Positions 1-64,000 of a stretch of DNA of 64,000 nucleotides are shown here, in pieces; the stretch's first letter is position 1; each line of letters begins with the position of its first letter. A program made the translations under genes and the position numbers. The DNA comes from OCS116 cluster bacterium AG-430-B22 (lineage in GTDB: Bacteria; Pseudomonadota; Alphaproteobacteria; MED-G09), in the NCBI GenBank assembly GCA_003209955.1, contig QCOD01000007.1, forward strand, positions 2,208 to 66,207, read 5' to 3'. The notes beneath the pieces are model-generated. The model saw only the letters and a list, made by a program, of their open reading frames with translations, did no database searches and was not told the origin of the DNA.

Positions 1-38
1 TTATTATTGATTCATAATATTCATTGGGAGAGATATTT

Positions 39-662
39 ATGAGTGCGATATTAACTTCATTAAGAAACACTGTAACAGTTGGATTTGTATTGGCTTTGTT
101 ACTTATGATTGTTTCTTTTGTCATTACAACAGGATCTATAGATATAGGCGAAGGTTTTAAATACAATCCTTTTTGGATGTTTGTTTTTAGGTGGCTTCAT
201 GTTTTATCAGGAATAATGTGGATAGGTTTACTATGGTATTTTAATTTTGTTCAGATACCTAATATGCCAAATATTCCTGATGATCAAAAACCTGCAGTTT
301 CAAAAGTAATTGCTCCTGCCGCATTATGGTGGTTCCGCTGGGGAGCTATGGCAACTATCATTACTGGTTTAATTTTAGGTTATATAAATGGTTATCTTCA
401 TACTGCGATGACTTTAACGCTTATGGGCGGTGGATCACCAAATGAATTATTTATTGGTATTGGAATGTGGTTAGGCATAATAATGTGGTTTAATGTCTGG
501 TTCGTCATTTGGCCAAATCAAAAGAAAGCACTTGGAATTGTTGAGGCTGATGCAGAAGTTAAAGCGGCTTCAGCAAGAACAGCTATGTTATTTTCAAGAA
601 CAAATACTATGTTAAGTATACCTATGCTATTTAGTATGGTAATTGCACAAAATATTTATTAA
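39..662 (+). CDS. Multi-pass integral membrane protein with a conserved-His TM motif (RWLHVLSGIMWIGLLWYFNF); resembles the N-terminal membrane domain of PuuD-type urate hydroxylases or HemJ-like proteins
   Basis: ORF 24..662. GGGAGAG lies 6 nt before the ATG at 39, so that start is preferred over the TTG at 24. Several hydrophobic helices. The family assignment rests only on motif resemblance. Confidence 0.6.
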   Translation: MSAILTSLRNTVTVGFVLALLLMIVSFVITTGSIDIGEGFKYNPFWMFVFRWLHVLSGIMWIGLLWYFNFVQIPNMPNIPDDQKPAVSKVIAPAALWWFRWGAMATIITGLILGYINGYLHTAMTLTLMGGGSPNELFIGIGMWLGIIMWFNVWFVIWPNQKKALGIVEADAEVKAASARTAMLFSRTNTMLSIPMLFSMVIAQNIY

Positions 663-665
663 TTT

Positions 666-3530
666 TTACTTGTATATTTCTTTAAGGAATTTACCGGTAT
701 AGCTTTTTTTAGTTTTGATAATTTCCTCAGGAGTACCTTGGGCAACAATTAAACCTCCATTATCACCACCTTCGGGTCCCACATCAATAATCCAATCAGA
801 TGTCTTAATTACATCAAGATTATGTTCTATTATAGCTACTGTATTTCCTTGATCTACAAGCTCATGTAAGACACTTAGTAATTTTTTCACATCATGAAAA
901 TGCAATCCCGTTGTTGGCTCATCAAGAACATAAAAAGTTCTTCCTGTAGCTTTTTTTGCAAGTTCTTTAGCTAATTTTATTCTTTGAGCTTCACCCCCTG
1001 ATAGTGTAGTTGCTTGTTGACCAACTTTTATGTAACCAAGACCAACTCTTTTTAATGTTTCCATTTTTTCTCTTATGCTTGGAACAGCTTTAAAGAGTTC
1101 ATGTGCTTCATCTACAGTCATCTCTAAAACATCAGAGATAGAGTTTTCTCTATACTTAATTTCTAAAGTCTCTCTATTATATCTTTTCCCTTTACATTGA
1201 TCACACTGAACATATACATCTGGAAGAAAATGCATTTCTATTTTTATTAAACCATCACCCTGACAAGCTTCACATCTTCCACCTTTAACATTGAATGAAA
1301 AGCGCCCAGGTTTATATCCTCTTGCCTTTGATTCAGGTAAACCACAAAACCAATCTCTTATAGGTGAGAATGCACCTGTATAGGTAGCAGGATTTGACCT
1401 TGGGGTCCTACCAATTGGTGATTGATTAATGTTTATTATTTTATCAATTAAATGCATTCCATCTATTGAATTATATTTCATAGGTGAGTCTTGAGAGTTA
1501 TTTAAGGTTCTGTTCATGGCTCTATATAGGGTTTGAAATAGTAATGTTGATTTTCCAGACCCTGAAACACCAGTAACACAAATAAATCGTCCAAGAGGAA
1601 ATTCTGCATTTATTTTTTTTAAATTATTACCTGATGCACCTTTAATTGTAATTTTTTTATCATTATCAATTTTTCTCTTTTTTCTTACTTCAATAGATTT
1701 TTTTCCTGAAAGGTATTGACCAGTGATGCTGCTTTTATTTTTTTTGATTTGCTCAATATTTCCTTCTGCAACTAAATGACCTCCATGAATACCTGCCTTT
1801 GGCCCAACATCAATAATATAATCTGCAAAGTTCATAGTTTCTTCGTCATGCTCAACAATAATGACTGTGTTTCCAAGATCTTTTAGTCTTTTTAGTGTTG
1901 ATAATAATTTTTTATTATCTCTTTGATGCAATCCTATTGATGGCTCATCCAAAACATACAAAACACCTGTTAATCCTGACCCGATTTGAGAAGCCAATCT
2001 TATTCTTTGTGATTCACCTCCAGATAGAGTTCCTGAAGTTCTTGAAAGAGTTAAATACCCTAAACCAACATTCTCCAAAAAAGATAATCTTTCCATAATC
2101 TCTTTGATAATATTTTTAGCAATTTCTTTTTCTTTTTTATTTAATTTTTTTTCTAGCTTAACAAACCAATTTTTAGCATCTTTTATGCTTAATGAGGTTA
2201 CTTGACCTATATGCATATTGTTAATTTTTACACTTAAAGCTTCATCATTTAATCTATAACCTGAGCAACTTTCACAATCTGAAATAGATTGAAATTTTTC
2301 TATTTCACTTCTCATCCAACTACTATCAGTTTCAAGATATCTTCTTTTTAAATTATTAATTATTCCCTCAAAAGGTTTTTTAGTTTTAAAAGTTCTTGAG
2401 CCATCATCATATAGAAACTCTATTTCATCATTTTCAGATCCATTGAGAATTATATTTTTAAAATCTTTTGGTAGATCTTTCCATTTAATATCTAAGGAGA
2501 CATTGTAATGCTTTGATAAGGCAAATAATGTTTGAAAATAATAGGGTGAGGGCGTAGATTTTTTTGACCAAGGAGCAATAGCGCCATCATTTATACTTAA
2601 ATTTTTGTCTGGAATAACTAATTCTTCATCAATGAAATATTGTGTTCCGAGTCCATCACACTTATTGCATGCCCCTTTAGGGTTATTAAAAGAAAAAAGT
2701 CTTGGCTCTATCTCTTCAATAGTAAAACCAGATACTGGACATGCATAATTAGCAGAAAATAATATTCTTTCAGACTCTTTTTTTTTGTCGCTTTGAATTT
2801 CTATTACAGCCAACCCATCTGATAACGAGGTGGCTAATTCAAAACTATCAGCTAATCTTGATTTAATGTCATCATTAATAACGAGTCTGTCCACCACAAC
2901 ATCAATATTATGTTTAAAATTCTTTTTTAGGTTTGGGACATCTGAAATTTCATAAAATTCACCATCAACCTTAACTCTTTGAAAGCCTTTTTTCAGTAGC
3001 TCAGAAAATTCCTTTCTGTATTCACCTTTTCTTTCTCTTATGATTGGGGCTAGTAAATATGCCTTACTATTTTTTTTTAACTTTAAGGCCTGATCAACCA
3101 TTTCAGTTATAGTTTGACTTTTAATTGGGAGGCCAGTCTCAGGTGAATGAGGAATACCTATTCTTGCAAACATTAATCTTAAGTAATCATGAATTTCTGT
3201 TACCGTCCCAACAGTAGATCTAGGATTCCGTGAAGTGGTCTTTTGTTCAATAGATATCGCTGGGGATAGTCCTTCAATTTGATCAACATCAGGTTTTTGC
3301 ATCATTTCTAAAAATTGTCTTGCATACGCAGATAAGCTTTCAACATATCTTCTTTGACCTTCAGCATATATTGTATCGAAAGCTAAGGATGATTTGCCAG
3401 ATCCAGATAAACCAGTAATTACTGTAATTTCTTCTTTAGGTATATTAACGCTAAGGTCTTTTAGATTATGCTCTCTAGATCCATAAACTTTAATAAATTT
3501 CTTGGAGTTTTTTTTAGATACTTCTTTCAC
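666..3530 (-). CDS. uvrA: Excinuclease ABC subunit A (UvrA)
   Basis: 954 aa. Two ABC ATPase modules ([10 protein letters not shown] and [10 protein letters not shown] Walker A; LSGGESQR and LSGGEAQR signatures), CxxC zinc modules, full length. Confidence 0.97.
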
Positions 3531-3622
3531 AGTTTTTCCTGTATTTAAATCAAAATAACTTATATCATAAGATTTTATGCTATCTATATCTTTTTAAAAA
3601 AAGTCATTAAATTGGAGTTATT

Positions 3623-4069
3623 ATGTCAGGAAGTTTAAATAAAGTGATGTTAATTGGTAGGTTGGGACAGGACCCAGAAGTCAGAAATACCCAAGATGGA
3701 AGATCATTATGTACCTTTTCTATTGCTACAAGTGAATCTTGGAACGATAAAAATACTGGTGAAAAAAGAGAAAAAACTGAATGGCATCGTGTAGTAGTAT
3801 TTAATGAAGGTTTGGTTAATATTATTCAACAATATGTAAAAAAAGGTTCAAATGTCTTTATTGAAGGTCAGCTTCAAACTCGTAAATGGGAAGATAAAGA
3901 TGGTATCGAAAAATATACTACTGAAGTAGTGCTTCAAGGTTTCAATTCAACTTTTAAAATGCTTGATAATAGAAATTCTGGTTCAGTTGATAATAATTTC
4001 TCACAGGATAATGCAATTTCAGACTCTAGTAATTTTGACTCTGAAATCGATGATGATATTCCCTTCTAA
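3623..4069 (+). CDS. ssb: Single-stranded DNA-binding protein
   Basis: N-terminal OB fold (LNKVMLIGRLGQDPEVR, TEWHRVVVF), disordered tail, canonical acidic C-terminus DDDIPF. Divergent from uvrA. GGAG RBS. Confidence 0.96.
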   Translation: MSGSLNKVMLIGRLGQDPEVRNTQDGRSLCTFSIATSESWNDKNTGEKREKTEWHRVVVFNEGLVNIIQQYVKKGSNVFIEGQLQTRKWEDKDGIEKYTTEVVLQGFNSTFKMLDNRNSGSVDNNFSQDNAISDSSNFDSEIDDDIPF

Positions 4070-4157
4070 CTTATTGATTATTAATAATTAATAGTTATAA
4101 AATAACATATTAATATTTTGTAGATATAGTCATAAAATGGTAAAATATTCTTTTTAG

Positions 4158-4174
4158 GAATCAATATTTGATTC
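4158..4174. promoter_or_regulatory. Perfect 7-bp inverted repeat GAATCAA-tat-TTGATTC, 20 nt upstream of the gyrA start
   Basis: Read directly from the sequence in the ssb-gyrA spacer. Function unknown: possibly an operator, a 5'-UTR hairpin or a weak ssb terminator. Confidence 0.3.
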
Positions 4175-4193
4175 GTGTTTAAAGGCGAGGTAA

Positions 4194-6914
4194 ATGTCAG
4201 ATACAACTGACGAAGATCCAATTGAAAGCAAAGATATCTCTAATACTAATTTAGATGAGGAGATGCGTCAGTCTTATCTAGATTACGCTATGAGCGTTAT
4301 AGTATCTAGAGCATTACCAGATGCCCGTGATGGTTTAAAACCTGTACACAGAAGAATTCTTTATGCAATGCATGAAGATGGTTATGACTACAATAAACAA
4401 TACAGAAAATCTGCAAGAGTTGTTGGTTCAGTTATTGGTAAATACCATCCCCACGGTGATCAAAGTATCTATGATGCACTTGTAAGAATGGCTCAACCTT
4501 TTTCGCTTCATCTTCCGTTAGTTGATGGGCAGGGAAACTTCGGATCTGTCGATGGCGATCCACCGGCTGCAATGAGGTATACAGAAGTAAGGATGGAAAA
4601 AATTGCACATCACCTTCTTAATGACATCAATCTAGATACAGTAGATTTTCAAGAAAATTATGATAATTCTGAGAGTGAACCTATTGTTCTACCTGCCGAA
4701 TTTCCAAATCTACTTGTAAATGGTGCTGGCGGAATTGCTGTGGGTATGGCTACAAATATTCCCCCTCATAATTTAAACGAAATTACAGAAGCATGCATGT
4801 TTATGATTGATAATCCTGAAACTAATGATCAGGAAATGGATCAAAGATTATGTGAAATTGTTCCAGGTCCTGATTTTCCAACCGGAGGAATAATTCTAGG
4901 AAAAAGCGGTGCCAGAAGTGCTTATACAACTGGCAGAGGTTCAGTGGTAATTAGAGCTAAAGTAGAAATTGAAGAAATACGTAAGGACAGAGAGGCACTA
5001 ATTGTTACAGAAATACCATATCAGTTAAATAAGGTATTACTAATCCAAAAAATTGCTGATTTAGTTAGAAGTAAAACAATTGAAGGTATATCTGATTTAA
5101 GAGATGAAAGCGATCGTCATGGAATGCGTATAGTTATAGAACTAAAGCGTGACTCAGTTGCAGAGGTAATTTTAAATCAACTTTATAAATTTACTCAACT
5201 TCAAACTTCTTTTGGCGCAAATATGGTTGCTTTAGATAAAGGAACTCCTAAATCAATGAAACTAAGGGAAATGCTTACCTGTTTTATTGATTTTAGAGAA
5301 GAAGTTGTAACTCGAAGATTAAAATTTAAATTAAACAAAGCTAGAGATAGAGCCCATCTTTTGGTTGGTCTTGCTATTGCAGTTTCAAATATAGATGAAA
5401 TAATAAAACTTATCAGATCTTCTAAATCACCTGCTGATGCAAGAGAGGATTTAATGGACCGTGAATGGCCTGCCAAAGATGTTAAATCTCTTATTAAACT
5501 AATTGATGATCCTAGGCATGGTATTACAGCTAAGGGCAATTGTTCTTTTACTGAAGAACAGGCTAGAGCAATTTTAGAATTAAGACTTCAAAGATTAACT
5601 GCAATGGGTATTGACGAAATCAAATCAGAATTAGATGAGTTAAAAGGAACAATAGAGAATTTATTATCAACTCTTGGTGATAAGGGGAAAATTTATGACA
5701 TCATTAAAGATGAATTAACTTATGTTAAAGACAACTTTGCCGTTGAAAGAAGAACAGAAATCCTTGGAGAATTAGATGATGTTGAAGATGAAGATTTAAT
5801 AAAGAAAGAAGATATGGCTGTTACTGTTACCAGATCAGGCTATATCAAGCGGGTACCTTTATCAACTTATCGAGCCCAAAATAGGGGCGGTAAAGGTAGG
5901 GCAGGCATGCAAACAAAAGATGATGACTTTGTAAGGCATATTTTTATTTCTAATACTCATCAACCAATTTTATTTTTCTCGTCAAAAGGAATGGTTTACA
6001 GATTAAAGACATGGAAATTACCACTTTCTAGCCCTCAAGCAAAAGGAAAGGCCATGGTTAATCTTCTTCCATTGGATGAAGACGAGAGAATAACAACAGT
6101 AATGTCTTTACCGGAAAATCAAGATGAATGGGAAAATTTATATGTAATATTCGCTACTTCCTCTGGTGGCATAAGAAGAAATTCATTAGCAGATTTTTGG
6201 CGTATTAATAAAAATGGTAAAATTGCCATGAAGTTAGATTCTAAAGAAAGAATAATTTCTGTTCAAACATGTACAGAAGATAACGACATACTTTTAGCAA
6301 GTAAGAAAGGCCAAAGCATTAGGTTTAATGTAGATAAGGTTAGAGTATTCGCATCTAGATCTTCTACAGGTGTAAGGGGTATTAGATTGTCAAAAAATGA
6401 CAGTGTTGTTGGTATGGCGGTATTAAACAGAGTAAAAGCATCAAATGATGAGCTTAGAGCTTATCTAAAGATGTCATCTATGATGCGCAAAGCGACAACA
6501 GATGATAACAATGATGATGATGATGACCTGGATTTTGAAGGAAATGATATAGAGCTTTCTACTGAAAGATATTCAGAATTAGCTGCAAGTGAAGAAATAA
6601 TTCTAACAGTTGCCTCTAATGGGCAAGGAAAAAGATCTTCTGCGTATGAGTATAGAACTACAAATAGAGGCGGGAAGGGAGTTATAGGAATTAAAATGAC
6701 TAAATCACACGGTGATTTGGTTGCTTCCTTTGTAGTTGATGAGAATGATCAAATTATGCTTATAGATAATAGTGGAAAATTAATTAGATGTCCGATTACA
6801 GATATAAGAATTATGGGAAGAACGACTCAAGGTGTGAAAATATTTAATATAGACAAAAATGCACATGTCGTTAGTGTAGAAAGAATTTTCGAAAGCGAGG
6901 GAGAGGAAGAATGA
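4194..6914 (+). CDS. gyrA: DNA gyrase subunit A
   Basis: 906 aa. Has the [26 protein letters not shown] and AAMRYTE (catalytic Tyr) motifs, a GyrA-box-like [10 protein letters not shown], and beta-pinwheel CTD repeats. Confidence 0.97.
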
Positions 6915-7393
6915 AGATAGCGGTTTATCCAGGTTCTTTCGATCCATTTACCTTAGGTCATAAAGATATATTATTAAGAAGTTCAAGAATTTTTGATAAA
7001 GTTATAGTTGCCATTGGAGAGAACCACGGTAAACAAAATCTTTTTTCTATTGAAGAAAGAATTAAAGATATATCAAATGAAATCAATGATATAGGAATTA
7101 AAGATAATGTTTTAGTTGAATCCTTTAGTGGTTTAATAGTTGATTTTGCAAGATCTAAAGATGCTAATATCTTAATTAAGGGTGTTAGGGGTCCTGTGGA
7201 TTATGACTATGAATTACAGATGGCAGGAATGAATTCAACAATGAATCCTGACATCGAGACTATTTTTCTTATATCAAGACCTGAATTTAGTTACATTTCT
7301 TCATCTTTAGTTAAACAAATTGCCTTAATGAAAGGTGATTATTCAAGTTTTGTTAGCCCGATCATTGAAAAATCTATCAAAAGTAAAATATAA
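6911..7393 (+). CDS. coaD: Phosphopantetheine adenylyltransferase
   Basis: [20 protein letters not shown] (T/HxGH nucleotidyltransferase motif), 160 aa. Its ATGA start overlaps the gyrA stop. Confidence 0.95.
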
Positions 7394-7394
7394 A

Positions 7395-7970
7395 ATGCTT
7401 ATAATTAATAGTTTTTCAATACTTAGTTTTTTTTTATTTTTTATGGGGATGTCAATGTCAGATATAAATGCAGAGAATCTTAAATCTCAAAATCTAGTGA
7501 TGGAAGTAACACAAAATTCAGAAACAACAGATCCTTCTGAGAATCCTCCAATTGGTAAGGTTCTTATAAAGCTATATCCAGATGTAGCCCCTAAACATGT
7601 TGCACAAATTACGATGTTAGCTAAAGAAGGTTTTTATGATGGAATAATTTTTCATAGAGTTATTGAAGGTTTTATGGCACAAACTGGAGATCCTACTGGA
7701 ACAGGGATGGGTGGTTCAGATCTACCAGACATTAGGGCGGAGTTTAGTGATGAGCCATTTGTAAGAGGAACTTTAGGCATGGCTCGATCACAACATCCAG
7801 ATAGCGCAAACTCTCAATTTTTTATTTGTTTTGAAGAGGCTTCATTCTTAAATGGTCAATATACTGTTTTTGGAAAAGTAGTTGAAGGGATGGAGTATAT
7901 AGATAAAGTTATGCGCGGTGAACCACCTGATTACCCTGATAAAATATTATCAATGAAGTTATCTGATTAG
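7395..7970 (+). CDS. Cyclophilin-type peptidyl-prolyl cis-trans isomerase, with signal peptide (periplasmic)
   Basis: FHRVIEGFMAQTGDPTGTGMGG and NSQFFI motifs. The ORF track starts at 7335 inside coaD. The ATG at 7395 gives a hydrophobic signal peptide directly after the coaD stop. Confidence 0.92.
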   Translation: MLIINSFSILSFFLFFMGMSMSDINAENLKSQNLVMEVTQNSETTDPSENPPIGKVLIKLYPDVAPKHVAQITMLAKEGFYDGIIFHRVIEGFMAQTGDPTGTGMGGSDLPDIRAEFSDEPFVRGTLGMARSQHPDSANSQFFICFEEASFLNGQYTVFGKVVEGMEYIDKVMRGEPPDYPDKILSMKLSD

Positions 7971-7975
7971 GGTTT

Positions 7976-9022
7976 ATGTTTCTTAAAGATTTTTCTTTTG
8001 AATTACCTGAGGATTTGATAGCAGTTAAGCCAGTCTATCCAAGAGACTCTTCAAAATTACTTGTTTTAAAATCTCTTAATTCTTATCAAAATTGTATATT
8101 TTCTGATATTTGCGATTATTTATTACCCGGAGATTTATTGGTAGTTAATAATACTAGAGTTAATGCCTCTAAAATTACAGGTTTAAAAAAAAGCGCAAAA
8201 TCAAAAATAGAATTTACTTTTATTTCAAATGAAAAAGATGGCATTTGGTTGTGCTTTGCCTTACCAGGAAAAAAAGTTTCTATAGGTAATTTGTTTAATT
8301 TTAAAGGTGTTGAAGGAAAAGTGATTAATAAAGATAAAGAAAAGATATATATAGATTTTGGAACAAAAAATAATCAATTTATAGCCATTCTTAAATCTTT
8401 TGGAGAAATTACACTTCCTCCATATATATCAAAATTAAGAAAGTTTGAAGATCAAGATAATGAAGATTATCAAACCATATATGCACAAAAAAGTGGTTCA
8501 ATAGCTGCTCCAACTGCAGGGCTTCATTTTACTGATAATCTTTTAAAAAAAATTAAACGAAAGAAAATTGATATTGAGAGTATTACCTTAAATATTGGTC
8601 CAGGCACATTTTTACCTTTGAGAAGAGATAAGGTCGAGGATAACAACCTACATTCAGAAAAATTTTATATTTCTGAGCAATCATCAGATATTCTTAATGA
8701 TGCGTATCAGAGTAAAGAAAGGCGGATTATATCTATTGGAACAACTTCTCTAAGAGCACTAGAGTCTTCCTTTGATAGCAAAAATTTTTTTAAACCTTTA
8801 GATACAGCTACTAATATATTTATTTATCCAGGTAAAAAAATTAAATCAATTGACGGTCTAATAACAAACTTTCATTTGCCTCAATCATCACTATTTTTAT
8901 TAATTTGCGCCTTAATAGGAACGAAAACAGCATTAGATATGTATAATTATGCTATAGAAAATAAATATAGATTCTACTCTTATGGAGATGCATGTTTTTT
9001 ATTAAATAAAAATTATGGCTGA
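7976..9022 (+). CDS. queA: S-adenosylmethionine:tRNA ribosyltransferase-isomerase
   Basis: FDFELPEDLIA-type N-terminus, GSIAAPTAGLHFT, TNFHLPQSSL, 348 aa. Followed by tgt. Confidence 0.94.
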   Translation: MFLKDFSFELPEDLIAVKPVYPRDSSKLLVLKSLNSYQNCIFSDICDYLLPGDLLVVNNTRVNASKITGLKKSAKSKIEFTFISNEKDGIWLCFALPGKKVSIGNLFNFKGVEGKVINKDKEKIYIDFGTKNNQFIAILKSFGEITLPPYISKLRKFEDQDNEDYQTIYAQKSGSIAAPTAGLHFTDNLLKKIKRKKIDIESITLNIGPGTFLPLRRDKVEDNNLHSEKFYISEQSSDILNDAYQSKERRIISIGTTSLRALESSFDSKNFFKPLDTATNIFIYPGKKIKSIDGLITNFHLPQSSLFLLICALIGTKTALDMYNYAIENKYRFYSYGDACFLLNKNYG

Positions 9023-10115
9023 ATTTAATTTTAAAGTTATAAAAAAAGACGGCTATGCCCGTAAAGGTCTTATTGAAACCAAAAGAGGTAATATTAAAAC
9101 ACCTGCATTTATGCCTATAGCTACTCAAGGAGCAGTTAAGTTTACTCCTATAGAGTTTATAGAGCAGATTGGTTATGAATTAACGCTTTCAAATACATAT
9201 CACTTGTTATTAAGACCAGGATTAGAAAGGCTTTCTAGTGTTGATGGTATTTCAGAGTTTATGGGATGGAATAAGCCTGTATTAACTGATTCTGGCGGTT
9301 TTCAGGTGATGTCTCTTTCAAAATTAAGAAAAATATCAGAAGAGGGAGTAAAGTTCCAATCGCATATTGATGGCGCATCACATTTTTTGACTCCTGAAAA
9401 TGTAATTGATTATCAAAACATAATTAAGTCTGATATTCAAATGGTTTTAGATGAATGCATTCAATACCCCGAAACTTACGAGAATGTTAAAAAGTCAATG
9501 GAATTATCACTCAGATGGGCTGAAAGATCTAGAAATCATTATAATAAAAATAAAATTTATGGAGCCCAATTTGGAATAATTCAAGGAGGTGTATTTGAAG
9601 ATTTAAGAGAGATATCAATTTCTGAAACAGTTAATTTTGATTTTGAGGGATATGCTATCGGCGGACTAGCTGTTGGTGAAGGTCATGAAAAAATGATTGA
9701 GGTTGTTGATTATACTGCACCCCAATTACCTGAAGATAAGGTGAGATATCTGATGGGTGTTGGAAAACCTAAGGATATTATTGAGGCAGTTTATAGAGGT
9801 GTTGATATTTTTGATTGTGTTATCCCAACCAGAGAAGGCAGACATGGTATCGCTTATATTGGTTCTAGCTCTATTAATTTAAAGAATTCTAAATTTGAGA
9901 GTGATTTAACTCCATTAGATGAAGGTAGTGATTACTTTGTTTCAAAAAAATATTCAAAAAGTTATTTAAATCATTTATTAAAAATTAAAGACCCTTTAGG
10001 ACCAATGTTAATTTCTCTTCATAATCTTAATTATTACTTTAATTTGATGGTCGACCTAGGAACATCTATTGATGAAGGTAGATTAGATATTTTTAGAGAA
10101 GATTTTTATAAGTAA
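9015..10115 (+). CDS. tgt: tRNA-guanine (queuine) transglycosylase
   Basis: TPAFMPIATQGAVK, LTDSGGFQVMSL and YLMGVGKP motifs. 8-nt overlap with queA. Confidence 0.95.
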   Translation: MAEFNFKVIKKDGYARKGLIETKRGNIKTPAFMPIATQGAVKFTPIEFIEQIGYELTLSNTYHLLLRPGLERLSSVDGISEFMGWNKPVLTDSGGFQVMSLSKLRKISEEGVKFQSHIDGASHFLTPENVIDYQNIIKSDIQMVLDECIQYPETYENVKKSMELSLRWAERSRNHYNKNKIYGAQFGIIQGGVFEDLREISISETVNFDFEGYAIGGLAVGEGHEKMIEVVDYTAPQLPEDKVRYLMGVGKPKDIIEAVYRGVDIFDCVIPTREGRHGIAYIGSSSINLKNSKFESDLTPLDEGSDYFVSKKYSKSYLNHLLKIKDPLGPMLISLHNLNYYFNLMVDLGTSIDEGRLDIFREDFYK

Positions 10116-10117
10116 AA

Positions 10118-10297
10118 TTAATTTTGTGAGGATTGATCATTATCTTCATTGTCAATTTTAGCGGCTTTTATGCATTCTTCTCTTTCAACTCCTGCAGCTG
10201 TGCAAATTAGTTCACCTGCAACAGGAATTTCTTCTTTTACTGACGAACAAGATGTTAGCAGTAAAAAAACAAAAAAAGTAAATAAGAAGCTTTTCAT
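10118..10297 (-). CDS. 59-aa predicted lipoprotein (MKSFLFTFFVFLLLTSCSSVKEEIPVAGELICTAAGVEREECIKAAKIDNEDNDQSSQN)
   Basis: Hand-translated; below the ORF-track cutoff. Lipobox LLTSC after a hydrophobic leader, GAGGG RBS 5 nt upstream. Fills the tgt/tRNA spacer, 2 nt from the tgt stop. Confidence 0.6.
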   Translation of the reverse strand: MKSFLFTFFVFLLLTSCSSVKEEIPVAGELICTAAGVEREECIKAAKIDNEDNDQSSQN

Positions 10298-10408
10298 AAA
10301 TGTCCCTCTTTTTTAAAATTAGCACATTTAAATAAAATTCAAAATATCTTAATTTTAATCGATTTTATTTGATTTGACCTAAGCAAACATTTAAAAGGTA
10401 TCTTGTGT

Positions 10409-10484
10409 GGGCCCGTAGCTCAGTAGGTAGAGCACCTCCCTTTTAAGGAGATTGTCACAGGTTCGATCCCTGTCGGGCTCACCA
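10409..10484 (+). tRNA. tRNA-Lys (anticodon UUU)
   Basis: Folded by hand into a cloverleaf: acceptor GGGCCCG/CGGGCUC, D arm GCTC/GAGC, anticodon loop CTTTTAA, T arm ACAGG-TTCGATC-CCTGT, encoded CCA. Confidence 0.88.
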
Positions 10485-10618
10485 TCCTTAAACCAAGGTC
10501 AGCCTTATTTTTAAGAGATTTTCCACTCAAATTATATTAATCTATTTTTTAAGTTGTGCCAAAAAAAATTTGTACTAGGTGAAAAAAGTATTACTCTTTG
10601 GTTAACAAGGAGGAACTT

Positions 10619-10690
10619 ATGAAAAAGGTTTTATTATGTTTAGTTATCGCCGTAATGATTACTGGTAGTGGGAATAGTTTAAGGAACTAA
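10619..10690 (+). CDS. 23-codon hydrophobic micro-ORF (MKKVLLCLVIAVMITGSGNSLRN); a leader peptide or a truncated signal-peptide remnant
   Basis: Strong RBS AAGGAGGAA 4 nt before the ATG. Ends 8 nt before the TauE start. Its first ~60 nt are about 76% identical to the start of the gene at 13457. Confidence 0.4.
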   Translation: MKKVLLCLVIAVMITGSGNSLRN

Positions 10691-10698
10691 TAAGTTAA

Positions 10699-11445
10699 AT
10701 GAGCGGAACAATAACTCTTTTAATTATTCTTCTTGCTACTCTAAGTACAGCATTTTTGTCGTCAATTTTTGGAATGTTAGGCGGCCTCATTTTAATGGGT
10801 GCATTGATTACTATAATGCCTGTAAGTCAGGCAATGGTCTTACATGGATTAATTCAATTAACATCAAATGGTTATCGAGCATGGCTTAATAAAACAGATA
10901 TTAAATGGAATATTGTTTCTACATTAATTATTGGTAATATTATCTCACTAGTTGGTTTATTCTCATTAGCTTTTGTACCTGATAAAATAACTGTACTTTT
11001 AGTACTAGGTTTATTGCCATACATAGCTTGGGCGCTTCCTAAAAATAACTCCTTAGATGTAAGCAAAAAACCAATTGGTATTTTAGCTGGCATGGTGGTG
11101 GTGGGCAGTAATCTTCTATCTGGTACAGGAGGCCCTTTATTAGATATTTTTTTCCAGCGAGTAAATATGACTCGCTATCAGGTTGTTGCAACCAAAGCTT
11201 TAGCTCAAAGTTTAGGCCATATATCTAAGATAATATTTTTTGGTTTTCTTACAACATCTAAATTTAATACTTGGCCAAGTTTTTGGCTAATTTTTTTTGC
11301 TGTGATAGCTTCTGGTATCGGAACTACTTTAGGAAAAATAATATTAGATAAAATTGACGATAGAACCTTCTTTGTATGGACACAAAGCATCTTACTAACT
11401 ATTGGTGCTGTGTTTATAGCCTATGCACTCTATCTAATGAAATGA
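10699..11445 (+). CDS. TauE/SafE (TSUP) family sulfite/organosulfonate exporter-like membrane protein
   Basis: 248 aa, about 8 TM helices, with internally duplicated glycine-rich helices (GMLGGLILMGAL, GTGGPLLDIFF) typical of DUF81/TSUP. Confidence 0.75.
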   Translation: MSGTITLLIILLATLSTAFLSSIFGMLGGLILMGALITIMPVSQAMVLHGLIQLTSNGYRAWLNKTDIKWNIVSTLIIGNIISLVGLFSLAFVPDKITVLLVLGLLPYIAWALPKNNSLDVSKKPIGILAGMVVVGSNLLSGTGGPLLDIFFQRVNMTRYQVVATKALAQSLGHISKIIFFGFLTTSKFNTWPSFWLIFFAVIASGIGTTLGKIILDKIDDRTFFVWTQSILLTIGAVFIAYALYLMK

Positions 11446-11490
11446 GTCTTAGAAAGTCTTAAAATTCTATTGAAGCAATATTGAATTCCC

Positions 11491-12168
11491 TCACTGATCA
11501 CCATCACACATCACATCAAGCAAAACACCGTTAGGTGTACCAGCTGTTGCATACATCCATACATTATCGCTTTTCTCAGATAACTCTACTTCCTCGCCAT
11601 CACCCATGAGACCTGAATAACCAAAGATACGAACTGGTCTGGCTCTAACTTTTTCGCAGTCTATTTCAAAATACATGCTTAGAGATCTGAAATCTGTTCC
11701 TTGTGTTGAGGTATCTTGCATCGTAATGACATATTTATTGTCATTACGCTCAAAGTAACTTTTGGTATCGACATAATATTTGATGCCAACATCCGTCTCT
11801 GCATAGAGCTCCCAATTTGGTGTATAGATATCTGTTTTAATCTTTAAATTATATTCTTCACTTACACTTTCAATACCACCAATATTTGTTGTATTTGTAT
11901 AGCCAAGTTCATCTAAGATTACTTTTGCTCTACCTGATCGATTACCGCTTCTACAATACAATAAAATTTCTTCATCTTTTAAAATTGCATAATTTTCGAT
12001 ATCTTTTTTAATCTCGGATAAGGGAATATGAATAGCACCTTCTATATAACCGGCTCTCCATTCTTCATCAGTTCTAACATCTATCATTACAGAATAAGCA
12101 TTCCCACTCATCACAACTGCTAAGACTAATGCTATAAGTATTTTATTTTTTATCTTGGCGCGTTTCAT
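11491..12168 (-). CDS. Secreted rhodanese-domain sulfurtransferase fused to a C-terminal domain of ~110 aa with unknown function
   Basis: Signal peptide. Rhodanese core IDVRTDEEWRAGYIEGAIHIP with active-site loop CRSGNRSG. The C-terminal half (YYVDTKSY...EIDCEK...MCDGDQ) resembles surface-adhesin-E-like domains by pattern only. Confidence 0.8.
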   Translation of the reverse strand: MKRAKIKNKILIALVLAVVMSGNAYSVMIDVRTDEEWRAGYIEGAIHIPLSEIKKDIENYAILKDEEILLYCRSGNRSGRAKVILDELGYTNTTNIGGIESVSEEYNLKIKTDIYTPNWELYAETDVGIKYYVDTKSYFERNDNKYVITMQDTSTQGTDFRSLSMYFEIDCEKVRARPVRIFGYSGLMGDGEEVELSEKSDNVWMYATAGTPNGVLLDVMCDGDQ

Positions 12169-12271
12169 AAGCTTCTTTTTTCTTTAAATATTCTTCTTCA
12201 GATAGCGCATGCCATCCTATACAATTTTCAATTGGTGATCTTCCGCATCCACATTTAGGTACTTCGTTCAT
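12143..12271 (-). CDS. 42-aa Cys3His micro-protein with a CDGSH-like motif (MNEVPKCGCGRSPIENCIGWHALSEEEYLKKKEAYETRQDKK)
   Basis: Hand-translated; not in the ORF track. CGCGRS-x4-C-x-G-x-H is close to the CDGSH 2Fe-2S signature. Overlaps the rhodanese start by 26 nt. Weak RBS. Confidence 0.4.
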   Translation of the reverse strand: MNEVPKCGCGRSPIENCIGWHALSEEEYLKKKEAYETRQDKK

Positions 12272-12437
12272 TTTATATAACCCCGTGTTTTTCTTCTATA
12301 TATTTTAATGCTTCATCTGACATTTAATTAACCCTAACTTTTTGAACTATAACATAAATAAATAAACCTGTGACAATGTTGTTTTAATAACTTACGCTGG
12401 AAGTTAAAAGTTTAATATTTTCAACATGGAGGTGTTT

Positions 12438-13430
12438 ATGAAGAAAATTTTATTAAGTTTTGTAATATCCTTAATGATTGTCGATATTTCTATTGCTAAT
12501 CTTACTGAAAGAGAAAAATTTGATAGTTTATCAAAGGAAATATCTAATTGGGGTAGATGGGGAGAGAATGACCAACTTGGAACATTAAACAATATTTCTG
12601 ATATAAGTATAATTAAAGCAAGAAAATTAGTTATTGAAGGAAAAACAATTTCTTTATCAAGAAATATGTCAAAAGATTCAAATCCTTTTAATCATGCACC
12701 AATTAAACATGAGCCTTTTATTTTTCCTAAGGATGCTTTTGGAGCTGATCCTGCTCTCGCTCAGGAAGGGGCTGGTGATATTTTTGAAATAGAATATCAT
12801 GGATATTCTCATACACATCTAGACGCAGTAAATCATTTTGGAAGAGATGGCAAAATGTATAATGGTTATCCTTTTGAAATAAACTCTAACAATGAATTTG
12901 AAAATCTAGGAGTTGATGAAATAGGAAAATCAGGAATAGTTGGAAGAGGTATTTTAATTGATTTACCTATTTTTTTTGGAGTTGATTATGTTGAGGCTGG
13001 AACTGCAATTACAATTGAGGATATTAAAAAATGGGAAGAAAAAAATAATATAAAAATTGGTAAAGGAGATATTTTGCTTCTTAGGACAGGCAGATGGGAA
13101 CAGTTGCGTCAAAAAGGATATTGGGAGATTACAAAAAAAATTACAGGATTTCATTATTCTGTTGCTTCTTTTTTAAAGGAAAGAGATGTAGCTGTAATTG
13201 GTTGCGATGGTGTATCAGATGTTTACCCTTCAGGCATTGAAAGTAAAAAAGATGCTTTGCATGAGCTAGTTTTGGTAGATTTAGGTATGCCTATTTTTGA
13301 TAATATGGATCTTGATGAATTATCTACTCATTTAGACGAGCTAGGTAGAAAAACCTTCATGTTTGTTGCAAATCCTTTGAAAATAAAAGGAGCTACAGGT
13401 GCTCCAATTAATCCAGTAGCAATATATTAA
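12438..13430 (+). CDS. Putative cyclase family protein (kynurenine-formamidase-like fold), secreted
   Basis: NWGRWGENDQLGTLN, the HxxxH region (HGYSHTHLDAVNHF) and a GCDG motif. GGAGG RBS 5 nt before the ATG at 12438. Signal peptide. Paralog at 30715. Confidence 0.8.
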   Translation: MKKILLSFVISLMIVDISIANLTEREKFDSLSKEISNWGRWGENDQLGTLNNISDISIIKARKLVIEGKTISLSRNMSKDSNPFNHAPIKHEPFIFPKDAFGADPALAQEGAGDIFEIEYHGYSHTHLDAVNHFGRDGKMYNGYPFEINSNNEFENLGVDEIGKSGIVGRGILIDLPIFFGVDYVEAGTAITIEDIKKWEEKNNIKIGKGDILLLRTGRWEQLRQKGYWEITKKITGFHYSVASFLKERDVAVIGCDGVSDVYPSGIESKKDALHELVLVDLGMPIFDNMDLDELSTHLDELGRKTFMFVANPLKIKGATGAPINPVAIY

Positions 13431-13456
13431 ACAAGATAATTAAATATGAGGAACTA

Positions 13457-13900
13457 ATGAGGAAATTTTTATTAATTTTAGTTATCACCATAATGATGAC
13501 AGAAAGTATCTATGCATGCAAAACACCTGAAGAACTAATGGATAATTATTTTAATGATTTTAGTTCAGGTGATATAAAAAAAGTTGAAAGAAATTATTCT
13601 TTTCCATTATTCGTTATTCAAAATGGCAATAAAACCATTCACGATGAAATCTCAACTTTTTTAGATTTTAAAGAAATTAAAAAAACTGGATGGAAAGAGT
13701 CGGTTATTAATTCAGTAATGATTATTATAAAAAAAGATAAATCAGCTGTTACACAAGTGAATTTTTCAAGAGTTAATAACAGAGGTAATGTATATTTAAC
13801 AACAGATGCAAATTATATTCTTATAAAAGAAGATGAAGATTGGTACATCTCAGGAGTAATTATTGATAGCGATGTTCCGCTTGGTATAGAAAATAATTAA
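13457..13900 (+). CDS. Secreted hypothetical protein, possibly NTF2-like fold
   Basis: Signal peptide MRKFLLILVITIMM. About 125-aa mature domain with an alpha+beta cone-like pattern (NYFNDFSSGD... WYISGVI). Function unsupported. Confidence 0.55.
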   Translation: MRKFLLILVITIMMTESIYACKTPEELMDNYFNDFSSGDIKKVERNYSFPLFVIQNGNKTIHDEISTFLDFKEIKKTGWKESVINSVMIIIKKDKSAVTQVNFSRVNNRGNVYLTTDANYILIKEDEDWYISGVIIDSDVPLGIENN

Positions 13901-13912
13901 TAAGAGGAACTT

Positions 13913-14029
13913 GTGAAGAAAGCTTTATTAGGTTTAGTCATTGTAATAATTATGGCACTATTATTATTATTTTTTGGTAATTGGCTGGACGAACTAAAAC
14001 ATCTAATTAATGTCAATCATGTTCACTAA
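13913..14029 (+). CDS. 38-codon membrane-anchored micro-ORF, GTG start (VKKALLGLVIVIIMALLLLFFGNWLDELKHLINVNHVH)
   Basis: AGAGGAACTT-GTG matches the RBS/start context of the 10619 and 13457 ORFs, and the first 15 codons are homologous to them. Confidence 0.4.
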   Translation: MKKALLGLVIVIIMALLLLFFGNWLDELKHLINVNHVH

Positions 14030-14055
14030 TTTTACCTTTATTATTGGAGGGTATA

Positions 14056-14304
14056 ATGAATTTATCTATAGAACTAACAGCTTATCCATTGGAAGATAAA
14101 TATCTTCCAGTAATAGAAAAATATATTGAACATTTAAGAGGTTATAAAAAAATTAAGTTAGAAGTTTTTCCGACTTGTTCAGTATTATTTGGTAAACATG
14201 ATGATGTTATGGAAGCATTAAGCTTATCAATCAAGTGGAGTGTTGAGAATAAAAATAAAGTTGTCTTTATATCTAAATTTTTACCAAATTATGAAGCAAT
14301 ATAA
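14056..14304 (+). CDS. Small MTH1187/YkoF-like (DUF77) family protein
   Basis: 82 aa. N-terminal pattern LSIELTAYPL...YIEHL...EVFPTCSVLFGKHDDVMEAL resembles the family. GGAGG RBS before the ATG at 14056. Confidence 0.45.
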   Translation: MNLSIELTAYPLEDKYLPVIEKYIEHLRGYKKIKLEVFPTCSVLFGKHDDVMEALSLSIKWSVENKNKVVFISKFLPNYEAI

Positions 14305-14315
14305 AGGAGAATAAC

Positions 14316-14666
14316 ATGAAAGGCGCTAAGGAAGTTATTAAAACATTCTGGAAAATCCAAGATGAAGGTGATTATACAAAGGTAGTAAAACTATTCGCAG
14401 AAGATGCTGTTTTACTTGATCCTTTTTTTGGGATATTTGAGGGTAAAGAAGCAATTGGTAAATTTATGAAAAAGATGAACAAAGAAATGACCTCAAGGGA
14501 AACAAGTTTTGTTGTACGTGAAATAGATGGAGGAGGGGATGTTGCTTGGGCACAATGGACTGCCAAAACTCCAAATGGTGATATAGAGGGTTGTGGTTTG
14601 TATAAAGTGAAGAATGGATTGATGACTTATTATAAGGATTATATGAATGCACCTAAGGAGAATTAA
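14316..14666 (+). CDS. SnoaL-like / NTF2 family protein
   Basis: 116 aa. FWKIQDEGDY..LFAEDAVLLDPFFGIFEGKEAIGKF is a typical SnoaL N-terminal pattern. AGGAG RBS. Confidence 0.75.
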   Translation: MKGAKEVIKTFWKIQDEGDYTKVVKLFAEDAVLLDPFFGIFEGKEAIGKFMKKMNKEMTSRETSFVVREIDGGGDVAWAQWTAKTPNGDIEGCGLYKVKNGLMTYYKDYMNAPKEN

Positions 14667-14755
14667 ATATACCCCTAAATAAATTTAATTAAACAAATAC
14701 TATCTTTAATTAGATTTTTATCCTATAAGCTTTTTAAATTTTAAGGAGATTAAAT

Positions 14756-14974
14756 ATGCCATCAGGTAAAGTTAAATGGTTTAATGCTAATAAAGGTTTT
14801 GGATTTATTGAAAATGATGAAGGTGGAGACGATGTATTCGTACATATTTCTGCTGTTCAAGAATCAGGATTAGGAACTCTAAATGATAACGATCATATAA
14901 ATTTTGAGATTGTTGAAAATAGAGGAAAAAACGCTGCTGCTAATCTAACAAGAGTAGAAACTAGCGACGAATAA
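14756..14974 (+). CDS. Cold-shock protein (CspA family)
   Basis: [15 protein letters not shown] (RNP1) and VFVHISAV (RNP2) motifs, 72 aa. AAGGAG RBS. Confidence 0.95.
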
Positions 14975-15080
14975 AACAAAATAATATAGCTAACTTTAAG
15001 AATACATTAAAATTTCAATCACTATCGGACTTACCTCCTAAAATAAATGTCAGTCAAAAGTGCTTTTACTGGAAAATTCT

Positions 15081-15419
15081 ATGAATCAATTATCAGATAT
15101 AGCTGAAGCTATCCGTAATTATAAATTAAATGCAGAAGGAGGCTATGAAGAATGGGCAAAAGTTCCATGTTCTGAAGATTATAGAATGTATGTTCCTTCA
15201 ATGGGTTTTGATGTTACTGGAGCTGATGAAGTAAAGGAAGTGATCTTTGGTTGGTTAACCGACATTGAAGCAAGGCAAGAATTAGTAAATATCATTGAAT
15301 TTGAAAACACAGTTACGACATTTCTTCATATTTCAAATAAAAATGGAGAAATATTAAATATTGTTGAAGTCTTTAAAATTGATGATGAAGGAAGGGTATT
15401 TGAAATTTGGGCGCTTTAA
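15081..15419 (+). CDS. NTF2/SnoaL-like family protein
   Basis: 112 aa from the ATG at 15081. C-terminal IVEVFKIDDEGRVFEIWAL is typical of the fold. Stop shared with the convergent gene (TTAA). Confidence 0.55.
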   Translation: MNQLSDIAEAIRNYKLNAEGGYEEWAKVPCSEDYRMYVPSMGFDVTGADEVKEVIFGWLTDIEARQELVNIIEFENTVTTFLHISNKNGEILNIVEVFKIDDEGRVFEIWAL

Positions 15420-15763
15420 TTATTCTTCCGTTTTAAATGCATTTTAAATAAATAATATGCAATTGGCTCATAAAATATATTCATTATAAATATACAAAAT
15501 CTGTTTTCTAAGAAAAAAGCTAACCATTTAAAACCTTGAGTATTTTTCCAAATTAAAATAAAAGCTGCTGCACCTACATATTCAATTCCATTTTGATAAG
15601 CGTACATTCTTCTATTGTATTTATCCTCTAGTAGTGAGGAGTCATTGTATTTAATTCCCTCAGATCTTGATTTGTAGATTTCTATCTCTCTTTTGCATAC
15701 AGGACAGGTATCATTATAATAAACATCAATTGCATTTTTTTCTCTAACCTTGTTTGTTTTCAT
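15416..15763 (-). CDS. DCC-family thiol-disulfide oxidoreductase (DUF393)
   Basis: N-terminal VYYNDTCPVCKREI (CxxC), 115 aa, hydrophobic C-terminal half as in the DCC1/DUF393 family. Confidence 0.7.
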   Translation of the reverse strand: MKTNKVREKNAIDVYYNDTCPVCKREIEIYKSRSEGIKYNDSSLLEDKYNRRMYAYQNGIEYVGAAAFILIWKNTQGFKWLAFFLENRFCIFIMNIFYEPIAYYLFKMHLKRKNN

Positions 15764-15869
15764 CTTTGTCTTCTTGTAATAAAACTTTTTTCAATAGTTT
15801 GTATTCTTCGCTATCTTCACCTAATGTTTTCTTGAAATACTCTAATGCTCTTTCTGTTTTATCAGTCAT
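15744..15869 (-). CDS. 41-aa hydrophilic micro-ORF (MTDKTERALEYFKKTLGEDSEEYKLLKKVLLQEDKDENKQG) overlapping the DCC gene start
   Basis: Hand-translated. 20-nt overlap with the downstream gene. No clear RBS. Confidence 0.25.
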   Translation of the reverse strand: MTDKTERALEYFKKTLGEDSEEYKLLKKVLLQEDKDENKQG

Positions 15870-15940
15870 TAAGTTAATATTTATAATGTTTAGAATATTT
15901 AAATCTAGTAATTATTGACAAAATTAGCTAATAGATTGTT

Positions 15941-16027
15941 ATGAAAAACTTTTATAGAAATCCTTGTGATTGCTGTACTGCAGATTGCAGTTGTAATTGC
16001 AGTTGTTGTAATTGCAGTTGTTGTTAG
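15941..16027 (+). CDS. 28-aa cysteine-rich peptide MKNFYRNPCDCCTADCSCNCSCCNCSCC (13 Cys); candidate metallothionein-like peptide or RiPP precursor
   Basis: Hand-translated. In-frame TAG 9 nt upstream. Contains an in-frame 15-nt tandem repeat. No SD and no clear promoter. Confidence 0.4.
   Translation: MKNFYRNPCDCCTADCSCNCSCCNCSCC
15983..16024 (+). repeat. Tandem repeat AATTGCAGTTGTTGT x2 preceded by the partial copy GATTGCAGTTGT
   Basis: Read directly. The 15-nt period equals 5 codons (NCSCC). Confidence 0.9.
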
Positions 16028-16033
16028 CTTTAA

Positions 16034-16056
16034 TTTATAAATAATAAATTTATAAA
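16034..16056. terminator. AT-only palindromic pair TTTATAAA-taataaa-TTTATAAA between convergent micro-ORFs
   Basis: The self-complementary octamer occurs twice, allowing an 8-bp A/T stem with a 7-nt loop. Weak energetically, so terminator function is speculative. Confidence 0.2.
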
Positions 16057-16059
16057 CTT

Positions 16060-16173
16060 TCATTTACTGCTTTTTTTTCCAAATAATTTTAATACTATCA
16101 TAGTTATGATTAATATTATTGGAACTGCGCCAAGTTTCAAAATATGAATTATGCCTTCAAATAAGTTTTCCAT
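16060..16173 (-). CDS. 37-aa single-TM micro-ORF (MENLFEGIIHILKLGAVPIILIITMIVLKLFGKKSSK)
   Basis: Hand-translated. One TM helix followed by a basic tail. Weak RBS. Confidence 0.3.
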   Translation of the reverse strand: MENLFEGIIHILKLGAVPIILIITMIVLKLFGKKSSK

Positions 16174-16249
16174 TTCATTTCTTTATTTTAGAGAATATAA
16201 ATAAATACATTATAAGAACAATGTTTTTTAAAATTAAAAGGGTGTTTTG

Positions 16250-16549
16250 ATGAGAAATATAATTATAAGTGTTTTTTTAACATTATTATTGAGTGTAGCA
16301 AGTTATGCTCAGTATAAAGAACCAAAATTAAGAAATAATCTTAATATTTATAAAAAAGAGAGAGAAAGTAAGAAAATTGCAATATCGATTAAAGATGAAT
16401 GTAAGTACTTAGAGTTAAATGCAATTAATCTTATTAAAGAAGCTTATTTATTAAATATTAATAACAAAAAAATAGTTTCAGATAAGGAAATGAAATTAAT
16501 AAAGGATGCACATTATTTTTCTGTTAATTGGTCATCATTTTGTGATTAA
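16250..16549 (+). CDS. Secreted hypothetical protein (99 aa)
   Basis: Signal peptide MRNIIISVFLTLLLSVASYA. Two Cys in the mature part. No family recognised. Confidence 0.55.
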   Translation: MRNIIISVFLTLLLSVASYAQYKEPKLRNNLNIYKKERESKKIAISIKDECKYLELNAINLIKEAYLLNINNKKIVSDKEMKLIKDAHYFSVNWSSFCD

Positions 16550-16555
16550 ATATCT

Positions 16556-16741
16556 ATGAAGAAAATAAAAAAATATATATTAAATTTAAATTATACTCAA
16601 ATTTCTATTATTATTGCTTATATCATTAATATGTTGGTTCCTCATGATTTGCTTAATATGACATCAGGTAGCTCTAATTTTTGGACCGGGCTGATATTAA
16701 TAGTTTTATTTTTACTTTTTAAAGAGAGAAAGGAAAGCTAG
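16556..16741 (+). CDS. Small membrane protein (61 aa, 2 predicted TM)
   Basis: From the ORF track. Hydrophobic segments. 1-nt gap to the next gene. Confidence 0.4.
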   Translation: MKKIKKYILNLNYTQISIIIAYIINMLVPHDLLNMTSGSSNFWTGLILIVLFLLFKERKES

Positions 16742-16742
16742 A

Positions 16743-17756
16743 ATGAAGAATTCGTATATAAATGAAAAAGTAGTTCTTTCCAAATATCCATCAGGAATTG
16801 CAAAAAAAGAAAACTTCAGCGTAATAAAAGAGGATATTAATAATATTAGTAAAAATGATTTACTTATTAAGACTAAATTTATAGGTCTTGATGCAGCTTT
16901 AAGGTTATTAATTCGTGATAGCGATGAATTTCTATTTAGAGTCAAAGAGAATGATATTTTACACGGTAATATTGTTGGTGAAGTTGTAGAAAGTAATAAT
17001 TCAGATTTTCAAATTGGGGATTATGTTGTTGGGTCTCTTGGGATTCAAACATATGCTATCTCAGATGGAAATGGTATTGAGAAGGTTGATGTAAATTTTG
17101 CTCCCCCTGAGTATTGGTTAGGAGGCATGGGCATTCCTGGTTTAACTGCATATTATGCGCTTTTAGATATATGTAAACCAACTGTAGATAAGAATGTTCT
17201 TATTACTGGAGCGGCAGGAGCAGTTGGCTCTATTGCAGGTCAAATTGCTAAAATATGTGGTTCTAAAGTATTTGGAACAACCAGCAGTCAAGAAAAATGT
17301 AATTGGTTAATCAATGAACTGGGCTATGATTATGCCTTTAATTACAATGATAACGATTGGTTTTTAAAACTTAAAGATGCTTCTGAAGGAAAACTAGATA
17401 TTATTTTTGACAATTCTGGCGGTGAAGTCATGAATCAGTCTTTAAAAATAATTGGAATGAATGGCATTGTATTATTATGTGGCTCTACTTCACAATATTA
17501 TGAAGACGAAATGAAGGGGCCGAGTAATTATATTTGGCTAGGAACTATGAGAGCAAGGTTACAGGGATTTGTAATTTTTGATTATGAAAATCGATATAAT
17601 GAAGCAAGACTTAATCTAGCAAAATGGCTAAAAGAGGATAAAATTAAAATGCCAAACTATATTATCCAGAGTTCTATTGACTCTTTTCCTTCTGCTTTTG
17701 AAGATTTGTTTTCCGGAAAGAATTTTGGGAAAATGATATTAAAGTTAAATGATTAA
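16743..17756 (+). CDS. NADP-dependent oxidoreductase, MDR superfamily (alkenal/one reductase, YncB/CurA-like)
   Basis: 337 aa. GAAGAVGSIAGQIAKICGSKVFG Rossmann motif, no catalytic Zn ligands. Overall layout resembles the leukotriene-B4 dehydrogenase/YncB subgroup. Confidence 0.8.
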   Translation: MKNSYINEKVVLSKYPSGIAKKENFSVIKEDINNISKNDLLIKTKFIGLDAALRLLIRDSDEFLFRVKENDILHGNIVGEVVESNNSDFQIGDYVVGSLGIQTYAISDGNGIEKVDVNFAPPEYWLGGMGIPGLTAYYALLDICKPTVDKNVLITGAAGAVGSIAGQIAKICGSKVFGTTSSQEKCNWLINELGYDYAFNYNDNDWFLKLKDASEGKLDIIFDNSGGEVMNQSLKIIGMNGIVLLCGSTSQYYEDEMKGPSNYIWLGTMRARLQGFVIFDYENRYNEARLNLAKWLKEDKIKMPNYIIQSSIDSFPSAFEDLFSGKNFGKMILKLND

Positions 17757-17844
17757 AAATATTTTAAGAGCTATTTTTCCTGTTTTTGTTTTAATTCTCT
17801 TCTTATTGTTAATTTTATATATAAATGGTTTAGTAAAAGAATAG
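17749..17844 (+). CDS. 31-aa hydrophobic micro-ORF (MIKNILRAIFPVFVLILFLLLILYINGLVKE)
   Basis: Hand-translated. The ATG overlaps the stop region of the oxidoreductase gene. Could arise by chance in T-rich DNA. Confidence 0.2.
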   Translation: MIKNILRAIFPVFVLILFLLLILYINGLVKE

Positions 17845-17863
17845 TTAAAAATTTGGAGAAATT

Positions 17864-18646
17864 ATGAAGAAATTATTTTTATTTTTGTTTTTATCATTTT
17901 TAATAAATGGTCATGCAAGTTCACATAGCTTATTAGAGTCTGTTAATAGTGATCATAGAATTGAAAAAAATACTCTGAGAGACAAATATAGAAACCCTTA
18001 TGAAACACTATCTTTTTTTAGAATTGAACCTGAAATGACTATAGTTGAACTTTCTCCTGGTAGAGGTTGGTATACAGAGATTTTAGCTAAGTTTATGTAT
18101 GACAAGGGTAGATATATTGTCGCTCCATACAATCCAAATTTAGGTGGGTATGCAGAACGATTATGGAAAAGCTATAATGAGTTTCTTAAGAGTAATGAGG
18201 TTTATAGCAAAGTTGAAACAACATTTTTATTTGATAAATTAGCTGAAGATAACAGTGTTGATGCGGTTTTAACTTTTAGAAATGTACATAATTGGATTAA
18301 CAATAATGACGAAAATGCAAAAAAAATATTTAAACAATCTTTTTCAGCCTTACGATCTGGTGGTTATTTGGGAATTGTTGAGCATAGGGCAAAGAAAGAA
18401 ACTTCTTTTGAGGATATGTATAAATCTGGCTATATGACAGAAAAATTTGTTATTGATCTTGCTAAAAAATCAGGTTTTTTACTTATCGATAAATCAGAGA
18501 TAAATTCAAATAGTAAAGATTTAAAAAACTATCCTAAGGGAGTATGGACTTTACCTCCATCATTGAGACTTAAAGACGAAGATAAAAGTAAATATCTTGA
18601 AATAGGTGAAAGTGATAGGATGACTTTATTATTTCAAAAGCCTTAA
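17864..18646 (+). CDS. Secreted class I SAM-dependent methyltransferase-like protein
   Basis: Signal peptide. VELSPGRGWYTEIL (motif I-like) and GGYLGIVEH. Resembles the predicted periplasmic methyltransferase family. Confidence 0.65.
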   Translation: MKKLFLFLFLSFLINGHASSHSLLESVNSDHRIEKNTLRDKYRNPYETLSFFRIEPEMTIVELSPGRGWYTEILAKFMYDKGRYIVAPYNPNLGGYAERLWKSYNEFLKSNEVYSKVETTFLFDKLAEDNSVDAVLTFRNVHNWINNNDENAKKIFKQSFSALRSGGYLGIVEHRAKKETSFEDMYKSGYMTEKFVIDLAKKSGFLLIDKSEINSNSKDLKNYPKGVWTLPPSLRLKDEDKSKYLEIGESDRMTLLFQKP

Positions 18647-18664
18647 TTTTTTTTATTAAAGTTA

Positions 18665-18736
18665 ATGAAGAGATTGATAATATTTTTAATACTCTTATTA
18701 TTAATATTCTCAATTATTTTTAAGAGGGTATTTTAA
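18665..18736 (+). CDS. 23-aa hydrophobic micro-ORF (MKRLIIFLILLLLIFSIIFKRVF)
   Basis: Hand-translated. TAATG stop/start overlap with the next gene. Could arise by chance. Confidence 0.2.
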   Translation: MKRLIIFLILLLLIFSIIFKRVF

Positions 18737-19227
18737 TGAAAAAGCTTTTTTTAACATTTTTTTTTGGATTTATAATGGCAGTAAATTTTAATGCACAAAC
18801 TCAAGACCTAGATACATATGATAGAATAAAAATTGTAGAAAATATGAATAAATATGCAATAGGTATAGATACTAAAAATTATGAGTTATTTAGATCAATT
18901 TTTTTAGATGATGTGGAAGTTACAGTTATTTATGACCCTAATTGGAAGGGCGGAGAAGAAGTAAAATTTAATGGAAAAGAAAGCTGGGTTAAGTATGTTG
19001 AAGAAGCCATAAGTCAATATAGAGCTACTCAGCACATGCTTGGTAACCCAATGATTACTTTTGATGGTGAAATTGCAATTGTAAGAACCGATTTACAAGC
19101 ATCCCATTATTATATTAAAGATCCAGAAGCCAAGACTACCTTATGGGGTTTTTATGAAACACATATGGTAAAAAAGGAAAATTGGAAAATAATTAAACAC
19201 ACTTTAACAAGCATAGGTTCAGAATAA
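18736..19227 (+). CDS. SnoaL_4-type NTF2-like protein, with signal peptide
   Basis: DRIKIVENMNKYAIGIDTKNYELFRSIFLDDVEV and ATQHMLGNP are typical of the SnoaL_4 subgroup. Confidence 0.75.
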   Translation: MKKLFLTFFFGFIMAVNFNAQTQDLDTYDRIKIVENMNKYAIGIDTKNYELFRSIFLDDVEVTVIYDPNWKGGEEVKFNGKESWVKYVEEAISQYRATQHMLGNPMITFDGEIAIVRTDLQASHYYIKDPEAKTTLWGFYETHMVKKENWKIIKHTLTSIGSE

Positions 19228-19233
19228 ATTTAT

Positions 19234-19350
19234 ATGTCTAAAAAGGATCAAAAGAAAAAACGACCAATTAGACAAAAACAAGGGACTTATGAAAGAGTTG
19301 TAGAAAGTAAAAAAAAATATAATCGAAAAAAAAGTAAAATTAATCTATAA
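19234..19350 (+). CDS. 38-aa highly basic micro-protein (MSKKDQKKKRPIRQKQGTYERVVESKKKYNRKKSKINL)
   Basis: Hand-translated. About 45% Lys/Arg. Starts 6 nt after the previous stop. Confidence 0.35.
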   Translation: MSKKDQKKKRPIRQKQGTYERVVESKKKYNRKKSKINL

Positions 19351-19373
19351 ATTCTATTTTTATAGGAGTTAAA

Positions 19374-19535
19374 ATGAATCTGTTTAATATGGCTAAAGAC
19401 CTTAAGGGTATGGAAAAAATGATGAAACCAGCACTTGAAAAATTTATGAAAGACTCTGGTTTCGTAAAAAAAGATGAATTAACAAAACTAGAAAATAAAA
19501 TTAAAGAATTAGAAGATAAAATTAATAAAATTTAA
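19374..19535 (+). CDS. 53-aa coiled-coil protein, BMFP/UbiK-like (MNLFNMAKDLKGMEKMMKPALEKFMKDSGFVKKDELTKLENKIKELEDKINKI)
   Basis: Hand-translated. AGGAG RBS 5 nt upstream. The GFVKKDEL...LE..I..LE pattern resembles UbiK/BMFP family C-termini. Confidence 0.55.
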   Translation: MNLFNMAKDLKGMEKMMKPALEKFMKDSGFVKKDELTKLENKIKELEDKINKI

Positions 19536-19940
19536 TTATATTTTTTTTAAGATACCACTAAAAGAAGCTATTATACCTTCATTATTGAAAATTTTTCCTT
19601 TTAAAAACAATAATGATTTTGTTGCTTTCGTGATTTTTCCATTTGAGAATATAATTCCTTTTTCATATGAGGCCATTAAAAATTCAGTTGAACAGCTAAT
19701 AGTTACATAATTACTTTTTGAAGTGTATTTATGTCCAATTATAAACAATGCATAATCTGCAAAACTCATTATCATCCCTCCATGTAATGAATTAATTGAA
19801 TTTATATGATGGTCTTTAAAGTCAAAAGCGGCAATAGGTTTATCATCTTCAATCTTAAAATAGAAAGGACCAACAAAATTTTCATAAGGTTCTTCTACAT
19901 GCCATGTTTGAAAATTTTTTAAATCTTCTGATTTCTTCAT
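19536..19940 (-). CDS. PaaI-family hotdog-fold thioesterase
   Basis: 134 aa with the HGGMIMSFADYAL motif. Abuts the convergent 53-aa gene with no gap. Confidence 0.8.
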   Translation of the reverse strand: MKKSEDLKNFQTWHVEEPYENFVGPFYFKIEDDKPIAAFDFKDHHINSINSLHGGMIMSFADYALFIIGHKYTSKSNYVTISCSTEFLMASYEKGIIFSNGKITKATKSLLFLKGKIFNNEGIIASFSGILKKI

Positions 19941-20000
19941 TTTGTTACCTATAAGTAAATTTACATATAATCAATTTTTATTTATCATAAGATTAAATAT

Positions 20001-20534
20001 ATGGAGAAAAATGAAATTATGACAGATGAAAATCAACTATCTTCAGAAGAAATTAAAAAACTAAGAAACCTTATTGATACAGAAGAAATTAAAAAACTAA
20101 GGCTTAAATATTCATATCATATGGATGCAAGGGAGCTAGATGAACTAATGAATGTTTTTGCAGATGGTGCAGTGTGTGGATATGGTCCATATGGTGATTG
20201 GGAAGGCAAGGAGACTATATACAACAACTATAAGGAAACCTTTAAAGACACAATTGATACACCTTTTGTGAGCATGCATGTTAATACAAATCATTTAGTT
20301 GAAATCACTGGTCCAGATACAGCAAAAGGTAGAGTATATCTTTTGGACGTAATAACTAAAAATATGGATGGATCTGATATCGAAGAAGGTAAAAGTAATT
20401 TTTTATGGTTTGCTTTATATGATGAGGAATATGTCAAAATTAATGATGAATGGAAGGTTAAGAGAATGGATTTGCATTTCTTCTGGCCAGAAAGACATAT
20501 TGCTAAAGACTTTTCAACTAAGTTTTTATTATAA
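20001..20534 (+). CDS. SnoaL_4-type NTF2-like protein with a duplicated N-terminal heptad segment
   Basis: IKKLRLKYSYHMDARELDELMNVFADGAV and WKVKRMDLHF. The start is ambiguous (ATG at 20001 or 20019). Confidence 0.7.
   Translation: MEKNEIMTDENQLSSEEIKKLRNLIDTEEIKKLRLKYSYHMDARELDELMNVFADGAVCGYGPYGDWEGKETIYNNYKETFKDTIDTPFVSMHVNTNHLVEITGPDTAKGRVYLLDVITKNMDGSDIEEGKSNFLWFALYDEEYVKINDEWKVKRMDLHFFWPERHIAKDFSTKFLL
20044..20101 (+). repeat. 22-nt perfect direct repeat CAGAAGAAATTAAAAAACTAAG at a 36-nt (12-codon) spacing
   Basis: Read directly. Gives the EEIKKLR...EEIKKLR duplication in the encoded protein. Confidence 0.85.
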
Positions 20535-20535
20535 A

Positions 20536-21105
20536 ATGATTAAATTATTCCATAAAATATTATTTTTCTTTTTATTCAATTTTATAATTCAGACAAATTC
20601 TTATGCTTTTATAACAGTATTGGGTAAAGGCGATGCATCATTATGTTTTCAGTCAGCCAAAACTGGCACAGGTGGTGTAACAGCTGTTAACACATGTCTT
20701 TCAGCTATTAATGATGTTGGTTTAACTCAGAAAGATTTATATGCCACATATGTTAATTTAGGAATAATTTATAATAATTCTAAAAAACCTGATAACGCTA
20801 TAAAATATTTAAATAAAGGTCTTGAATACAAAAATACAATCCCTGAATCACTCTTAAGCCTTGGTAATAGCTTTTATTTAAAAAAAAATTATAAAAAAGC
20901 TATTGAGCTATACGATCAATCATTAGATAAAGGGCTAAATGATGTATCAGCAGTATATTTTAACAAGGGTTTAGTATACGAGAGATTACGAAATGTCGAT
21001 TTAGCACTTCAATTCTATAAGAAAGCTATTGAATTAAAACCTCAATATTACGATTATTTTGAAAAAAGAGCCCGACTTCAGAAGTCCGGTGAGTGGTTAA
21101 ATTAA
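20536..21105 (+). CDS. Secreted tetratricopeptide (TPR) repeat protein
   Basis: Signal peptide from the ATG at 20536; the track ORF at 20368 overlaps the upstream gene. TPR-like repeats (NLGIIYNNSKKPDNAIKYLNKGLE; YFNKGLVYERLRNVDLALQFYKKAIELKP). Confidence 0.8.
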   Translation: MIKLFHKILFFFLFNFIIQTNSYAFITVLGKGDASLCFQSAKTGTGGVTAVNTCLSAINDVGLTQKDLYATYVNLGIIYNNSKKPDNAIKYLNKGLEYKNTIPESLLSLGNSFYLKKNYKKAIELYDQSLDKGLNDVSAVYFNKGLVYERLRNVDLALQFYKKAIELKPQYYDYFEKRARLQKSGEWLN

Positions 21106-21109
21106 ATAA

Positions 21110-21226
21110 ATGATAAAGTTCTTAGCAGGAATCTTGTTTGGGATAATTTTGTCAATTTATTTTCAAAAAGATATAACCAGTTTGATAAATAGTTTAGATA
21201 AAATCCTTAATTTTTTTACAAATTAG
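21110..21226 (+). CDS. 38-aa micro-ORF with an N-terminal TM helix (MIKFLAGILFGIILSIYFQKDITSLINSLDKILNFFTN)
   Basis: Hand-translated. Starts 4 nt after the TPR gene stop. Confidence 0.3.
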   Translation: MIKFLAGILFGIILSIYFQKDITSLINSLDKILNFFTN

Positions 21227-21230
21227 TTAG

Positions 21231-21974
21231 TTAAAACTCGTAACCAATTTTAAATCCATATATTGAATTCTTTTTATCTGTTCCAATTGGGGGAGATGAG
21301 TCATGAATATATTCATAATTAATATTAATAAAAAAACTGTCTGTCGCTTTTACTCTTAAGCCTAATCTTAATAGTGATCTTATTTCAGATAAATCCTCAA
21401 TATCCGGTTGAAAATATATTAATGTATTAAATGATGTATTTTCCGAGATATTAAATAAATAATTTAAGTAAGTATTAATTCTAACTGTATTTCGTTCATC
21501 AAGATCAATTCTTTTTTCATTTTCATCAAATACGCCAACTCCAAGTCTTAAATTTTTTAAGGGACTTAGCCTGATACCTATTCCAAATAGATTTCTCTCT
21601 TCAATTTTTTCTAGAGGCTTCTCATTTGTTTGAATAAAGAATTCTGTTGCTATTAATGATGTAATTTCTCTAGCAAATCTTATATGAAAAAATGTATTAT
21701 CTTCATTTACTCTTTCATCTTTTTCTCTTCTAGAATAATTAAATATTAGGAATCTATTCCATACTTCATTATTAAAATCAAATCTTGTTCCAATTGAATA
21801 ATTTGTTCTATCGACTGTTCCACTTGATCCATCAAAGCCAAGATTAAGCGATATCTTAGTTCCAATTAAATCTTCTTTACGAGATGTTTCTATGTCAATA
21901 ATTTGACTCTCCAAGGTAATGCTAAAGATAATAAAAGATAAAAATGTTAAAAATTTTGTATTATTAAAATTCAT
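21231..21974 (-). CDS. Outer-membrane beta-barrel protein (DUF481/YdiY-like)
   Basis: Signal peptide, alternating-hydrophobic beta strands, C-terminal beta-signal GFKIGYEF. ATGA overlap with the upstream MscS gene. Confidence 0.65.
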   Translation of the reverse strand: MNFNNTKFLTFLSFIIFSITLESQIIDIETSRKEDLIGTKISLNLGFDGSSGTVDRTNYSIGTRFDFNNEVWNRFLIFNYSRREKDERVNEDNTFFHIRFAREITSLIATEFFIQTNEKPLEKIEERNLFGIGIRLSPLKNLRLGVGVFDENEKRIDLDERNTVRINTYLNYLFNISENTSFNTLIYFQPDIEDLSEIRSLLRLGLRVKATDSFFININYEYIHDSSPPIGTDKKNSIYGFKIGYEF

Positions 21975-22954
21975 TTTATATTTTCTTTAATGTAGATATC
22001 TCTTTGTGGAAAAGGAATTTCAATATTATTTTCTTTAAACTTATTCCATATATCAAACATTACTTCACTTTGAGGTCCAAATCTTCCTTCATCTACATCG
22101 CCAATCCAAAAATGAAGTAAAAAATTAACGGAGCTATCAGCAAATTCTCTCAAAAAACAATTTGGTTTTGGATCTTTGAGTGTTCTTGGATGCTCTAATG
22201 CAGCCTCCAATATTAGTTTTTTTACTAAATCGAGATCAGATGAATAAGCAACACCAATGGTTATTTCTATTCTCGAGTCAGTATCTGAATGTGTATAATT
22301 TATGACTTTACTTGTAATGAGATCTTCATTTGGGACCATAACCTCTTTGCCATCAAAAGTTCTTATTCTTGAGTTCCTTTGCCCAGTATTTTTAAGAGTA
22401 CCTAAAGTTCCATCATTTAATTGAATAATATCTTCATTTTCTATTGTGTTATCAAAAAGGAGAATAATACCGCTTACATAATTAGATATAATTTTTTGTA
22501 ATCCAAATCCAATCCCTACTACCAGAGCAGAAGTTAGGAATGCTAAACTTGATAAATCTACACCAAGTATATTTAGGCCAATAATAATAAATAAAATAAA
22601 CAAAAATATCTTAGATATTAAAGAGATCCTATTGATTGTATTTGAATTAAATATTGTGGAATTTAATTTTGAAAGTTTATTTATGCCTTTATCAGCCAAA
22701 TCAATCACAAAACCAGTTATTGAAAAGAAGGCTGTTGAAAGTAAAAGAAATCTTATCCCATCGTAAACAGTGTAATTATCTTCATTAATTGTTATTGATA
22801 ATGTCTCAGAGTCTAGAACATTTTTAATTGGCTGAAGAAATAAAAGATTATCTAATGAAAATAAAATTAATAACGAAAATACTAAAATGGAAATAGCCAA
22901 AAATAATCTTGGTATAAAGATAGCAAGAATTAATCTTTGAAAAAAAGTTTTCAT
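21971..22954 (-). CDS. Mechanosensitive ion channel family protein (MscS-like)
   Basis: VGIGFGLQKIISNYVSGIILLFD pore-helix motif followed by a beta domain (RIRTFDGKEVMVPNEDL). Confidence 0.88.
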   Translation of the reverse strand: MKTFFQRLILAIFIPRLFLAISILVFSLLILFSLDNLLFLQPIKNVLDSETLSITINEDNYTVYDGIRFLLLSTAFFSITGFVIDLADKGINKLSKLNSTIFNSNTINRISLISKIFLFILFIIIGLNILGVDLSSLAFLTSALVVGIGFGLQKIISNYVSGIILLFDNTIENEDIIQLNDGTLGTLKNTGQRNSRIRTFDGKEVMVPNEDLITSKVINYTHSDTDSRIEITIGVAYSSDLDLVKKLILEAALEHPRTLKDPKPNCFLREFADSSVNFLLHFWIGDVDEGRFGPQSEVMFDIWNKFKENNIEIPFPQRDIYIKENIK

Positions 22955-23071
22955 TTAAATTTAATTATCAGATTCGCAGTATTTATTTATTATTATTATT
23001 ATATTAGTGTTAAAAAAATATCTGCTATTATTAAGTAGACTGATAGAATATTAACAATTGGAGTAATTATT

Positions 23072-23425
23072 ATGGAAAACACTGATATTATTATTACCGC
23101 TACATTTGATGTAGATCCAAATGAATTGGATGATTTAATGGCGAAATGTAAACCACTTATAGATGGGGCCCTTGAAGAGGAGGGTTGTCAAGATTATAGT
23201 TGGACTTTAGATCCATATGTTCCTGGACGTATATGGGTAATGGAAAGATGGGAAAGTGAAGAATCATTAAAAAAACACTTTGAAGATGAGTGGTATAAAA
23301 ATATGGGCGCTACCTTGAATGAAGTAGGTCTTTTGAATGCTTTCTCAGCAAAATATAAAATAGTAAAACAGGAACCTGTTTATGATGATTCAGGAACTCC
23401 AAGAGCTGATTTTTTTAGTAATTAA
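23072..23425 (+). CDS. ABM (antibiotic biosynthesis monooxygenase)-fold protein, YgiN-like
   Basis: 117 aa. EGCQDYSWTLDP...WVMERWESEESLKKHF is typical of the ABM domain. Confidence 0.7.
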   Translation: MENTDIIITATFDVDPNELDDLMAKCKPLIDGALEEEGCQDYSWTLDPYVPGRIWVMERWESEESLKKHFEDEWYKNMGATLNEVGLLNAFSAKYKIVKQEPVYDDSGTPRADFFSN

Positions 23426-23461
23426 TTAAAATAATAAGAAATAAATTATAGGAAAAAAGAT

Positions 23462-23920
23462 ATGAGTGATGATTATGCAATTAGACAATTAGTGGAAAAA
23501 TACGCCGATGCCGTAAATAGAGTTGATAAAGATGATTGGGGTTCTACTTGGTGTGAAGATTCAGAATGGGATTTAAGTAGTATGCCTGCTGTAAAAGGAA
23601 AAGATGCTATTGTTGAGCTATGGGTTAATGCTATGGCCGGTTTTCCTTTTGTTGCCCAGTTAATTCAAAATGGGACAACTGAAATTAATGGTGATACAGC
23701 AACTGGTAGATGGTATATAGTTGAGCACATACAAACTACAGAGAAAGACTCTGAAGGAAATCCTGTAGGTTTTTTTAATGTTGGAGTTTATCAAGATAAA
23801 TATATTAAAGAAAATGGTAAATGGTTATTTAAATTAAGAAAATATGCTGTTCTTTATAATGATAATGGAACAGGAAATATGACTGGAACTGCCAATCCTT
23901 ACCCTGAATTAATAAAATAA
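23462..23920 (+). CDS. SnoaL_4-type NTF2-like protein
   Basis: IRQLVEKYADAVNRVDKDDWGSTW and GKWLFKLRKY patterns, 152 aa. Confidence 0.75.
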   Translation: MSDDYAIRQLVEKYADAVNRVDKDDWGSTWCEDSEWDLSSMPAVKGKDAIVELWVNAMAGFPFVAQLIQNGTTEINGDTATGRWYIVEHIQTTEKDSEGNPVGFFNVGVYQDKYIKENGKWLFKLRKYAVLYNDNGTGNMTGTANPYPELIK

Positions 23921-23956
23921 TACGATGAGATAGCTCTTAAAGATAAAAAAATAAAG

Positions 23957-24823
23957 CTAGAATTCAGGAAAATCCTTTCCAAAAGGAATATCAAAATTAT
24001 CTAATAAAGGATTTAAACTATATGTTATTTTTCTAAGATAATTTGATAATTCATCATTTGTCATAGACTCATCCAGTGAGTCAAATTTTATTGGATCGCC
24101 AATTTTTAATGGAACTGATGAATTTATCCTTCTTCTCACCTCATGAAAGAGCAATGCAGATCTTAAAGTTTGACTAATGTGGCTTGCAACATGAAATAAA
24201 CGACTGTTTTGTCCGTAAAAATATATTGGCAGAATAGTAGCTTTACTTCGTTTAATTAATCTAGCTGTAAAATTTCTCCATTTTGGATCATAAGCTTCTT
24301 TAGTAAATACAGTATTAGTAGTAGAAACAGTCCCACCTGGAAAAATTACTACAGCACCGCCATCATTAAGAAAGTTTCTGGCAATTTTTCTTGTTTCAAT
24401 ATTTGTGTTTAATGCTTCCTTAGTTCCAGAAAAATCAATAGGCAAGAGATAGCCTTTAGTTTCAGGAGCTCTTAATAATAAAGCATGAGTTAAAACTTTA
24501 AATTCTTTTCTTATTTTTTTAGATAACCAACAAATAACTAGACCATCAAGCACACCAAAAGGGTGATTAGCTACAATAACCAATGGTCCATCTTTCGGTA
24601 TTTTTGCAATTTTTTCTTCATTATATTTCACATTTAATTCTAATATATCAATACATCCATCCCAAAAGTCCTCCCAATTCTCTGGATGAGTTTGATAATT
24701 TCTATAAAGGTTATACAATTTTGGTTGGCCAGAAAAAAATTCAATGGATCGAATAAAAGCTTTTCTTGGAAAAGAATCTTCTGGATTCGCATAACTAAAA
24801 TATTTTGTGTCTAAATATTCCAT
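23957..24823 (-). CDS. Lysophospholipid (PlsC-type) acyltransferase family protein
   Basis: HX4D motif (NHPFGVLDG) and FPGGTVS motif, 288 aa. Confidence 0.8.
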   Translation of the reverse strand: MEYLDTKYFSYANPEDSFPRKAFIRSIEFFSGQPKLYNLYRNYQTHPENWEDFWDGCIDILELNVKYNEEKIAKIPKDGPLVIVANHPFGVLDGLVICWLSKKIRKEFKVLTHALLLRAPETKGYLLPIDFSGTKEALNTNIETRKIARNFLNDGGAVVIFPGGTVSTTNTVFTKEAYDPKWRNFTARLIKRSKATILPIYFYGQNSRLFHVASHISQTLRSALLFHEVRRRINSSVPLKIGDPIKFDSLDESMTNDELSNYLRKITYSLNPLLDNFDIPFGKDFPEF

Positions 24824-25579
24824 TTATTTATCTTTATCTTTTATTTTAACAATTGTAGGCATATGTTTTAAATAATCTTTATCACCAATTTTTATAAGAG
24901 TATATTTTGTATTTGTGGACGGAGCAAAAAGAGGTTTATTTCTTTTCTTTAATATTGGAGCAAGAATCATTCCTGCTATAAAACCACCAATATGTGCCGA
25001 ATAAGCTACACCTGATTGCCCTTGATCTATAACATTAACTAATTGAAGACCCATCCATATTCCAAGTACTATAAAAGCAGGAACAGTTATTAATCTAACA
25101 ATAAAAACTATCCACATAAATACCCAAATTTTTGCTCTTGGGTACATAATTAAATATGCTCCTAATACACCTGCAATTGCTCCGCTAGCGCCTATCATTG
25201 GGATAGGGCTATTTGGATCATATAAAATTTGAGCAAAAACTGCTGCAAAACCACATAACAAGTAAAATATTATAAATCTAACTTTTCCAAAGCTATCCTC
25301 AATATTATCTCCAAATATCCATAAATAGACCATGTTACCTATCAGATGCGATAAATTACCATGTACAAACATTGAACTTATTATTGTAAACCATTGATTA
25401 TTAATATTATTTAATAGTTTAACCGGTGTTATCCCGAATGATCTTACAAAATTATTAAAATCTATTTGATTTAAACCCATTTGATAGAAAAATGTTAAAG
25501 AACAAAGGGTTATTAAAAGCCAGGATATATATGGCTTCATTGAAGTTGGATTATCATCTCTGAATGGAAAAAAGAACAT
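24824..25579 (-). CDS. Rhomboid family intramembrane serine protease
   Basis: HGNLSHLIGNM, catalytic GASGAIAGVLGAY and AHIGGFIAG motifs, 6-7 TM. Confidence 0.92.
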   Translation of the reverse strand: MFFFPFRDDNPTSMKPYISWLLITLCSLTFFYQMGLNQIDFNNFVRSFGITPVKLLNNINNQWFTIISSMFVHGNLSHLIGNMVYLWIFGDNIEDSFGKVRFIIFYLLCGFAAVFAQILYDPNSPIPMIGASGAIAGVLGAYLIMYPRAKIWVFMWIVFIVRLITVPAFIVLGIWMGLQLVNVIDQGQSGVAYSAHIGGFIAGMILAPILKKRNKPLFAPSTNTKYTLIKIGDKDYLKHMPTIVKIKDKDK

Positions 25580-25686
25580 TTAATAAATACCTACCTATCC
25601 ATATTTTTAGTTACATAGAGATACAAGAGTTGATTTCAAATATACAGCAAAATCAGTCATTTTATCCATTCATTATAACTTTAACT

Positions 25687-27015
25687 ATGACAAAAAAAAT
25701 AACATCAATAGTTCTTGCCGCTGGAAAAGGGACAAGAATGAATTCAACTTTACCTAAACCTTTACATTCTGTAGCAGGAAAGCCTATGTTGACTCATATA
25801 ATAGAAAATATTAATGCAGCTAATATTAATGATATTATAGTCGTTATTAATAATGATAGTAATGATTTAAAAAATTATCTTAATAAAAACCATCCTGATG
25901 TAAGAACTTCCGTTCAAGAAAATCAAAATGGAACTGGTGATGCGGTTAAATCTGTATTTAATAATTATGACTTATCAGATAGTGATGGGGTAGTAGTTAT
26001 TTTTGGTGATACGCCTTTACTTAAGTTAGAAACAATTCAGAAACTGTCAGATTTTTCCTTAAAAAATGACTTAACAATTATGGTTTTTGAGGCTGAAAAC
26101 CCAAAAGGATATGGAAGAATTATTTTAAAGGATGGCAAGCTTCATTCAATCATTGAAGAAATTGATACTACTGAAGAAAATAAAAATATCAAACTCTGCA
26201 ATGGTGGGGTAATGGCATTTAAAAATAATGATTTAAAAAAACTTTTAGGATTACTTAAAAACAACAACCCAAAAAAAGAATTTGTTTTATCGGATATGGT
26301 TGAAGTTATAAATGATCAAGGTGGTTCATCCGAATATATTCAATGTGAAGAACTTGAAATTTTTGGAGTTGATACAAAAATTGGTCTAGCAAAGGCTGAG
26401 AAAGAATTTCAAAATAGATTAAGAAAAAAATTTATGTCCGAAGGCGTGACTCTGCTTGATCCTGAGTCTGTCTTTTTTCAATCTGATACTGTTATTGAGG
26501 AAAATGTTATAATTCAAAATAATGTCTTTTTTGGAAAAAATGTACATTTAAAAAGTGGTGTTACTGTAAGGTCATTTTCATATGTAGAGGAAGCAATCAT
26601 TCATGAAAATGCCACAATTGGACCATTTTCTCGTCTTAGAGGAAATGTAAGTATTGGTATGGATTGTAAAATAGGAAATTTCGTTGAGGTTAAAAACTCT
26701 ATTTTAGATAAGGATGTTAAGGCTAGTCACCTTTCTTATCTGGGGGATAGTCAAATTGAAGAAAATTCAAATATTGGGGCAGGAACAATTACTTGTAATT
26801 ATGATGGTGTAAATAAAAATAAAACCCATATTGGAAAAAATACTTTTATTGGATCAAATACATCTCTTGTTGCACCTGTTGAAATTGGTGATGATGCCCA
26901 TATTGGTGCTGGTTCAGTAATTACAAAAAATGTTGAAAAAGAAAGTTTAGTTTTAACAAGAGCCCCTTTGAAGACTGTTTCAAATTGGGCAAAGAAATTT
27001 TTGGGTAATAACTAG
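25687..27015 (+). CDS. glmU: Bifunctional UDP-N-acetylglucosamine diphosphorylase / glucosamine-1-phosphate N-acetyltransferase
   Basis: LAAGKGTRM motif and C-terminal left-handed beta-helix hexapeptide repeats. The track ORF at 25564 overlaps the divergent rhomboid gene, so the ATG at 25687 is preferred. Confidence 0.93.
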   Translation: MTKKITSIVLAAGKGTRMNSTLPKPLHSVAGKPMLTHIIENINAANINDIIVVINNDSNDLKNYLNKNHPDVRTSVQENQNGTGDAVKSVFNNYDLSDSDGVVVIFGDTPLLKLETIQKLSDFSLKNDLTIMVFEAENPKGYGRIILKDGKLHSIIEEIDTTEENKNIKLCNGGVMAFKNNDLKKLLGLLKNNNPKKEFVLSDMVEVINDQGGSSEYIQCEELEIFGVDTKIGLAKAEKEFQNRLRKKFMSEGVTLLDPESVFFQSDTVIEENVIIQNNVFFGKNVHLKSGVTVRSFSYVEEAIIHENATIGPFSRLRGNVSIGMDCKIGNFVEVKNSILDKDVKASHLSYLGDSQIEENSNIGAGTITCNYDGVNKNKTHIGKNTFIGSNTSLVAPVEIGDDAHIGAGSVITKNVEKESLVLTRAPLKTVSNWAKKFLGNN

Positions 27016-27024
27016 GAGATTGTT

Positions 27025-28857
27025 ATGTGTGGTATTTTTGGTGTTATAGCAAATAATGATAATGTAAAAGATCAAATTTTCGATGGACTAAGAAGACTTG
27101 AATATAGAGGATATGACTCTTCCGGTATTGCAACCATTCACAATGATCAGATCAATTGCATAAAATCACAAGGTAATTTAGACCAGCTTCAAAAAAAATT
27201 AATTAATGAAGAGTTATTAGGTAATGTTGGGATAGGTCATACCAGATGGGCTACTCATGGAGTTCCTAACGAAGCTAATGCTCATCCTCATATAACTGAT
27301 GAAGTTGCAGTTGTTCATAATGGTATTATTGAAAATTTTTCTATACTTAAAAATCAGATTTCTGAAACAGGTATAAGCTTTAAGAGTGAAACTGACACAG
27401 AAGCAATTGCACACCTTATTACTCTTTATATAAAATCAGGGATGGGAAGTTATGAGGCTATAAGAGCTACAACTGAAGATATTAAAGGATCTTATGCATT
27501 AGCAATTATATTAAGATCAGAACCAAATAAATTATACGCTGTCAGAAAAGGAAGCCCTCTTGCTATTGGATCATCAAATAGTAAAAATTATATTGGGTCA
27601 GATGGTTATTCTTTAGGTAATTATTGTAATGAAGTTACCTATTTAAAAGATGGAGACATCGCAATCATAAAAAATGACACTTTTGAGATATTTGATAATC
27701 AAAATGAATTTATAAATAGAAAATCTCAAATAATAGATAAGACCGTTACCTTAGCAGAAAAAGGTGTATTTAAGCACTTTATGTCAAAAGAAATTCATGA
27801 ACAACCGAGTGTTATTCAAGATTCTATTAGTCATTATATTAATAACGAAGACTTAACAGTGAATTTACCAAAATTCCCATTTAATATTACTAATTTAAAA
27901 AATATCACTTTAGTTGCATGTGGAAGCTCATATTATTCTGGATTAGTTGCCCGTGAATGGTTTGAGAAACTTGCTCGCGTGAAGGTTGATGTTGAAATTG
28001 CTTCTGAGTTTAGGTATCGAGAAACTCCAATGGATTCAAGCGGGCTAACTGTATTTATTTCTCAATCAGGTGAAACAGCTGATACTTTGGCAGCGTTGAA
28101 GCATTGTAAAAAACTTAATCAAAAAACTATTTCAATAGTGAATGTTCCAAATTCTTCTATGTGTAGAAACTCAGACTCATCTCTTAAAATTTATGCTGGA
28201 CCTGAGATAGGTGTTGCATCGACCAAGGCATTTACATGTCAGCTTGTTGTTTTAGCATCTTTAGCTATTCATATTGGAAGGATTAATGGCAACCTATCAG
28301 ATGATGATGAAAATAATTATGTAAAATCATTACTTGATATTCCAAGATTAATTTCTAATGTTTTGGATCAGGAAGAAGACCTTATTAAAATTGTAAAAGA
28401 ACTAAATCCAATTAAAAATGCTTTATATCTTGGAAGAGGGCAAATGTATCCTGTTGCTCTTGAGGGAGCATTAAAACTAAAGGAAATTTCTTATATTCAT
28501 GCGGAAGGTTATCCTGCTGGAGAAATGAAGCATGGTCCAATAGCTCTTTTGGAAAAGGGTCTTCCAGTAATAATTGGTGCGCCATCATTTAACTTATTTG
28601 ATAAAACAGCATCTAATCTTTATGAAGTTATAGCAAGAGATGGAAATGTTTTACTGATTACTGATCAAGAAGGTTTAATTCATCTTGGGGATACCGCAAA
28701 AAAAATAAAAGCATTTATTGTTGATGAGGCTAATATTATTACTGCACCATTTATTTATACTATTCCTTACCAACTTTTTGCATATCATACAGCTCTTCTT
28801 AAAGGGACTGATGTTGATCAACCAAGGAATTTGGCTAAATCAGTAACTGTGGAGTAG
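27025..28857 (+). CDS. glmS: Glutamine--fructose-6-phosphate aminotransferase (isomerizing)
   Basis: MCGIFG N-terminal nucleophile, two SIS domains, C-terminal AKSVTVE, 610 aa. Confidence 0.97.
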   Translation: MCGIFGVIANNDNVKDQIFDGLRRLEYRGYDSSGIATIHNDQINCIKSQGNLDQLQKKLINEELLGNVGIGHTRWATHGVPNEANAHPHITDEVAVVHNGIIENFSILKNQISETGISFKSETDTEAIAHLITLYIKSGMGSYEAIRATTEDIKGSYALAIILRSEPNKLYAVRKGSPLAIGSSNSKNYIGSDGYSLGNYCNEVTYLKDGDIAIIKNDTFEIFDNQNEFINRKSQIIDKTVTLAEKGVFKHFMSKEIHEQPSVIQDSISHYINNEDLTVNLPKFPFNITNLKNITLVACGSSYYSGLVAREWFEKLARVKVDVEIASEFRYRETPMDSSGLTVFISQSGETADTLAALKHCKKLNQKTISIVNVPNSSMCRNSDSSLKIYAGPEIGVASTKAFTCQLVVLASLAIHIGRINGNLSDDDENNYVKSLLDIPRLISNVLDQEEDLIKIVKELNPIKNALYLGRGQMYPVALEGALKLKEISYIHAEGYPAGEMKHGPIALLEKGLPVIIGAPSFNLFDKTASNLYEVIARDGNVLLITDQEGLIHLGDTAKKIKAFIVDEANIITAPFIYTIPYQLFAYHTALLKGTDVDQPRNLAKSVTVE

Positions 28858-28866
28858 AGAGAAACA

Positions 28867-29232
28867 GTGAACAAAATTGTTTATGGGGGATGTTTTTGCG
28901 GCTCAATTCGTTACAGTTTTAAATTTGATAAATATCCATCAGCAAATTGTTATTGTTCGATATGTAGGAGGACCTCGGGAGCCCCATTTGTTTCTTGGTT
29001 AGCTATTCCAGTTAATATTTTTAAATACATTAATAATAAACCTAAAAAAATAAAATCTTCTTCTCATGGAAATCGATTTTTTTGTGAAGAGTGTGGCACT
29101 CCTATAGCCTGTATTCTTGATGAAGATCCAAAAAATATTAATATTACTATTGCCAGTCTCGATAAGCCGGAAGAATTTGAACCAAGAGCTAGAATATATG
29201 TTGATGATATGCTTGATTGGCTTAAAAAATAA
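28867..29232 (+). CDS. GFA (glutathione-dependent formaldehyde-activating enzyme/CENP-V) family protein
   Basis: GGCFCGSIRY ... CYCSICRRTSGAPF ... CEECGTP Zn-Cys motifs. GTG start. Confidence 0.82.
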   Translation: MNKIVYGGCFCGSIRYSFKFDKYPSANCYCSICRRTSGAPFVSWLAIPVNIFKYINNKPKKIKSSSHGNRFFCEECGTPIACILDEDPKNINITIASLDKPEEFEPRARIYVDDMLDWLKK

Positions 29233-29376
29233 TGAGTAATGAATTTTATTTATTACTTTTGTAATTTTTATCTTTGGATTCATTTGTCTTTTGCAAATAA
29301 ATATATTTATACTCTTCTATTAAGTTTTAATATTGTATTTTTATATCAATAACTTTTCATTTATGGAGATTAAGTT

Positions 29377-29799
29377 ATGAAAAAACTTTTTTGCATTATT
29401 TTACTAATACCCACATTTGCATTTTCTATGCATCATAAATCTGATTCAATAATTTTTTATTTAGATCTTAATATATCAAGTAATTCCGTGAATGTTGAAG
29501 AGTTTCTTGAAAGCGTTGTTAAATCTGTAAATGAAACTGAACCAGGAACTATGCTTTATGAATACTATTTGTCAGAAGATAGAAAAAAGGTTTCGTTAAT
29601 TGAAATCTATAAATCAGATAACGATGCAATAACTCATATGAAAAATTTTTTAGCTGCCCCTCATAGTGGACCATTTCTTGAAACTTTTGAGATTGAAAGT
29701 TTTAAGGTTATGGGAAATTCTAGTAATGAATTAAAGAATATTCTAAATGATTTTACTAGAGATCATAGAAAATTAATTCATGGATTTAAGAGAAAATAA
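29377..29799 (+). CDS. Secreted ABM-fold protein
   Basis: Signal peptide. EPGTMLYEYYLSEDRKKVSLIEIYKSDNDAITHMKNF is an ABM pattern. Confidence 0.6.
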   Translation: MKKLFCIILLIPTFAFSMHHKSDSIIFYLDLNISSNSVNVEEFLESVVKSVNETEPGTMLYEYYLSEDRKKVSLIEIYKSDNDAITHMKNFLAAPHSGPFLETFEIESFKVMGNSSNELKNILNDFTRDHRKLIHGFKRK

Positions 29800-29857
29800 A
29801 TTCGTTATTCTTGAATTATTAATAATTATTATAGACTTATTTTTAAAGGAGAAAATT

Positions 29858-30304
29858 ATGTTATCAAAATTAGTCACAATTAAATCTTATGTTTTTACTT
29901 TTATAGTCTTAACATTTTTTACAATCAGTAACCTAAACGCTTTTGATATAAGTAAGAGTGCATCTGAAGGAAACTTTGATGTAACTTCATGGAAAGCTGG
30001 AGGTGGATATAGCGTAATTACCTCTGAAGGTTTTGTTGATGGTTATGGAAAAGTTTATCTTACCCATAAGTTTAAAGCTAATAGTGGTGAAGCGTTAACC
30101 GGTGATTTCACAGGCGGAGCAAGAGCAATTAGTAAAGATGGAAGTATGGCTTTTGCAAGTCTTCAAGGAATTTGGAAGCGTGAAGGAAAAACCTTAACTA
30201 TACATACATTAGATTCTCTTACTGATGGTACTGCTAATTATGCTAAAGGCACATTTGATCTTTATGAAGGCACACTTAAATTCGATGTTTTTGCAATTGA
30301 ATAA
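29858..30304 (+). CDS. Secreted hypothetical protein (148 aa)
   Basis: AAGGAGAAAATT-ATG RBS, signal peptide. Gly/Thr-rich beta pattern. No family recognised. The track start at 29780 overlaps the upstream gene. Confidence 0.55.
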   Translation: MLSKLVTIKSYVFTFIVLTFFTISNLNAFDISKSASEGNFDVTSWKAGGGYSVITSEGFVDGYGKVYLTHKFKANSGEALTGDFTGGARAISKDGSMAFASLQGIWKREGKTLTIHTLDSLTDGTANYAKGTFDLYEGTLKFDVFAIE

Positions 30305-30325
30305 TTAGAATTTTAGGAGAAAATT

Positions 30326-30715
30326 ATGTTTAGTCATGTAATGGTTGGAACGAACGATATAGAAGAAACTAAAATCTTTTATGATAAATTATTAGGAGTT
30401 TTAGGAGCTTCACCAGGAGTTCTTTCACCAAACCTAACTGGTCAGAAGAGATATTTTTATGCACATGATAATTCTATGTTTGTTATAACTGAGCCTATTG
30501 ATGGAAAGGAAGCAACCACTGGAAATGGTTTAACAATAGCTTTTAATGTTAATAGTGAAGAAGAAGGCGATCTATGGCATCAAACAGGAATTGAAAATGG
30601 TGGAACAACTATTGAAGAACCGCCTGGCGTTAGAGATTATGGTGAGATGAAAATATATCTTGCATATTTGAGAGATCCTTCAGGTAATAAACTTTGCGCA
30701 ATTAAGAGAATGTAA
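30326..30715 (+). CDS. VOC (glyoxalase/bleomycin resistance/dioxygenase) family protein
   Basis: MFSHVMVGTNDIEETKIFYDKLLG and LRDPSGNKL patterns, 129 aa. Confidence 0.8.
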   Translation: MFSHVMVGTNDIEETKIFYDKLLGVLGASPGVLSPNLTGQKRYFYAHDNSMFVITEPIDGKEATTGNGLTIAFNVNSEEEGDLWHQTGIENGGTTIEEPPGVRDYGEMKIYLAYLRDPSGNKLCAIKRM

Positions 30716-31659
30716 TGTTTACAAGGTATTTTCTCTTAGCAGTATTTTCACTTAGTTTTATTTCTACTTATGCTGATGATTGCCAATACTCTAAATGGGG
30801 AAAAGATGATGAAATTGGGTCTGCAAATTATGTAAATCCTGATCAAGTCTTAATGGCTTCTAAGCTTATTAAAAAAGGTAAAACTCAAAGTTTGGGTATA
30901 GTTATAGAGCCTGGAATGCCTGCCTATCCGCCAAGATATGTTGAATTACAAGTTGTTCAACCAGGTCAACAACATGGTTATGATACAGTAAAGACCTTTA
31001 ATTGGCCTGCAACAGTAAATGACGATCTTGTTCAAATGTGGCTCGGTGTCGGGCCTCAGCTTGATGGGTTTGGTCATATGGGTGAGAAGGGTGTTTTTTA
31101 TAATTGTAATGATGCGTCTGAAGTAACAGACATAACAGGGATGAAGAAACTTGGAACTGAAAAGATACCACCTTTAGTTGGACGAGGAGTCCTATTGGAT
31201 ATGACTAAACATTTCAATGTCGAATATATGCAACTAGGCCAACCAATAACTACTGATGATATTAAATTAGCCGCAAAATCTCAAAACATTAAATTTCAAA
31301 AAGGGGATGTTATATTATTCTATACTGGATGGACTGATAAAATGTTAAAAAGTGATCCTGACTTATGGAATTCTGGAGAACCTGGAATTACTAATGATGC
31401 AGCAAAATATTTAAGCTCACTAAACCCTATGGCTGTAGGTGCAGATACATGGGGAGTTGAAGTTGTTCCAGCTATAGAAGGGGACAAGTTATTTTATGGC
31501 CATATTACGCTCCTAAAAGAAAATGGTATCCTTATATTAGAAACAATGAATACAGGTGAACTCGTTCGTGAGAATGTAGATGAATTTATGTTTGTATTAG
31601 GTCAACCAAAAATTAAAGGTACCGTTCAAATGATTATCAATCCTGTCGCGTTGTGGTAG
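30715..31659 (+). CDS. Putative cyclase family protein, secreted (paralog of 12438..13430)
   Basis: KWGKDDEIGSANYV, QLDGFGHMG and GADTWG motifs. Signal peptide. TAATG overlap with the VOC gene. Confidence 0.8.
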   Translation: MFTRYFLLAVFSLSFISTYADDCQYSKWGKDDEIGSANYVNPDQVLMASKLIKKGKTQSLGIVIEPGMPAYPPRYVELQVVQPGQQHGYDTVKTFNWPATVNDDLVQMWLGVGPQLDGFGHMGEKGVFYNCNDASEVTDITGMKKLGTEKIPPLVGRGVLLDMTKHFNVEYMQLGQPITTDDIKLAAKSQNIKFQKGDVILFYTGWTDKMLKSDPDLWNSGEPGITNDAAKYLSSLNPMAVGADTWGVEVVPAIEGDKLFYGHITLLKENGILILETMNTGELVRENVDEFMFVLGQPKIKGTVQMIINPVALW

Positions 31660-31665
31660 TATTTG

Positions 31666-32622
31666 ATGATTAATCCAAAATTTTATCCATTTTTTGTTGC
31701 TTTACTTTTATCTGCTCTTTTTTTCATTATTTATATATTCCTTGGTAATCGAGGCATTATTTTGTCTCTTGAGCCAAATGAGAGTATTGGTGATATTTCA
31801 AGATGGTGTGAAAGAGTTAGTGGAAGTATTTTTAGAGAGCCATCTAATGCATTAAGCAATATAGGCTTCATTATACTCGGACTTTATATGTTCTGGGTTT
31901 TAGGAAAGGATATAAAATCTGATACTTCAAATCAATTTACTGGATTAAACTCTATTTCAATATTATATGCTGGTGCAGCAATATTTCTTGGTCCAGGTTC
32001 ATTATTGATGCATGGAACGCATACAGAATGGGGTGAGTGGGCCGATAATTTAAGTATGATAATGTATATTATTATTCCATGGCTTTTAAACATCAAAGAA
32101 ATGGGTCGTTGGTCACTTAAGACATTTTTTTCATCATATTTCCTAATTGTTTTTGTTTATGCATTAACAAGATGGTTATTTGGATCAGAGCTAGGTATTA
32201 ACCTTGATTTATTTGGTCTATCTATCGGTTTATGGGTCATTTCTGAGACGCTTTTTCGATTTTGGTCTCCATTATTTAGATGGATTTCAGGTTTTATTGG
32301 TTTTTTTGTAGCGGCAATATTTGGAATATTTCCAGCAGAAATATTCTTAAATTTTAATGAATTTTGGTGGGTCATTCTATTTTGGATTCCAGCTATATTT
32401 TCTCATCATCCACCACGCGTAAAGAGAGATTACTCACCTTGGTTTTACTTGGGAATGGGATCTTATGTTCTCGCTTTTGTTATATGGCTTCAAGGTTATC
32501 CAAATACACCATTTTGTTATCCTGACTCTATTATTCAACCACATGCAATTTGGCATTTGATGACAGCGTTTTCTACTTGGTGTTTCTTTAAGTTTTTTAG
32601 AACTGAAAAGAAATTTATATAA
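31666..32622 (+). CDS. Alkaline ceramidase (ACER/phytoceramidase)-like 7-TM membrane hydrolase
   Basis: RWCE...REPSNALSNIGFI parallels the eukaryotic WCE...E..N..SN motif. Later HGTHTEW and HAIWHLMTA histidine motifs. Confidence 0.5.
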   Translation: MINPKFYPFFVALLLSALFFIIYIFLGNRGIILSLEPNESIGDISRWCERVSGSIFREPSNALSNIGFIILGLYMFWVLGKDIKSDTSNQFTGLNSISILYAGAAIFLGPGSLLMHGTHTEWGEWADNLSMIMYIIIPWLLNIKEMGRWSLKTFFSSYFLIVFVYALTRWLFGSELGINLDLFGLSIGLWVISETLFRFWSPLFRWISGFIGFFVAAIFGIFPAEIFLNFNEFWWVILFWIPAIFSHHPPRVKRDYSPWFYLGMGSYVLAFVIWLQGYPNTPFCYPDSIIQPHAIWHLMTAFSTWCFFKFFRTEKKFI

Positions 32623-32696
32623 ATTAAAAAAACCCTTTCAATATTAAGATTAATTTGCTGTAAATAAACTTCGTAAATTTAATTCCGGGAGTAATT

Positions 32697-33392
32697 ATGA
32701 AAAATTTATTATTTATTTTAGTATTATTAGTTTCAGTTAATACACTTGCTGATGGTCATGTAAAACCTGAAGAGGGTGCATTTACATCTTTATATGTAGC
32801 AGCTGCGGATGTAGATAAGTATACAGACTTTCTTAGAGAGAATAGTGATGCCTTCAAATCTATAGGTTCAAGTGATGCTGGAGTTTGTATAACTAGATCT
32901 GGAAATCAATATCCTGGACAAATGATGGTTTGGAATGCTTTCCCAAGTGTAGAAGCAGCTATGATTGGTTCTTTAAAGTATGATCCTAATACAGCAACTG
33001 GTCAAATAACAAAAATGAGAGAATTAAAACATTCTACAATATGGAAATCATTAAAATCATTTCGTTTAGAACCTGGACACGAAGTTGTAGCAAGATTTAA
33101 AATCCAACAAAATAATATTAATGCTTTTGTTGAGATTATGGCAAAATTAGAGAAAGAAGTTCAGAAAAACGGTCATCCTAATTTTTTTAATGGTGTTTTT
33201 GTGTCTATAGCTGGCGGTAAAGAATCGCAAACAATAAAAGTTAGAAATATTACTAATAGTGCATCTGACCAAGGTAAAATCGTTGATGAGTATTTTTCAG
33301 GTAAATATAAATTATTTGATGAGGCTGTAGCACTTACAGAAGGTTTTGTTGATGAACAAATACAAGTTTGTGAACAAATTTATAAACAATAA
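32697..33392 (+). CDS. Secreted hypothetical protein (231 aa)
   Basis: Signal peptide. Appears to consist of two ~100-aa alpha+beta halves. No family recognised. Confidence 0.55.
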   Translation: MKNLLFILVLLVSVNTLADGHVKPEEGAFTSLYVAAADVDKYTDFLRENSDAFKSIGSSDAGVCITRSGNQYPGQMMVWNAFPSVEAAMIGSLKYDPNTATGQITKMRELKHSTIWKSLKSFRLEPGHEVVARFKIQQNNINAFVEIMAKLEKEVQKNGHPNFFNGVFVSIAGGKESQTIKVRNITNSASDQGKIVDEYFSGKYKLFDEAVALTEGFVDEQIQVCEQIYKQ

Positions 33393-33406
33393 AATAGGTT
33401 CTTATT

Positions 33407-34861
33407 ATGAGTGAAGTCGGTATTTCATCTATAGTTGGTTATATACCAAAATTAAGATTATTAAGAAAAAGTGTTGCAGAGTCTAATGCTTGGCTTGCTC
33501 CAAACCTTATGGGAAAGGGCAAAGGAACAAGATCTATGGCTAATTGGGATGAAGATAGTGTAACTATGTCTGTTGAAGCTGCTAGAAGATTGCTTGGTCC
33601 AGAAGACGATAGATCACATGTTGATAATGTATTTTTAGCCTCCACTACAATGCCATTTGCAGATAGGTTAAATTCAGGAATAGTTAGAGCAGCACTAACA
33701 TTGGAAGAATCAACGCAATGTACTGATATATCATCAACTTTGAAATGCGGTACGACAGCCTTAATAAATGCTATTTCATCAGTTCAATCAGGTAAAAGCG
33801 ATTATTCTCTTGTTTTATCTTCTGATAAAAGAAAGTCTAGAGTTGGAAGCTCACAGGAACTTGATTTTGGTGATGCGTCAGCTGCTATTGGAATAAGTAA
33901 TAAAGATATTATTGCAAAAGTATTGGCCACATCATCAGTTTCTGTTGATTTTGTTGATCATTTTCGAGCTCCAAATGAAGAATTTGATTATAATTGGGAA
34001 GAAAGGTGGATCAGAGATGAGGGTTATTTAAAAATTATTCCGAAACTAATTAATAATTTACTTAAAGAAAATGATATAAACCCTTCAGAAATAAAGAAAT
34101 TTATACTCCCATGTATTTTTCCTAGAGTACCACAAACAATTTCTAAGATATGTGGTATAGACCCTGAAAATGTTGTTGATAATTTAGCTTTAAATGTTGG
34201 CGATTCCGGATCAGCTCATCCTTTATTAATGTTAACTCATGTTCTAGAGAATGCTGAACCAAATGAAAAAATACTAGTTTGTTCGTTTGGAGGAGGTGGG
34301 GATGCAATTCTTCTTGAAACTACTAAATTAATTAGCAAATTTAAAAATGAAGAGTCTATTTCAGTGTTATTAGACAACGGCATTGAAGAGACTAACTATA
34401 TGAAATATTTAACTTTTAATGATCTAGTTAAATGGGAAAAAGGTATGCGTGGAGAAATTGATAGAAAAACTGCCCTAACAACTCTTTATAGGCATAATGA
34501 TGCTATTATAGGTCTTGTTGGAGGTAAATGCTCTAAAACAGGAACAATACAATTTCCTGCATCAAGAGTGTCTGTAAGCCCCAATAGCCCTGATATCGAT
34601 ACACAAGAACCTTATAAACTTGCAGAAAAGAGAGCAAACATACTTTCTTGGTCTGCAGATTACCTTTCATTTTCAGTAAATCCACCTAATTATTATGGAA
34701 TAGTATCTTTTGAAGAGGGTGGAAGGATTATGATGGATTTCACAGATGTTGGAGAAGGTGAAATAGAATCAGGCAAAGATGTTAAAATGGTTTTCCGAAT
34801 TAAGGCTATTGATGAAGCAAGAGGCTTCACAAGATATTTTTGGAAAGCTGTACCTATTTAA
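33407..34861 (+). CDS. Fusion protein: thiolase-fold condensing enzyme (HMG-CoA synthase/KAS III/PhlA-like) with a C-terminal DUF35 OB-fold domain
   Basis: 484 aa. The N-terminal ~340 aa have a Cys in a condensing-enzyme context (STLKCGTTALINA). The C-terminal ~120 aa match the DUF35 pattern (GGKCSKTGTIQFP ... YYGIVSFEEGGRIM) with a degenerate Zn ribbon. Confidence 0.65.
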   Translation: MSEVGISSIVGYIPKLRLLRKSVAESNAWLAPNLMGKGKGTRSMANWDEDSVTMSVEAARRLLGPEDDRSHVDNVFLASTTMPFADRLNSGIVRAALTLEESTQCTDISSTLKCGTTALINAISSVQSGKSDYSLVLSSDKRKSRVGSSQELDFGDASAAIGISNKDIIAKVLATSSVSVDFVDHFRAPNEEFDYNWEERWIRDEGYLKIIPKLINNLLKENDINPSEIKKFILPCIFPRVPQTISKICGIDPENVVDNLALNVGDSGSAHPLLMLTHVLENAEPNEKILVCSFGGGGDAILLETTKLISKFKNEESISVLLDNGIEETNYMKYLTFNDLVKWEKGMRGEIDRKTALTTLYRHNDAIIGLVGGKCSKTGTIQFPASRVSVSPNSPDIDTQEPYKLAEKRANILSWSADYLSFSVNPPNYYGIVSFEEGGRIMMDFTDVGEGEIESGKDVKMVFRIKAIDEARGFTRYFWKAVPI

Positions 34862-34903
34862 AGTGAATTATGATAATAAAAATTAAACGAAACGGAGAAT
34901 TTT

Positions 34904-36100
34904 ATGGCTTCAGGAATTAAGGATAAGGTTGCAATCTTAGGAATGGGTTGTTCAAAATTTGGTGAAAGATGGGATACTAGCCCAGATGATCTTATGGTCG
35001 AGGCTTATATTGAAGCTCTTGATGATGCTGGAATAGAACCAAATCAACTTGATGCTGCATGGTTTTCTCATCATATAGATGATATTGGTGCCGGTAAGGG
35101 TGGTACACCTATGTCAATAGCTTTAAGGCTTCCAAATATTTCTGTAACTAGAGTTGAAAACTATTGTGCATCTGGGTCTGAGGCTTTTAGAGGCGCTGTT
35201 TATGCAGTTGCAGCTGGTGCTGCTGATATAGCAATTGCGCTTGGTATGGAAAAATTAAAAGATACAGGTTACGGAGGCTTACCAGCAACTAATTATGGTA
35301 CTTTTGGCCCACAAATTGGACCATCAGGGTCTGCACCTGGTAATTTTGCTCAATTGGCTTCAGCTTATAGAGCTAAACATGGTGTTTCAGCTGAAGATAT
35401 GAAAAGGGCTATAGCTCATGTATCTGTAAAAAGTCATGCTAATGGAGCAAAAAACCCAAAAGCCCATCTTCAAAAGGAAGTTACTGAAGAACAAGTATTA
35501 AACGCACCAATGATTGCAGAGCCTCTTGGACTTTTTGATTGTTGTGGTGTTTCAGATGGAGCTGCTGCAGCGATTGTAACAACTCCAGAAATAGCTAAAA
35601 GTCTTGGTAAAGATAACCTTATTAGTGTTAAGGCTCTTCAATTATCAGTTTCTAATGGTCTAGAATCTCATCACAATACTTGGGATGGTTCTTATTTTCA
35701 TACAGTTAGAATAGCTGCAAAAAAGGCCTATGCTGAGGCTGGCATTACAAAACCAAGAGAAGAAGTATCAATGATGGAAGTACATGATTGTTTCTCTGTT
35801 ACTGAATTGGTGACTATGGAAGACCTTTTCATATCTGAAGAAGGACAGGCTGTAAAAGATGTTATGGATGGCTTTTATGACGCTGATGGCCCTGTTCCTT
35901 GTCAAATAGACGGTGGATTAAAATGTTTTGGACATCCTATAGGTGCTTCAGGTTTAAGAATGCTCTATGAAATGTATCTTCAGCTTCAAGGTAGAGCAGA
36001 TAAGAGACAGTTAAAGAATCCTTCAATAGGATTGACTCATAATCTTGGCGGGCAACCAGCTAACAATGTTTGTTCAGTAGCAATTATAGGATCTTTATAA
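34904..36100 (+). CDS. SCP-x/lipid-transfer-type thiolase (acetyl-CoA C-acyltransferase-like)
   Basis: 398 aa. VENYCASGSEAF active-site Cys region, HDCFS, and C-terminal GHPIGASG ... NLGG. Confidence 0.85.
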   Translation: MASGIKDKVAILGMGCSKFGERWDTSPDDLMVEAYIEALDDAGIEPNQLDAAWFSHHIDDIGAGKGGTPMSIALRLPNISVTRVENYCASGSEAFRGAVYAVAAGAADIAIALGMEKLKDTGYGGLPATNYGTFGPQIGPSGSAPGNFAQLASAYRAKHGVSAEDMKRAIAHVSVKSHANGAKNPKAHLQKEVTEEQVLNAPMIAEPLGLFDCCGVSDGAAAAIVTTPEIAKSLGKDNLISVKALQLSVSNGLESHHNTWDGSYFHTVRIAAKKAYAEAGITKPREEVSMMEVHDCFSVTELVTMEDLFISEEGQAVKDVMDGFYDADGPVPCQIDGGLKCFGHPIGASGLRMLYEMYLQLQGRADKRQLKNPSIGLTHNLGGQPANNVCSVAIIGSL

Positions 36101-36595
36101 CTAATCCTGCGAATACCCATCATTAATTGCTTTGAGGTAACCTGAATAATTAGGTTGATCAATAGATAGTTTTGCCATTGTTGTTCTAATCAAATGATCC
36201 TTTAATTCATTATCATCTCTATCTAGCTCTTTATCACTTATTCTTTTACATAAGATTTTATTAAGATCTTTAATATCGCCTTTTTCATTTAATAATTTTT
36301 CTAGTCTAATAATTTCCTTTTCTTCATAACCATTTATTAGATTTATTTCTCTTTGGATAATTTGAAGAGAATTCCTAGCTACAAAAGCATAAAACCTATT
36401 ATGACCTGTAAGATTTGAAATTAAATCATCGTTAATAAATTGTACTATTTCGTTAATTTTAGAATCATCAATTTCATTAATATTTTTTAGAGTATCAATA
36501 TGTTTTTTTAAATTTCGAAAAACTTCTAAATTTAAATCCTCTAAAAAACTTCTAATTGAAATTAATAATTCTTTTCTAGTTGGCTCGCTTCTCAT
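36101..36595 (-). CDS. Helical hypothetical protein translationally coupled to the upstream phosphotransferase
   Basis: 164 aa. ATGA overlap with 36592..37584. Its stop abuts the thiolase stop with no gap. Confidence 0.55.
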   Translation of the reverse strand: MRSEPTRKELLISIRSFLEDLNLEVFRNLKKHIDTLKNINEIDDSKINEIVQFINDDLISNLTGHNRFYAFVARNSLQIIQREINLINGYEEKEIIRLEKLLNEKGDIKDLNKILCKRISDKELDRDDNELKDHLIRTTMAKLSIDQPNYSGYLKAINDGYSQD

Positions 36596-37584
36596 GACAC
36601 TATTAACTTCCTAATTAAATCTATTTCTGTTTCTGAAGACCTTCTTCCTATAGATGCTCTATCAATAGATTTGTCATATCCAGATCTATAGATTTCAATC
36701 ATATTTAAACACATAATTCCCCATTTAAGCGTTCCAAGTACTTCCCAAAATTTTAATCTTTCTTTATCAAGTTTTTTACCTAAAACTTTTTCGTAAGATA
36801 AATACATATCTTCTCTCTTTCCAAAACCTCCAACAGGAAGTTCTATCTTATTAAATCTCCAACTATTAACACAAATCCAGGATAAATCTTCATAAGGATC
36901 ACCAAGATGAAATAATTCCCAATCCAAAACTCCAGGAATTAAATTATCATTAGATATTATTAAATTTCCATTTCTGAAGTCTCCATGTATTAATTTTTTA
37001 GTAATTTTTTTTGGAATATTGTCCTTAAGCCAACTAATTGTATATTCAAATACAGGTATATCTTGATTATGGGTTCTATAAACTTCTTCATATTTTAATA
37101 ATTCATCTTCTGCTTCTGATGTTTTAATATTATCAAATTTTGATATTGGAATTTTATGGATATTTGCAATTATTTCACCACACTTTTTTGCAAGTCTTGG
37201 TCTAATTATTTTAAATTTATCACTATTAACTATTCTATTACCTAATGTTTCTCCCTCAATGAAATCCATAAAGAAACCTTTTCCAATATTGTTATTATTA
37301 ATAACTTTGATAATTTTAGGAACAGGAACATTATAATCATTAGCAATATTCATTACTTTTGCTTCATCTGCTATATCTACAAAATTATTACTTTCTTCAT
37401 CTTTAAGATTTCCTCCAGGCGTTCTTCTAAAAACTATTTTCTTTTTATTTTCTTTTGTATTTAGAGTTATCTTCCAAGACTCATTGCTAGAACCTCCTGA
37501 AAGTCTTGAGATATTTGCAATAGATATAAAATCAGGAATAAAATCAGTTATAATTTCACTTAATATTTTTTGTAAGTTTTCCAT
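36592..37584 (-). CDS. Phosphotransferase (APH/choline-kinase-like) family protein
   Basis: HGDFRNGNLII catalytic loop and DWE motif, 330 aa. Confidence 0.82.
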   Translation of the reverse strand: MENLQKILSEIITDFIPDFISIANISRLSGGSSNESWKITLNTKENKKKIVFRRTPGGNLKDEESNNFVDIADEAKVMNIANDYNVPVPKIIKVINNNNIGKGFFMDFIEGETLGNRIVNSDKFKIIRPRLAKKCGEIIANIHKIPISKFDNIKTSEAEDELLKYEEVYRTHNQDIPVFEYTISWLKDNIPKKITKKLIHGDFRNGNLIISNDNLIPGVLDWELFHLGDPYEDLSWICVNSWRFNKIELPVGGFGKREDMYLSYEKVLGKKLDKERLKFWEVLGTLKWGIMCLNMIEIYRSGYDKSIDRASIGRRSSETEIDLIRKLIVS

Positions 37585-37641
37585 TATGAAAAAATTTTAA
37601 ATTACTATTATCAATAATTATTTTTATGCTACAAGGTAAAT

Positions 37642-38271
37642 ATGTCTAATGATACACAACAAAAAATACCTTTAATCAGGAGATTGCGAACTTATTTCTT
37701 AACTGGTCTGGTTGTCGCTGCCCCAATTGCTATAACTATATGGGTAGCTATCTGGTTTATTGAAAGTGTTGATTCCTGGTTTTCACCATTTATACCAAAC
37801 GCATTACAAGACTCTCCTTATAGTTTACCGGGACTTGGAGTTATTGCTTCATTAATTATTTTAACCGGTCTTGGTGCTTTAACAGCTAACATTTTTGGAA
37901 AAACAATTCTTCAATTTGGAGAAAGTCTTCTAGACAGAGTTCCAGTTATAAGAAATATATATGGAGCTCTTAAACAAATATTTGAAACTGTTGCCACACA
38001 ATCGAATAAGAATTTTAAGGGTGTGGTCTTATTTGAGTATCCTAGAAAAGATATATGGGCGCTTGGTTTTGTTACTACTGACGCTAAAGGTGAAATAGCA
38101 GATAAAAAAGGTGACGATCTCCTGTGTATTTTTGCTCCAACTACACCTAATCCAACATCTGGTTATTTACTATTTGTGCCACGTGAAGATACTATTCAAA
38201 TGGATATGACCGTTGAGGAGGCTGCCAAATTGATTATATCTGCTGGAATTGTTGTGCCAGATCAGGATTAA
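37642..38271 (+). CDS. DUF502 domain membrane protein
   Basis: LRTYFLTGLVVAAPIAITIWV, PGLGVI..L and PTTPNPTSGYLLFVP motifs typical of DUF502. Confidence 0.8.
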   Translation: MSNDTQQKIPLIRRLRTYFLTGLVVAAPIAITIWVAIWFIESVDSWFSPFIPNALQDSPYSLPGLGVIASLIILTGLGALTANIFGKTILQFGESLLDRVPVIRNIYGALKQIFETVATQSNKNFKGVVLFEYPRKDIWALGFVTTDAKGEIADKKGDDLLCIFAPTTPNPTSGYLLFVPREDTIQMDMTVEEAAKLIISAGIVVPDQD

Positions 38272-40337
38272 CCTGCATCAAGATATTTTAAAGCCTCATC
38301 TTTACTAAATAATTGAAGCAATAATCTTATGTTCTCGTTTAATCCATTATTTTCTACAATTTCTTTAGCATTTTTATTTGCTATATCAAGTAAATCAGTA
38401 TCTTCATTTAGATTAGCCATTTTAAAAATATGAAAACCTGATTGCCTAGTACCTAATATTTCTCCAGACCCTCTGAGTAATAAATCTTGTTCCGCTATAA
38501 TAAATCCGTCATTTGTTTTACGTAATGTCTCAATTCTTTTTTTTGCATTATCCCCCAAAGGGGTTTGGTATAATAATAAACAACTAGATTGATCTGATCC
38601 ACGACCAACTCTTCCTCTTAATTGATGAAGCTGTGATAAGCCAAATCTTTCGGCATGTTCAATTATCATTACTGTTGCTTCAGGTATATCAATTCCAACT
38701 TCAATAACTGTTGTAGAAACAAGAATTTTTGTATCTCCATACTTAAATTCATCCATTATTTGTTCCCTTTCATCAGCTTTCATTTTTCCATGTATAAGAA
38801 GTACATTATCTGAATAATGTTTTTTTAAAGATTTATACCTATCTTGTGCAGCAGCCAAATCTATTTTTTCGGATTCTTCTATAAGAGGGCACACCCAATA
38901 TATCTTTTTATTTTCATTAATTGTTTTTTCTAGAGATATAATTGTTTCATTTAATTTGATTAATGGTTTAGCTGCAGTTTTAATATTTTGTCTTCCAATA
39001 GGTTTTTCTGTAATTTTTGAAACTGACATTGATCCATATGTTGTTAACTCAAGAGTTCTTGGAATTGGAGTTGCAGTCATTAACAATACATGGGGAGGTA
39101 ATTTATTATTTTTTGAGGTTAATAAAAGTCTTTGATGAACTCCAAATTTATGTTGCTCATCAATTGCAACAAATCCAAGATCAAGAAATTTTACCTTTTC
39201 TTGAAACAAAGAATGAGTTCCAATTATGATATCGATATTACCAGTTTCTATATCTCTATATATTTTTTCTTTTTCTTTTTGTGATGTTTTACCTGTTAAG
39301 ACATCAATTTTATAATTTTCTGATAATAATTTTTTAAAGGACTCATAATGCTGATTTGCTAATATCTCTGTTGGCACCATTAATGCTGCTTGCTTCTTAT
39401 CGTTTACAGCTATCAAAATACTTACAAGTGCAACTAATGTTTTTCCAGAACCTACATCACCTTGAAGAAGTCTTAACATTCTGTAGGGTTTTTCCATATC
39501 CATAGCAATTTCTTCAATACATTCTTTTTGTGAATTTGTAAGATTATATGGCAATGATTCAATAAAGCTTTTAATTTGTGCTTCATTTCTTTTTATTGGT
39601 GCTCCTTTTTGATAATTTAATTCTTTAGAGATTAGTTGCATTGAAATTTGATGCGCTAAAAGCTCATCATAAATTATTCTTTGTTTTGATAAGTTTTGCG
39701 ATGTAAGATCTTTTTCATTATTTGGATTATGAGCATCAAAAATTGCCTGATTAAAGGATGGCCAATTCATATCTTCAAGAAATGTACTATTATGCCATTC
39801 ATTGATATTAGGCATATTTTTTAAAATTCTTTCTATATTTCCTCTAACAACTTTATTAGTTAATCCTTGTGTAAGAGAATATGTAGCCTCAATATTTGGT
39901 ATTGTATCCGTTGCTTCTGCGCTAACTATATACTCAGGGTGTGTAATTTGCTTAGTATCTTTATAAAAATCAATTTTTCCACTAATTATAATTTCTTTGT
40001 TTAAGGGAAGTAGTTTTTCTAAATAATCCTTTCGAGAATTAAACCAAACCAAATTTATTTTACCAGTATTATCTTCGCACATTACTCTATATGGAATATT
40101 TCTTCTGAATGATGGAGTGTGTTTTATTACTTTGCATTGAATTGAAGCTACTCTACCAACTTCAGCGTCATTTATATTTGGTCTATAGGATCTATCTATA
40201 AATCCATTTGGAAGATGCCAAATTAGATCAATAACATAATTTCCAACCAAATATTTTAAACGTGATTTAAGTTTTGGTCCTATTCCTTTAAGGGTATCTA
40301 ATGGGCGAAATAACTGATATAGAGACTCTGAATTCAT
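38268..40337 (-). CDS. recG: ATP-dependent DNA helicase RecG
   Basis: 689 aa. Wedge domain followed by helicase motifs (GDVGSGKT, DEQHKFG, TATPIPRT, QLRGRVGRG). Confidence 0.96.
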   Translation of the reverse strand: MNSESLYQLFRPLDTLKGIGPKLKSRLKYLVGNYVIDLIWHLPNGFIDRSYRPNINDAEVGRVASIQCKVIKHTPSFRRNIPYRVMCEDNTGKINLVWFNSRKDYLEKLLPLNKEIIISGKIDFYKDTKQITHPEYIVSAEATDTIPNIEATYSLTQGLTNKVVRGNIERILKNMPNINEWHNSTFLEDMNWPSFNQAIFDAHNPNNEKDLTSQNLSKQRIIYDELLAHQISMQLISKELNYQKGAPIKRNEAQIKSFIESLPYNLTNSQKECIEEIAMDMEKPYRMLRLLQGDVGSGKTLVALVSILIAVNDKKQAALMVPTEILANQHYESFKKLLSENYKIDVLTGKTSQKEKEKIYRDIETGNIDIIIGTHSLFQEKVKFLDLGFVAIDEQHKFGVHQRLLLTSKNNKLPPHVLLMTATPIPRTLELTTYGSMSVSKITEKPIGRQNIKTAAKPLIKLNETIISLEKTINENKKIYWVCPLIEESEKIDLAAAQDRYKSLKKHYSDNVLLIHGKMKADEREQIMDEFKYGDTKILVSTTVIEVGIDIPEATVMIIEHAERFGLSQLHQLRGRVGRGSDQSSCLLLYQTPLGDNAKKRIETLRKTNDGFIIAEQDLLLRGSGEILGTRQSGFHIFKMANLNEDTDLLDIANKNAKEIVENNGLNENIRLLLQLFSKDEALKYLDAG

Positions 40338-40364
40338 AATTTAAATTACTAGTATAAATGAAAA

Positions 40365-40601
40365 ATGGAAATTTATTTGAAAAAATTATTATTTAAAGCA
40401 TCTCATAGAGGCACAAAAGAGATGGATATAATTCTTGGTAATTTTGCTAAGAAACATTTAGATTCTATGAATAGTGATAATTTAAAGTTATTTGAAGAGC
40501 TTCTTGAGGTTCCAGATCCCGATCTTTACAAATGGTTTACTTCTGATGATATCAGTATTCCTGAAAAATTTCTTAATCTCGTAAAAGAGATATCTAAATA
40601 A
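40365..40601 (+). CDS. sdhE: Succinate dehydrogenase flavinylation factor SdhE (SDHAF2/DUF339)
   Basis: 78 aa. RGTKEMDIILGNF ... DPDLYKW pattern. Lies between recG and mfd. Confidence 0.8.
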   Translation: MEIYLKKLLFKASHRGTKEMDIILGNFAKKHLDSMNSDNLKLFEELLEVPDPDLYKWFTSDDISIPEKFLNLVKEISK

Positions 40602-40608
40602 AACATTT

Positions 40609-43600
40609 ATGATGTTAGATGATTTCATAAAAGAATTTTCTAAAGATAAAGAAAAAAAGAAAAAAGTTAGTGACTTAGGAAATATTCCCCATGGCTCTGA
40701 AGCATTAATTATTTCAAAAATTTCTGAATATATTAAAAAAGATATTTTATTCATTTGTGAGAATAAAAAAAAATATAATCAAATTAAGGATGTGTTAAAT
40801 TTTCTTGAAATTAAAAACGTATATTTTTTTCCTGAATATGACACTAATACTTACGATAGAATATCTCCAAATAAGAACATTACATCAGAAAGAGTAAAAA
40901 CCTTAATTGAATTAAAGTTTTCTCAAGGAAATAAAATTATATTAACAACAGCAAAAGCATCATCACAATTTATTGCAGAAAAACAATCGAGTTATTACAA
41001 AAATCTTAACTTAGAAACAGGAAATGAATACGATTTAGTTGAAATTAAATCTTTTCTTGTTGAACATGGTTACACTAATACATCTTATGTTCGCGAAGTA
41101 GGGGAGTTTGCCATAAGAGGAGGTATTGTTGATTTTTATCCTTTTAATTATTCATCTCCAGTAAGATTAGATTTTTTTGGTAATAAATTAGATTTTATAA
41201 AAACCTTTGATGCCAATACACAGCTTTCTCACGATCAAAATTTAGATGATATTAATATTTATCCTTGCGATGAAATTATTTTAAATAATGAATTAGTTAA
41301 TAATTTTAGGAGTAATTTCAATCTAGAATTTGGCTCTGAAAGTAAAAACTCTAAACTATACGAAAGTGTATCAAGTAAAATAACTTATCCTGGGATAGAG
41401 AGTTGGTTACCATTTTTTTATAATAGCAAATCTACTATTATTGATTACTGCAATGATCCAGTAATTATTTTAGATAATAGTATATTTGAAATCATAAATG
41501 ATTTTGAAGAAACCTTAATTGCACAATATAAAACAAGAATAGAATTTGACTCTGAGAAAGAAAATACAGAAAAATATTATTCACTAAGTCCAGATCAATT
41601 ATTTTTAGGTAAAGAAGAGTATATAAATATTGTAAATAATCACAAAAAATTACAATTTTCTTCATTAAAAAACCCTAAAGGAGTTAACTTAAATGCAAAT
41701 AATATTCAGGGATTTTACTCATCAGATAAACTAAATAAAATTGATTATCAAAGCCTAAAAAATACTATCAATAAAAATATTAATGATAACAATAGTGTAT
41801 TTCTTGCTTGTTCAAGCGAGGGATCAAGATTAAGACTTTCTAAAATTTTCAAAAATCAAAATATAGATTCATATCTTTTTGATAAATTTTCAGATTTACA
41901 AAATATAAATAAAAAGGGAATAGGGATTTGCGTTCTTAATCTTTCCAATGGCTTTTTTCTTGAAAAATCAATGTTCATTTCAGAACAGGATATTTTTGGT
42001 GAGAAATTTTATAGATCTAGAAAAGTTGAAAATAAGAATTTTCTTAAGGATCTATCATCAATTAATCCAGGTGACTTTATTATTCATGTTGATCATGGAT
42101 TAGGTAAATTTATAAATTTAACAAACCTTAAAATTGAAAATTCTTATCATGAATGTTTAATGCTCGAATATAGAAATAATGATCGTTTATATTTACCTGT
42201 TGAAAATCTTGAAATGCTCTCAAAATATAATTCTGATAATGAAAACATAATTTTAGATAAACTTGGAAGCAATGTTTGGAAAATTAAAACCGAGAAAATA
42301 AAAAAAGATATTATGCATTTAGCAAAAGATTTAATCGATGTTGCAGCTAAAAGAAAATTAGCAAACGCAAGTAAATATGATATCAAAAACGAGTTTTATG
42401 ATGATTTTTGCTCACGATTTTCTTACGAAGAAACAGATGATCAATTAACCTCAATTGATAATGTTCTTGAGGATTTATCTAAAGGCACCCCTATGGATAG
42501 GCTAGTTTGTGGGGATGTTGGGTTTGGTAAGACAGAAGTTGCTATTAGAGCATCATTTGTTGTAGCGTTAGAGGGTAAACAAGTTGGAATTCTATCTCCA
42601 ACAACATTATTAGCTAGACAACATTTTGAAACATTTAAAAAAAGATTTTCTGGTTTGCCAATTAATATTGTTGAATTATCAAGATTAACAAAGAATAAGA
42701 AGGAAGTTATTGAAAAAATAAATGATGGTTTTGCTGATATTGTTATAGGTACACATGCTTTATTATCTGACAAAATAGAGTTTAAAAACTTGGGATTATT
42801 AATAGTCGATGAAGAACAGCACTTTGGAGTTAAGCATAAGGAGAAGTTAAAAAAACTAAAATCAGATATTCATGTTCTTACTTTAACTGCAACACCAATC
42901 CCAAGAACAATGCAATTAGCAATGACTGGTGTAAAAGATCTATCAATAATAGCATCCCCTCCAATAGATAGAAGATCGATAGAAACATTTATTTTTAAAA
43001 GAGACTCAATCGTTATTAAAGAAGCTCTATTAAATGAAAAGAAAAGAGGAGGGCAAAGTTTTTATATTGTTCCAAGGATCAAAGATATTTCAACAATAGA
43101 AGAATTTATAAAAGAAAAAATTCCTGAAATTAATTATGTTGTTGCTCACGGACAAATGTCATCAACAAATTTAGAAAATAGAATGCATGATTTTTATGAA
43201 GGAAATTATGATGTTTTAATTTCCACAAGCATTATTGAATCTGGATTAGACCTACCGAACGCAAATACAATAATTATTCATAAGGCTAATTTATTCGGTC
43301 TATCACAATTATATCAAATAAGAGGAAGAGTTGGACGATCAAATATTAGAGCTTATGCATATATTACATATGAAAATGATTTTCAACTTGGAAGCAATGC
43401 TCTTAAAAGATTAGAAGCAATTCAATCACTGAATTCTCTTGGAGCAGGCTTTAATTTAGCTAGTTACGATCTTGATATAAGGGGCTCAGGGAATATTCTT
43501 GGAGAACAACAATCAGGACACATAAAGGAAGTCGGTGTTGAGCTATATCAAGATATGCTTGAAGAGACGATATCCTTACTTAAAAATGATAATACTAAAT

Positions 43601-44058
43601 TTATAAATGAAAAATGGTCTCCAAAAATTACCTTGGATTTACCTGTGTTAATTCCTTCAGAATACTTGGAAGATGTAAACATTAGAATGGAAATATATAG
43701 AAAATTATCAAATTTAAATAATATTTCTGATTTAGAATTATTTGAAGTTGAACTTGTCGATAGATTTGGAGCTTATCCTAGTGAAGTTAGTATTCTGCTA
43801 AGAGTTATTTCTATAAAAATAAGATGTAAGCTTCTTAATATTGAATCAATTAAGAAAACTAAAAATGGTTTTGTAATCCAATTTAAAAATAATATATTTA
43901 ATAACCCTGAAGCTTTACTTAATTATATTTCTCAATCTCATGAAATTAAGCTTAAACCAGATGAAAAGCTATCTTACGAAGGTTTAGATAATAATGAAAT
44001 TTTAAATTATATCGATAAAAAATTAGATGATCTTGAATTACTACATAAATTAAATTAG
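40609..44058 (+). CDS. mfd: Transcription-repair coupling factor
   Basis: 1149 aa. UvrB-homology N-terminus, CarD/RID region (GDFIIHVDHGLGKF), helicase motifs (GDVGFGKTE, DEEQHFG, TATPIPRT, QIRGRVGRS), TRG/D7. Confidence 0.96.
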   Translation: MMLDDFIKEFSKDKEKKKKVSDLGNIPHGSEALIISKISEYIKKDILFICENKKKYNQIKDVLNFLEIKNVYFFPEYDTNTYDRISPNKNITSERVKTLIELKFSQGNKIILTTAKASSQFIAEKQSSYYKNLNLETGNEYDLVEIKSFLVEHGYTNTSYVREVGEFAIRGGIVDFYPFNYSSPVRLDFFGNKLDFIKTFDANTQLSHDQNLDDINIYPCDEIILNNELVNNFRSNFNLEFGSESKNSKLYESVSSKITYPGIESWLPFFYNSKSTIIDYCNDPVIILDNSIFEIINDFEETLIAQYKTRIEFDSEKENTEKYYSLSPDQLFLGKEEYINIVNNHKKLQFSSLKNPKGVNLNANNIQGFYSSDKLNKIDYQSLKNTINKNINDNNSVFLACSSEGSRLRLSKIFKNQNIDSYLFDKFSDLQNINKKGIGICVLNLSNGFFLEKSMFISEQDIFGEKFYRSRKVENKNFLKDLSSINPGDFIIHVDHGLGKFINLTNLKIENSYHECLMLEYRNNDRLYLPVENLEMLSKYNSDNENIILDKLGSNVWKIKTEKIKKDIMHLAKDLIDVAAKRKLANASKYDIKNEFYDDFCSRFSYEETDDQLTSIDNVLEDLSKGTPMDRLVCGDVGFGKTEVAIRASFVVALEGKQVGILSPTTLLARQHFETFKKRFSGLPINIVELSRLTKNKKEVIEKINDGFADIVIGTHALLSDKIEFKNLGLLIVDEEQHFGVKHKEKLKKLKSDIHVLTLTATPIPRTMQLAMTGVKDLSIIASPPIDRRSIETFIFKRDSIVIKEALLNEKKRGGQSFYIVPRIKDISTIEEFIKEKIPEINYVVAHGQMSSTNLENRMHDFYEGNYDVLISTSIIESGLDLPNANTIIIHKANLFGLSQLYQIRGRVGRSNIRAYAYITYENDFQLGSNALKRLEAIQSLNSLGAGFNLASYDLDIRGSGNILGEQQSGHIKEVGVELYQDMLEETISLLKNDNTKFINEKWSPKITLDLPVLIPSEYLEDVNIRMEIYRKLSNLNNISDLELFEVELVDRFGAYPSEVSILLRVISIKIRCKLLNIESIKKTKNGFVIQFKNNIFNNPEALLNYISQSHEIKLKPDEKLSYEGLDNNEILNYIDKKLDDLELLHKLN

Positions 44059-44864
44059 TTTTTTATATCTTTAAAATTAGGTTTTCTTTTTTCAAGAAAT
44101 GCTCTCACACCTTCCTTAAACTCTTCTTTATTACAAAAAATTTCTTGTGTATCTCTTTCATAATTTAATTGTTCATCTAAAGTAGATACTAGAGCTTTAT
44201 CATGAGCTTTAACTACAGCTTTAAGACCTGTTATTGCGCTATCAGCAATACGTTTCGCTATTTTAGTGGCTTCAGATAATAAATCTTCATTTTTTACAAC
44301 TTGCCAAATTAAACCCCAGTCATATGCTTGTTTTGCACCTAAATCATCTCCAAGCAAAGCTAAACCATTTGCTTTTGCTCTTCCAATTAAATTAGGAACT
44401 AACCAAGATGCACCAACATCAGGAATGATACCTAGTTGAGGTCCAAAAACTAATTTAAATTTAGCTTTTTCAGAGGCAATTACTATGTCCCCACATAGAG
44501 CAAGTCCAACGCCACCACCAGCAGCTATGCCATTTATAGCGTTTATTATAGGTTTTTTTGAATTAACAATTTTTCTTACGAGGGGATTAAAACCAATCTC
44601 CATAGCATTTGCTGTTGCTTTACCAGCTGACCAACCATCTTCCGCTGGCCAACCTCCATTAGCAAGATCAGCTCCGGCACAGAAACCTCTACCATTTCCT
44701 GTTATAATAATAGATCTTATAGAATCATTTTTTTCGCATTCATCTATAGAGTTATAAAGGCCATCAACTAATGTCTTATTAAGGCTATTTAATGTGTCTG
44801 GCCTATTTAATTTAATTAAACATATTTCTTGATCAATTATTTCGCTTGTAATTACCTCAGTCAT
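44055..44864 (-). CDS. Enoyl-CoA hydratase/isomerase (crotonase) family protein
   Basis: FCAGADL oxyanion motif and INGIAAGGG, 269 aa. Confidence 0.88.
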   Translation of the reverse strand: MTEVITSEIIDQEICLIKLNRPDTLNSLNKTLVDGLYNSIDECEKNDSIRSIIITGNGRGFCAGADLANGGWPAEDGWSAGKATANAMEIGFNPLVRKIVNSKKPIINAINGIAAGGGVGLALCGDIVIASEKAKFKLVFGPQLGIIPDVGASWLVPNLIGRAKANGLALLGDDLGAKQAYDWGLIWQVVKNEDLLSEATKIAKRIADSAITGLKAVVKAHDKALVSTLDEQLNYERDTQEIFCNKEEFKEGVRAFLEKRKPNFKDIKN

Positions 44865-45496
44865 TTTGTTTTCCTCGAGTTAATTTTATTAAATACATTT
44901 ACAAATGTGTCAGATGATTGTGATCCAGTTATAATCATATTATCTTCTAATATATATGTTGGAACACCTGCAATACCAAGATCTCTATAAGACCATTCTT
45001 CCAACTCAATTTTCTTAACATCAATATCAGTTTCTAAATCTTTTTTAATTTTTTCTGAATTTAGGTTAAGTTTTTTAGAAATTTTTATTAATTCTTCATT
45101 ATCTCCAATATCTTTACCTTCAGTAAAGTATGAATAAAACAATAATTCCAGAGTTTCATTTTGTTTATTGTCTTTTTCTGCCCATTTTAAAATTCTATGA
45201 CTATTTAAAGTATTTGGAGTTCTGGCTATTTTTTCATAATTAAAGTCTATACCAACTAGCTTTCCTGCCTCTTTAATTTTATTTCCAACATCTTTAGCGG
45301 TATCTTCTCCAAATTTTCTATTAATATATCTTTTTCTATCAACACCATTTACAGGCATTGTAGGGTCAAGTTGAAAAGGTTTATATGAAATACTAAATTC
45401 AATATTATTTAATTTTTTAATAGCTTTTTCTAATTCTTTTTTACCTATGTAACACCATGGGCATATTGTATCTGAAATAACTTTTATATTTATCAT
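44861..45496 (-). CDS. DsbA-family oxidoreductase (FrnE/2-hydroxychromene-2-carboxylate isomerase-like)
   Basis: N-terminal DTICPWCYIGK and C-terminal GVPTYIL, 211 aa. ATGA overlap with the hydratase gene. Confidence 0.85.
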   Translation of the reverse strand: MINIKVISDTICPWCYIGKKELEKAIKKLNNIEFSISYKPFQLDPTMPVNGVDRKRYINRKFGEDTAKDVGNKIKEAGKLVGIDFNYEKIARTPNTLNSHRILKWAEKDNKQNETLELLFYSYFTEGKDIGDNEELIKISKKLNLNSEKIKKDLETDIDVKKIELEEWSYRDLGIAGVPTYILEDNMIITGSQSSDTFVNVFNKINSRKTK

Positions 45497-45564
45497 AATA
45501 TCTTAATTTATATAATAGCTTGTAAATTTTAGAATCGAAAGGCATAACTGTCTAGGATAGAAAA

Positions 45565-46356
45565 ATGTCATATTTAGTAGATACACATTGTCATTTAATA
45601 TTTAAGGATTTTAGAGAAGATCTAGATTCTGTAATAAACAACGCTTTTAATTCTGGCGTAAAAGGAATGTTAGTTATTTCTACACAGGAAGAAGAGTTTA
45701 ATCCTTTACTTACCCTAACTCAAAAATATAGTAATATTTTTTGCTCTATTGGTATTCACCCGCATTCTGCGCATTTACATGGCAATATAAGTGAAAAAAC
45801 AATCATTAAATATGCCGATAACGACAGAGTTATAGGAATAGGGGAGACTGGTCTCGATTTCTACTACGAGAATTCTGAAAAAGATATTCAAATTCAATTG
45901 TTTAAAAGACATATTAATGCCTCAAGAGAAACACAGCTTCCGATTATTATTCATACAAGAGATGCAGATGATGCAACAATTGATATACTTAAGAAAGAAA
46001 GTAAAAAAGGGCACTTTCCTGGAGTTATTCATTGCTTTACTGCAGGTCCAGAATTAGCAAAAGCAGCTCTAGAATTAGGTTTTTATATTTCTTTATCTGG
46101 AATAGTTACTTTTAAGAATGCTGGAGAATTAAGAGAAACTATAAAAAATATTCCTTTAGAAAGAATATTAGTTGAGACTGACTCACCATACTTATCGCCA
46201 GAACCAGTTAGAGGAGGCAGAAATGAACCCGCCAATGTTGTTCATACTGCAAATTATTTAGCTAAATTTTATGATATTGATCAACATTCTTTTTATAAAA
46301 AAACTACAGATAATTTTCTTAAATTATTTAATAAAGCTAAAATTATCAATGAATAG
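45565..46356 (+). CDS. tatD: TatD family metal-dependent hydrolase
   Basis: DTHCHL, GETGLDFYY, HTRDA and ETDSPYL motifs. Confidence 0.93.
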   Translation: MSYLVDTHCHLIFKDFREDLDSVINNAFNSGVKGMLVISTQEEEFNPLLTLTQKYSNIFCSIGIHPHSAHLHGNISEKTIIKYADNDRVIGIGETGLDFYYENSEKDIQIQLFKRHINASRETQLPIIIHTRDADDATIDILKKESKKGHFPGVIHCFTAGPELAKAALELGFYISLSGIVTFKNAGELRETIKNIPLERILVETDSPYLSPEPVRGGRNEPANVVHTANYLAKFYDIDQHSFYKKTTDNFLKLFNKAKIINE

Positions 46357-47155
46357 TGTTATAAAAACAACAATTCTTGGTTGTGGATCATCAGGTGGAG
46401 TTCCCAGAATTGATGGTGATTGGGGTGTTTGTGACCCAAATAATGTTAAAAATATTAGATCTAGGTGTTCAATACTTGTAGAAAAAATTACAAATGATAA
46501 GAAAACCGTTGTTTTAATAGATACATCACCAGATATGAGACAGCAATTATTAAAAGCTGGTGTTACAAATATAGACGCAGTTTTGTATACACATGATCAT
46601 GCTGATCAATCTGGTGGAATAGATGATTTACGAGTATTTGCTCTAAGAAAAAGAGAAAGAGTAAATGTTTATTTAGACAAAGACACAGCATCAAGATTAA
46701 TACCAAGATTTAATTATTGCTTTAAAAGTGGAGAAGAAAGCGGATATCCATCAATATTGTCTGAAAATATAATTGATCCATATAAAGAATTAATAATTAG
46801 TGGTCCTGGTGGAGAAGTATCATTTATACCTTTTTTACAACACCATGGATCTATTTTTTCATTAGGATTCAAATATAATAACATAGCATATTCAAGTGAT
46901 GTTGTAGATTTTCCCAGTAAATCATTAAATTACTTATCAAATTTAGATTATTGGATTGTCGATGCTCTTAGAGTTACTCCGCATCCAACACATGCTCACT
47001 TAGATAAAACTTTGCAATGGATCAAAGATTTTAATTGTAAAAATGCATTATTAACAAATATGCATATTGATTTAGATTATGAACAACTATGTAATGAATT
47101 ACCAAATAATATAAAACCTTCCTATGATGGATATAGCTTTAGTATTGATGTTTAA
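46349..47155 (+). CDS. MBL-fold metallo-hydrolase (PhnP-like)
   Basis: ILGCGSSGGVPR and HDHADQSGG motifs. The ATG at 46349 overlaps the tatD stop by 8 nt; the track start at 46271 lies inside tatD. Confidence 0.85.
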   Translation: MNSVIKTTILGCGSSGGVPRIDGDWGVCDPNNVKNIRSRCSILVEKITNDKKTVVLIDTSPDMRQQLLKAGVTNIDAVLYTHDHADQSGGIDDLRVFALRKRERVNVYLDKDTASRLIPRFNYCFKSGEESGYPSILSENIIDPYKELIISGPGGEVSFIPFLQHHGSIFSLGFKYNNIAYSSDVVDFPSKSLNYLSNLDYWIVDALRVTPHPTHAHLDKTLQWIKDFNCKNALLTNMHIDLDYEQLCNELPNNIKPSYDGYSFSIDV

Positions 47156-47187
47156 AAAAGATTATACATAATATATATTATGCGCAA

Positions 47188-48111
47188 ATGATACAACTTA
47201 TAATAAAAAGATTAGCAATAGCTATACCTACCCTAATAATAATAATAGCTTTCGTTTTTGGCTTAATGAGAGTTGCTCCAGGTGGCCCTTTTACTAATGA
47301 AAGAGCTTTACCTCCAGAGATTGAACAGAAGATTAATGAAGCCTATGACCTGGATAAACCATTAATTCAACAATTTGGTATTTATTTATCTAAAATAGCA
47401 AAAGGAGATTTAGGGCCATCCTATAAATATAAAGATTTTACTGTTAATGAGTTAATTTTAAGTGGTTTTCCTATTAGCTTAACTTTAGGAATATCTGCCA
47501 TAATTATATCACTACTTTTAGGAAGTTTATTAGGGATTATCGCTGCTATAAAGAGAAATACTATATTTGATTACGCTGTAATGGGTGTCTCTCTTATTGG
47601 TATTTGTGTTCCTAGTTTTGTTTTAGCGCCTATTTTATCATTGTTTTTTGGACTTTATTTAGGTTTTCTGCCTATATCTGGATGGAATGGAGGTAATATT
47701 TATAACCTTATTTTACCTGTTGTTTCATTATCTTTACCTCAGATTGCTATTATTTCAAGGATGATGCGGTCTAGTACAATTGAAACCTTAAATTCAAATT
47801 TTATTCGTACTGCTAGAGCTAAAGGGATTCCTAAAAGACGAATTATTACCAAACATGTTATAAGATCATCAATATTACCTATAATAGATTACTTAGCTCC
47901 TGCAACAGCAGGATTGATGACTGGATCAATTATAATTGAGCAAATATTTGGACTTCCTGGAATTGGAAGATACTTTGTTGTTGGGGCACTTCAAAGAGAT
48001 TACACCCTTGTAAGTGGTGTTATGATTTTATATGCATCTTTACTTATGTTTCTTATTCTTTTGTCAGATATATTAAGAGCTATTCTTGATCCAAGAGTTA
48101 AAATCAAATGA
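47188..48111 (+). CDS. Peptide/nickel (Opp/Dpp-type) ABC transporter permease, subunit B-like
   Basis: MIQLIIKRLAIAIPTLIIII N-terminus and the EAA-like loop (IRTARAKGI). Confidence 0.9.
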   Translation: MIQLIIKRLAIAIPTLIIIIAFVFGLMRVAPGGPFTNERALPPEIEQKINEAYDLDKPLIQQFGIYLSKIAKGDLGPSYKYKDFTVNELILSGFPISLTLGISAIIISLLLGSLLGIIAAIKRNTIFDYAVMGVSLIGICVPSFVLAPILSLFFGLYLGFLPISGWNGGNIYNLILPVVSLSLPQIAIISRMMRSSTIETLNSNFIRTARAKGIPKRRIITKHVIRSSILPIIDYLAPATAGLMTGSIIIEQIFGLPGIGRYFVVGALQRDYTLVSGVMILYASLLMFLILLSDILRAILDPRVKIK

Positions 48112-49007
48112 ATATAAAGCATTATAGTAAAGATGATTTGGATAACATTCTATCCGTAAAAGGTAATTCTTTGTATTCTGATGCCTTTAAAAGATTACTT
48201 AAAAACAAAGCATCATTAACAAGTTTAATTATTTTATCACTTATCACCCTCCTCTCCGTTTTTGGGCCCTATTTTCTTCAATATGACTTTTATGAAACTG
48301 ATTGGAATTCTATTTATCTGCCTCCAAGCTTAGAAAGCGGTCATTATTTTGGAACAGATGGAAATGGAAGAGATTTATTGGTAAGAATTTTATATGGAGG
48401 CAGATTAAGTCTTTCGATTGGTATTATTGCAACTCTAGTTAGTGTGATTATAGGTGTAACCTATGGAACTATTGCCGGTTATTTTGGTGGAAAACTAGAC
48501 ACTATAATGATGAGAATTGTAGAAATATTATATGCAATGCCATATCTTATATTTGTAATTATTTTAATGGTAGTGTTTGGAAGAAACATATACCTACTAT
48601 TTCTAGCGATTGGTGCGGTTGAATGGTTAACCATGGCTAGAATTGTAAGAGGTCAAACAATATCAATCAAAGAAAAGGAATTTATTGAGGCAAGCAAGTC
48701 GCTTGGACAATCATCTTTTTTGATAATAATTAAACACATTATACCTAATTTAGCTGGAACAATAATTGTTTACATAACATTAATGGTTCCATCAGTAATA
48801 ATTTTAGAGAGCTTTTTATCTTTTCTTGGCTTAGGTGTTCAGGAACCTTTAACATCATGGGGTGTACTAATTTCTGAAGGCTCAAGGGAAATGGAAACCG
48901 CCTGGTGGTTGTTAATATTTCCGGGCTTATTTATGGTTCTTACCCTAGCATCCCTTAATTTTATTGGTGATGGCCTAAGAGATGCTCTTGATCCTAAGGA
49001 ATATTAA
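48108..49007 (+). CDS. Peptide/nickel ABC transporter permease, subunit C-like
   Basis: GTDGNGRDLLVRILYG motif and an EAA loop. ATGA overlap with the B subunit gene. Confidence 0.9.
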   Translation: MNIKHYSKDDLDNILSVKGNSLYSDAFKRLLKNKASLTSLIILSLITLLSVFGPYFLQYDFYETDWNSIYLPPSLESGHYFGTDGNGRDLLVRILYGGRLSLSIGIIATLVSVIIGVTYGTIAGYFGGKLDTIMMRIVEILYAMPYLIFVIILMVVFGRNIYLLFLAIGAVEWLTMARIVRGQTISIKEKEFIEASKSLGQSSFLIIIKHIIPNLAGTIIVYITLMVPSVIILESFLSFLGLGVQEPLTSWGVLISEGSREMETAWWLLIFPGLFMVLTLASLNFIGDGLRDALDPKEY

Positions 49008-49796
49008 ATGCAAACAATATTAAATGTAAATGATTTGAGTGTTAATTTTGATACATCACAGGGTTTAATTAAAGCTGTTGATAATATATCTTTCTCTATA
49101 AAGAAAGGTGAATGTCTTGGCATAGCTGGGGAGTCAGGATCTGGTAAAACACAAACTTTTTTTTCTATAACAGGTATTTTATCTGATAATGGAAGTGCAA
49201 CAGGAATAGCAGATTTTAATAATGTCGATTTATTAAAACTTACTGAAAAAGAACTTTCCGAAATTAGAGGTAAAAAAATAGGATTTATATTTCAAGATCC
49301 AATGACCTCTCTTACACCTCATATGAATATTGGAAATCAATTGATCGAAGTATCAATGATTCATAAAAAAAATACTAAAAAAGATGCATTAAAGAAAGCT
49401 AAAGAAGTTCTAGACATAGTAAAGTTACCTAGAATAGAGAATTTACTTAAGAAATATCCTCATGAACTTTCTGGAGGAATGCGGCAAAGGGTTATGATTG
49501 GTATATCATTAATGTGCGACCCTCTTTTTATTGTTGCCGATGAACCAACTACAGCTCTTGATGTAACTACTCAAAAAGAAATTTTGAAAATATTCAATGA
49601 TTTAAAAAAATATAAAGATATAACAATTGCTCTTATATCTCATGATATTGGCGTTATTTCTGAAGTATCGGATACAATTCTAATTATGAATGAGGGAAGA
49701 ATAATTGAAAAAGGTAATTGTAAGGAAGTTTTAACCTCACCAAAGCATGAGTATACCAAACATCTTCTTTCATGTGTTCCTGAATGGATGAAATAA
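49008..49796 (+). CDS. Peptide/nickel ABC transporter ATP-binding protein (OppD-like)
   Basis: GESGSGKT Walker A, LSGGMRQR signature, ADEPTTALD Walker B. Confidence 0.92.
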   Translation: MQTILNVNDLSVNFDTSQGLIKAVDNISFSIKKGECLGIAGESGSGKTQTFFSITGILSDNGSATGIADFNNVDLLKLTEKELSEIRGKKIGFIFQDPMTSLTPHMNIGNQLIEVSMIHKKNTKKDALKKAKEVLDIVKLPRIENLLKKYPHELSGGMRQRVMIGISLMCDPLFIVADEPTTALDVTTQKEILKIFNDLKKYKDITIALISHDIGVISEVSDTILIMNEGRIIEKGNCKEVLTSPKHEYTKHLLSCVPEWMK

Positions 49797-50597
49797 ATGA
49801 GCCATTATTTATTAGAAGTAAAAGATTTAAATTGCAGATTTGAAATTGAACGAAATTTATTTAGCAAAAACAAATACCTTCATGTTTTAAAGGATATTAA
49901 TTTTAATCTCAAACAAGGGTCAACATTAGGTATTGTTGGTGAGTCTGGTTGTGGGAAATCTACTCTTTGTAGAACAATTTTATCTCTTAATAATAAGGAA
50001 AGAGGAAATATAAAATGGTTTAATAAAGATATTGATCAATTCAGTAATAAAGAACTTAAAAATTTTAGAAAAAAAGTTCAAATAATTTTTCAAGATCCAT
50101 ATGGAAGTTTAAATCCTCGAATGACTATAGGTAATATTATATCTGAGCCAATAGAAATTTATAAAAAAGAAAATGACCGAAAATTAAAAACTTTAAAAGT
50201 TTTAGATGTTATGGAAAAAGTTGGATTATCTGATCTATTATTTAATAGATTTCCTCATGAATTATCTGGCGGTCAATGTCAAAGAGTTGGGATAGCACGA
50301 TCAATCATAAATAAACCAGATGTTTTAATATGCGATGAACCAGTTTCATCACTTGATCTATCTGTTCAATCTCAAATACTAGAGCTTTTAAAATCACTAA
50401 AAAATACATTTAATATTACTATGATATTTGTTAGCCATGATTTGGCGGTTGTTAAAAGTATTAGCGATGAAGTAATGGTCTTAAAACAGGGTGAAATAGT
50501 TGAGAAGAGTTCTGCGGAAGAAGTTTTTAATAATCCTAAAGATGAATATACAAAAAAATTAATATCTTCAGTTCCAAGAATTAATAATATAGAATAA
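49797..50597 (+). CDS. Peptide/nickel ABC transporter ATP-binding protein (OppF-like)
   Basis: GESGCGKST, LSGGQCQR and CDEPVSSLD motifs. Confidence 0.92.
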   Translation: MSHYLLEVKDLNCRFEIERNLFSKNKYLHVLKDINFNLKQGSTLGIVGESGCGKSTLCRTILSLNNKERGNIKWFNKDIDQFSNKELKNFRKKVQIIFQDPYGSLNPRMTIGNIISEPIEIYKKENDRKLKTLKVLDVMEKVGLSDLLFNRFPHELSGGQCQRVGIARSIINKPDVLICDEPVSSLDLSVQSQILELLKSLKNTFNITMIFVSHDLAVVKSISDEVMVLKQGEIVEKSSAEEVFNNPKDEYTKKLISSVPRINNIE

Positions 50598-50602
50598 GTA
50601 AT

Positions 50603-50812
50603 ATGGAAGTTAAATCCCAAATAAAAGCAATTGTATGGAAAGTTTTAAAAAAAACAGGAGATGCAGTTAAAATAGATGATGAAATTGTTATACTTGAGTC
50701 CATGAAAATGGAAATTCCAATATCATCAGAATTTAATGGAAAAATTAAATCAATAGAAGTAAGCGAAGGTGACGAAGTTGATGAAGGTCAGATTGTAGCT
50801 ATACTTGAGTAA
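50603..50812 (+). CDS. Stand-alone biotinyl/lipoyl carrier domain protein (69 aa)
   Basis: Biotinylation motif ILESMKMEIPI within a ~70-aa hammerhead-domain pattern. Starts 5 nt after the oppF-like stop. Confidence 0.8.
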   Translation: MEVKSQIKAIVWKVLKKTGDAVKIDDEIVILESMKMEIPISSEFNGKIKSIEVSEGDEVDEGQIVAILE

Positions 50813-50815
50813 ATA

Positions 50816-51271
50816 CTAATTTAATCCTGCTCGTGGACCTACAGCCATTGTTGCTTTTGATCCTCTTTTATTTCTTGAAATATTTAAAATTGCTACTCTG
50901 TTATCTTTTTCATACACTAGAAAACTTTGTTTGGTTTGTTGTTCCATTATTAAAAACCAACCCGTATCTGGCATATGTTCTTTAAAGTAAGCAAATACCT
51001 CATTTGCATCGAGTTCCGAAATAAAGAACAATTGTCCAAACCAATTTTCGTCACTACCCATTATTAATGAGCTTGGAATATCAATTACAGTATTAGGAGG
51101 AAATGCAATATCATTGATTTGATTAAAAATATCCTCTTGTGTTACTTCAGGAGAAACATCATCACTTAATTGTTCAGTCATAGGATCGTTAGAATTTAGG
51201 AAAGAACCATCAAACTGAGCACAAGCAGTTAGAGAAAAAACTATAAAAATTATAGAAATATTCTTGAACAT
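50816..51271 (-). CDS. Hypothetical lipoprotein (151 aa)
   Basis: Lipobox SLTAC after a hydrophobic leader. No family recognised. Confidence 0.6.
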   Translation of the reverse strand: MFKNISIIFIVFSLTACAQFDGSFLNSNDPMTEQLSDDVSPEVTQEDIFNQINDIAFPPNTVIDIPSSLIMGSDENWFGQLFFISELDANEVFAYFKEHMPDTGWFLIMEQQTKQSFLVYEKDNRVAILNISRNKRGSKATMAVGPRAGLN

Positions 51272-51334
51272 AACAAACCCCTAAAAATATAACTTATCTT
51301 CTATTGATTCGGTGGATGTATAAAATAAATTAAA

Positions 51335-51715
51335 TTAAAAAATACAAGCTAAAGCAGCTAATGCCATTAATGCCCAAGAACCTATAGCCCCTCCTGCCCT
51401 TGCAGGATTTTCTTTTGGACCAAAACCATCTTGATATAAAATCCCATAAACATGAGCTAATCTGCAAAGAAAAAATAAGAAACCTAATAATGTTACGAAG
51501 CCTTCTGACCCATCATTTTCCAACATCATCATCATAATTAGCATTAAAGGAGCATGCTCAGCTAAATTAGCAAGTACACGAGATTTTTTTAAAAGTTCTC
51601 CGGTACCTTCACCAACAGCTGAATTTTCATCTCTTGCCATTGCAGTTTGAAATGCTAGATAAATAAATAATAAAGCAAGTAAACCTGCCCATAACATAGT
51701 TCTTTCTATATCCAT
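51335..51715 (-). CDS. MAPEG family membrane protein
   Basis: 126 aa, 3-4 TM. R..NL.E..P and RLAHVYGI patterns are typical of MAPEG. Confidence 0.65.
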   Translation of the reverse strand: MDIERTMLWAGLLALLFIYLAFQTAMARDENSAVGEGTGELLKKSRVLANLAEHAPLMLIMMMMLENDGSEGFVTLLGFLFFLCRLAHVYGILYQDGFGPKENPARAGGAIGSWALMALAALACIF

Positions 51716-51820
51716 AATAATTCTCCTATATAAAGTTCGCTATAATTTTATGATTCGTTAATAATCACAATAATTCAGGTTTTTTTTATAAGTATTAGTT
51801 TTTGTGTTTATAATAGATAT

Positions 51821-53053
51821 ATGAGTCTTACTTCAAAAATTCTAATTGGAATGTTTTCTGGTCTTTTGCTAGGATCTATCATTAGTTCTTTAGGACTTGA
51901 ATCTAATCAATATATAAAGGCCTATTTAATAGATGGTCTTTTATATACCGGTGGTCAGATTTTTATCTCTTTATTAAAACTTATGGTTGTCCCTTTAGTT
52001 TTCTTTTCTTTAACTAGTGGTGTTTCATCTTTAGATAAAAATTTAAGCTTAGGTAGAATTGCTGGTAAAACACTTGTCTTATATTTAATCACTACTGCAA
52101 TTGCTATATCAATTGGTTTAACGCTTGCAGTACTTTTTAATCCTGGAAATAATTTAGATTTAGAAACCTCAATTTCTTTATCTATACCAGAAAGTCCAAA
52201 CATTAAGGATATTATATTAGGCATTATTCCTTCTAACCCGATCAAAGCAATGGCAGATGGAAACATGTTGCAGATAATTGTTTTTTCTATTCTTTTTGGT
52301 ATTGCGATTAGATCATTAGGGGATTCTGTTAAATTAATTAAAGATGCTGTAAATAGCATTACTGAAATTGTATTAAAGTTAGTTATGTTTATTATTAATA
52401 TAGCTCCTTTCGGTGTATTTTGTTTGATGTCAGTCATATTTGCTGAAAAAGGATTAACAGTATTAGGAGATTTATCTTTTTACTTCTTTATTGTTGTATC
52501 AGCTTTATTACTGCATGGTTTTTTGACTTATTCTTTGTTTTTAATTTTATTTGTCAAAGTTAATCCTTTTAAGTTTTTTAATAAAATTAAATCTCTGATG
52601 TTATTTGCATTTTCGACATCATCATCAAATGCAACAATACCAGTAACATTAAAAACTGTTGTTGATAATATTGGTGTAAATAGAAAAATTGCATCATTTA
52701 CTGTTCCTTTAGGAGCTACAATTAATATGGATGGAACAGCGATAATGCAAGGCGTTGCAACAGTATTTATTGCAAATGCGTATTCAATAGACCTATTATT
52801 TATTGATTATTTAATGGTAATACTTACAGCTACTCTAGCATCAATAGGAACTGCCGGTGTTCCAGGCGTAGGATTAATAATGTTAGCAATGGTTTTAAAT
52901 CAAGTTGGATTACCAGTTGAAGGTATTGCATTAATAATTGGAGTAGATAGATTATTGGATATGTTAAGAACAGTTGTTAATGTTACTGGAGATAGTACAA
53001 TTTCTACTATAGTAGCTAATTCTGAAAATCAGTTGGAACGAACAAATTTATAG
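51821..53053 (+). CDS. Dicarboxylate/amino acid:cation symporter (DAACS family)
   Basis: 410 aa. SSSNATIPV and GATINMDGTA hairpin motifs, VNVTGDS. Confidence 0.92.
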   Translation: MSLTSKILIGMFSGLLLGSIISSLGLESNQYIKAYLIDGLLYTGGQIFISLLKLMVVPLVFFSLTSGVSSLDKNLSLGRIAGKTLVLYLITTAIAISIGLTLAVLFNPGNNLDLETSISLSIPESPNIKDIILGIIPSNPIKAMADGNMLQIIVFSILFGIAIRSLGDSVKLIKDAVNSITEIVLKLVMFIINIAPFGVFCLMSVIFAEKGLTVLGDLSFYFFIVVSALLLHGFLTYSLFLILFVKVNPFKFFNKIKSLMLFAFSTSSSNATIPVTLKTVVDNIGVNRKIASFTVPLGATINMDGTAIMQGVATVFIANAYSIDLLFIDYLMVILTATLASIGTAGVPGVGLIMLAMVLNQVGLPVEGIALIIGVDRLLDMLRTVVNVTGDSTISTIVANSENQLERTNL

Positions 53054-53082
53054 GTATAATTTATCAATAAAATGGAGAAATC

Positions 53083-54132
53083 ATGGAAAGTGAAGCACTA
53101 GTTGAATTTGGCAAACCATTAAAAAGAATTAAAACAGATACCCCTACCCCGCAAGGAAAAGAAGTTTTAATAAAAGTAACATATGGTGGCGTATGTCATT
53201 CGGATGTTCATATTCATGATGGTTATTTTGATCTTGGTGGTGGAAACCAACTACCTTTAGGCGGGACTATGAGTTTACCTCATACTCTAGGTCATGAAAT
53301 TGAGGGTGAAGTAGTGAGTTTTGGAAATGAGGTCAAGAATATTAAGGTAGGAGAAAATGTTGTCGCATTTCCTTGGATAGGATGTGGTAAATGCCCTACT
53401 TGCCATGCTGGCGATGAGCATTTATGTAATGCTCCAAGGCAGTTAGGTATTCAACTTGCTGGTGGTTTTTCTGACTATTGTCTTGTTCCAGATGAAAAAT
53501 ATCTTTTAGATTATTCTGGTATAAAGCCCGGTTTGGCAGCGACTTATATGTGTTCGGGGCTTACAGCATTTGGTGCATTAAAAAAAATAAATAATGTAAA
53601 TAAAGATGATCATATTTTAATTCTTGGTTTAGGTGGTGTTGGTATGATGGGATTACAATTTGCTAGAGCTATATTTGATTGTAAAATTTTAGCTGCAGAT
53701 ATTGACCCAAATAAATTACAAGCTGCTCAAGGTGGTGGTGCTGATGAAGTTTACAATACTAGCGATGAACTCTCTTTAATGAAACTAATTGAAGATACTA
53801 AAGGTGGTGTTAAAGCCGCAGTAGATTTTGTTGGTGCAGAAAATACTATTGATTATGCTTTTAATGGGGCTAAAAAAGGCGGACAAATTGTTGTTGTTGG
53901 CCTATTTGGAGGAGCATTTCAAAAACCAATACCAATGTTTCCTTTAACTGCTAAAAGTATATGTGGAAGTTTTGTAGGCAACCTTGAAGAAACAAAAGAA
54001 ATGCTTGAGCTTGTTAAATCAGGAAAAGTTGATCCTATCCCTGTTGAAACAAGAGATCTTAAAGAGGCAACAAAAACTCTTGATGATTTAAGAGAAGGAA
54101 ATATTACAGGACGAGTAGTTTTAGAGCCATAA
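53083..54132 (+). CDS. Zinc-dependent alcohol dehydrogenase family oxidoreductase
   Basis: GVCHSDVH, GHEIEGEV, structural Zn Cys cluster (CGKCPTCHAGDEHLC), GLGGVG Rossmann motif. Confidence 0.92.
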   Translation: MESEALVEFGKPLKRIKTDTPTPQGKEVLIKVTYGGVCHSDVHIHDGYFDLGGGNQLPLGGTMSLPHTLGHEIEGEVVSFGNEVKNIKVGENVVAFPWIGCGKCPTCHAGDEHLCNAPRQLGIQLAGGFSDYCLVPDEKYLLDYSGIKPGLAATYMCSGLTAFGALKKINNVNKDDHILILGLGGVGMMGLQFARAIFDCKILAADIDPNKLQAAQGGGADEVYNTSDELSLMKLIEDTKGGVKAAVDFVGAENTIDYAFNGAKKGGQIVVVGLFGGAFQKPIPMFPLTAKSICGSFVGNLEETKEMLELVKSGKVDPIPVETRDLKEATKTLDDLREGNITGRVVLEP

Positions 54133-54154
54133 TTTACTGAAATTAGGGGTAATA

Positions 54155-54922
54155 ATGACTGAGAAGTGGAAACATATCAGACCAAGCGAATATGATTGGG
54201 ATTATTTTAAGGATGTTAATGGTAGAGAAACATCTATGGTTAGGACATTAATTACAGGTGATGAATATATTTGGGAAGCCTCACTAAGACCTAATTATGT
54301 GGCGGAATCGCATTGGCATCCATATGATATAGTCCAAATATTTCTTCAAGGAGAATTTACTGCAGAAGGAGAAGGATCTTTTTATCCTGGTGATGTTCGA
54401 TGGGTTAAGGCTGGTGCTTCTACAATTGAAGGCGCTGGTAATGATGGATGTAGGTTTTATCTTATAGCTTTAGGTGGAGATATACCTCTTATGTGGGATG
54501 ATATATATGAGCTACCAGATGATTTAAAAGATGAATTATCGAAAAGAGGTAATCCAGTAGGTTCGGCAAATATAAATAAACTTGAATCTGAATTATTTCA
54601 TGATCCCGATGGGAGACCAACCCAACCTGTTAAAATAATATGTGATGAATCACCCTGGGTTATTGAGACAACATTTGAACCAGATTATATTGCAACAGAC
54701 CATTGGCACGCACATAACACTTTATATTTTATTATGGATGGAGAAATGCAATTTGGTGAGAATGAACCAATCTATAGGAAAGGTGATATTAGAGTTGTAA
54801 AAGCTGGTTATTCTTATGGGCCTGAAAAGCCAGGTAAAGATGGAGTAAAATTTATACTTATATCTAATGGAGGGCCAGTTGATTTGAACTGGTCTGATAT
54901 TACCCCTCCTCCACAACAGTAG
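54155..54922 (+). CDS. Two-domain cupin-like protein (internally duplicated)
   Basis: The halves share ESHWHPYDIVQIFLQGEF...GDVRWVKAG and TDHWHAHNTLYFIMDGEM...GDIRVVKAG. Confidence 0.6.
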   Translation: MTEKWKHIRPSEYDWDYFKDVNGRETSMVRTLITGDEYIWEASLRPNYVAESHWHPYDIVQIFLQGEFTAEGEGSFYPGDVRWVKAGASTIEGAGNDGCRFYLIALGGDIPLMWDDIYELPDDLKDELSKRGNPVGSANINKLESELFHDPDGRPTQPVKIICDESPWVIETTFEPDYIATDHWHAHNTLYFIMDGEMQFGENEPIYRKGDIRVVKAGYSYGPEKPGKDGVKFILISNGGPVDLNWSDITPPPQQ

Positions 54923-56177
54923 ATTTATTCATTTCTTCTTTATATTTTACTCCTGCAAACCAAAATAATGGTATTGAGAAACCAGATAAAATAGTAAAAG
55001 ATAATAATGTTTTTGTATAAGGAAACTCTACACCATTATTAATTAGCGTATCTATTATAACTCCTGCCCCAGTTGTTCCTAAAAACATACCAATCATATT
55101 CAAATTCAATATAAAAAAAGCTATTACAGTTGCTTTTAAATGTGGAGGGGCAAGTTCCTGTACTGTCGAAAATGTTGGACCATACATAGCCCCTAACTGC
55201 ATAGAGCCAATAGCCATTGATATCCAGAAAATAATATTATCTGGCATAACTAATCTTCCAGCAATATTAATTGGTAAAAGAAAAATCATAAACCAGAATA
55301 AAAACATTGGTCTTCCAAGTTTATATTTTTTTGTAAACCAGTCAGATCCAATGCCCCCAATAAGATTACCTAATATTCCAAAAACAACTATTATATATCC
55401 AGTGTATTGAGCAATTTCAGCCCTATCAAACCCTCTTTCCTTTACATACCAAACTTGATCATATACTGCTGCACCAAGTACAAAATGAAATACAACACCT
55501 CCATATATACATAAAGTTAATGCTGGTGAGTCTTTAAGGGCTTTAATAAGTTCTCTAGCGACAGATTTAAATCTAAGCTTTTTATTTGTCTCAATAATAT
55601 TTTTTCTTGGAGTATCCTTAATAAAAAACATTATTAGAGCAAAAACAACACCTATACCTCCAAGTATATAAAAACACATTCTCCAACCAATCAAAGGGCC
55701 TAGATATCCTGCAATAATTAAACTTAGACCAGCACCGATAGGTATGCCTAAGTAATATGCTCCTGATATAAATCCCATTTGTTCTTTAGGAAAACGATCA
55801 CCAAGTATAGATAATGATGTTGGGGTAAGAATAGACTCACCAACACCTATAAACATGCGGGGGATAAGTAAACCAATAAAATTTTTAGCAAGTCCAGATA
55901 CAGAAGTTAGTATACTCCACAACGCAACGCCAAAAGATATAAGTTTAGGTCTATTAAAACGATCTGCAAGAAAGCCCATAAAGAGTCCCATTATCGAGTA
56001 AAAGAATAAAAAGCCAAATCCAGTTAATAATCCAAATTGAGTATTTGTTAATCCCAGATCAGGTATAATAAAATTTGCGAAACTGGCAAGAAGTTGCCTA
56101 TCAACAAAATTCATAATATTTAGGATTATTAGGAATCCTAAAAATATATAATTTGATGTATTATTTATTTCTTTCAT
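54900..56177 (-). CDS. MFS transporter
   Basis: 425 aa, 12 TM. The GFLADRFNRPK motif lies between TM2 and TM3. The 3' end overlaps the convergent cupin gene by 23 nt. Confidence 0.9.
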   Translation of the reverse strand: MKEINNTSNYIFLGFLIILNIMNFVDRQLLASFANFIIPDLGLTNTQFGLLTGFGFLFFYSIMGLFMGFLADRFNRPKLISFGVALWSILTSVSGLAKNFIGLLIPRMFIGVGESILTPTSLSILGDRFPKEQMGFISGAYYLGIPIGAGLSLIIAGYLGPLIGWRMCFYILGGIGVVFALIMFFIKDTPRKNIIETNKKLRFKSVARELIKALKDSPALTLCIYGGVVFHFVLGAAVYDQVWYVKERGFDRAEIAQYTGYIIVVFGILGNLIGGIGSDWFTKKYKLGRPMFLFWFMIFLLPINIAGRLVMPDNIIFWISMAIGSMQLGAMYGPTFSTVQELAPPHLKATVIAFFILNLNMIGMFLGTTGAGVIIDTLINNGVEFPYTKTLLSFTILSGFSIPLFWFAGVKYKEEMNKSTVVEEG

Positions 56178-56212
56178 TTGATTTTTTTATAATTTCTTAT
56201 TAATTAATAAAT

Positions 56213-56569
56213 ATGAAGTTATATTTGGAATATACATTTTTCTTATTTTTTGTACTTATGATTACTTTTTCAGTAATTATACTAGCAGATGAAAAAGAAA
56301 TTGTATGTTTAAAATCCGATAAAATTCGTTCAGTTGATTTCAAAAAAGATTATATGATTTTTGAAATGCAAAAAAGAGACAAGTATAATATTACTTGTAA
56401 GGGTTCTGGTTATTTAAATTTTCAAAATCCTGTGATCATAGAACCTCGAAAGATGGGCAATAAAATTTGTTCAAATGATGCTTTAAAACTCAGAAATAAA
56501 ACTTGTTTTATAGATAAAATAGAACTAGTAAAAAAAGATTCTGAAGTAGATTCTCAATTAATAAACTAG
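56213..56569 (+). CDS. Secreted or membrane-anchored hypothetical protein (118 aa)
   Basis: N-terminal hydrophobic segment, 4 Cys in the mature part. No family recognised. Confidence 0.5.
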   Translation: MKLYLEYTFFLFFVLMITFSVIILADEKEIVCLKSDKIRSVDFKKDYMIFEMQKRDKYNITCKGSGYLNFQNPVIIEPRKMGNKICSNDALKLRNKTCFIDKIELVKKDSEVDSQLIN

Positions 56570-56579
56570 CTTATTAATT

Positions 56580-57800
56580 TTATTTATTATTATTTGTTTT
56601 AGAGAATAATGAATTAAGGTCTTTATCGTTATCTGAATTAAGAACTTTATCAATCCATTTATGAAAATGTTGATTACCCTGTTCATTTCGTCCGAATAAA
56701 ATATGATCAAGCCCACCCTCCTTTAAGGCTGGTTCAGCTGAGCTTCCCATAGCATAATCTTCTTGCATTACGACTTTTTGAAAAAAATCAAATTGTTCCT
56801 CTGCTCCTTCTGGATCAATAGGAGGTTTTTCCATAATGTAATATTGTGTAGTTATGCTTTCTCCAACTGATTTTCCAGGAAGAATTTGCGATATTAATAC
56901 ACCACGTCCTCCAGCATCAAAGGATGCAATAGATGTTGTGGGAAATACTGTCCAAACTCCATATGTAAGTGTCTCAGTATCCCATTCATCCTCTGGCTTA
57001 TCTATTAAATTAGACATATAACCCAAAGTTTCTGTTGCAAGATGTCCCTTTTCTGTAGCGGGTGATTTAATATGTTGGTGAGGTCCCCAAGCATAATAAA
57101 GACCTTGATTAGTGGCATCAACTCCAAATGTATCCCGATGTAAAACAGGAACATGATAATATTCAAGATAACCGTCATATGCTATTTTCCAATTTGGACC
57201 AGAAAATTCTCGCTTAGAAACATAAACCCAATCACAAAAAGAAAAAGTATCAAGCATTTTATCATAACCTGATAAAAAATTAGGAATATCAACTTTAGAT
57301 TTTGGGTTTAATATTGCCCATATCAGTCCTGCTGACTCATAAACTGGAAGCGAAATCAATCCATAATCTTTTTTATTAATAGAACCAAAATCTTTTTCAG
57401 CACTAACTGCCAATAAATCACCAATATTTGAAAAACTCCAACCGTGATAAGGACAAGTAAATCTCTTTTTATTTCCACTTTCTTCTTTGGTAAGACATGC
57501 ACCACGATGGGAGCATGCATTAATAACAGCATGCGCTTTACCATCATCTGCTCTGCTAACTATTAATGATATACCAGCAACAGATAAGGTTTTAAAATCT
57601 CCAGGGTTTGGAATTTCACAAGAAGGTCCTAGTACAATAGGAACTCTTTTTATAAGTTTTTCTACCTCAGTGTTAAATCGATTTGAATCTGTATAATGAG
57701 TTGCAGGCAATCGCATAACTTCTTTAGCTTGTTTTATAGTCCCTGCTTTTGCATGTTCAACCACATCACGTGCAATAGGAATTAATAATTCTCTTGTCAT
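56580..57800 (-). CDS. Rieske [2Fe-2S] aromatic-ring-hydroxylating oxygenase, alpha subunit-like
   Basis: CSHRGACL ... CPYHGWSF Rieske motif. The catalytic domain has a YHVPVLH region. GAGGAG RBS. Confidence 0.88.
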   Translation of the reverse strand: MTRELLIPIARDVVEHAKAGTIKQAKEVMRLPATHYTDSNRFNTEVEKLIKRVPIVLGPSCEIPNPGDFKTLSVAGISLIVSRADDGKAHAVINACSHRGACLTKEESGNKKRFTCPYHGWSFSNIGDLLAVSAEKDFGSINKKDYGLISLPVYESAGLIWAILNPKSKVDIPNFLSGYDKMLDTFSFCDWVYVSKREFSGPNWKIAYDGYLEYYHVPVLHRDTFGVDATNQGLYYAWGPHQHIKSPATEKGHLATETLGYMSNLIDKPEDEWDTETLTYGVWTVFPTTSIASFDAGGRGVLISQILPGKSVGESITTQYYIMEKPPIDPEGAEEQFDFFQKVVMQEDYAMGSSAEPALKEGGLDHILFGRNEQGNQHFHKWIDKVLNSDNDKDLNSLFSKTNNNK

Positions 57801-57867
57801 TCACTTATCTCCTCTAGAGATGTTAATGCATATTAAGATACAATATTAATTATATAAGAATCAAATT

Positions 57868-58266
57868 TTACTCAATTAATTCAACTTCCGATACAACCAG
57901 AGAATTATTTTCTTGAGTACTTAAATTCAACAAAAGTTTTATAATTATAGATTCATTTTTATTTGAAATATTAGTAATTTTTCCAGATACAGTAACTAAA
58001 TCATTAACAAATACATTTCCATTTAATCTATTTTTGATTTTTAAAATCTTACATTTAGGAAAATTATAAAAAATTGTATTAATTATATAAGCAATATTAG
58101 CTGGTCCTTGATTAATACATTTATCCCCTTGTCCAATTTTTTTAACAGCATTAGCATCAAAATGTATTGGATTTGGATCATTTAAAATCTTAGACCAAGA
58201 ATTTAAATCCTCTTGTCTAACATGATGAGACCATTGATTTATTCTATGACCAATTTTCAAATTCAT
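57868..58266 (-). CDS. MaoC-like hotdog-fold dehydratase subunit
   Basis: 132 aa. DPNPIHFD hydratase-2 motif region. Confidence 0.75.
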   Translation of the reverse strand: MNLKIGHRINQWSHHVRQEDLNSWSKILNDPNPIHFDANAVKKIGQGDKCINQGPANIAYIINTIFYNFPKCKILKIKNRLNGNVFVNDLVTVSGKITNISNKNESIIIKLLLNLSTQENNSLVVSEVELIE

Positions 58267-58270
58267 TTAA

Positions 58271-58696
58271 TTAAATAGGTAAAATCCATTTGTAATTAAT
58301 TTTAGAAACAATCATATTTTTAAAAGTAATTTCTAATTTAAAATTCATAATATCAAAATTACCAATTTTTTTTGATACCTTGCTTTCAAATGATTCTATA
58401 TAACCATTAACCTTATAATTTCTATCTAAACTAAAATTATCTAATAAATTGAATTCACATTCACCTAGCATTGGTCCTTTTCGAACATCATAGTTTAGTA
58501 AATTAAATAATTCCTCAAGAGTATATCCAATGCTATTAAGGGCCACCATAGAAAATATAGGATGGGCGATATCTTCATTTAATGTTTTTTTATTTATATC
58601 TAATCCTGTAGATAATTTTATTAAGTTATTAATTTCTTCATCAATAGTAAATGTACCACCAGGAAATTTATGATTTATTAAATCTTTATTTAGCAA
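58271..58696 (-). CDS. Hotdog-fold protein, N-terminal-type partner of the MaoC dehydratase
   Basis: 141 aa, located directly upstream (4-nt gap) of the MaoC-like gene. Layout resembles split (R)-hydratases. No catalytic motif seen. Confidence 0.5.
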   Translation of the reverse strand: MLNKDLINHKFPGGTFTIDEEINNLIKLSTGLDINKKTLNEDIAHPIFSMVALNSIGYTLEELFNLLNYDVRKGPMLGECEFNLLDNFSLDRNYKVNGYIESFESKVSKKIGNFDIMNFKLEITFKNMIVSKINYKWILPI

Positions 58697-59434
58697 TTAC
58701 ATTTCCTGTGCAATAGGTCTAATAACTATTTCATTTGCAGACACACCCTTATCTTGTTGTAACGAGTAGATAATAGCATCAGCAATTCTTTCAGGGTTTT
58801 CTGCTATAGATGCTAAATTACCTTTCATTAGGGTTTCTAACATAGATTCATCTTTTATTGACGCACCTAATTCAGTCTGAAAGGCCCCTGGGTAAATACA
58901 AGTTACCTGAAGTTTTCCTGCGCTTTCCATCCTTAAACCCTCTGATATTGCACCAACAGCAAATTTAGTAGCTGAATATACAGCACTACCAGGCATTAAT
59001 CTTTTTCCAGCAGTAGATGCAATATTTATTATTTGGCCCTCGCCTCTTTGTAACATATGTGAATAAACCGCATTAATTCCATAAAGAACTCCCTTTATAT
59101 TAATATCAATCATTTGATCCCATTCTTCAGTTCTTCCTTTTTCTAATAATGATAAGGGCATTATTCCCGCATTATTAATTAATGAATCAATTTGACCAAA
59201 CGCTTCAATTCCTTTTGAAGCTAAATTATCTACTGTTTCTTTTTTTGAAACATCTGTTACCTCATAAATTGAATTCTCAGATCCCAATTTATTACATAAT
59301 TCTTCTAATCTATCTTTTCTTCTAGCTCCAAGAATAACTTTAGCTCCTAAGGAAACACATTTTTCTGCTGTTATCTTACCAAAACCTGAACTTGCACCAG
59401 TTATCATAATGACTTTATCTTTAATACTATTCAT
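58697..59434 (-). CDS. Short-chain dehydrogenase/reductase (SDR) family oxidoreductase
   Basis: TGASSGFG, NNAG and YSATK motifs, 245 aa. Confidence 0.93.
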   Translation of the reverse strand: MNSIKDKVIMITGASSGFGKITAEKCVSLGAKVILGARRKDRLEELCNKLGSENSIYEVTDVSKKETVDNLASKGIEAFGQIDSLINNAGIMPLSLLEKGRTEEWDQMIDINIKGVLYGINAVYSHMLQRGEGQIINIASTAGKRLMPGSAVYSATKFAVGAISEGLRMESAGKLQVTCIYPGAFQTELGASIKDESMLETLMKGNLASIAENPERIADAIIYSLQQDKGVSANEIVIRPIAQEM

Positions 59435-59462
59435 AATCGCCTCTTTAATAATTAATAGATTT

Positions 59463-59876
59463 CTATATAAAAAATAATAATTCTCTAATTATAAGCATAA
59501 TTAAACATATACCTGAAAAAATAAATGGAACTACGCGCATAGAAACATTATTTAATGTTAATTGAATTATTGTATGAATTGAACGTAGTCCTACATAAGC
59601 CCAAGCAAGTATATAATTTGTCATATCTCCATGCCCCATCAAATAAATATAAATAATGGTTGCATAGAAAAGAGTTGGTTGTTCAAAGATATGATTATAA
59701 TTAGCGGTGATATTTCTTAAATTCTTTGGTAATTGAGATCTAAATTCATCAGAATACCTTGCAGATTCTAGATTTCCAAAATTTTTTATTACTGGAATAA
59801 GGCGAGACAAATACAGAGCAACAACGACAAAACACGATAAAAGTATCATACCAAACATGGGATATAATATATTCAT
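59463..59876 (-). CDS. MAPEG family membrane protein (second copy)
   Basis: 137 aa, 4 TM. N..EQP.LFY pattern and a RSIHT motif. Confidence 0.6.
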   Translation of the reverse strand: MNILYPMFGMILLSCFVVVALYLSRLIPVIKNFGNLESARYSDEFRSQLPKNLRNITANYNHIFEQPTLFYATIIYIYLMGHGDMTNYILAWAYVGLRSIHTIIQLTLNNVSMRVVPFIFSGICLIMLIIRELLFFI

Positions 59877-59895
59877 AAATAGCCTTAATAAAAAA

Positions 59896-59972
59896 TGGTG
59901 ATCCGGGCAGGATTCGAACCTGCGACCTACAGATTAGAAATCTGTTGCTCTATCCAGCTGAGCTACCGGACC
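59896..59972 (-). tRNA. tRNA-Arg (anticodon UCU)
   Basis: The reverse complement folds by hand: acceptor GGTCCGG/CCGGATC, D arm GCTC-AGCTGGATA-GAGC, anticodon arm ACAGA-TTTCTAA-TCTGT, T arm GCAGG-TTCGAAT-CCTGC, encoded CCA. Confidence 0.88.
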
Positions 59973-60049
59973 ACATAAGCTTTGTTAATTATTAATCTAA
60001 ATACAATTCATAAACAAGTCGATAAAAGCCCTTTATGATAATGAGATCA

Positions 60050-60607
60050 TTATAATTTAATTTTACTGATGATATCTGATAACTCCGGCTTAAAATCAAG
60101 TATTTCTTGTTTTGTTAATCCCTCTAACTCATGAGGAAAAACAAGCCACTTATCAGTTTTGTATAAATAATAATCTGGTTCTCTGTCTGTTTTGTTTTTA
60201 TCTGGTTTAAAATATGGAGTTGCCACTTTTATATTTGGTGTATTCTTTCTACAAGCATTATTTAGGTCCTTTACAATTTGGTCAATAGATAGGCCAGTAT
60301 CATGAACATCATCAACAATTAGCAAAGAATCCTCGGACTCAACTTTATTAATTACATAATTGAGACCATGTACTTGAACATCCTTGCCTTGCTTTCCCAA
60401 TGATTCATATGAAGATGTCCTAATTGCAATATGATCTGATTTGACACCCATTATATCTAATAATTCTTGAACAGCGATACCAATTGGCGCACCTCCCCTC
60501 CAAACACCAACTATATAATTTGGTCTAAAACCACTCTCATATACATTTAAAGCAAGTTTAAATGAATCCTCAAGCAGTTGATTGGATTTTATAAATAATT
60601 TCTCCAT
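60050..60607 (-). CDS. Purine phosphoribosyltransferase family protein (hypoxanthine/xanthine-guanine PRT-like)
   Basis: PRPP-binding motif LLIVDDVHDTGLS, 185 aa. Confidence 0.8.
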   Translation of the reverse strand: MEKLFIKSNQLLEDSFKLALNVYESGFRPNYIVGVWRGGAPIGIAVQELLDIMGVKSDHIAIRTSSYESLGKQGKDVQVHGLNYVINKVESEDSLLIVDDVHDTGLSIDQIVKDLNNACRKNTPNIKVATPYFKPDKNKTDREPDYYLYKTDKWLVFPHELEGLTKQEILDFKPELSDIISKIKL

Positions 60608-60635
60608 AACTATCCTTTAAAGAATTAGCAATAGC

Positions 60636-60659
60636 AATTTAGTATAACAATACTAAATT
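60636..60659. terminator. 10-bp perfect hairpin AATTTAGTAT-aaca-ATACTAAATT between the TonB-dependent receptor stop and the PRT start
   Basis: Read directly. No downstream T-run on the minus strand, so a terminator role is uncertain; it could be an operator. Confidence 0.3.
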
Positions 60660-60690
60660 AAAATTAAAAAAATTAATTAAGTGTTATTTT

Positions 60691-63060
60691 TTAAAAAGTA
60701 TAACCAATTCTTGCCATGATTTGTCTTGGCGGTATTAGCTCAATACCTGTTCCCGCAACACCAAAAACATCTGTCATGCTTGAATTCATCCCATCTTTAT
60801 CTGTTATGTTTAAAGCTATAAGATTTAAATCAATATTATCAGAAACTTCATAACTAAGGCTTAAATTATAAATAGTATATTCATCAACTACATCAACAAA
60901 TGGGTTGTTAAAAACTCTTTGTTGAAAATCACCTCTGTGGACAACCTCACCAGTCGCGGTTAACAATTTACCGTTATTAAGTATAGTCTCATACATAAGG
61001 CCAAAATTAGCATTAAATTCTGGGCTTTTAGCGAGTTTATTACCTTTTAAATTTTCTCTTAAACTATATCTCATTGGTTCTTCACCAAAGAAATATAATT
61101 CAGCCCTGACATTATCTAAGGCTTGATAATCTGATGTTATTTCTGTTTCTAAGAATGATAATCGTAAATCAAAAGAGAGGCTTTCAGAGATAAGGCCTAT
61201 TAATTCAACTTCTAAACCGCTCATTTCTGATTCAGGGATATTGGCAACCCCACCTCGATAAACATCTGGATCAGTAGATTGGAATTGAAGATTTTGATAC
61301 TCATAGTAAAAAGCAGATATATTTGCTCTTAATCTACTATTAAGTAGGTCTGTTTTTATTCCAATTTCATAAGCATCAATTGTTTCACTATCAAAAAATG
61401 GAAAAACAAGTTGTGGTGCAGGTTGAGCACCAAAATTTTGTTCATCATCAACAGGAAATCCAAATGTTAAATTACTTCCGCCAGGTTTGAATCCTTTCGT
61501 AAAAGAGGCATATGTCATAGTGTCAGAATTTAAATCGTACTCAATAGCAAATCTACCTGTTGTTTTTTCAAGATCATCTTCGATTAAATATGACTGTAAT
61601 CCAAAGAAATTAGTTACATCACTTGAAAAAGTATCTTCAGTGTATCTAAAACCTGCAATAAGCCTTAAATTATCAAGAGCATTAAATGTTGCTTGACCAT
61701 ACAAAGATTTTGACTCTCTTGTTGGATATGCATCTGAAACAAAGCCTAATTCTGCTCCATATGCAGCAAAACAAATTCCTTCAAATGGATTTGTTGCACA
61801 AATTGGTGCATGCACATAAGGTGTGAATTGACCATCCATTAAATCTATTAATTTAACATTATTAACATCTTTAACTTCATATATGTGATTTTCGATCTCA
61901 TGATCAAAATAAAGAGCACCAACAATCCAATCAATCGAACCAAATAAAGGTTCATTTGAAACAATATTTATTTCAAAAGTTTTTGTTTCAACAATAGAGG
62001 TTTCTGGACGAAACTCAGCAGCAATATAAGGAAGGCCTTCTAAAGGTCCACTTGCATGAACATCACCAAAATTATGTCTATCATTATCTCTAACAACATA
62101 AATATCATCTTCTTGGGTACTTGCTAAAATTTTTAAATTCGCCGCACCAAGATCTACTTCGAAGATAGCACCAAAAATTTCGGATGAAAGTTTATAATCA
62201 GAAGCTGAATCTTGAGCTAATTTTCTAGGATTAGGTGTTTTATCGTCTAAACCTTTCATAGCAGCACCATTATTATCTGCATCAAAATATTGAAAAAATA
62301 AGCGTAAACTGGAAGAATCTCCTGTTTCAATTAACCAATCTGATCTTAAGCTTATGTGGCTAGCATCATCAAGATCTTGTCCATTTATAACATTATCACT
62401 AAAGCCATCTCTCTCTGTAATAACAAATGAATTTCTTGTAGAAACATTATCTGAAATAGGAAAATTAAAAGATCCTCTTGATTTAACTAAACCATAATTT
62501 CCAACAGTTAGATCTGCTTTACCTTCAAAACCATCAGAGGAAGGAAGTTTACTAATAACATTTATTGTACCTCCAGTTGAGTTTTGTCCAAACAATGTAC
62601 CTTGTGGTCCCCTTAACACTTCTACTCTTTCAATATCTATAAAATCTGTTCTAAGAGAAAACTTTGAAGCAACAAAAATACCATCCATATGTAAAGCTAC
62701 TGATGGTGCAGCAATTGCATTTTGATTTGTTTCATCGCCTACACCTCTTATTGAAATAACTGTTTTATAGCCTTCATTTTTTGCTACAGTTAAACCAGGT
62801 GTTATTGCACTTAAACCAACGAAATCTATAATATTTTTAGTTTCTAATTCATCAGAGCTTAGTGCAGTTACTGATTTAGAAACATCTTGCAGACTTTCGC
62901 TTCTTTTCTCAGCTGTAACAATAATTTCCTCAATTGAAAAAGAATTATTAAGTGATGATTGATTATTTGTTTCAATAGCTTCATCTGCCTTGATTGTATT
63001 TGAAATTAAGATTGAAAATAAAAAAAGTAGAGTAGAATTTTTAAGAATTTTGTATGTCAT
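60691..63060 (-). CDS. TonB-dependent outer-membrane receptor
   Basis: Signal peptide from the ATG at 63060 (GGGGA RBS), TonB-box-like IIVTA, plug motifs (RGPQGTLFGQNSTGGTINV), 22-strand barrel pattern, C-terminal YTF. Confidence 0.92.
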   Translation of the reverse strand: MTYKILKNSTLLFLFSILISNTIKADEAIETNNQSSLNNSFSIEEIIVTAEKRSESLQDVSKSVTALSSDELETKNIIDFVGLSAITPGLTVAKNEGYKTVISIRGVGDETNQNAIAAPSVALHMDGIFVASKFSLRTDFIDIERVEVLRGPQGTLFGQNSTGGTINVISKLPSSDGFEGKADLTVGNYGLVKSRGSFNFPISDNVSTRNSFVITERDGFSDNVINGQDLDDASHISLRSDWLIETGDSSSLRLFFQYFDADNNGAAMKGLDDKTPNPRKLAQDSASDYKLSSEIFGAIFEVDLGAANLKILASTQEDDIYVVRDNDRHNFGDVHASGPLEGLPYIAAEFRPETSIVETKTFEINIVSNEPLFGSIDWIVGALYFDHEIENHIYEVKDVNNVKLIDLMDGQFTPYVHAPICATNPFEGICFAAYGAELGFVSDAYPTRESKSLYGQATFNALDNLRLIAGFRYTEDTFSSDVTNFFGLQSYLIEDDLEKTTGRFAIEYDLNSDTMTYASFTKGFKPGGSNLTFGFPVDDEQNFGAQPAPQLVFPFFDSETIDAYEIGIKTDLLNSRLRANISAFYYEYQNLQFQSTDPDVYRGGVANIPESEMSGLEVELIGLISESLSFDLRLSFLETEITSDYQALDNVRAELYFFGEEPMRYSLRENLKGNKLAKSPEFNANFGLMYETILNNGKLLTATGEVVHRGDFQQRVFNNPFVDVVDEYTIYNLSLSYEVSDNIDLNLIALNITDKDGMNSSMTDVFGVAGTGIELIPPRQIMARIGYTF

Positions 63061-63224
63061 TTTTCCCCGAATAAAAAATAAGTTCATAAGAGATTAAGCA
63101 AAAACTATGCCATAAATTTAAAATTTTTCAAATTATATTAATTCTAATTCTTAAAATAATTTCATTTTATTTTTTCACAAAAAAATATGTTTTATTTACT
63201 TAATTTTCTAAATATTATTTATTA

Positions 63225-64000
63225 ATGATTGATATGTTAGATAATGTCTTCAAACTTAATATAAATGGCACAAATATTAAAAAAGAAATCTTAGCAGGTT
63301 TCACAACTTTTATAACAATGTCTTATATAATTTTTGTAAACCCACAAATCATGTCCACTACAGGAATGGATTTTGGAGCAGTTTTTGTTGGGACTTGTTT
63401 AGCTGCATCAATTGCATGTTTTATTATGGGTTTTGTTGCTAATTGGCCTGTGGGATTAGCCCCAGGTATGGGTCTTAATGCTTTTTTTACATATTCAGTA
63501 GTAGGTGAGATGGGCTATTCATGGGAAACAGCTCTTGGTGCTGTTTTCTTATCGGGTATCTTATTTTTTATTATGAGTGTAACCCCATTAAGAAAATGGA
63601 TGATTGATAGTATTCCAACAAACTTAAGAATAGCCATGGCTTCAGGAGTTGGTTTTTTTATTGGTTTTATTGGTTTGAAAAATGGAGGAATTATTATTTC
63701 TAATGATGCAACTTTCTTAAGTCTTGGAGATTTTTCTAATATAGAAACATTACTATCAGCATTAGGTTTCTTATTAATAGCAATTTTAACAATTAGAAAT
63801 ATTAAAGGATCAATTATTATTAGTATACTAGTAATTACACTTATATCGTTAACTTCGGGTCTTGTAGAATTTAATGGAGTAATTTCTTATCCGCCAAGCT
63901 TGAGTCCTGTATTTTTAAAATTAGATATTATTGGAGCAATTGATATTACTATGATTTCCATAATTGCATCATTTTTGTTTGTTAATCTCTTTGATACTAC
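63225..64000 (+). CDS. NCS2/AzgA-type purine (adenine/guanine/hypoxanthine) permease, 3'-truncated by the window edge
   Basis: Hand-translated: MIDMLDNVFKLNINGTNIKKEILAGFTTFITMSYIIFVNPQIM...GLAPGMGLNAFF, typical of the AzgA/PurP family. The open frame runs to the window end. The start is 63225 or 63234. Confidence 0.8.
   Translation, partial: MIDMLDNVFKLNINGTNIKKEILAGFTTFITMSYIIFVNPQIMSTTGMDFGAVFVGTCLAASIACFIMGFVANWPVGLAPGMGLNAFFTYSVVGEMGYSWETALGAVFLSGILFFIMSVTPLRKWMIDSIPTNLRIAMASGVGFFIGFIGLKNGGIIISNDATFLSLGDFSNIETLLSALGFLLIAILTIRNIKGSIIISILVITLISLTSGLVEFNGVISYPPSLSPVFLKLDIIGAIDITMISIIASFLFVNLFDT

Follow-up and report, generated by a model that had tools for sequence, protein, structure and literature searches.

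What reaction is carried out by a gene pair in which a protein resembling HMG-CoA synthase (HMGCS), fused to a DUF35 domain, is followed by a thiolase, and which of the two proteins performs it? The pair is encoded in the genome of a marine alphaproteobacterium (OCS116 cluster bacterium AG-430-B22) that has retained it at a GC content of ~30%, within a stretch of 64,000 nt analyzed here as a whole and called the window. The initial annotation had left three candidate activities for this locus: HMG-CoA-type condensation, Friedel-Crafts-type acyl transfer and retro-Claisen cleavage. It had also remarked that mevalonate-pathway genes are absent from the vicinity, and this is borne out by a Pfam scan of nearly all window ORFs of at least 150 aa, in which no mevalonate-pathway gene was found. 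The same scan found no PKS or NRPS gene, and retrieved housekeeping, transport and small-molecule genes only.

Gene pair and domain architecture

Gene 1 (33407..34861, forward strand) codes for a protein of 484 aa and gene 2 (34904..36100, forward strand) for one of 398 aa, with coordinates and a gap identical to those first assigned to them. The spacer of 42 nt between them (34862..34903, forward strand) carries, on reading of the sequence, a GGAG Shine-Dalgarno element at 34894-34897. Since a terminator scan predicted none between gene 1 and gene 2, the two genes are probably co-transcribed; the promoter and terminator scan as a whole was uninformative, retrieving fewer sites than shuffled sequence.

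The ORF of gene 1, its Pfam, NCBIfam and PDB sequence matches, and AlphaFold/Foldseek comparisons describe a thiolase-fold domain of the HMGS/PhlA-like type, predicted to be inactive (see below), joined to a DUF35 domain. The Pfam models ACP_syn_III_C (PF08541; aa 219-297, 31.2 bits, cut-off 26.6) and OB_ChsH2_C/DUF35 (PF01796; aa 406-464, 31.7 bits, cut-off 27.1) both pass their cut-offs within this single 484-aa ORF, so that the DUF35 fusion first proposed from the sequence holds in an HMM search. The best PDB sequence match is PhlA (5m3k_A, 1.3e-26), and archaeal HMGCS (6esq_I) matches at 2e-16, both over aa 1-335; the archaeal DUF35 protein (6esq_E) matches aa 361-484 at 1e-3. The AlphaFold model (pTM 0.84) superimposes on PhlA, archaeal HMGCS and MucA with target-normalized TM scores of 0.81-0.85. 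Together with the matches of gene 2, these sequence and fold similarities uphold the proposed homology of the pair with both PhlA/PhlC/PhlB and the thiolase/HMGCS/DUF35 complex of archaea.

In the model, the HMGS-like domain (aa 1-340; 33407..34426, forward strand) has pLDDT values, as means of 10-residue blocks, of mostly ~80-97, with 55-63 at aa 181-200. It is followed by a linker with the remnant of a zinc ribbon (aa 341-397; 34427..34597, forward strand), where pLDDT stays under 50 from aa 343 to aa 397, and by the DUF35 OB-fold domain (aa 398-484; 34598..34858, forward strand), which is made of beta strands with block-mean pLDDT of ~52-86. All NCBIfam HMGCS models score under their cut-offs on gene 1, namely NF003274 (archaeal, PRK04262; 175.7 bits vs 244), TIGR00748 (101.6 vs 353) and TIGR01835 (54 vs 360). 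The database name of gene 1 is "HMG-CoA synthase (family)".

The active-site positions of the HMGS-like domain

The catalytic tetrad of archaeal HMGCS (E82, C114, H238 and N270) is replaced at all four positions in gene 1, where the corresponding residues are T80, L112, P235 and D266. This register was set by HMMER alignment and independently by MAFFT L-INS-i, and a K-x-G-T register is common to gene 1, HMGCS (CKAGT) and PhlA (GKSGT). Across 124 family members the first column is Thr in 105, the second holds L, Q, R, M, A or P, the third P, Y, A, S, N or D, and the fourth is variable (D, N, E, H, Y, F and others). Neither Glu, Cys nor His appears among the residues listed for the first three positions in three family alignments, and no candidate nucleophile was found among the residues that are at least 93% conserved in the gene 1 family, except for the ribbon cysteine C375.

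The initial annotation had pointed to a Cys in the context STLKCGTTAL. This residue (Cys114) is indeed present, but not at the catalytic position: it aligns with A116 of HMGCS and with a Ser of PhlA, two residues past the nucleophile column, which is L112 in gene 1. Of the 124 relatives, 80 have Ala in this column, 19 have Ser and no more than 14 share the Cys. Being both out of register and poorly conserved, Cys114 was rejected as a nucleophile. Gene 1 had been taken for a condensing enzyme; when the Glu/Cys/His positions were checked the E-C-H-N tetrad proved to be absent, and we abandon this assignment. Judged by these residues, the HMGS-like domain is predicted to be catalytically inactive and unable to make HMG-CoA.

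Gene 1 is under strong purifying selection, with a dN/dS of 0.05 against a 90%-identical relative. Several polar residues are near-invariant across its family (D48, E49, D50, T53, D107, R200, R362, R464 and K480), and in the closer relatives (at least 55% identity) blocks such as FDYNWEERWIRDEG and KTALTTLYR hardly vary.

Gene 2 and its catalytic motifs

NCBIfam and PDB matches and sequence motifs place gene 2 among the SCP2/archaeal-type thiolases of the PRK06157 family, as the putative catalytic subunit. It matches NF004810/PRK06157 with 710.8 bits (cut-off 403) over profile positions 1-397 of 400; the initial annotation had recognized an SCP-x/lipid-transfer-type thiolase here, 42 nt downstream of gene 1. 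In the PDB it matches the archaeal acetoacetyl-CoA thiolases 7yvy_A (1e-59) and 6esq_A (2e-54), and more weakly BbsB (7pxp_C, 2.4e-42), PhlC (5.5e-21) and the lipid-transfer protein 6ok1 (4.1e-19). All the catalytic motifs are present: C88 (NYCASGS, CxS), HDCF at 294-297 and GHP at 343-345. HDCF is found in 64 of 68 partner thiolases, and its His is residue 294 in 44 of them. Gene 2 is also under strong purifying selection (dN/dS = 0.019), and its exact thiolase sequence was found on 877 contigs.

Ltp2 is an example of a thiolase fold without a Cys nucleophile that is used for retro-aldol chemistry. A steroid side-chain aldolase of the Ltp2/Sal type was rejected for gene 2, which keeps C88 and C296, scores far under the cut-offs of Ltp-type models and matches 6ok1 only at the value given above. 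Sal-type aldolases have a thiolase fold in which the Cys nucleophile was given up for retro-aldol chemistry (PMC12329534).

Distribution, pairing and genomic neighborhood

A genome scan with an alignment of 12 closer sequences found relatives of the gene 1 fusion in at least 562 species genomes. At 68 of the 71 loci with enough downstream DNA, a gene 2 homolog lies within 3 kb of the gene 1 homolog and on the same strand, and in 54 loci it directly adjoins it (tblastn with defined queries); the pairing is not due to chance. The thiolase is the more conserved member in all 65 of 65 loci, with a mean identity of 78% to gene 2 as compared to 52% for the partner to gene 1, and it is 67-98% identical over the ~65 closest recovered species genomes, which belong to the Alpha-, Beta- and Gammaproteobacteria.

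C-terminal fusions occur in the gene 1 family, to SDR plus SCP2, to two SCP2 domains or to SDR; fusions of DUF35 to thiolase-superfamily, SDR and SCP2 domains were listed as early as 2010 (PMC2954200). The recurrent neighbors at 81 loci, counted by unfiltered clustering and subsequent Pfam annotation, are SDR (29), enoyl-CoA hydratase (ECH; 15), acyl-CoA dehydrogenase (ACAD; 13), acyl-CoA ligase (8) and CoA-transferase III (7). On the plasmid of Variovorax WS11, genes for a thioesterase, a Rieske oxygenase, an ECH, an SDR and a hydrolase come, in this order, before the gene 1 homolog, and those for the thiolase, two ECHs and a 3-hydroxyacyl-CoA dehydrogenase follow it. The SDR/SCP2 fusions and the recurrent ECH, SDR and ACAD neighbors point to thiolysis of the beta-oxidation type.

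In the window itself, the nearest ECH gene (44055-44864) is 8 kb away and no beta-oxidation gene adjoins the pair, while the clade of closest relatives has a housekeeping neighborhood (glmU, glmS, recG, mfd), with the locus in conserved core synteny. The context therefore says little about the substrate here. An upstream ORF of 231 aa was rejected as a part of the system, being absent from 83 of 83 related loci tested. A paper on Andalucia godoyi was set aside as a lead, since the matches in it were to DUF3501, and a literature search found no mention of DUF6285.

Comparison with known complexes

The pair is made of an intact SCP2/archaeal-type thiolase and a dead HMGS-like/DUF35 partner, and this fused two-gene architecture is already known. 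[quoted passage not shown] The locus studied here shares with it the two-gene layout, the HMGS-DUF35 fusion, the lost tetrad, the retained ACAT motifs and the lack of a PKS or NRPS gene nearby, but comes from a marine alphaproteobacterium of ~30% GC. The probable orthology of the two pairs is drawn from architecture, motifs and an HDxF His numbered 294 in both proteins; no named P. fluorescens protein was among the best 120 matches to gene 1-type queries, a Pseudomonadales MAG member included. In the view of its authors, the P. fluorescens complex is an intermediate of evolution that belongs to no pathway (PMC12960953); the conservation of the pair described here argues for a maintained function.

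The archaeal thiolase/HMGCS/DUF35 complex has the same three modules, with an HDxF thiolase (2e-54), an HMGS-like fold (target-normalized TM 0.84-0.85) and DUF35 (1e-3). It differs in that the HMGS module is dead in our pair, DUF35 is fused and its zinc site lost, there is no mevalonate context, and only one of the two reactions would be possible. The acyltransferases PhlA/PhlC/PhlB (PpATase) and MucABC (SmaATase; PDB 5m3k, 9skh, 9vbo) also have an inactive HMGS-like subunit, a DUF35 scaffold and just one active site, which lies in the thiolase-like subunit. PhlC and MucB, however, are devoid of the HDxF motif that gene 2 keeps and show no cleavage of acetoacetyl-CoA, and both systems consist of three separate genes inside secondary-metabolite clusters.

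Two further systems share the chemistry that we favor. In the benzoylsuccinyl-CoA thiolase BbsAB (PDB 7pxp), an SCP2-type thiolase with HDxF (2.4e-42), dependent on a DUF35 partner, carries out thiolysis of a 3-oxoacyl-CoA; BbsA, however, is a stand-alone DUF35 protein without an HMGS-like domain, and our locus has neither the substrate nor the anaerobic toluene context of BbsAB. The peroxisomal SCPx/MFE-2 of eukaryotes are similar in their SCP2-type thiolase chemistry and in their domain fusions, since SDR and SCP2 are also found joined to relatives of gene 1. In SCPx, however, SCP2 is fused to the thiolase itself, and neither an HMGS-like nor a DUF35 partner is present in the eukaryotic enzymes; the gene 1 and gene 2 proteins contain no SDR or SCP2 domain.

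Proposed mechanism and alternative explanations

We consider it probable, judging from the sequence, that gene 2 is an active thiolase and that gene 1 is its non-catalytic partner, which unites in one chain the two accessory subunits known from the archaeal thiolase/HMGCS/DUF35 and the PhlA/PhlC/PhlB assemblies and whose HMGS-like active site has been lost. We infer that the two proteins physically associate: as a scaffold, the gene 1 protein would contact the thiolase with the surfaces of its DUF35 and HMGS-like domains, and it would probably also form part of the chamber that binds CoA and substrate. All chemistry would take place in the thiolase, where Cys88 would attack the 3-keto group of a 3-ketoacyl-CoA, HDCF (His294, Cys296) and His344 would supply the oxyanion and acid-base functions, and CoA would then release acetyl-CoA or a short acyl-CoA together with the shortened acyl-CoA. 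Among the activities first proposed, retro-Claisen cleavage is favored in the form of thiolysis, but as a reaction of gene 2 and not of gene 1. The pair may provide the thiolysis in a pathway of the beta-oxidation type, whose substrates are perhaps branched or bulky acyl-CoAs.

A broader reading, which we put forward tentatively, is that the pair is a core thiolase module of the beta-oxidation type, maintained in Proteobacteria, and would do in bacteria what peroxisomal SCPx/MFE-2 do with branched or bulky acyl-CoAs. The dead HMGS domain would in this case be indispensable as a structural subunit, and the zinc ribbon dispensable. We raise it because of the 67-98% identity of the thiolase, the low dN/dS values, the retention in a genome of ~30% GC, the 877 contigs, the SDR/SCP2 fusions, and some operons with many ECH, SDR, ACAD and 3-hydroxyacyl-CoA dehydrogenase genes. 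The breadth of the family (at least 562 species genomes) and its persistence in a low-GC marine genome suggest a real catabolic role of the complex. Under the main reading given above, the pair represents a clean case of a pseudoenzyme held under strong purifying selection as the partner of an active enzyme. With the annotation "HMG-CoA synthase", these abundant marine Alphaproteobacteria would be wrongly credited with a mevalonate or HMG-CoA metabolism.

Thiolase reactions are reversible, and the module might instead be biosynthetic: thiolase and DUF35 would join an acyl-CoA and acetyl-CoA by condensation, and the reaction would be pulled forward by an (R)-specific SDR that the unit recruits. 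Such a Claisen module would be comparable to PhaA/PhaB or to the archaeal fatty-acid-synthase complex of ketothiolase, DUF35, reductase and dehydratase, where synthesis involves an SDR reductase and a MaoC dehydratase, both recruited by KT/DUF35 (bioRxiv 10.1101/2024.07.05.601840); SDR is fused to some family members and is the commonest neighbor (29/81 loci). We regard this as unlikely, however, as catabolic genes are among the neighbors (acyl-CoA dehydrogenases, acyl-CoA ligases, a thioesterase, an NAD-type 3-hydroxyacyl-CoA dehydrogenase, a Rieske oxygenase), no enoyl-CoA reductase or MaoC dehydratase was found among the recurrent ones, and in vitro the P. fluorescens complex did not turn acetyl-CoA into acetoacetyl-CoA (PMC12960953). 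It is, to a similar or slightly greater degree, doubtful that the HMGS-like/DUF35 protein has a second catalytic or regulatory activity through residues outside the tetrad. This would explain its strong conservation, including the dN/dS of 0.05, the nearly invariant blocks, the near-invariant polar residues and the retention of C375 without a ribbon; yet HMGCS and PhlA also carry the DED motif and a DHFR-like block, at homologous structural positions, the family has no conserved Cys, Ser or His nucleophile outside the ribbon, and PhlA and MucA, the nearest solved relatives, have no known activity.

A Friedel-Crafts-type C-acyltransferase like PhlACB/MucABC, which would place acetyl groups onto a small-molecule acceptor, is suggested by gene 1, whose closest sequence is PhlA, whose structure is near PhlA and MucA, and which lacks the E-C-H-N tetrad as they do. 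This reading is disfavored by the HDxF motif, retained in gene 2 but gone from PhlC and MucB, and we hold it to be very improbable: gene 2 is far nearer to archaeal ACAT (1e-59) than to PhlC (5.5e-21), the locus lies in conserved core synteny in a window where no PKS/NRPS gene was found, and the P. fluorescens complex behaves unlike PpATase and SmaATase (PMC12960953). A true thiolase/HMG-CoA synthase channeling complex that feeds a mevalonate or other HMG-CoA-dependent pathway would fit the fold-level homology to the archaeal complex, but has next to no probability, given the four replaced catalytic residues, the sub-threshold NCBIfam HMGCS models, the window in which no mevalonate-pathway gene was found, and a P. 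fluorescens complex of the homologous type that makes no HMG-CoA (PMC12960953). The replacement of the tetrad in gene 1 excludes HMG-CoA-type condensation as an activity of this locus.

The zinc ribbon of the DUF35 domain

Under the preferred reading, with gene 1 as a partner of the thiolase, the state of its zinc ribbon bears on what the partnership requires. The ribbon positions of gene 1 are C375, T378, S389 and S394, so that C375 is the sole Cys left of four, and the zf-ChsH2 model (PF12172) reaches 16.2 bits, under its cut-off of 23.2; the degenerate ribbon with a single Cys had been correctly seen in the initial annotation. In the 124 family members, Cys occupies the four positions in 117, 100, 98 and 100 cases, respectively, and C375 is kept even in members without a full ribbon. 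Counted by species (n = 82), the pattern is CCCC in 50 and C-T-S-x in 32. The zinc-less ribbon is thus recurrent, in ~39% of the sampled species, and the DUF35 zinc site would therefore be dispensable for the partnership.

A thiolase paired with a DUF35-fused pseudoenzyme

The two genes are arranged in tandem on the forward strand, gene 1 (window 33407-34861) encoding a 484-aa HMGS/PhlA-like domain fused to DUF35 and gene 2 (window 34904-36100) a 398-aa thiolase, exactly where the initial annotation had placed them. They are separated by a 42-nt spacer with a GGAG ribosome-binding site, in which a terminator scan predicted none; the GC content of the window is about 30%.

Gene 2 is a full-length member of NCBIfam family NF004810 (PRK06157; 710.8 bits, as compared to a cut-off of 403). 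Its thiolase motifs are intact, with the nucleophile C88 within NYCASGS, the SCP2/archaeal-type HDCF at residues 294-297 and GHP at 343-345, in agreement with its earlier assignment as an SCP-x-type thiolase. Its closest structures are archaeal acetoacetyl-CoA thiolases (7yvy_A, 1e-59; 6esq_A, 2e-54); it also matched BbsB (2.4e-42) and, far more weakly, PhlC (5.5e-21). The HDxF motif is present in archaeal ACATs but not in PhlC and MucB (PMC12960953), and HDCF was found in 64 of the 68 partner thiolases of related loci, in 44 of which the motif His is residue 294.

The N-terminal part of gene 1 has a thiolase-superfamily condensing-enzyme fold. Residues 219-297 match Pfam ACP_syn_III_C above the cut-off, and the best solved structures were PhlA (5m3k_A, 1.3e-26), further PhlA and MucA chains, and the HMG-CoA synthase of the archaeal thiolase/HMGCS/DUF35 complex (6esq_I, 2e-16). 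An AlphaFold model (pTM 0.84) was confident over most of residues 1-340 and moderately so over the OB fold, with pLDDT below 50 at residues 343-397, which comprise the linker and the former zinc ribbon; its top Foldseek matches were PhlA, archaeal HMGCS and MucA (target-normalised TM 0.81-0.85). At the C terminus, residues 406-464 match Pfam OB_ChsH2_C/DUF35 (31.7 bits, cut-off 27.1) and the last 124 residues match the DUF35 subunit 6esq_E (1e-3), as had been proposed from the initial reading. The ribbon model zf-ChsH2 scored 16.2 bits, under its cut-off of 23.2, and a single Cys is left, so that the proposed ribbon degeneration also stands. The DUF35 part of gene 1 has therefore kept its OB fold and lost its zinc ribbon.

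The HMGCS catalytic tetrad consists of E82, C114, H238 and N270 in M. thermolithotrophicus numbering, and PhlA/MucA-type proteins carry the replacements E82C, C114G, H238Q and N270D (PMC12960953). In HMMER alignments to 6esq_I and PhlA, which were free of gaps across both N-terminal motifs, the corresponding residues of gene 1 were T80, L112, P235 and D266; MAFFT L-INS-i, run independently on HMGCS, PhlA and 29 members of the family, gave the identical register. The Cys of the gene 1 motif STLKCGT (C114 in its own numbering) was considered for the catalytic position and rejected: against FACKAGT of HMGCS and FAGKSGT of PhlA it falls opposite HMGCS A116 and the Ser of PhlA, and thus lies two residues past the nucleophile. 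Across a 124-sequence family alignment this column is occupied by Ala (80), Ser (19), Cys (14) or Gly (8), the nucleophile column by L, Q, R, M, A or P, the Glu column by Thr (105/124), and the His column by P, Y, A, S, N or D, with the same picture in species-level homologues. Among residues at least 93% conserved in the family, no candidate nucleophile was found except C375 of the ribbon. The HMGS-like domain is therefore predicted to be catalytically dead. The initial designation of gene 1 as a condensing enzyme has to be abandoned, as the domain lacks the very catalytic residues whose absence had been named as refuting it; and since gene 1 also scored below the cut-offs of all NCBIfam HMGCS models, it is not an HMG-CoA synthase.

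Distribution and conservation

A phmmer search of 1.84 billion cluster representatives with gene 1 retrieved 456 proteins at E <1e-30, the best 150 of which were mostly complete fusion proteins (about 460-505 aa), with identities as low as ~30%. A scan with one genome per species found a gene 1 relative in at least 562 genomes, among them Alphaproteobacteria (Parvibaculum, Caulobacter, Bradyrhizobium, Reyranella, Rhizomicrobium), Betaproteobacteria (Variovorax, Comamonas, Ideonella), Gammaproteobacteria and SAR324. Sphingomonas, one deltaproteobacterial MAG and one Clostridia MAG supplied more distant relatives. Of the 71 loci with enough downstream DNA, 68 have a same-strand gene 2 homologue no more than 3 kb downstream, and in 54 it is the immediate neighbour.

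The thiolase is better conserved than its partner in all 65 of 65 loci (on average 78% vs 52% identical to the window proteins). Measured against the closest relative, L004 (dS ~1.25), gene 2 has a dN/dS of 0.019 and gene 1 one of 0.05, indicating strong purifying selection on the pseudoenzyme partner as well. An identical gene 2 protein was found on 877 contigs, several from marine (Tara) data.

The ribbon takes two forms in 82 species sequences: C-C-C-C in 50, and the first Cys alone in 32, in a stereotyped C-T-S-x pattern whose carriers include Parvibaculum, Caulobacter, Bradyrhizobium, Variovorax and Comamonas. Of 124 family members, 117 keep that first Cys (C375 of gene 1, window 34529-34531), and the 32 of 82 species with the other three replaced keep it too. 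The degenerate ribbon is a lineage trait and not a quirk of this gene 1.

Published counterparts and proposed function

In 2010, DUF35 was listed as fused with domains of the thiolase superfamily, SDR, SCP2 and hot-dog types, and operons pairing an active thiolase-superfamily member with an inactive one were noted (PMC2954200). A recent study mined bacterial genomes for co-localised HMGS, ACAT and DUF35 and retrieved 1,030 loci, 1,001 of them without secondary-metabolite machinery (Nat Commun, January 2026; PMC12960953). From the latter class, the Pseudomonas fluorescens complex PfACAT/HMGS-DUF35, in which HMGS and DUF35 are fused, the HMGS domain is without the catalytic tetrad and the ACAT retains its Cys, HDxF and GHx motifs, did not convert acetyl-CoA into HMG-CoA or acetoacetyl-CoA; it cleaved acetoacetyl-CoA thiolytically, an activity nearly abolished by H294Y (PMC12960953). 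The two-gene fused architecture is therefore already published. Compared by published description, the window pair shares all described sequence-level features of that complex, including the number of His 294; the top 120 hits of two homology searches with gene 1-type queries included no named P. fluorescens protein. By every feature tested, the window pair belongs to this bacterial ACAT/HMGS-DUF35 class and would work in the same way; to the class we add, modestly, the widespread zinc-less ribbon and the strong purifying selection on the pseudoenzyme partner.

The thiolase alone has an active site. The most economical model is probably that of an SCP2-type thiolase served by one merged protein in place of two obligatory accessory subunits, the dead HMGS module and DUF35. 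The reaction would then be thiolysis of a 3-ketoacyl-CoA. A PhlACB/MucABC-type acyltransferase does not fit, since those enzymes have lost HDxF and sit in a biosynthetic cluster, whereas the window pair retains HDxF and a Pfam scan of nearly all window ORFs of 150 aa or more showed no such cluster. Operation in the biosynthetic direction, as in the archaeal KT/DUF35/SDR/MaoC complex (bioRxiv 10.1101/2024.07.05.601840), is less likely, and evidence from relatives suggests a catabolic, beta-oxidation-type setting. Some family proteins carry extra C-terminal domains on the HMGS-DUF35 fusion, namely SDR plus SCP2 (P0124, 911 aa; one member of its cluster comes from a deltaproteobacterial MAG), two SCP2 (P0125, 722 aa) or SDR (P0168, 800 aa), a domain set resembling that of peroxisomal MFE-2 and SCPx. 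Recurrent neighbours across 81 loci were SDR (29), enoyl-CoA hydratase (ECH; 15), acyl-CoA dehydrogenase (13), acyl-CoA ligase (8) and family III CoA-transferase (7), and in one relative a PhyH-family dioxygenase gene lies between the gene 1 and thiolase homologues. On plasmid pVarWS11_2 of Variovorax sp. WS11 (locus L049, 4160-18050) the pair is part of a same-strand run of thioesterase, Rieske oxygenase, ECH, SDR, alpha/beta hydrolase, HMGS-DUF35, thiolase, two ECH, 3-hydroxyacyl-CoA dehydrogenase and flavin amine-oxidase-like genes, which could be a handle toward the substrate. The conservation of the complex, its abundance and the joining of further domains argue for a maintained catabolic role over a functionless evolutionary intermediate.

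Genomic context in the window

The pair is embedded in a conserved alphaproteobacterial synteny (window 25564-44864; related loci L001, L084 and L086) of the order glmU, glmS ... HMGS-DUF35, thiolase, (DUF6285, APH), DUF502, recG, (sdh5), mfd, which the window and its closer alphaproteobacterial relatives follow with DUF6285 and APH directly after gene 2. The pair thus belongs to the core genome and not to an island, and its surroundings here give no clue to the substrate. In the window, an ECH gene follows mfd.

Two reverse-strand genes with a 4-nt overlap converge on gene 2 (window 36101-37584); they encode an APH-family kinase (330 aa) and a DUF6285 protein (164 aa). Such a gene pair occurs close to the gene 1 and thiolase homologues at 15 of the 81 loci, and is also seen in L001 and L084. 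No mention of DUF6285 was found in the literature searched; the kinase may act on a hydroxyacyl-CoA, compare LvaA/LvaB.

Upstream of gene 1, a 231-aa forward-strand ORF with a signal-peptide-like N terminus (window 32697-33392) ends 14 nt before the gene; it has no Pfam or NCBIfam match, and tblastn of 83 related loci, including the 90%-identical L004, gave no match. In the window this ORF stands between gene 1 and the gene for a ceramidase-family (PF05875) membrane protein (31663-32622, forward strand). Of the three closest relatives, two (L005 9039-9908; L006 2283-3128) have a ceramidase-family gene immediately upstream of the gene 1 homologue; in the third, L004, it lies about 5.8 kb upstream. 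The window further contains two paralogous "putative cyclase" (PF04199) genes on the forward strand (30715-31659 and 12426-13430) and, on the reverse strand, genes for a Rieske ring-hydroxylating oxygenase alpha subunit (56580-57800) and an SDR (58697-59434).
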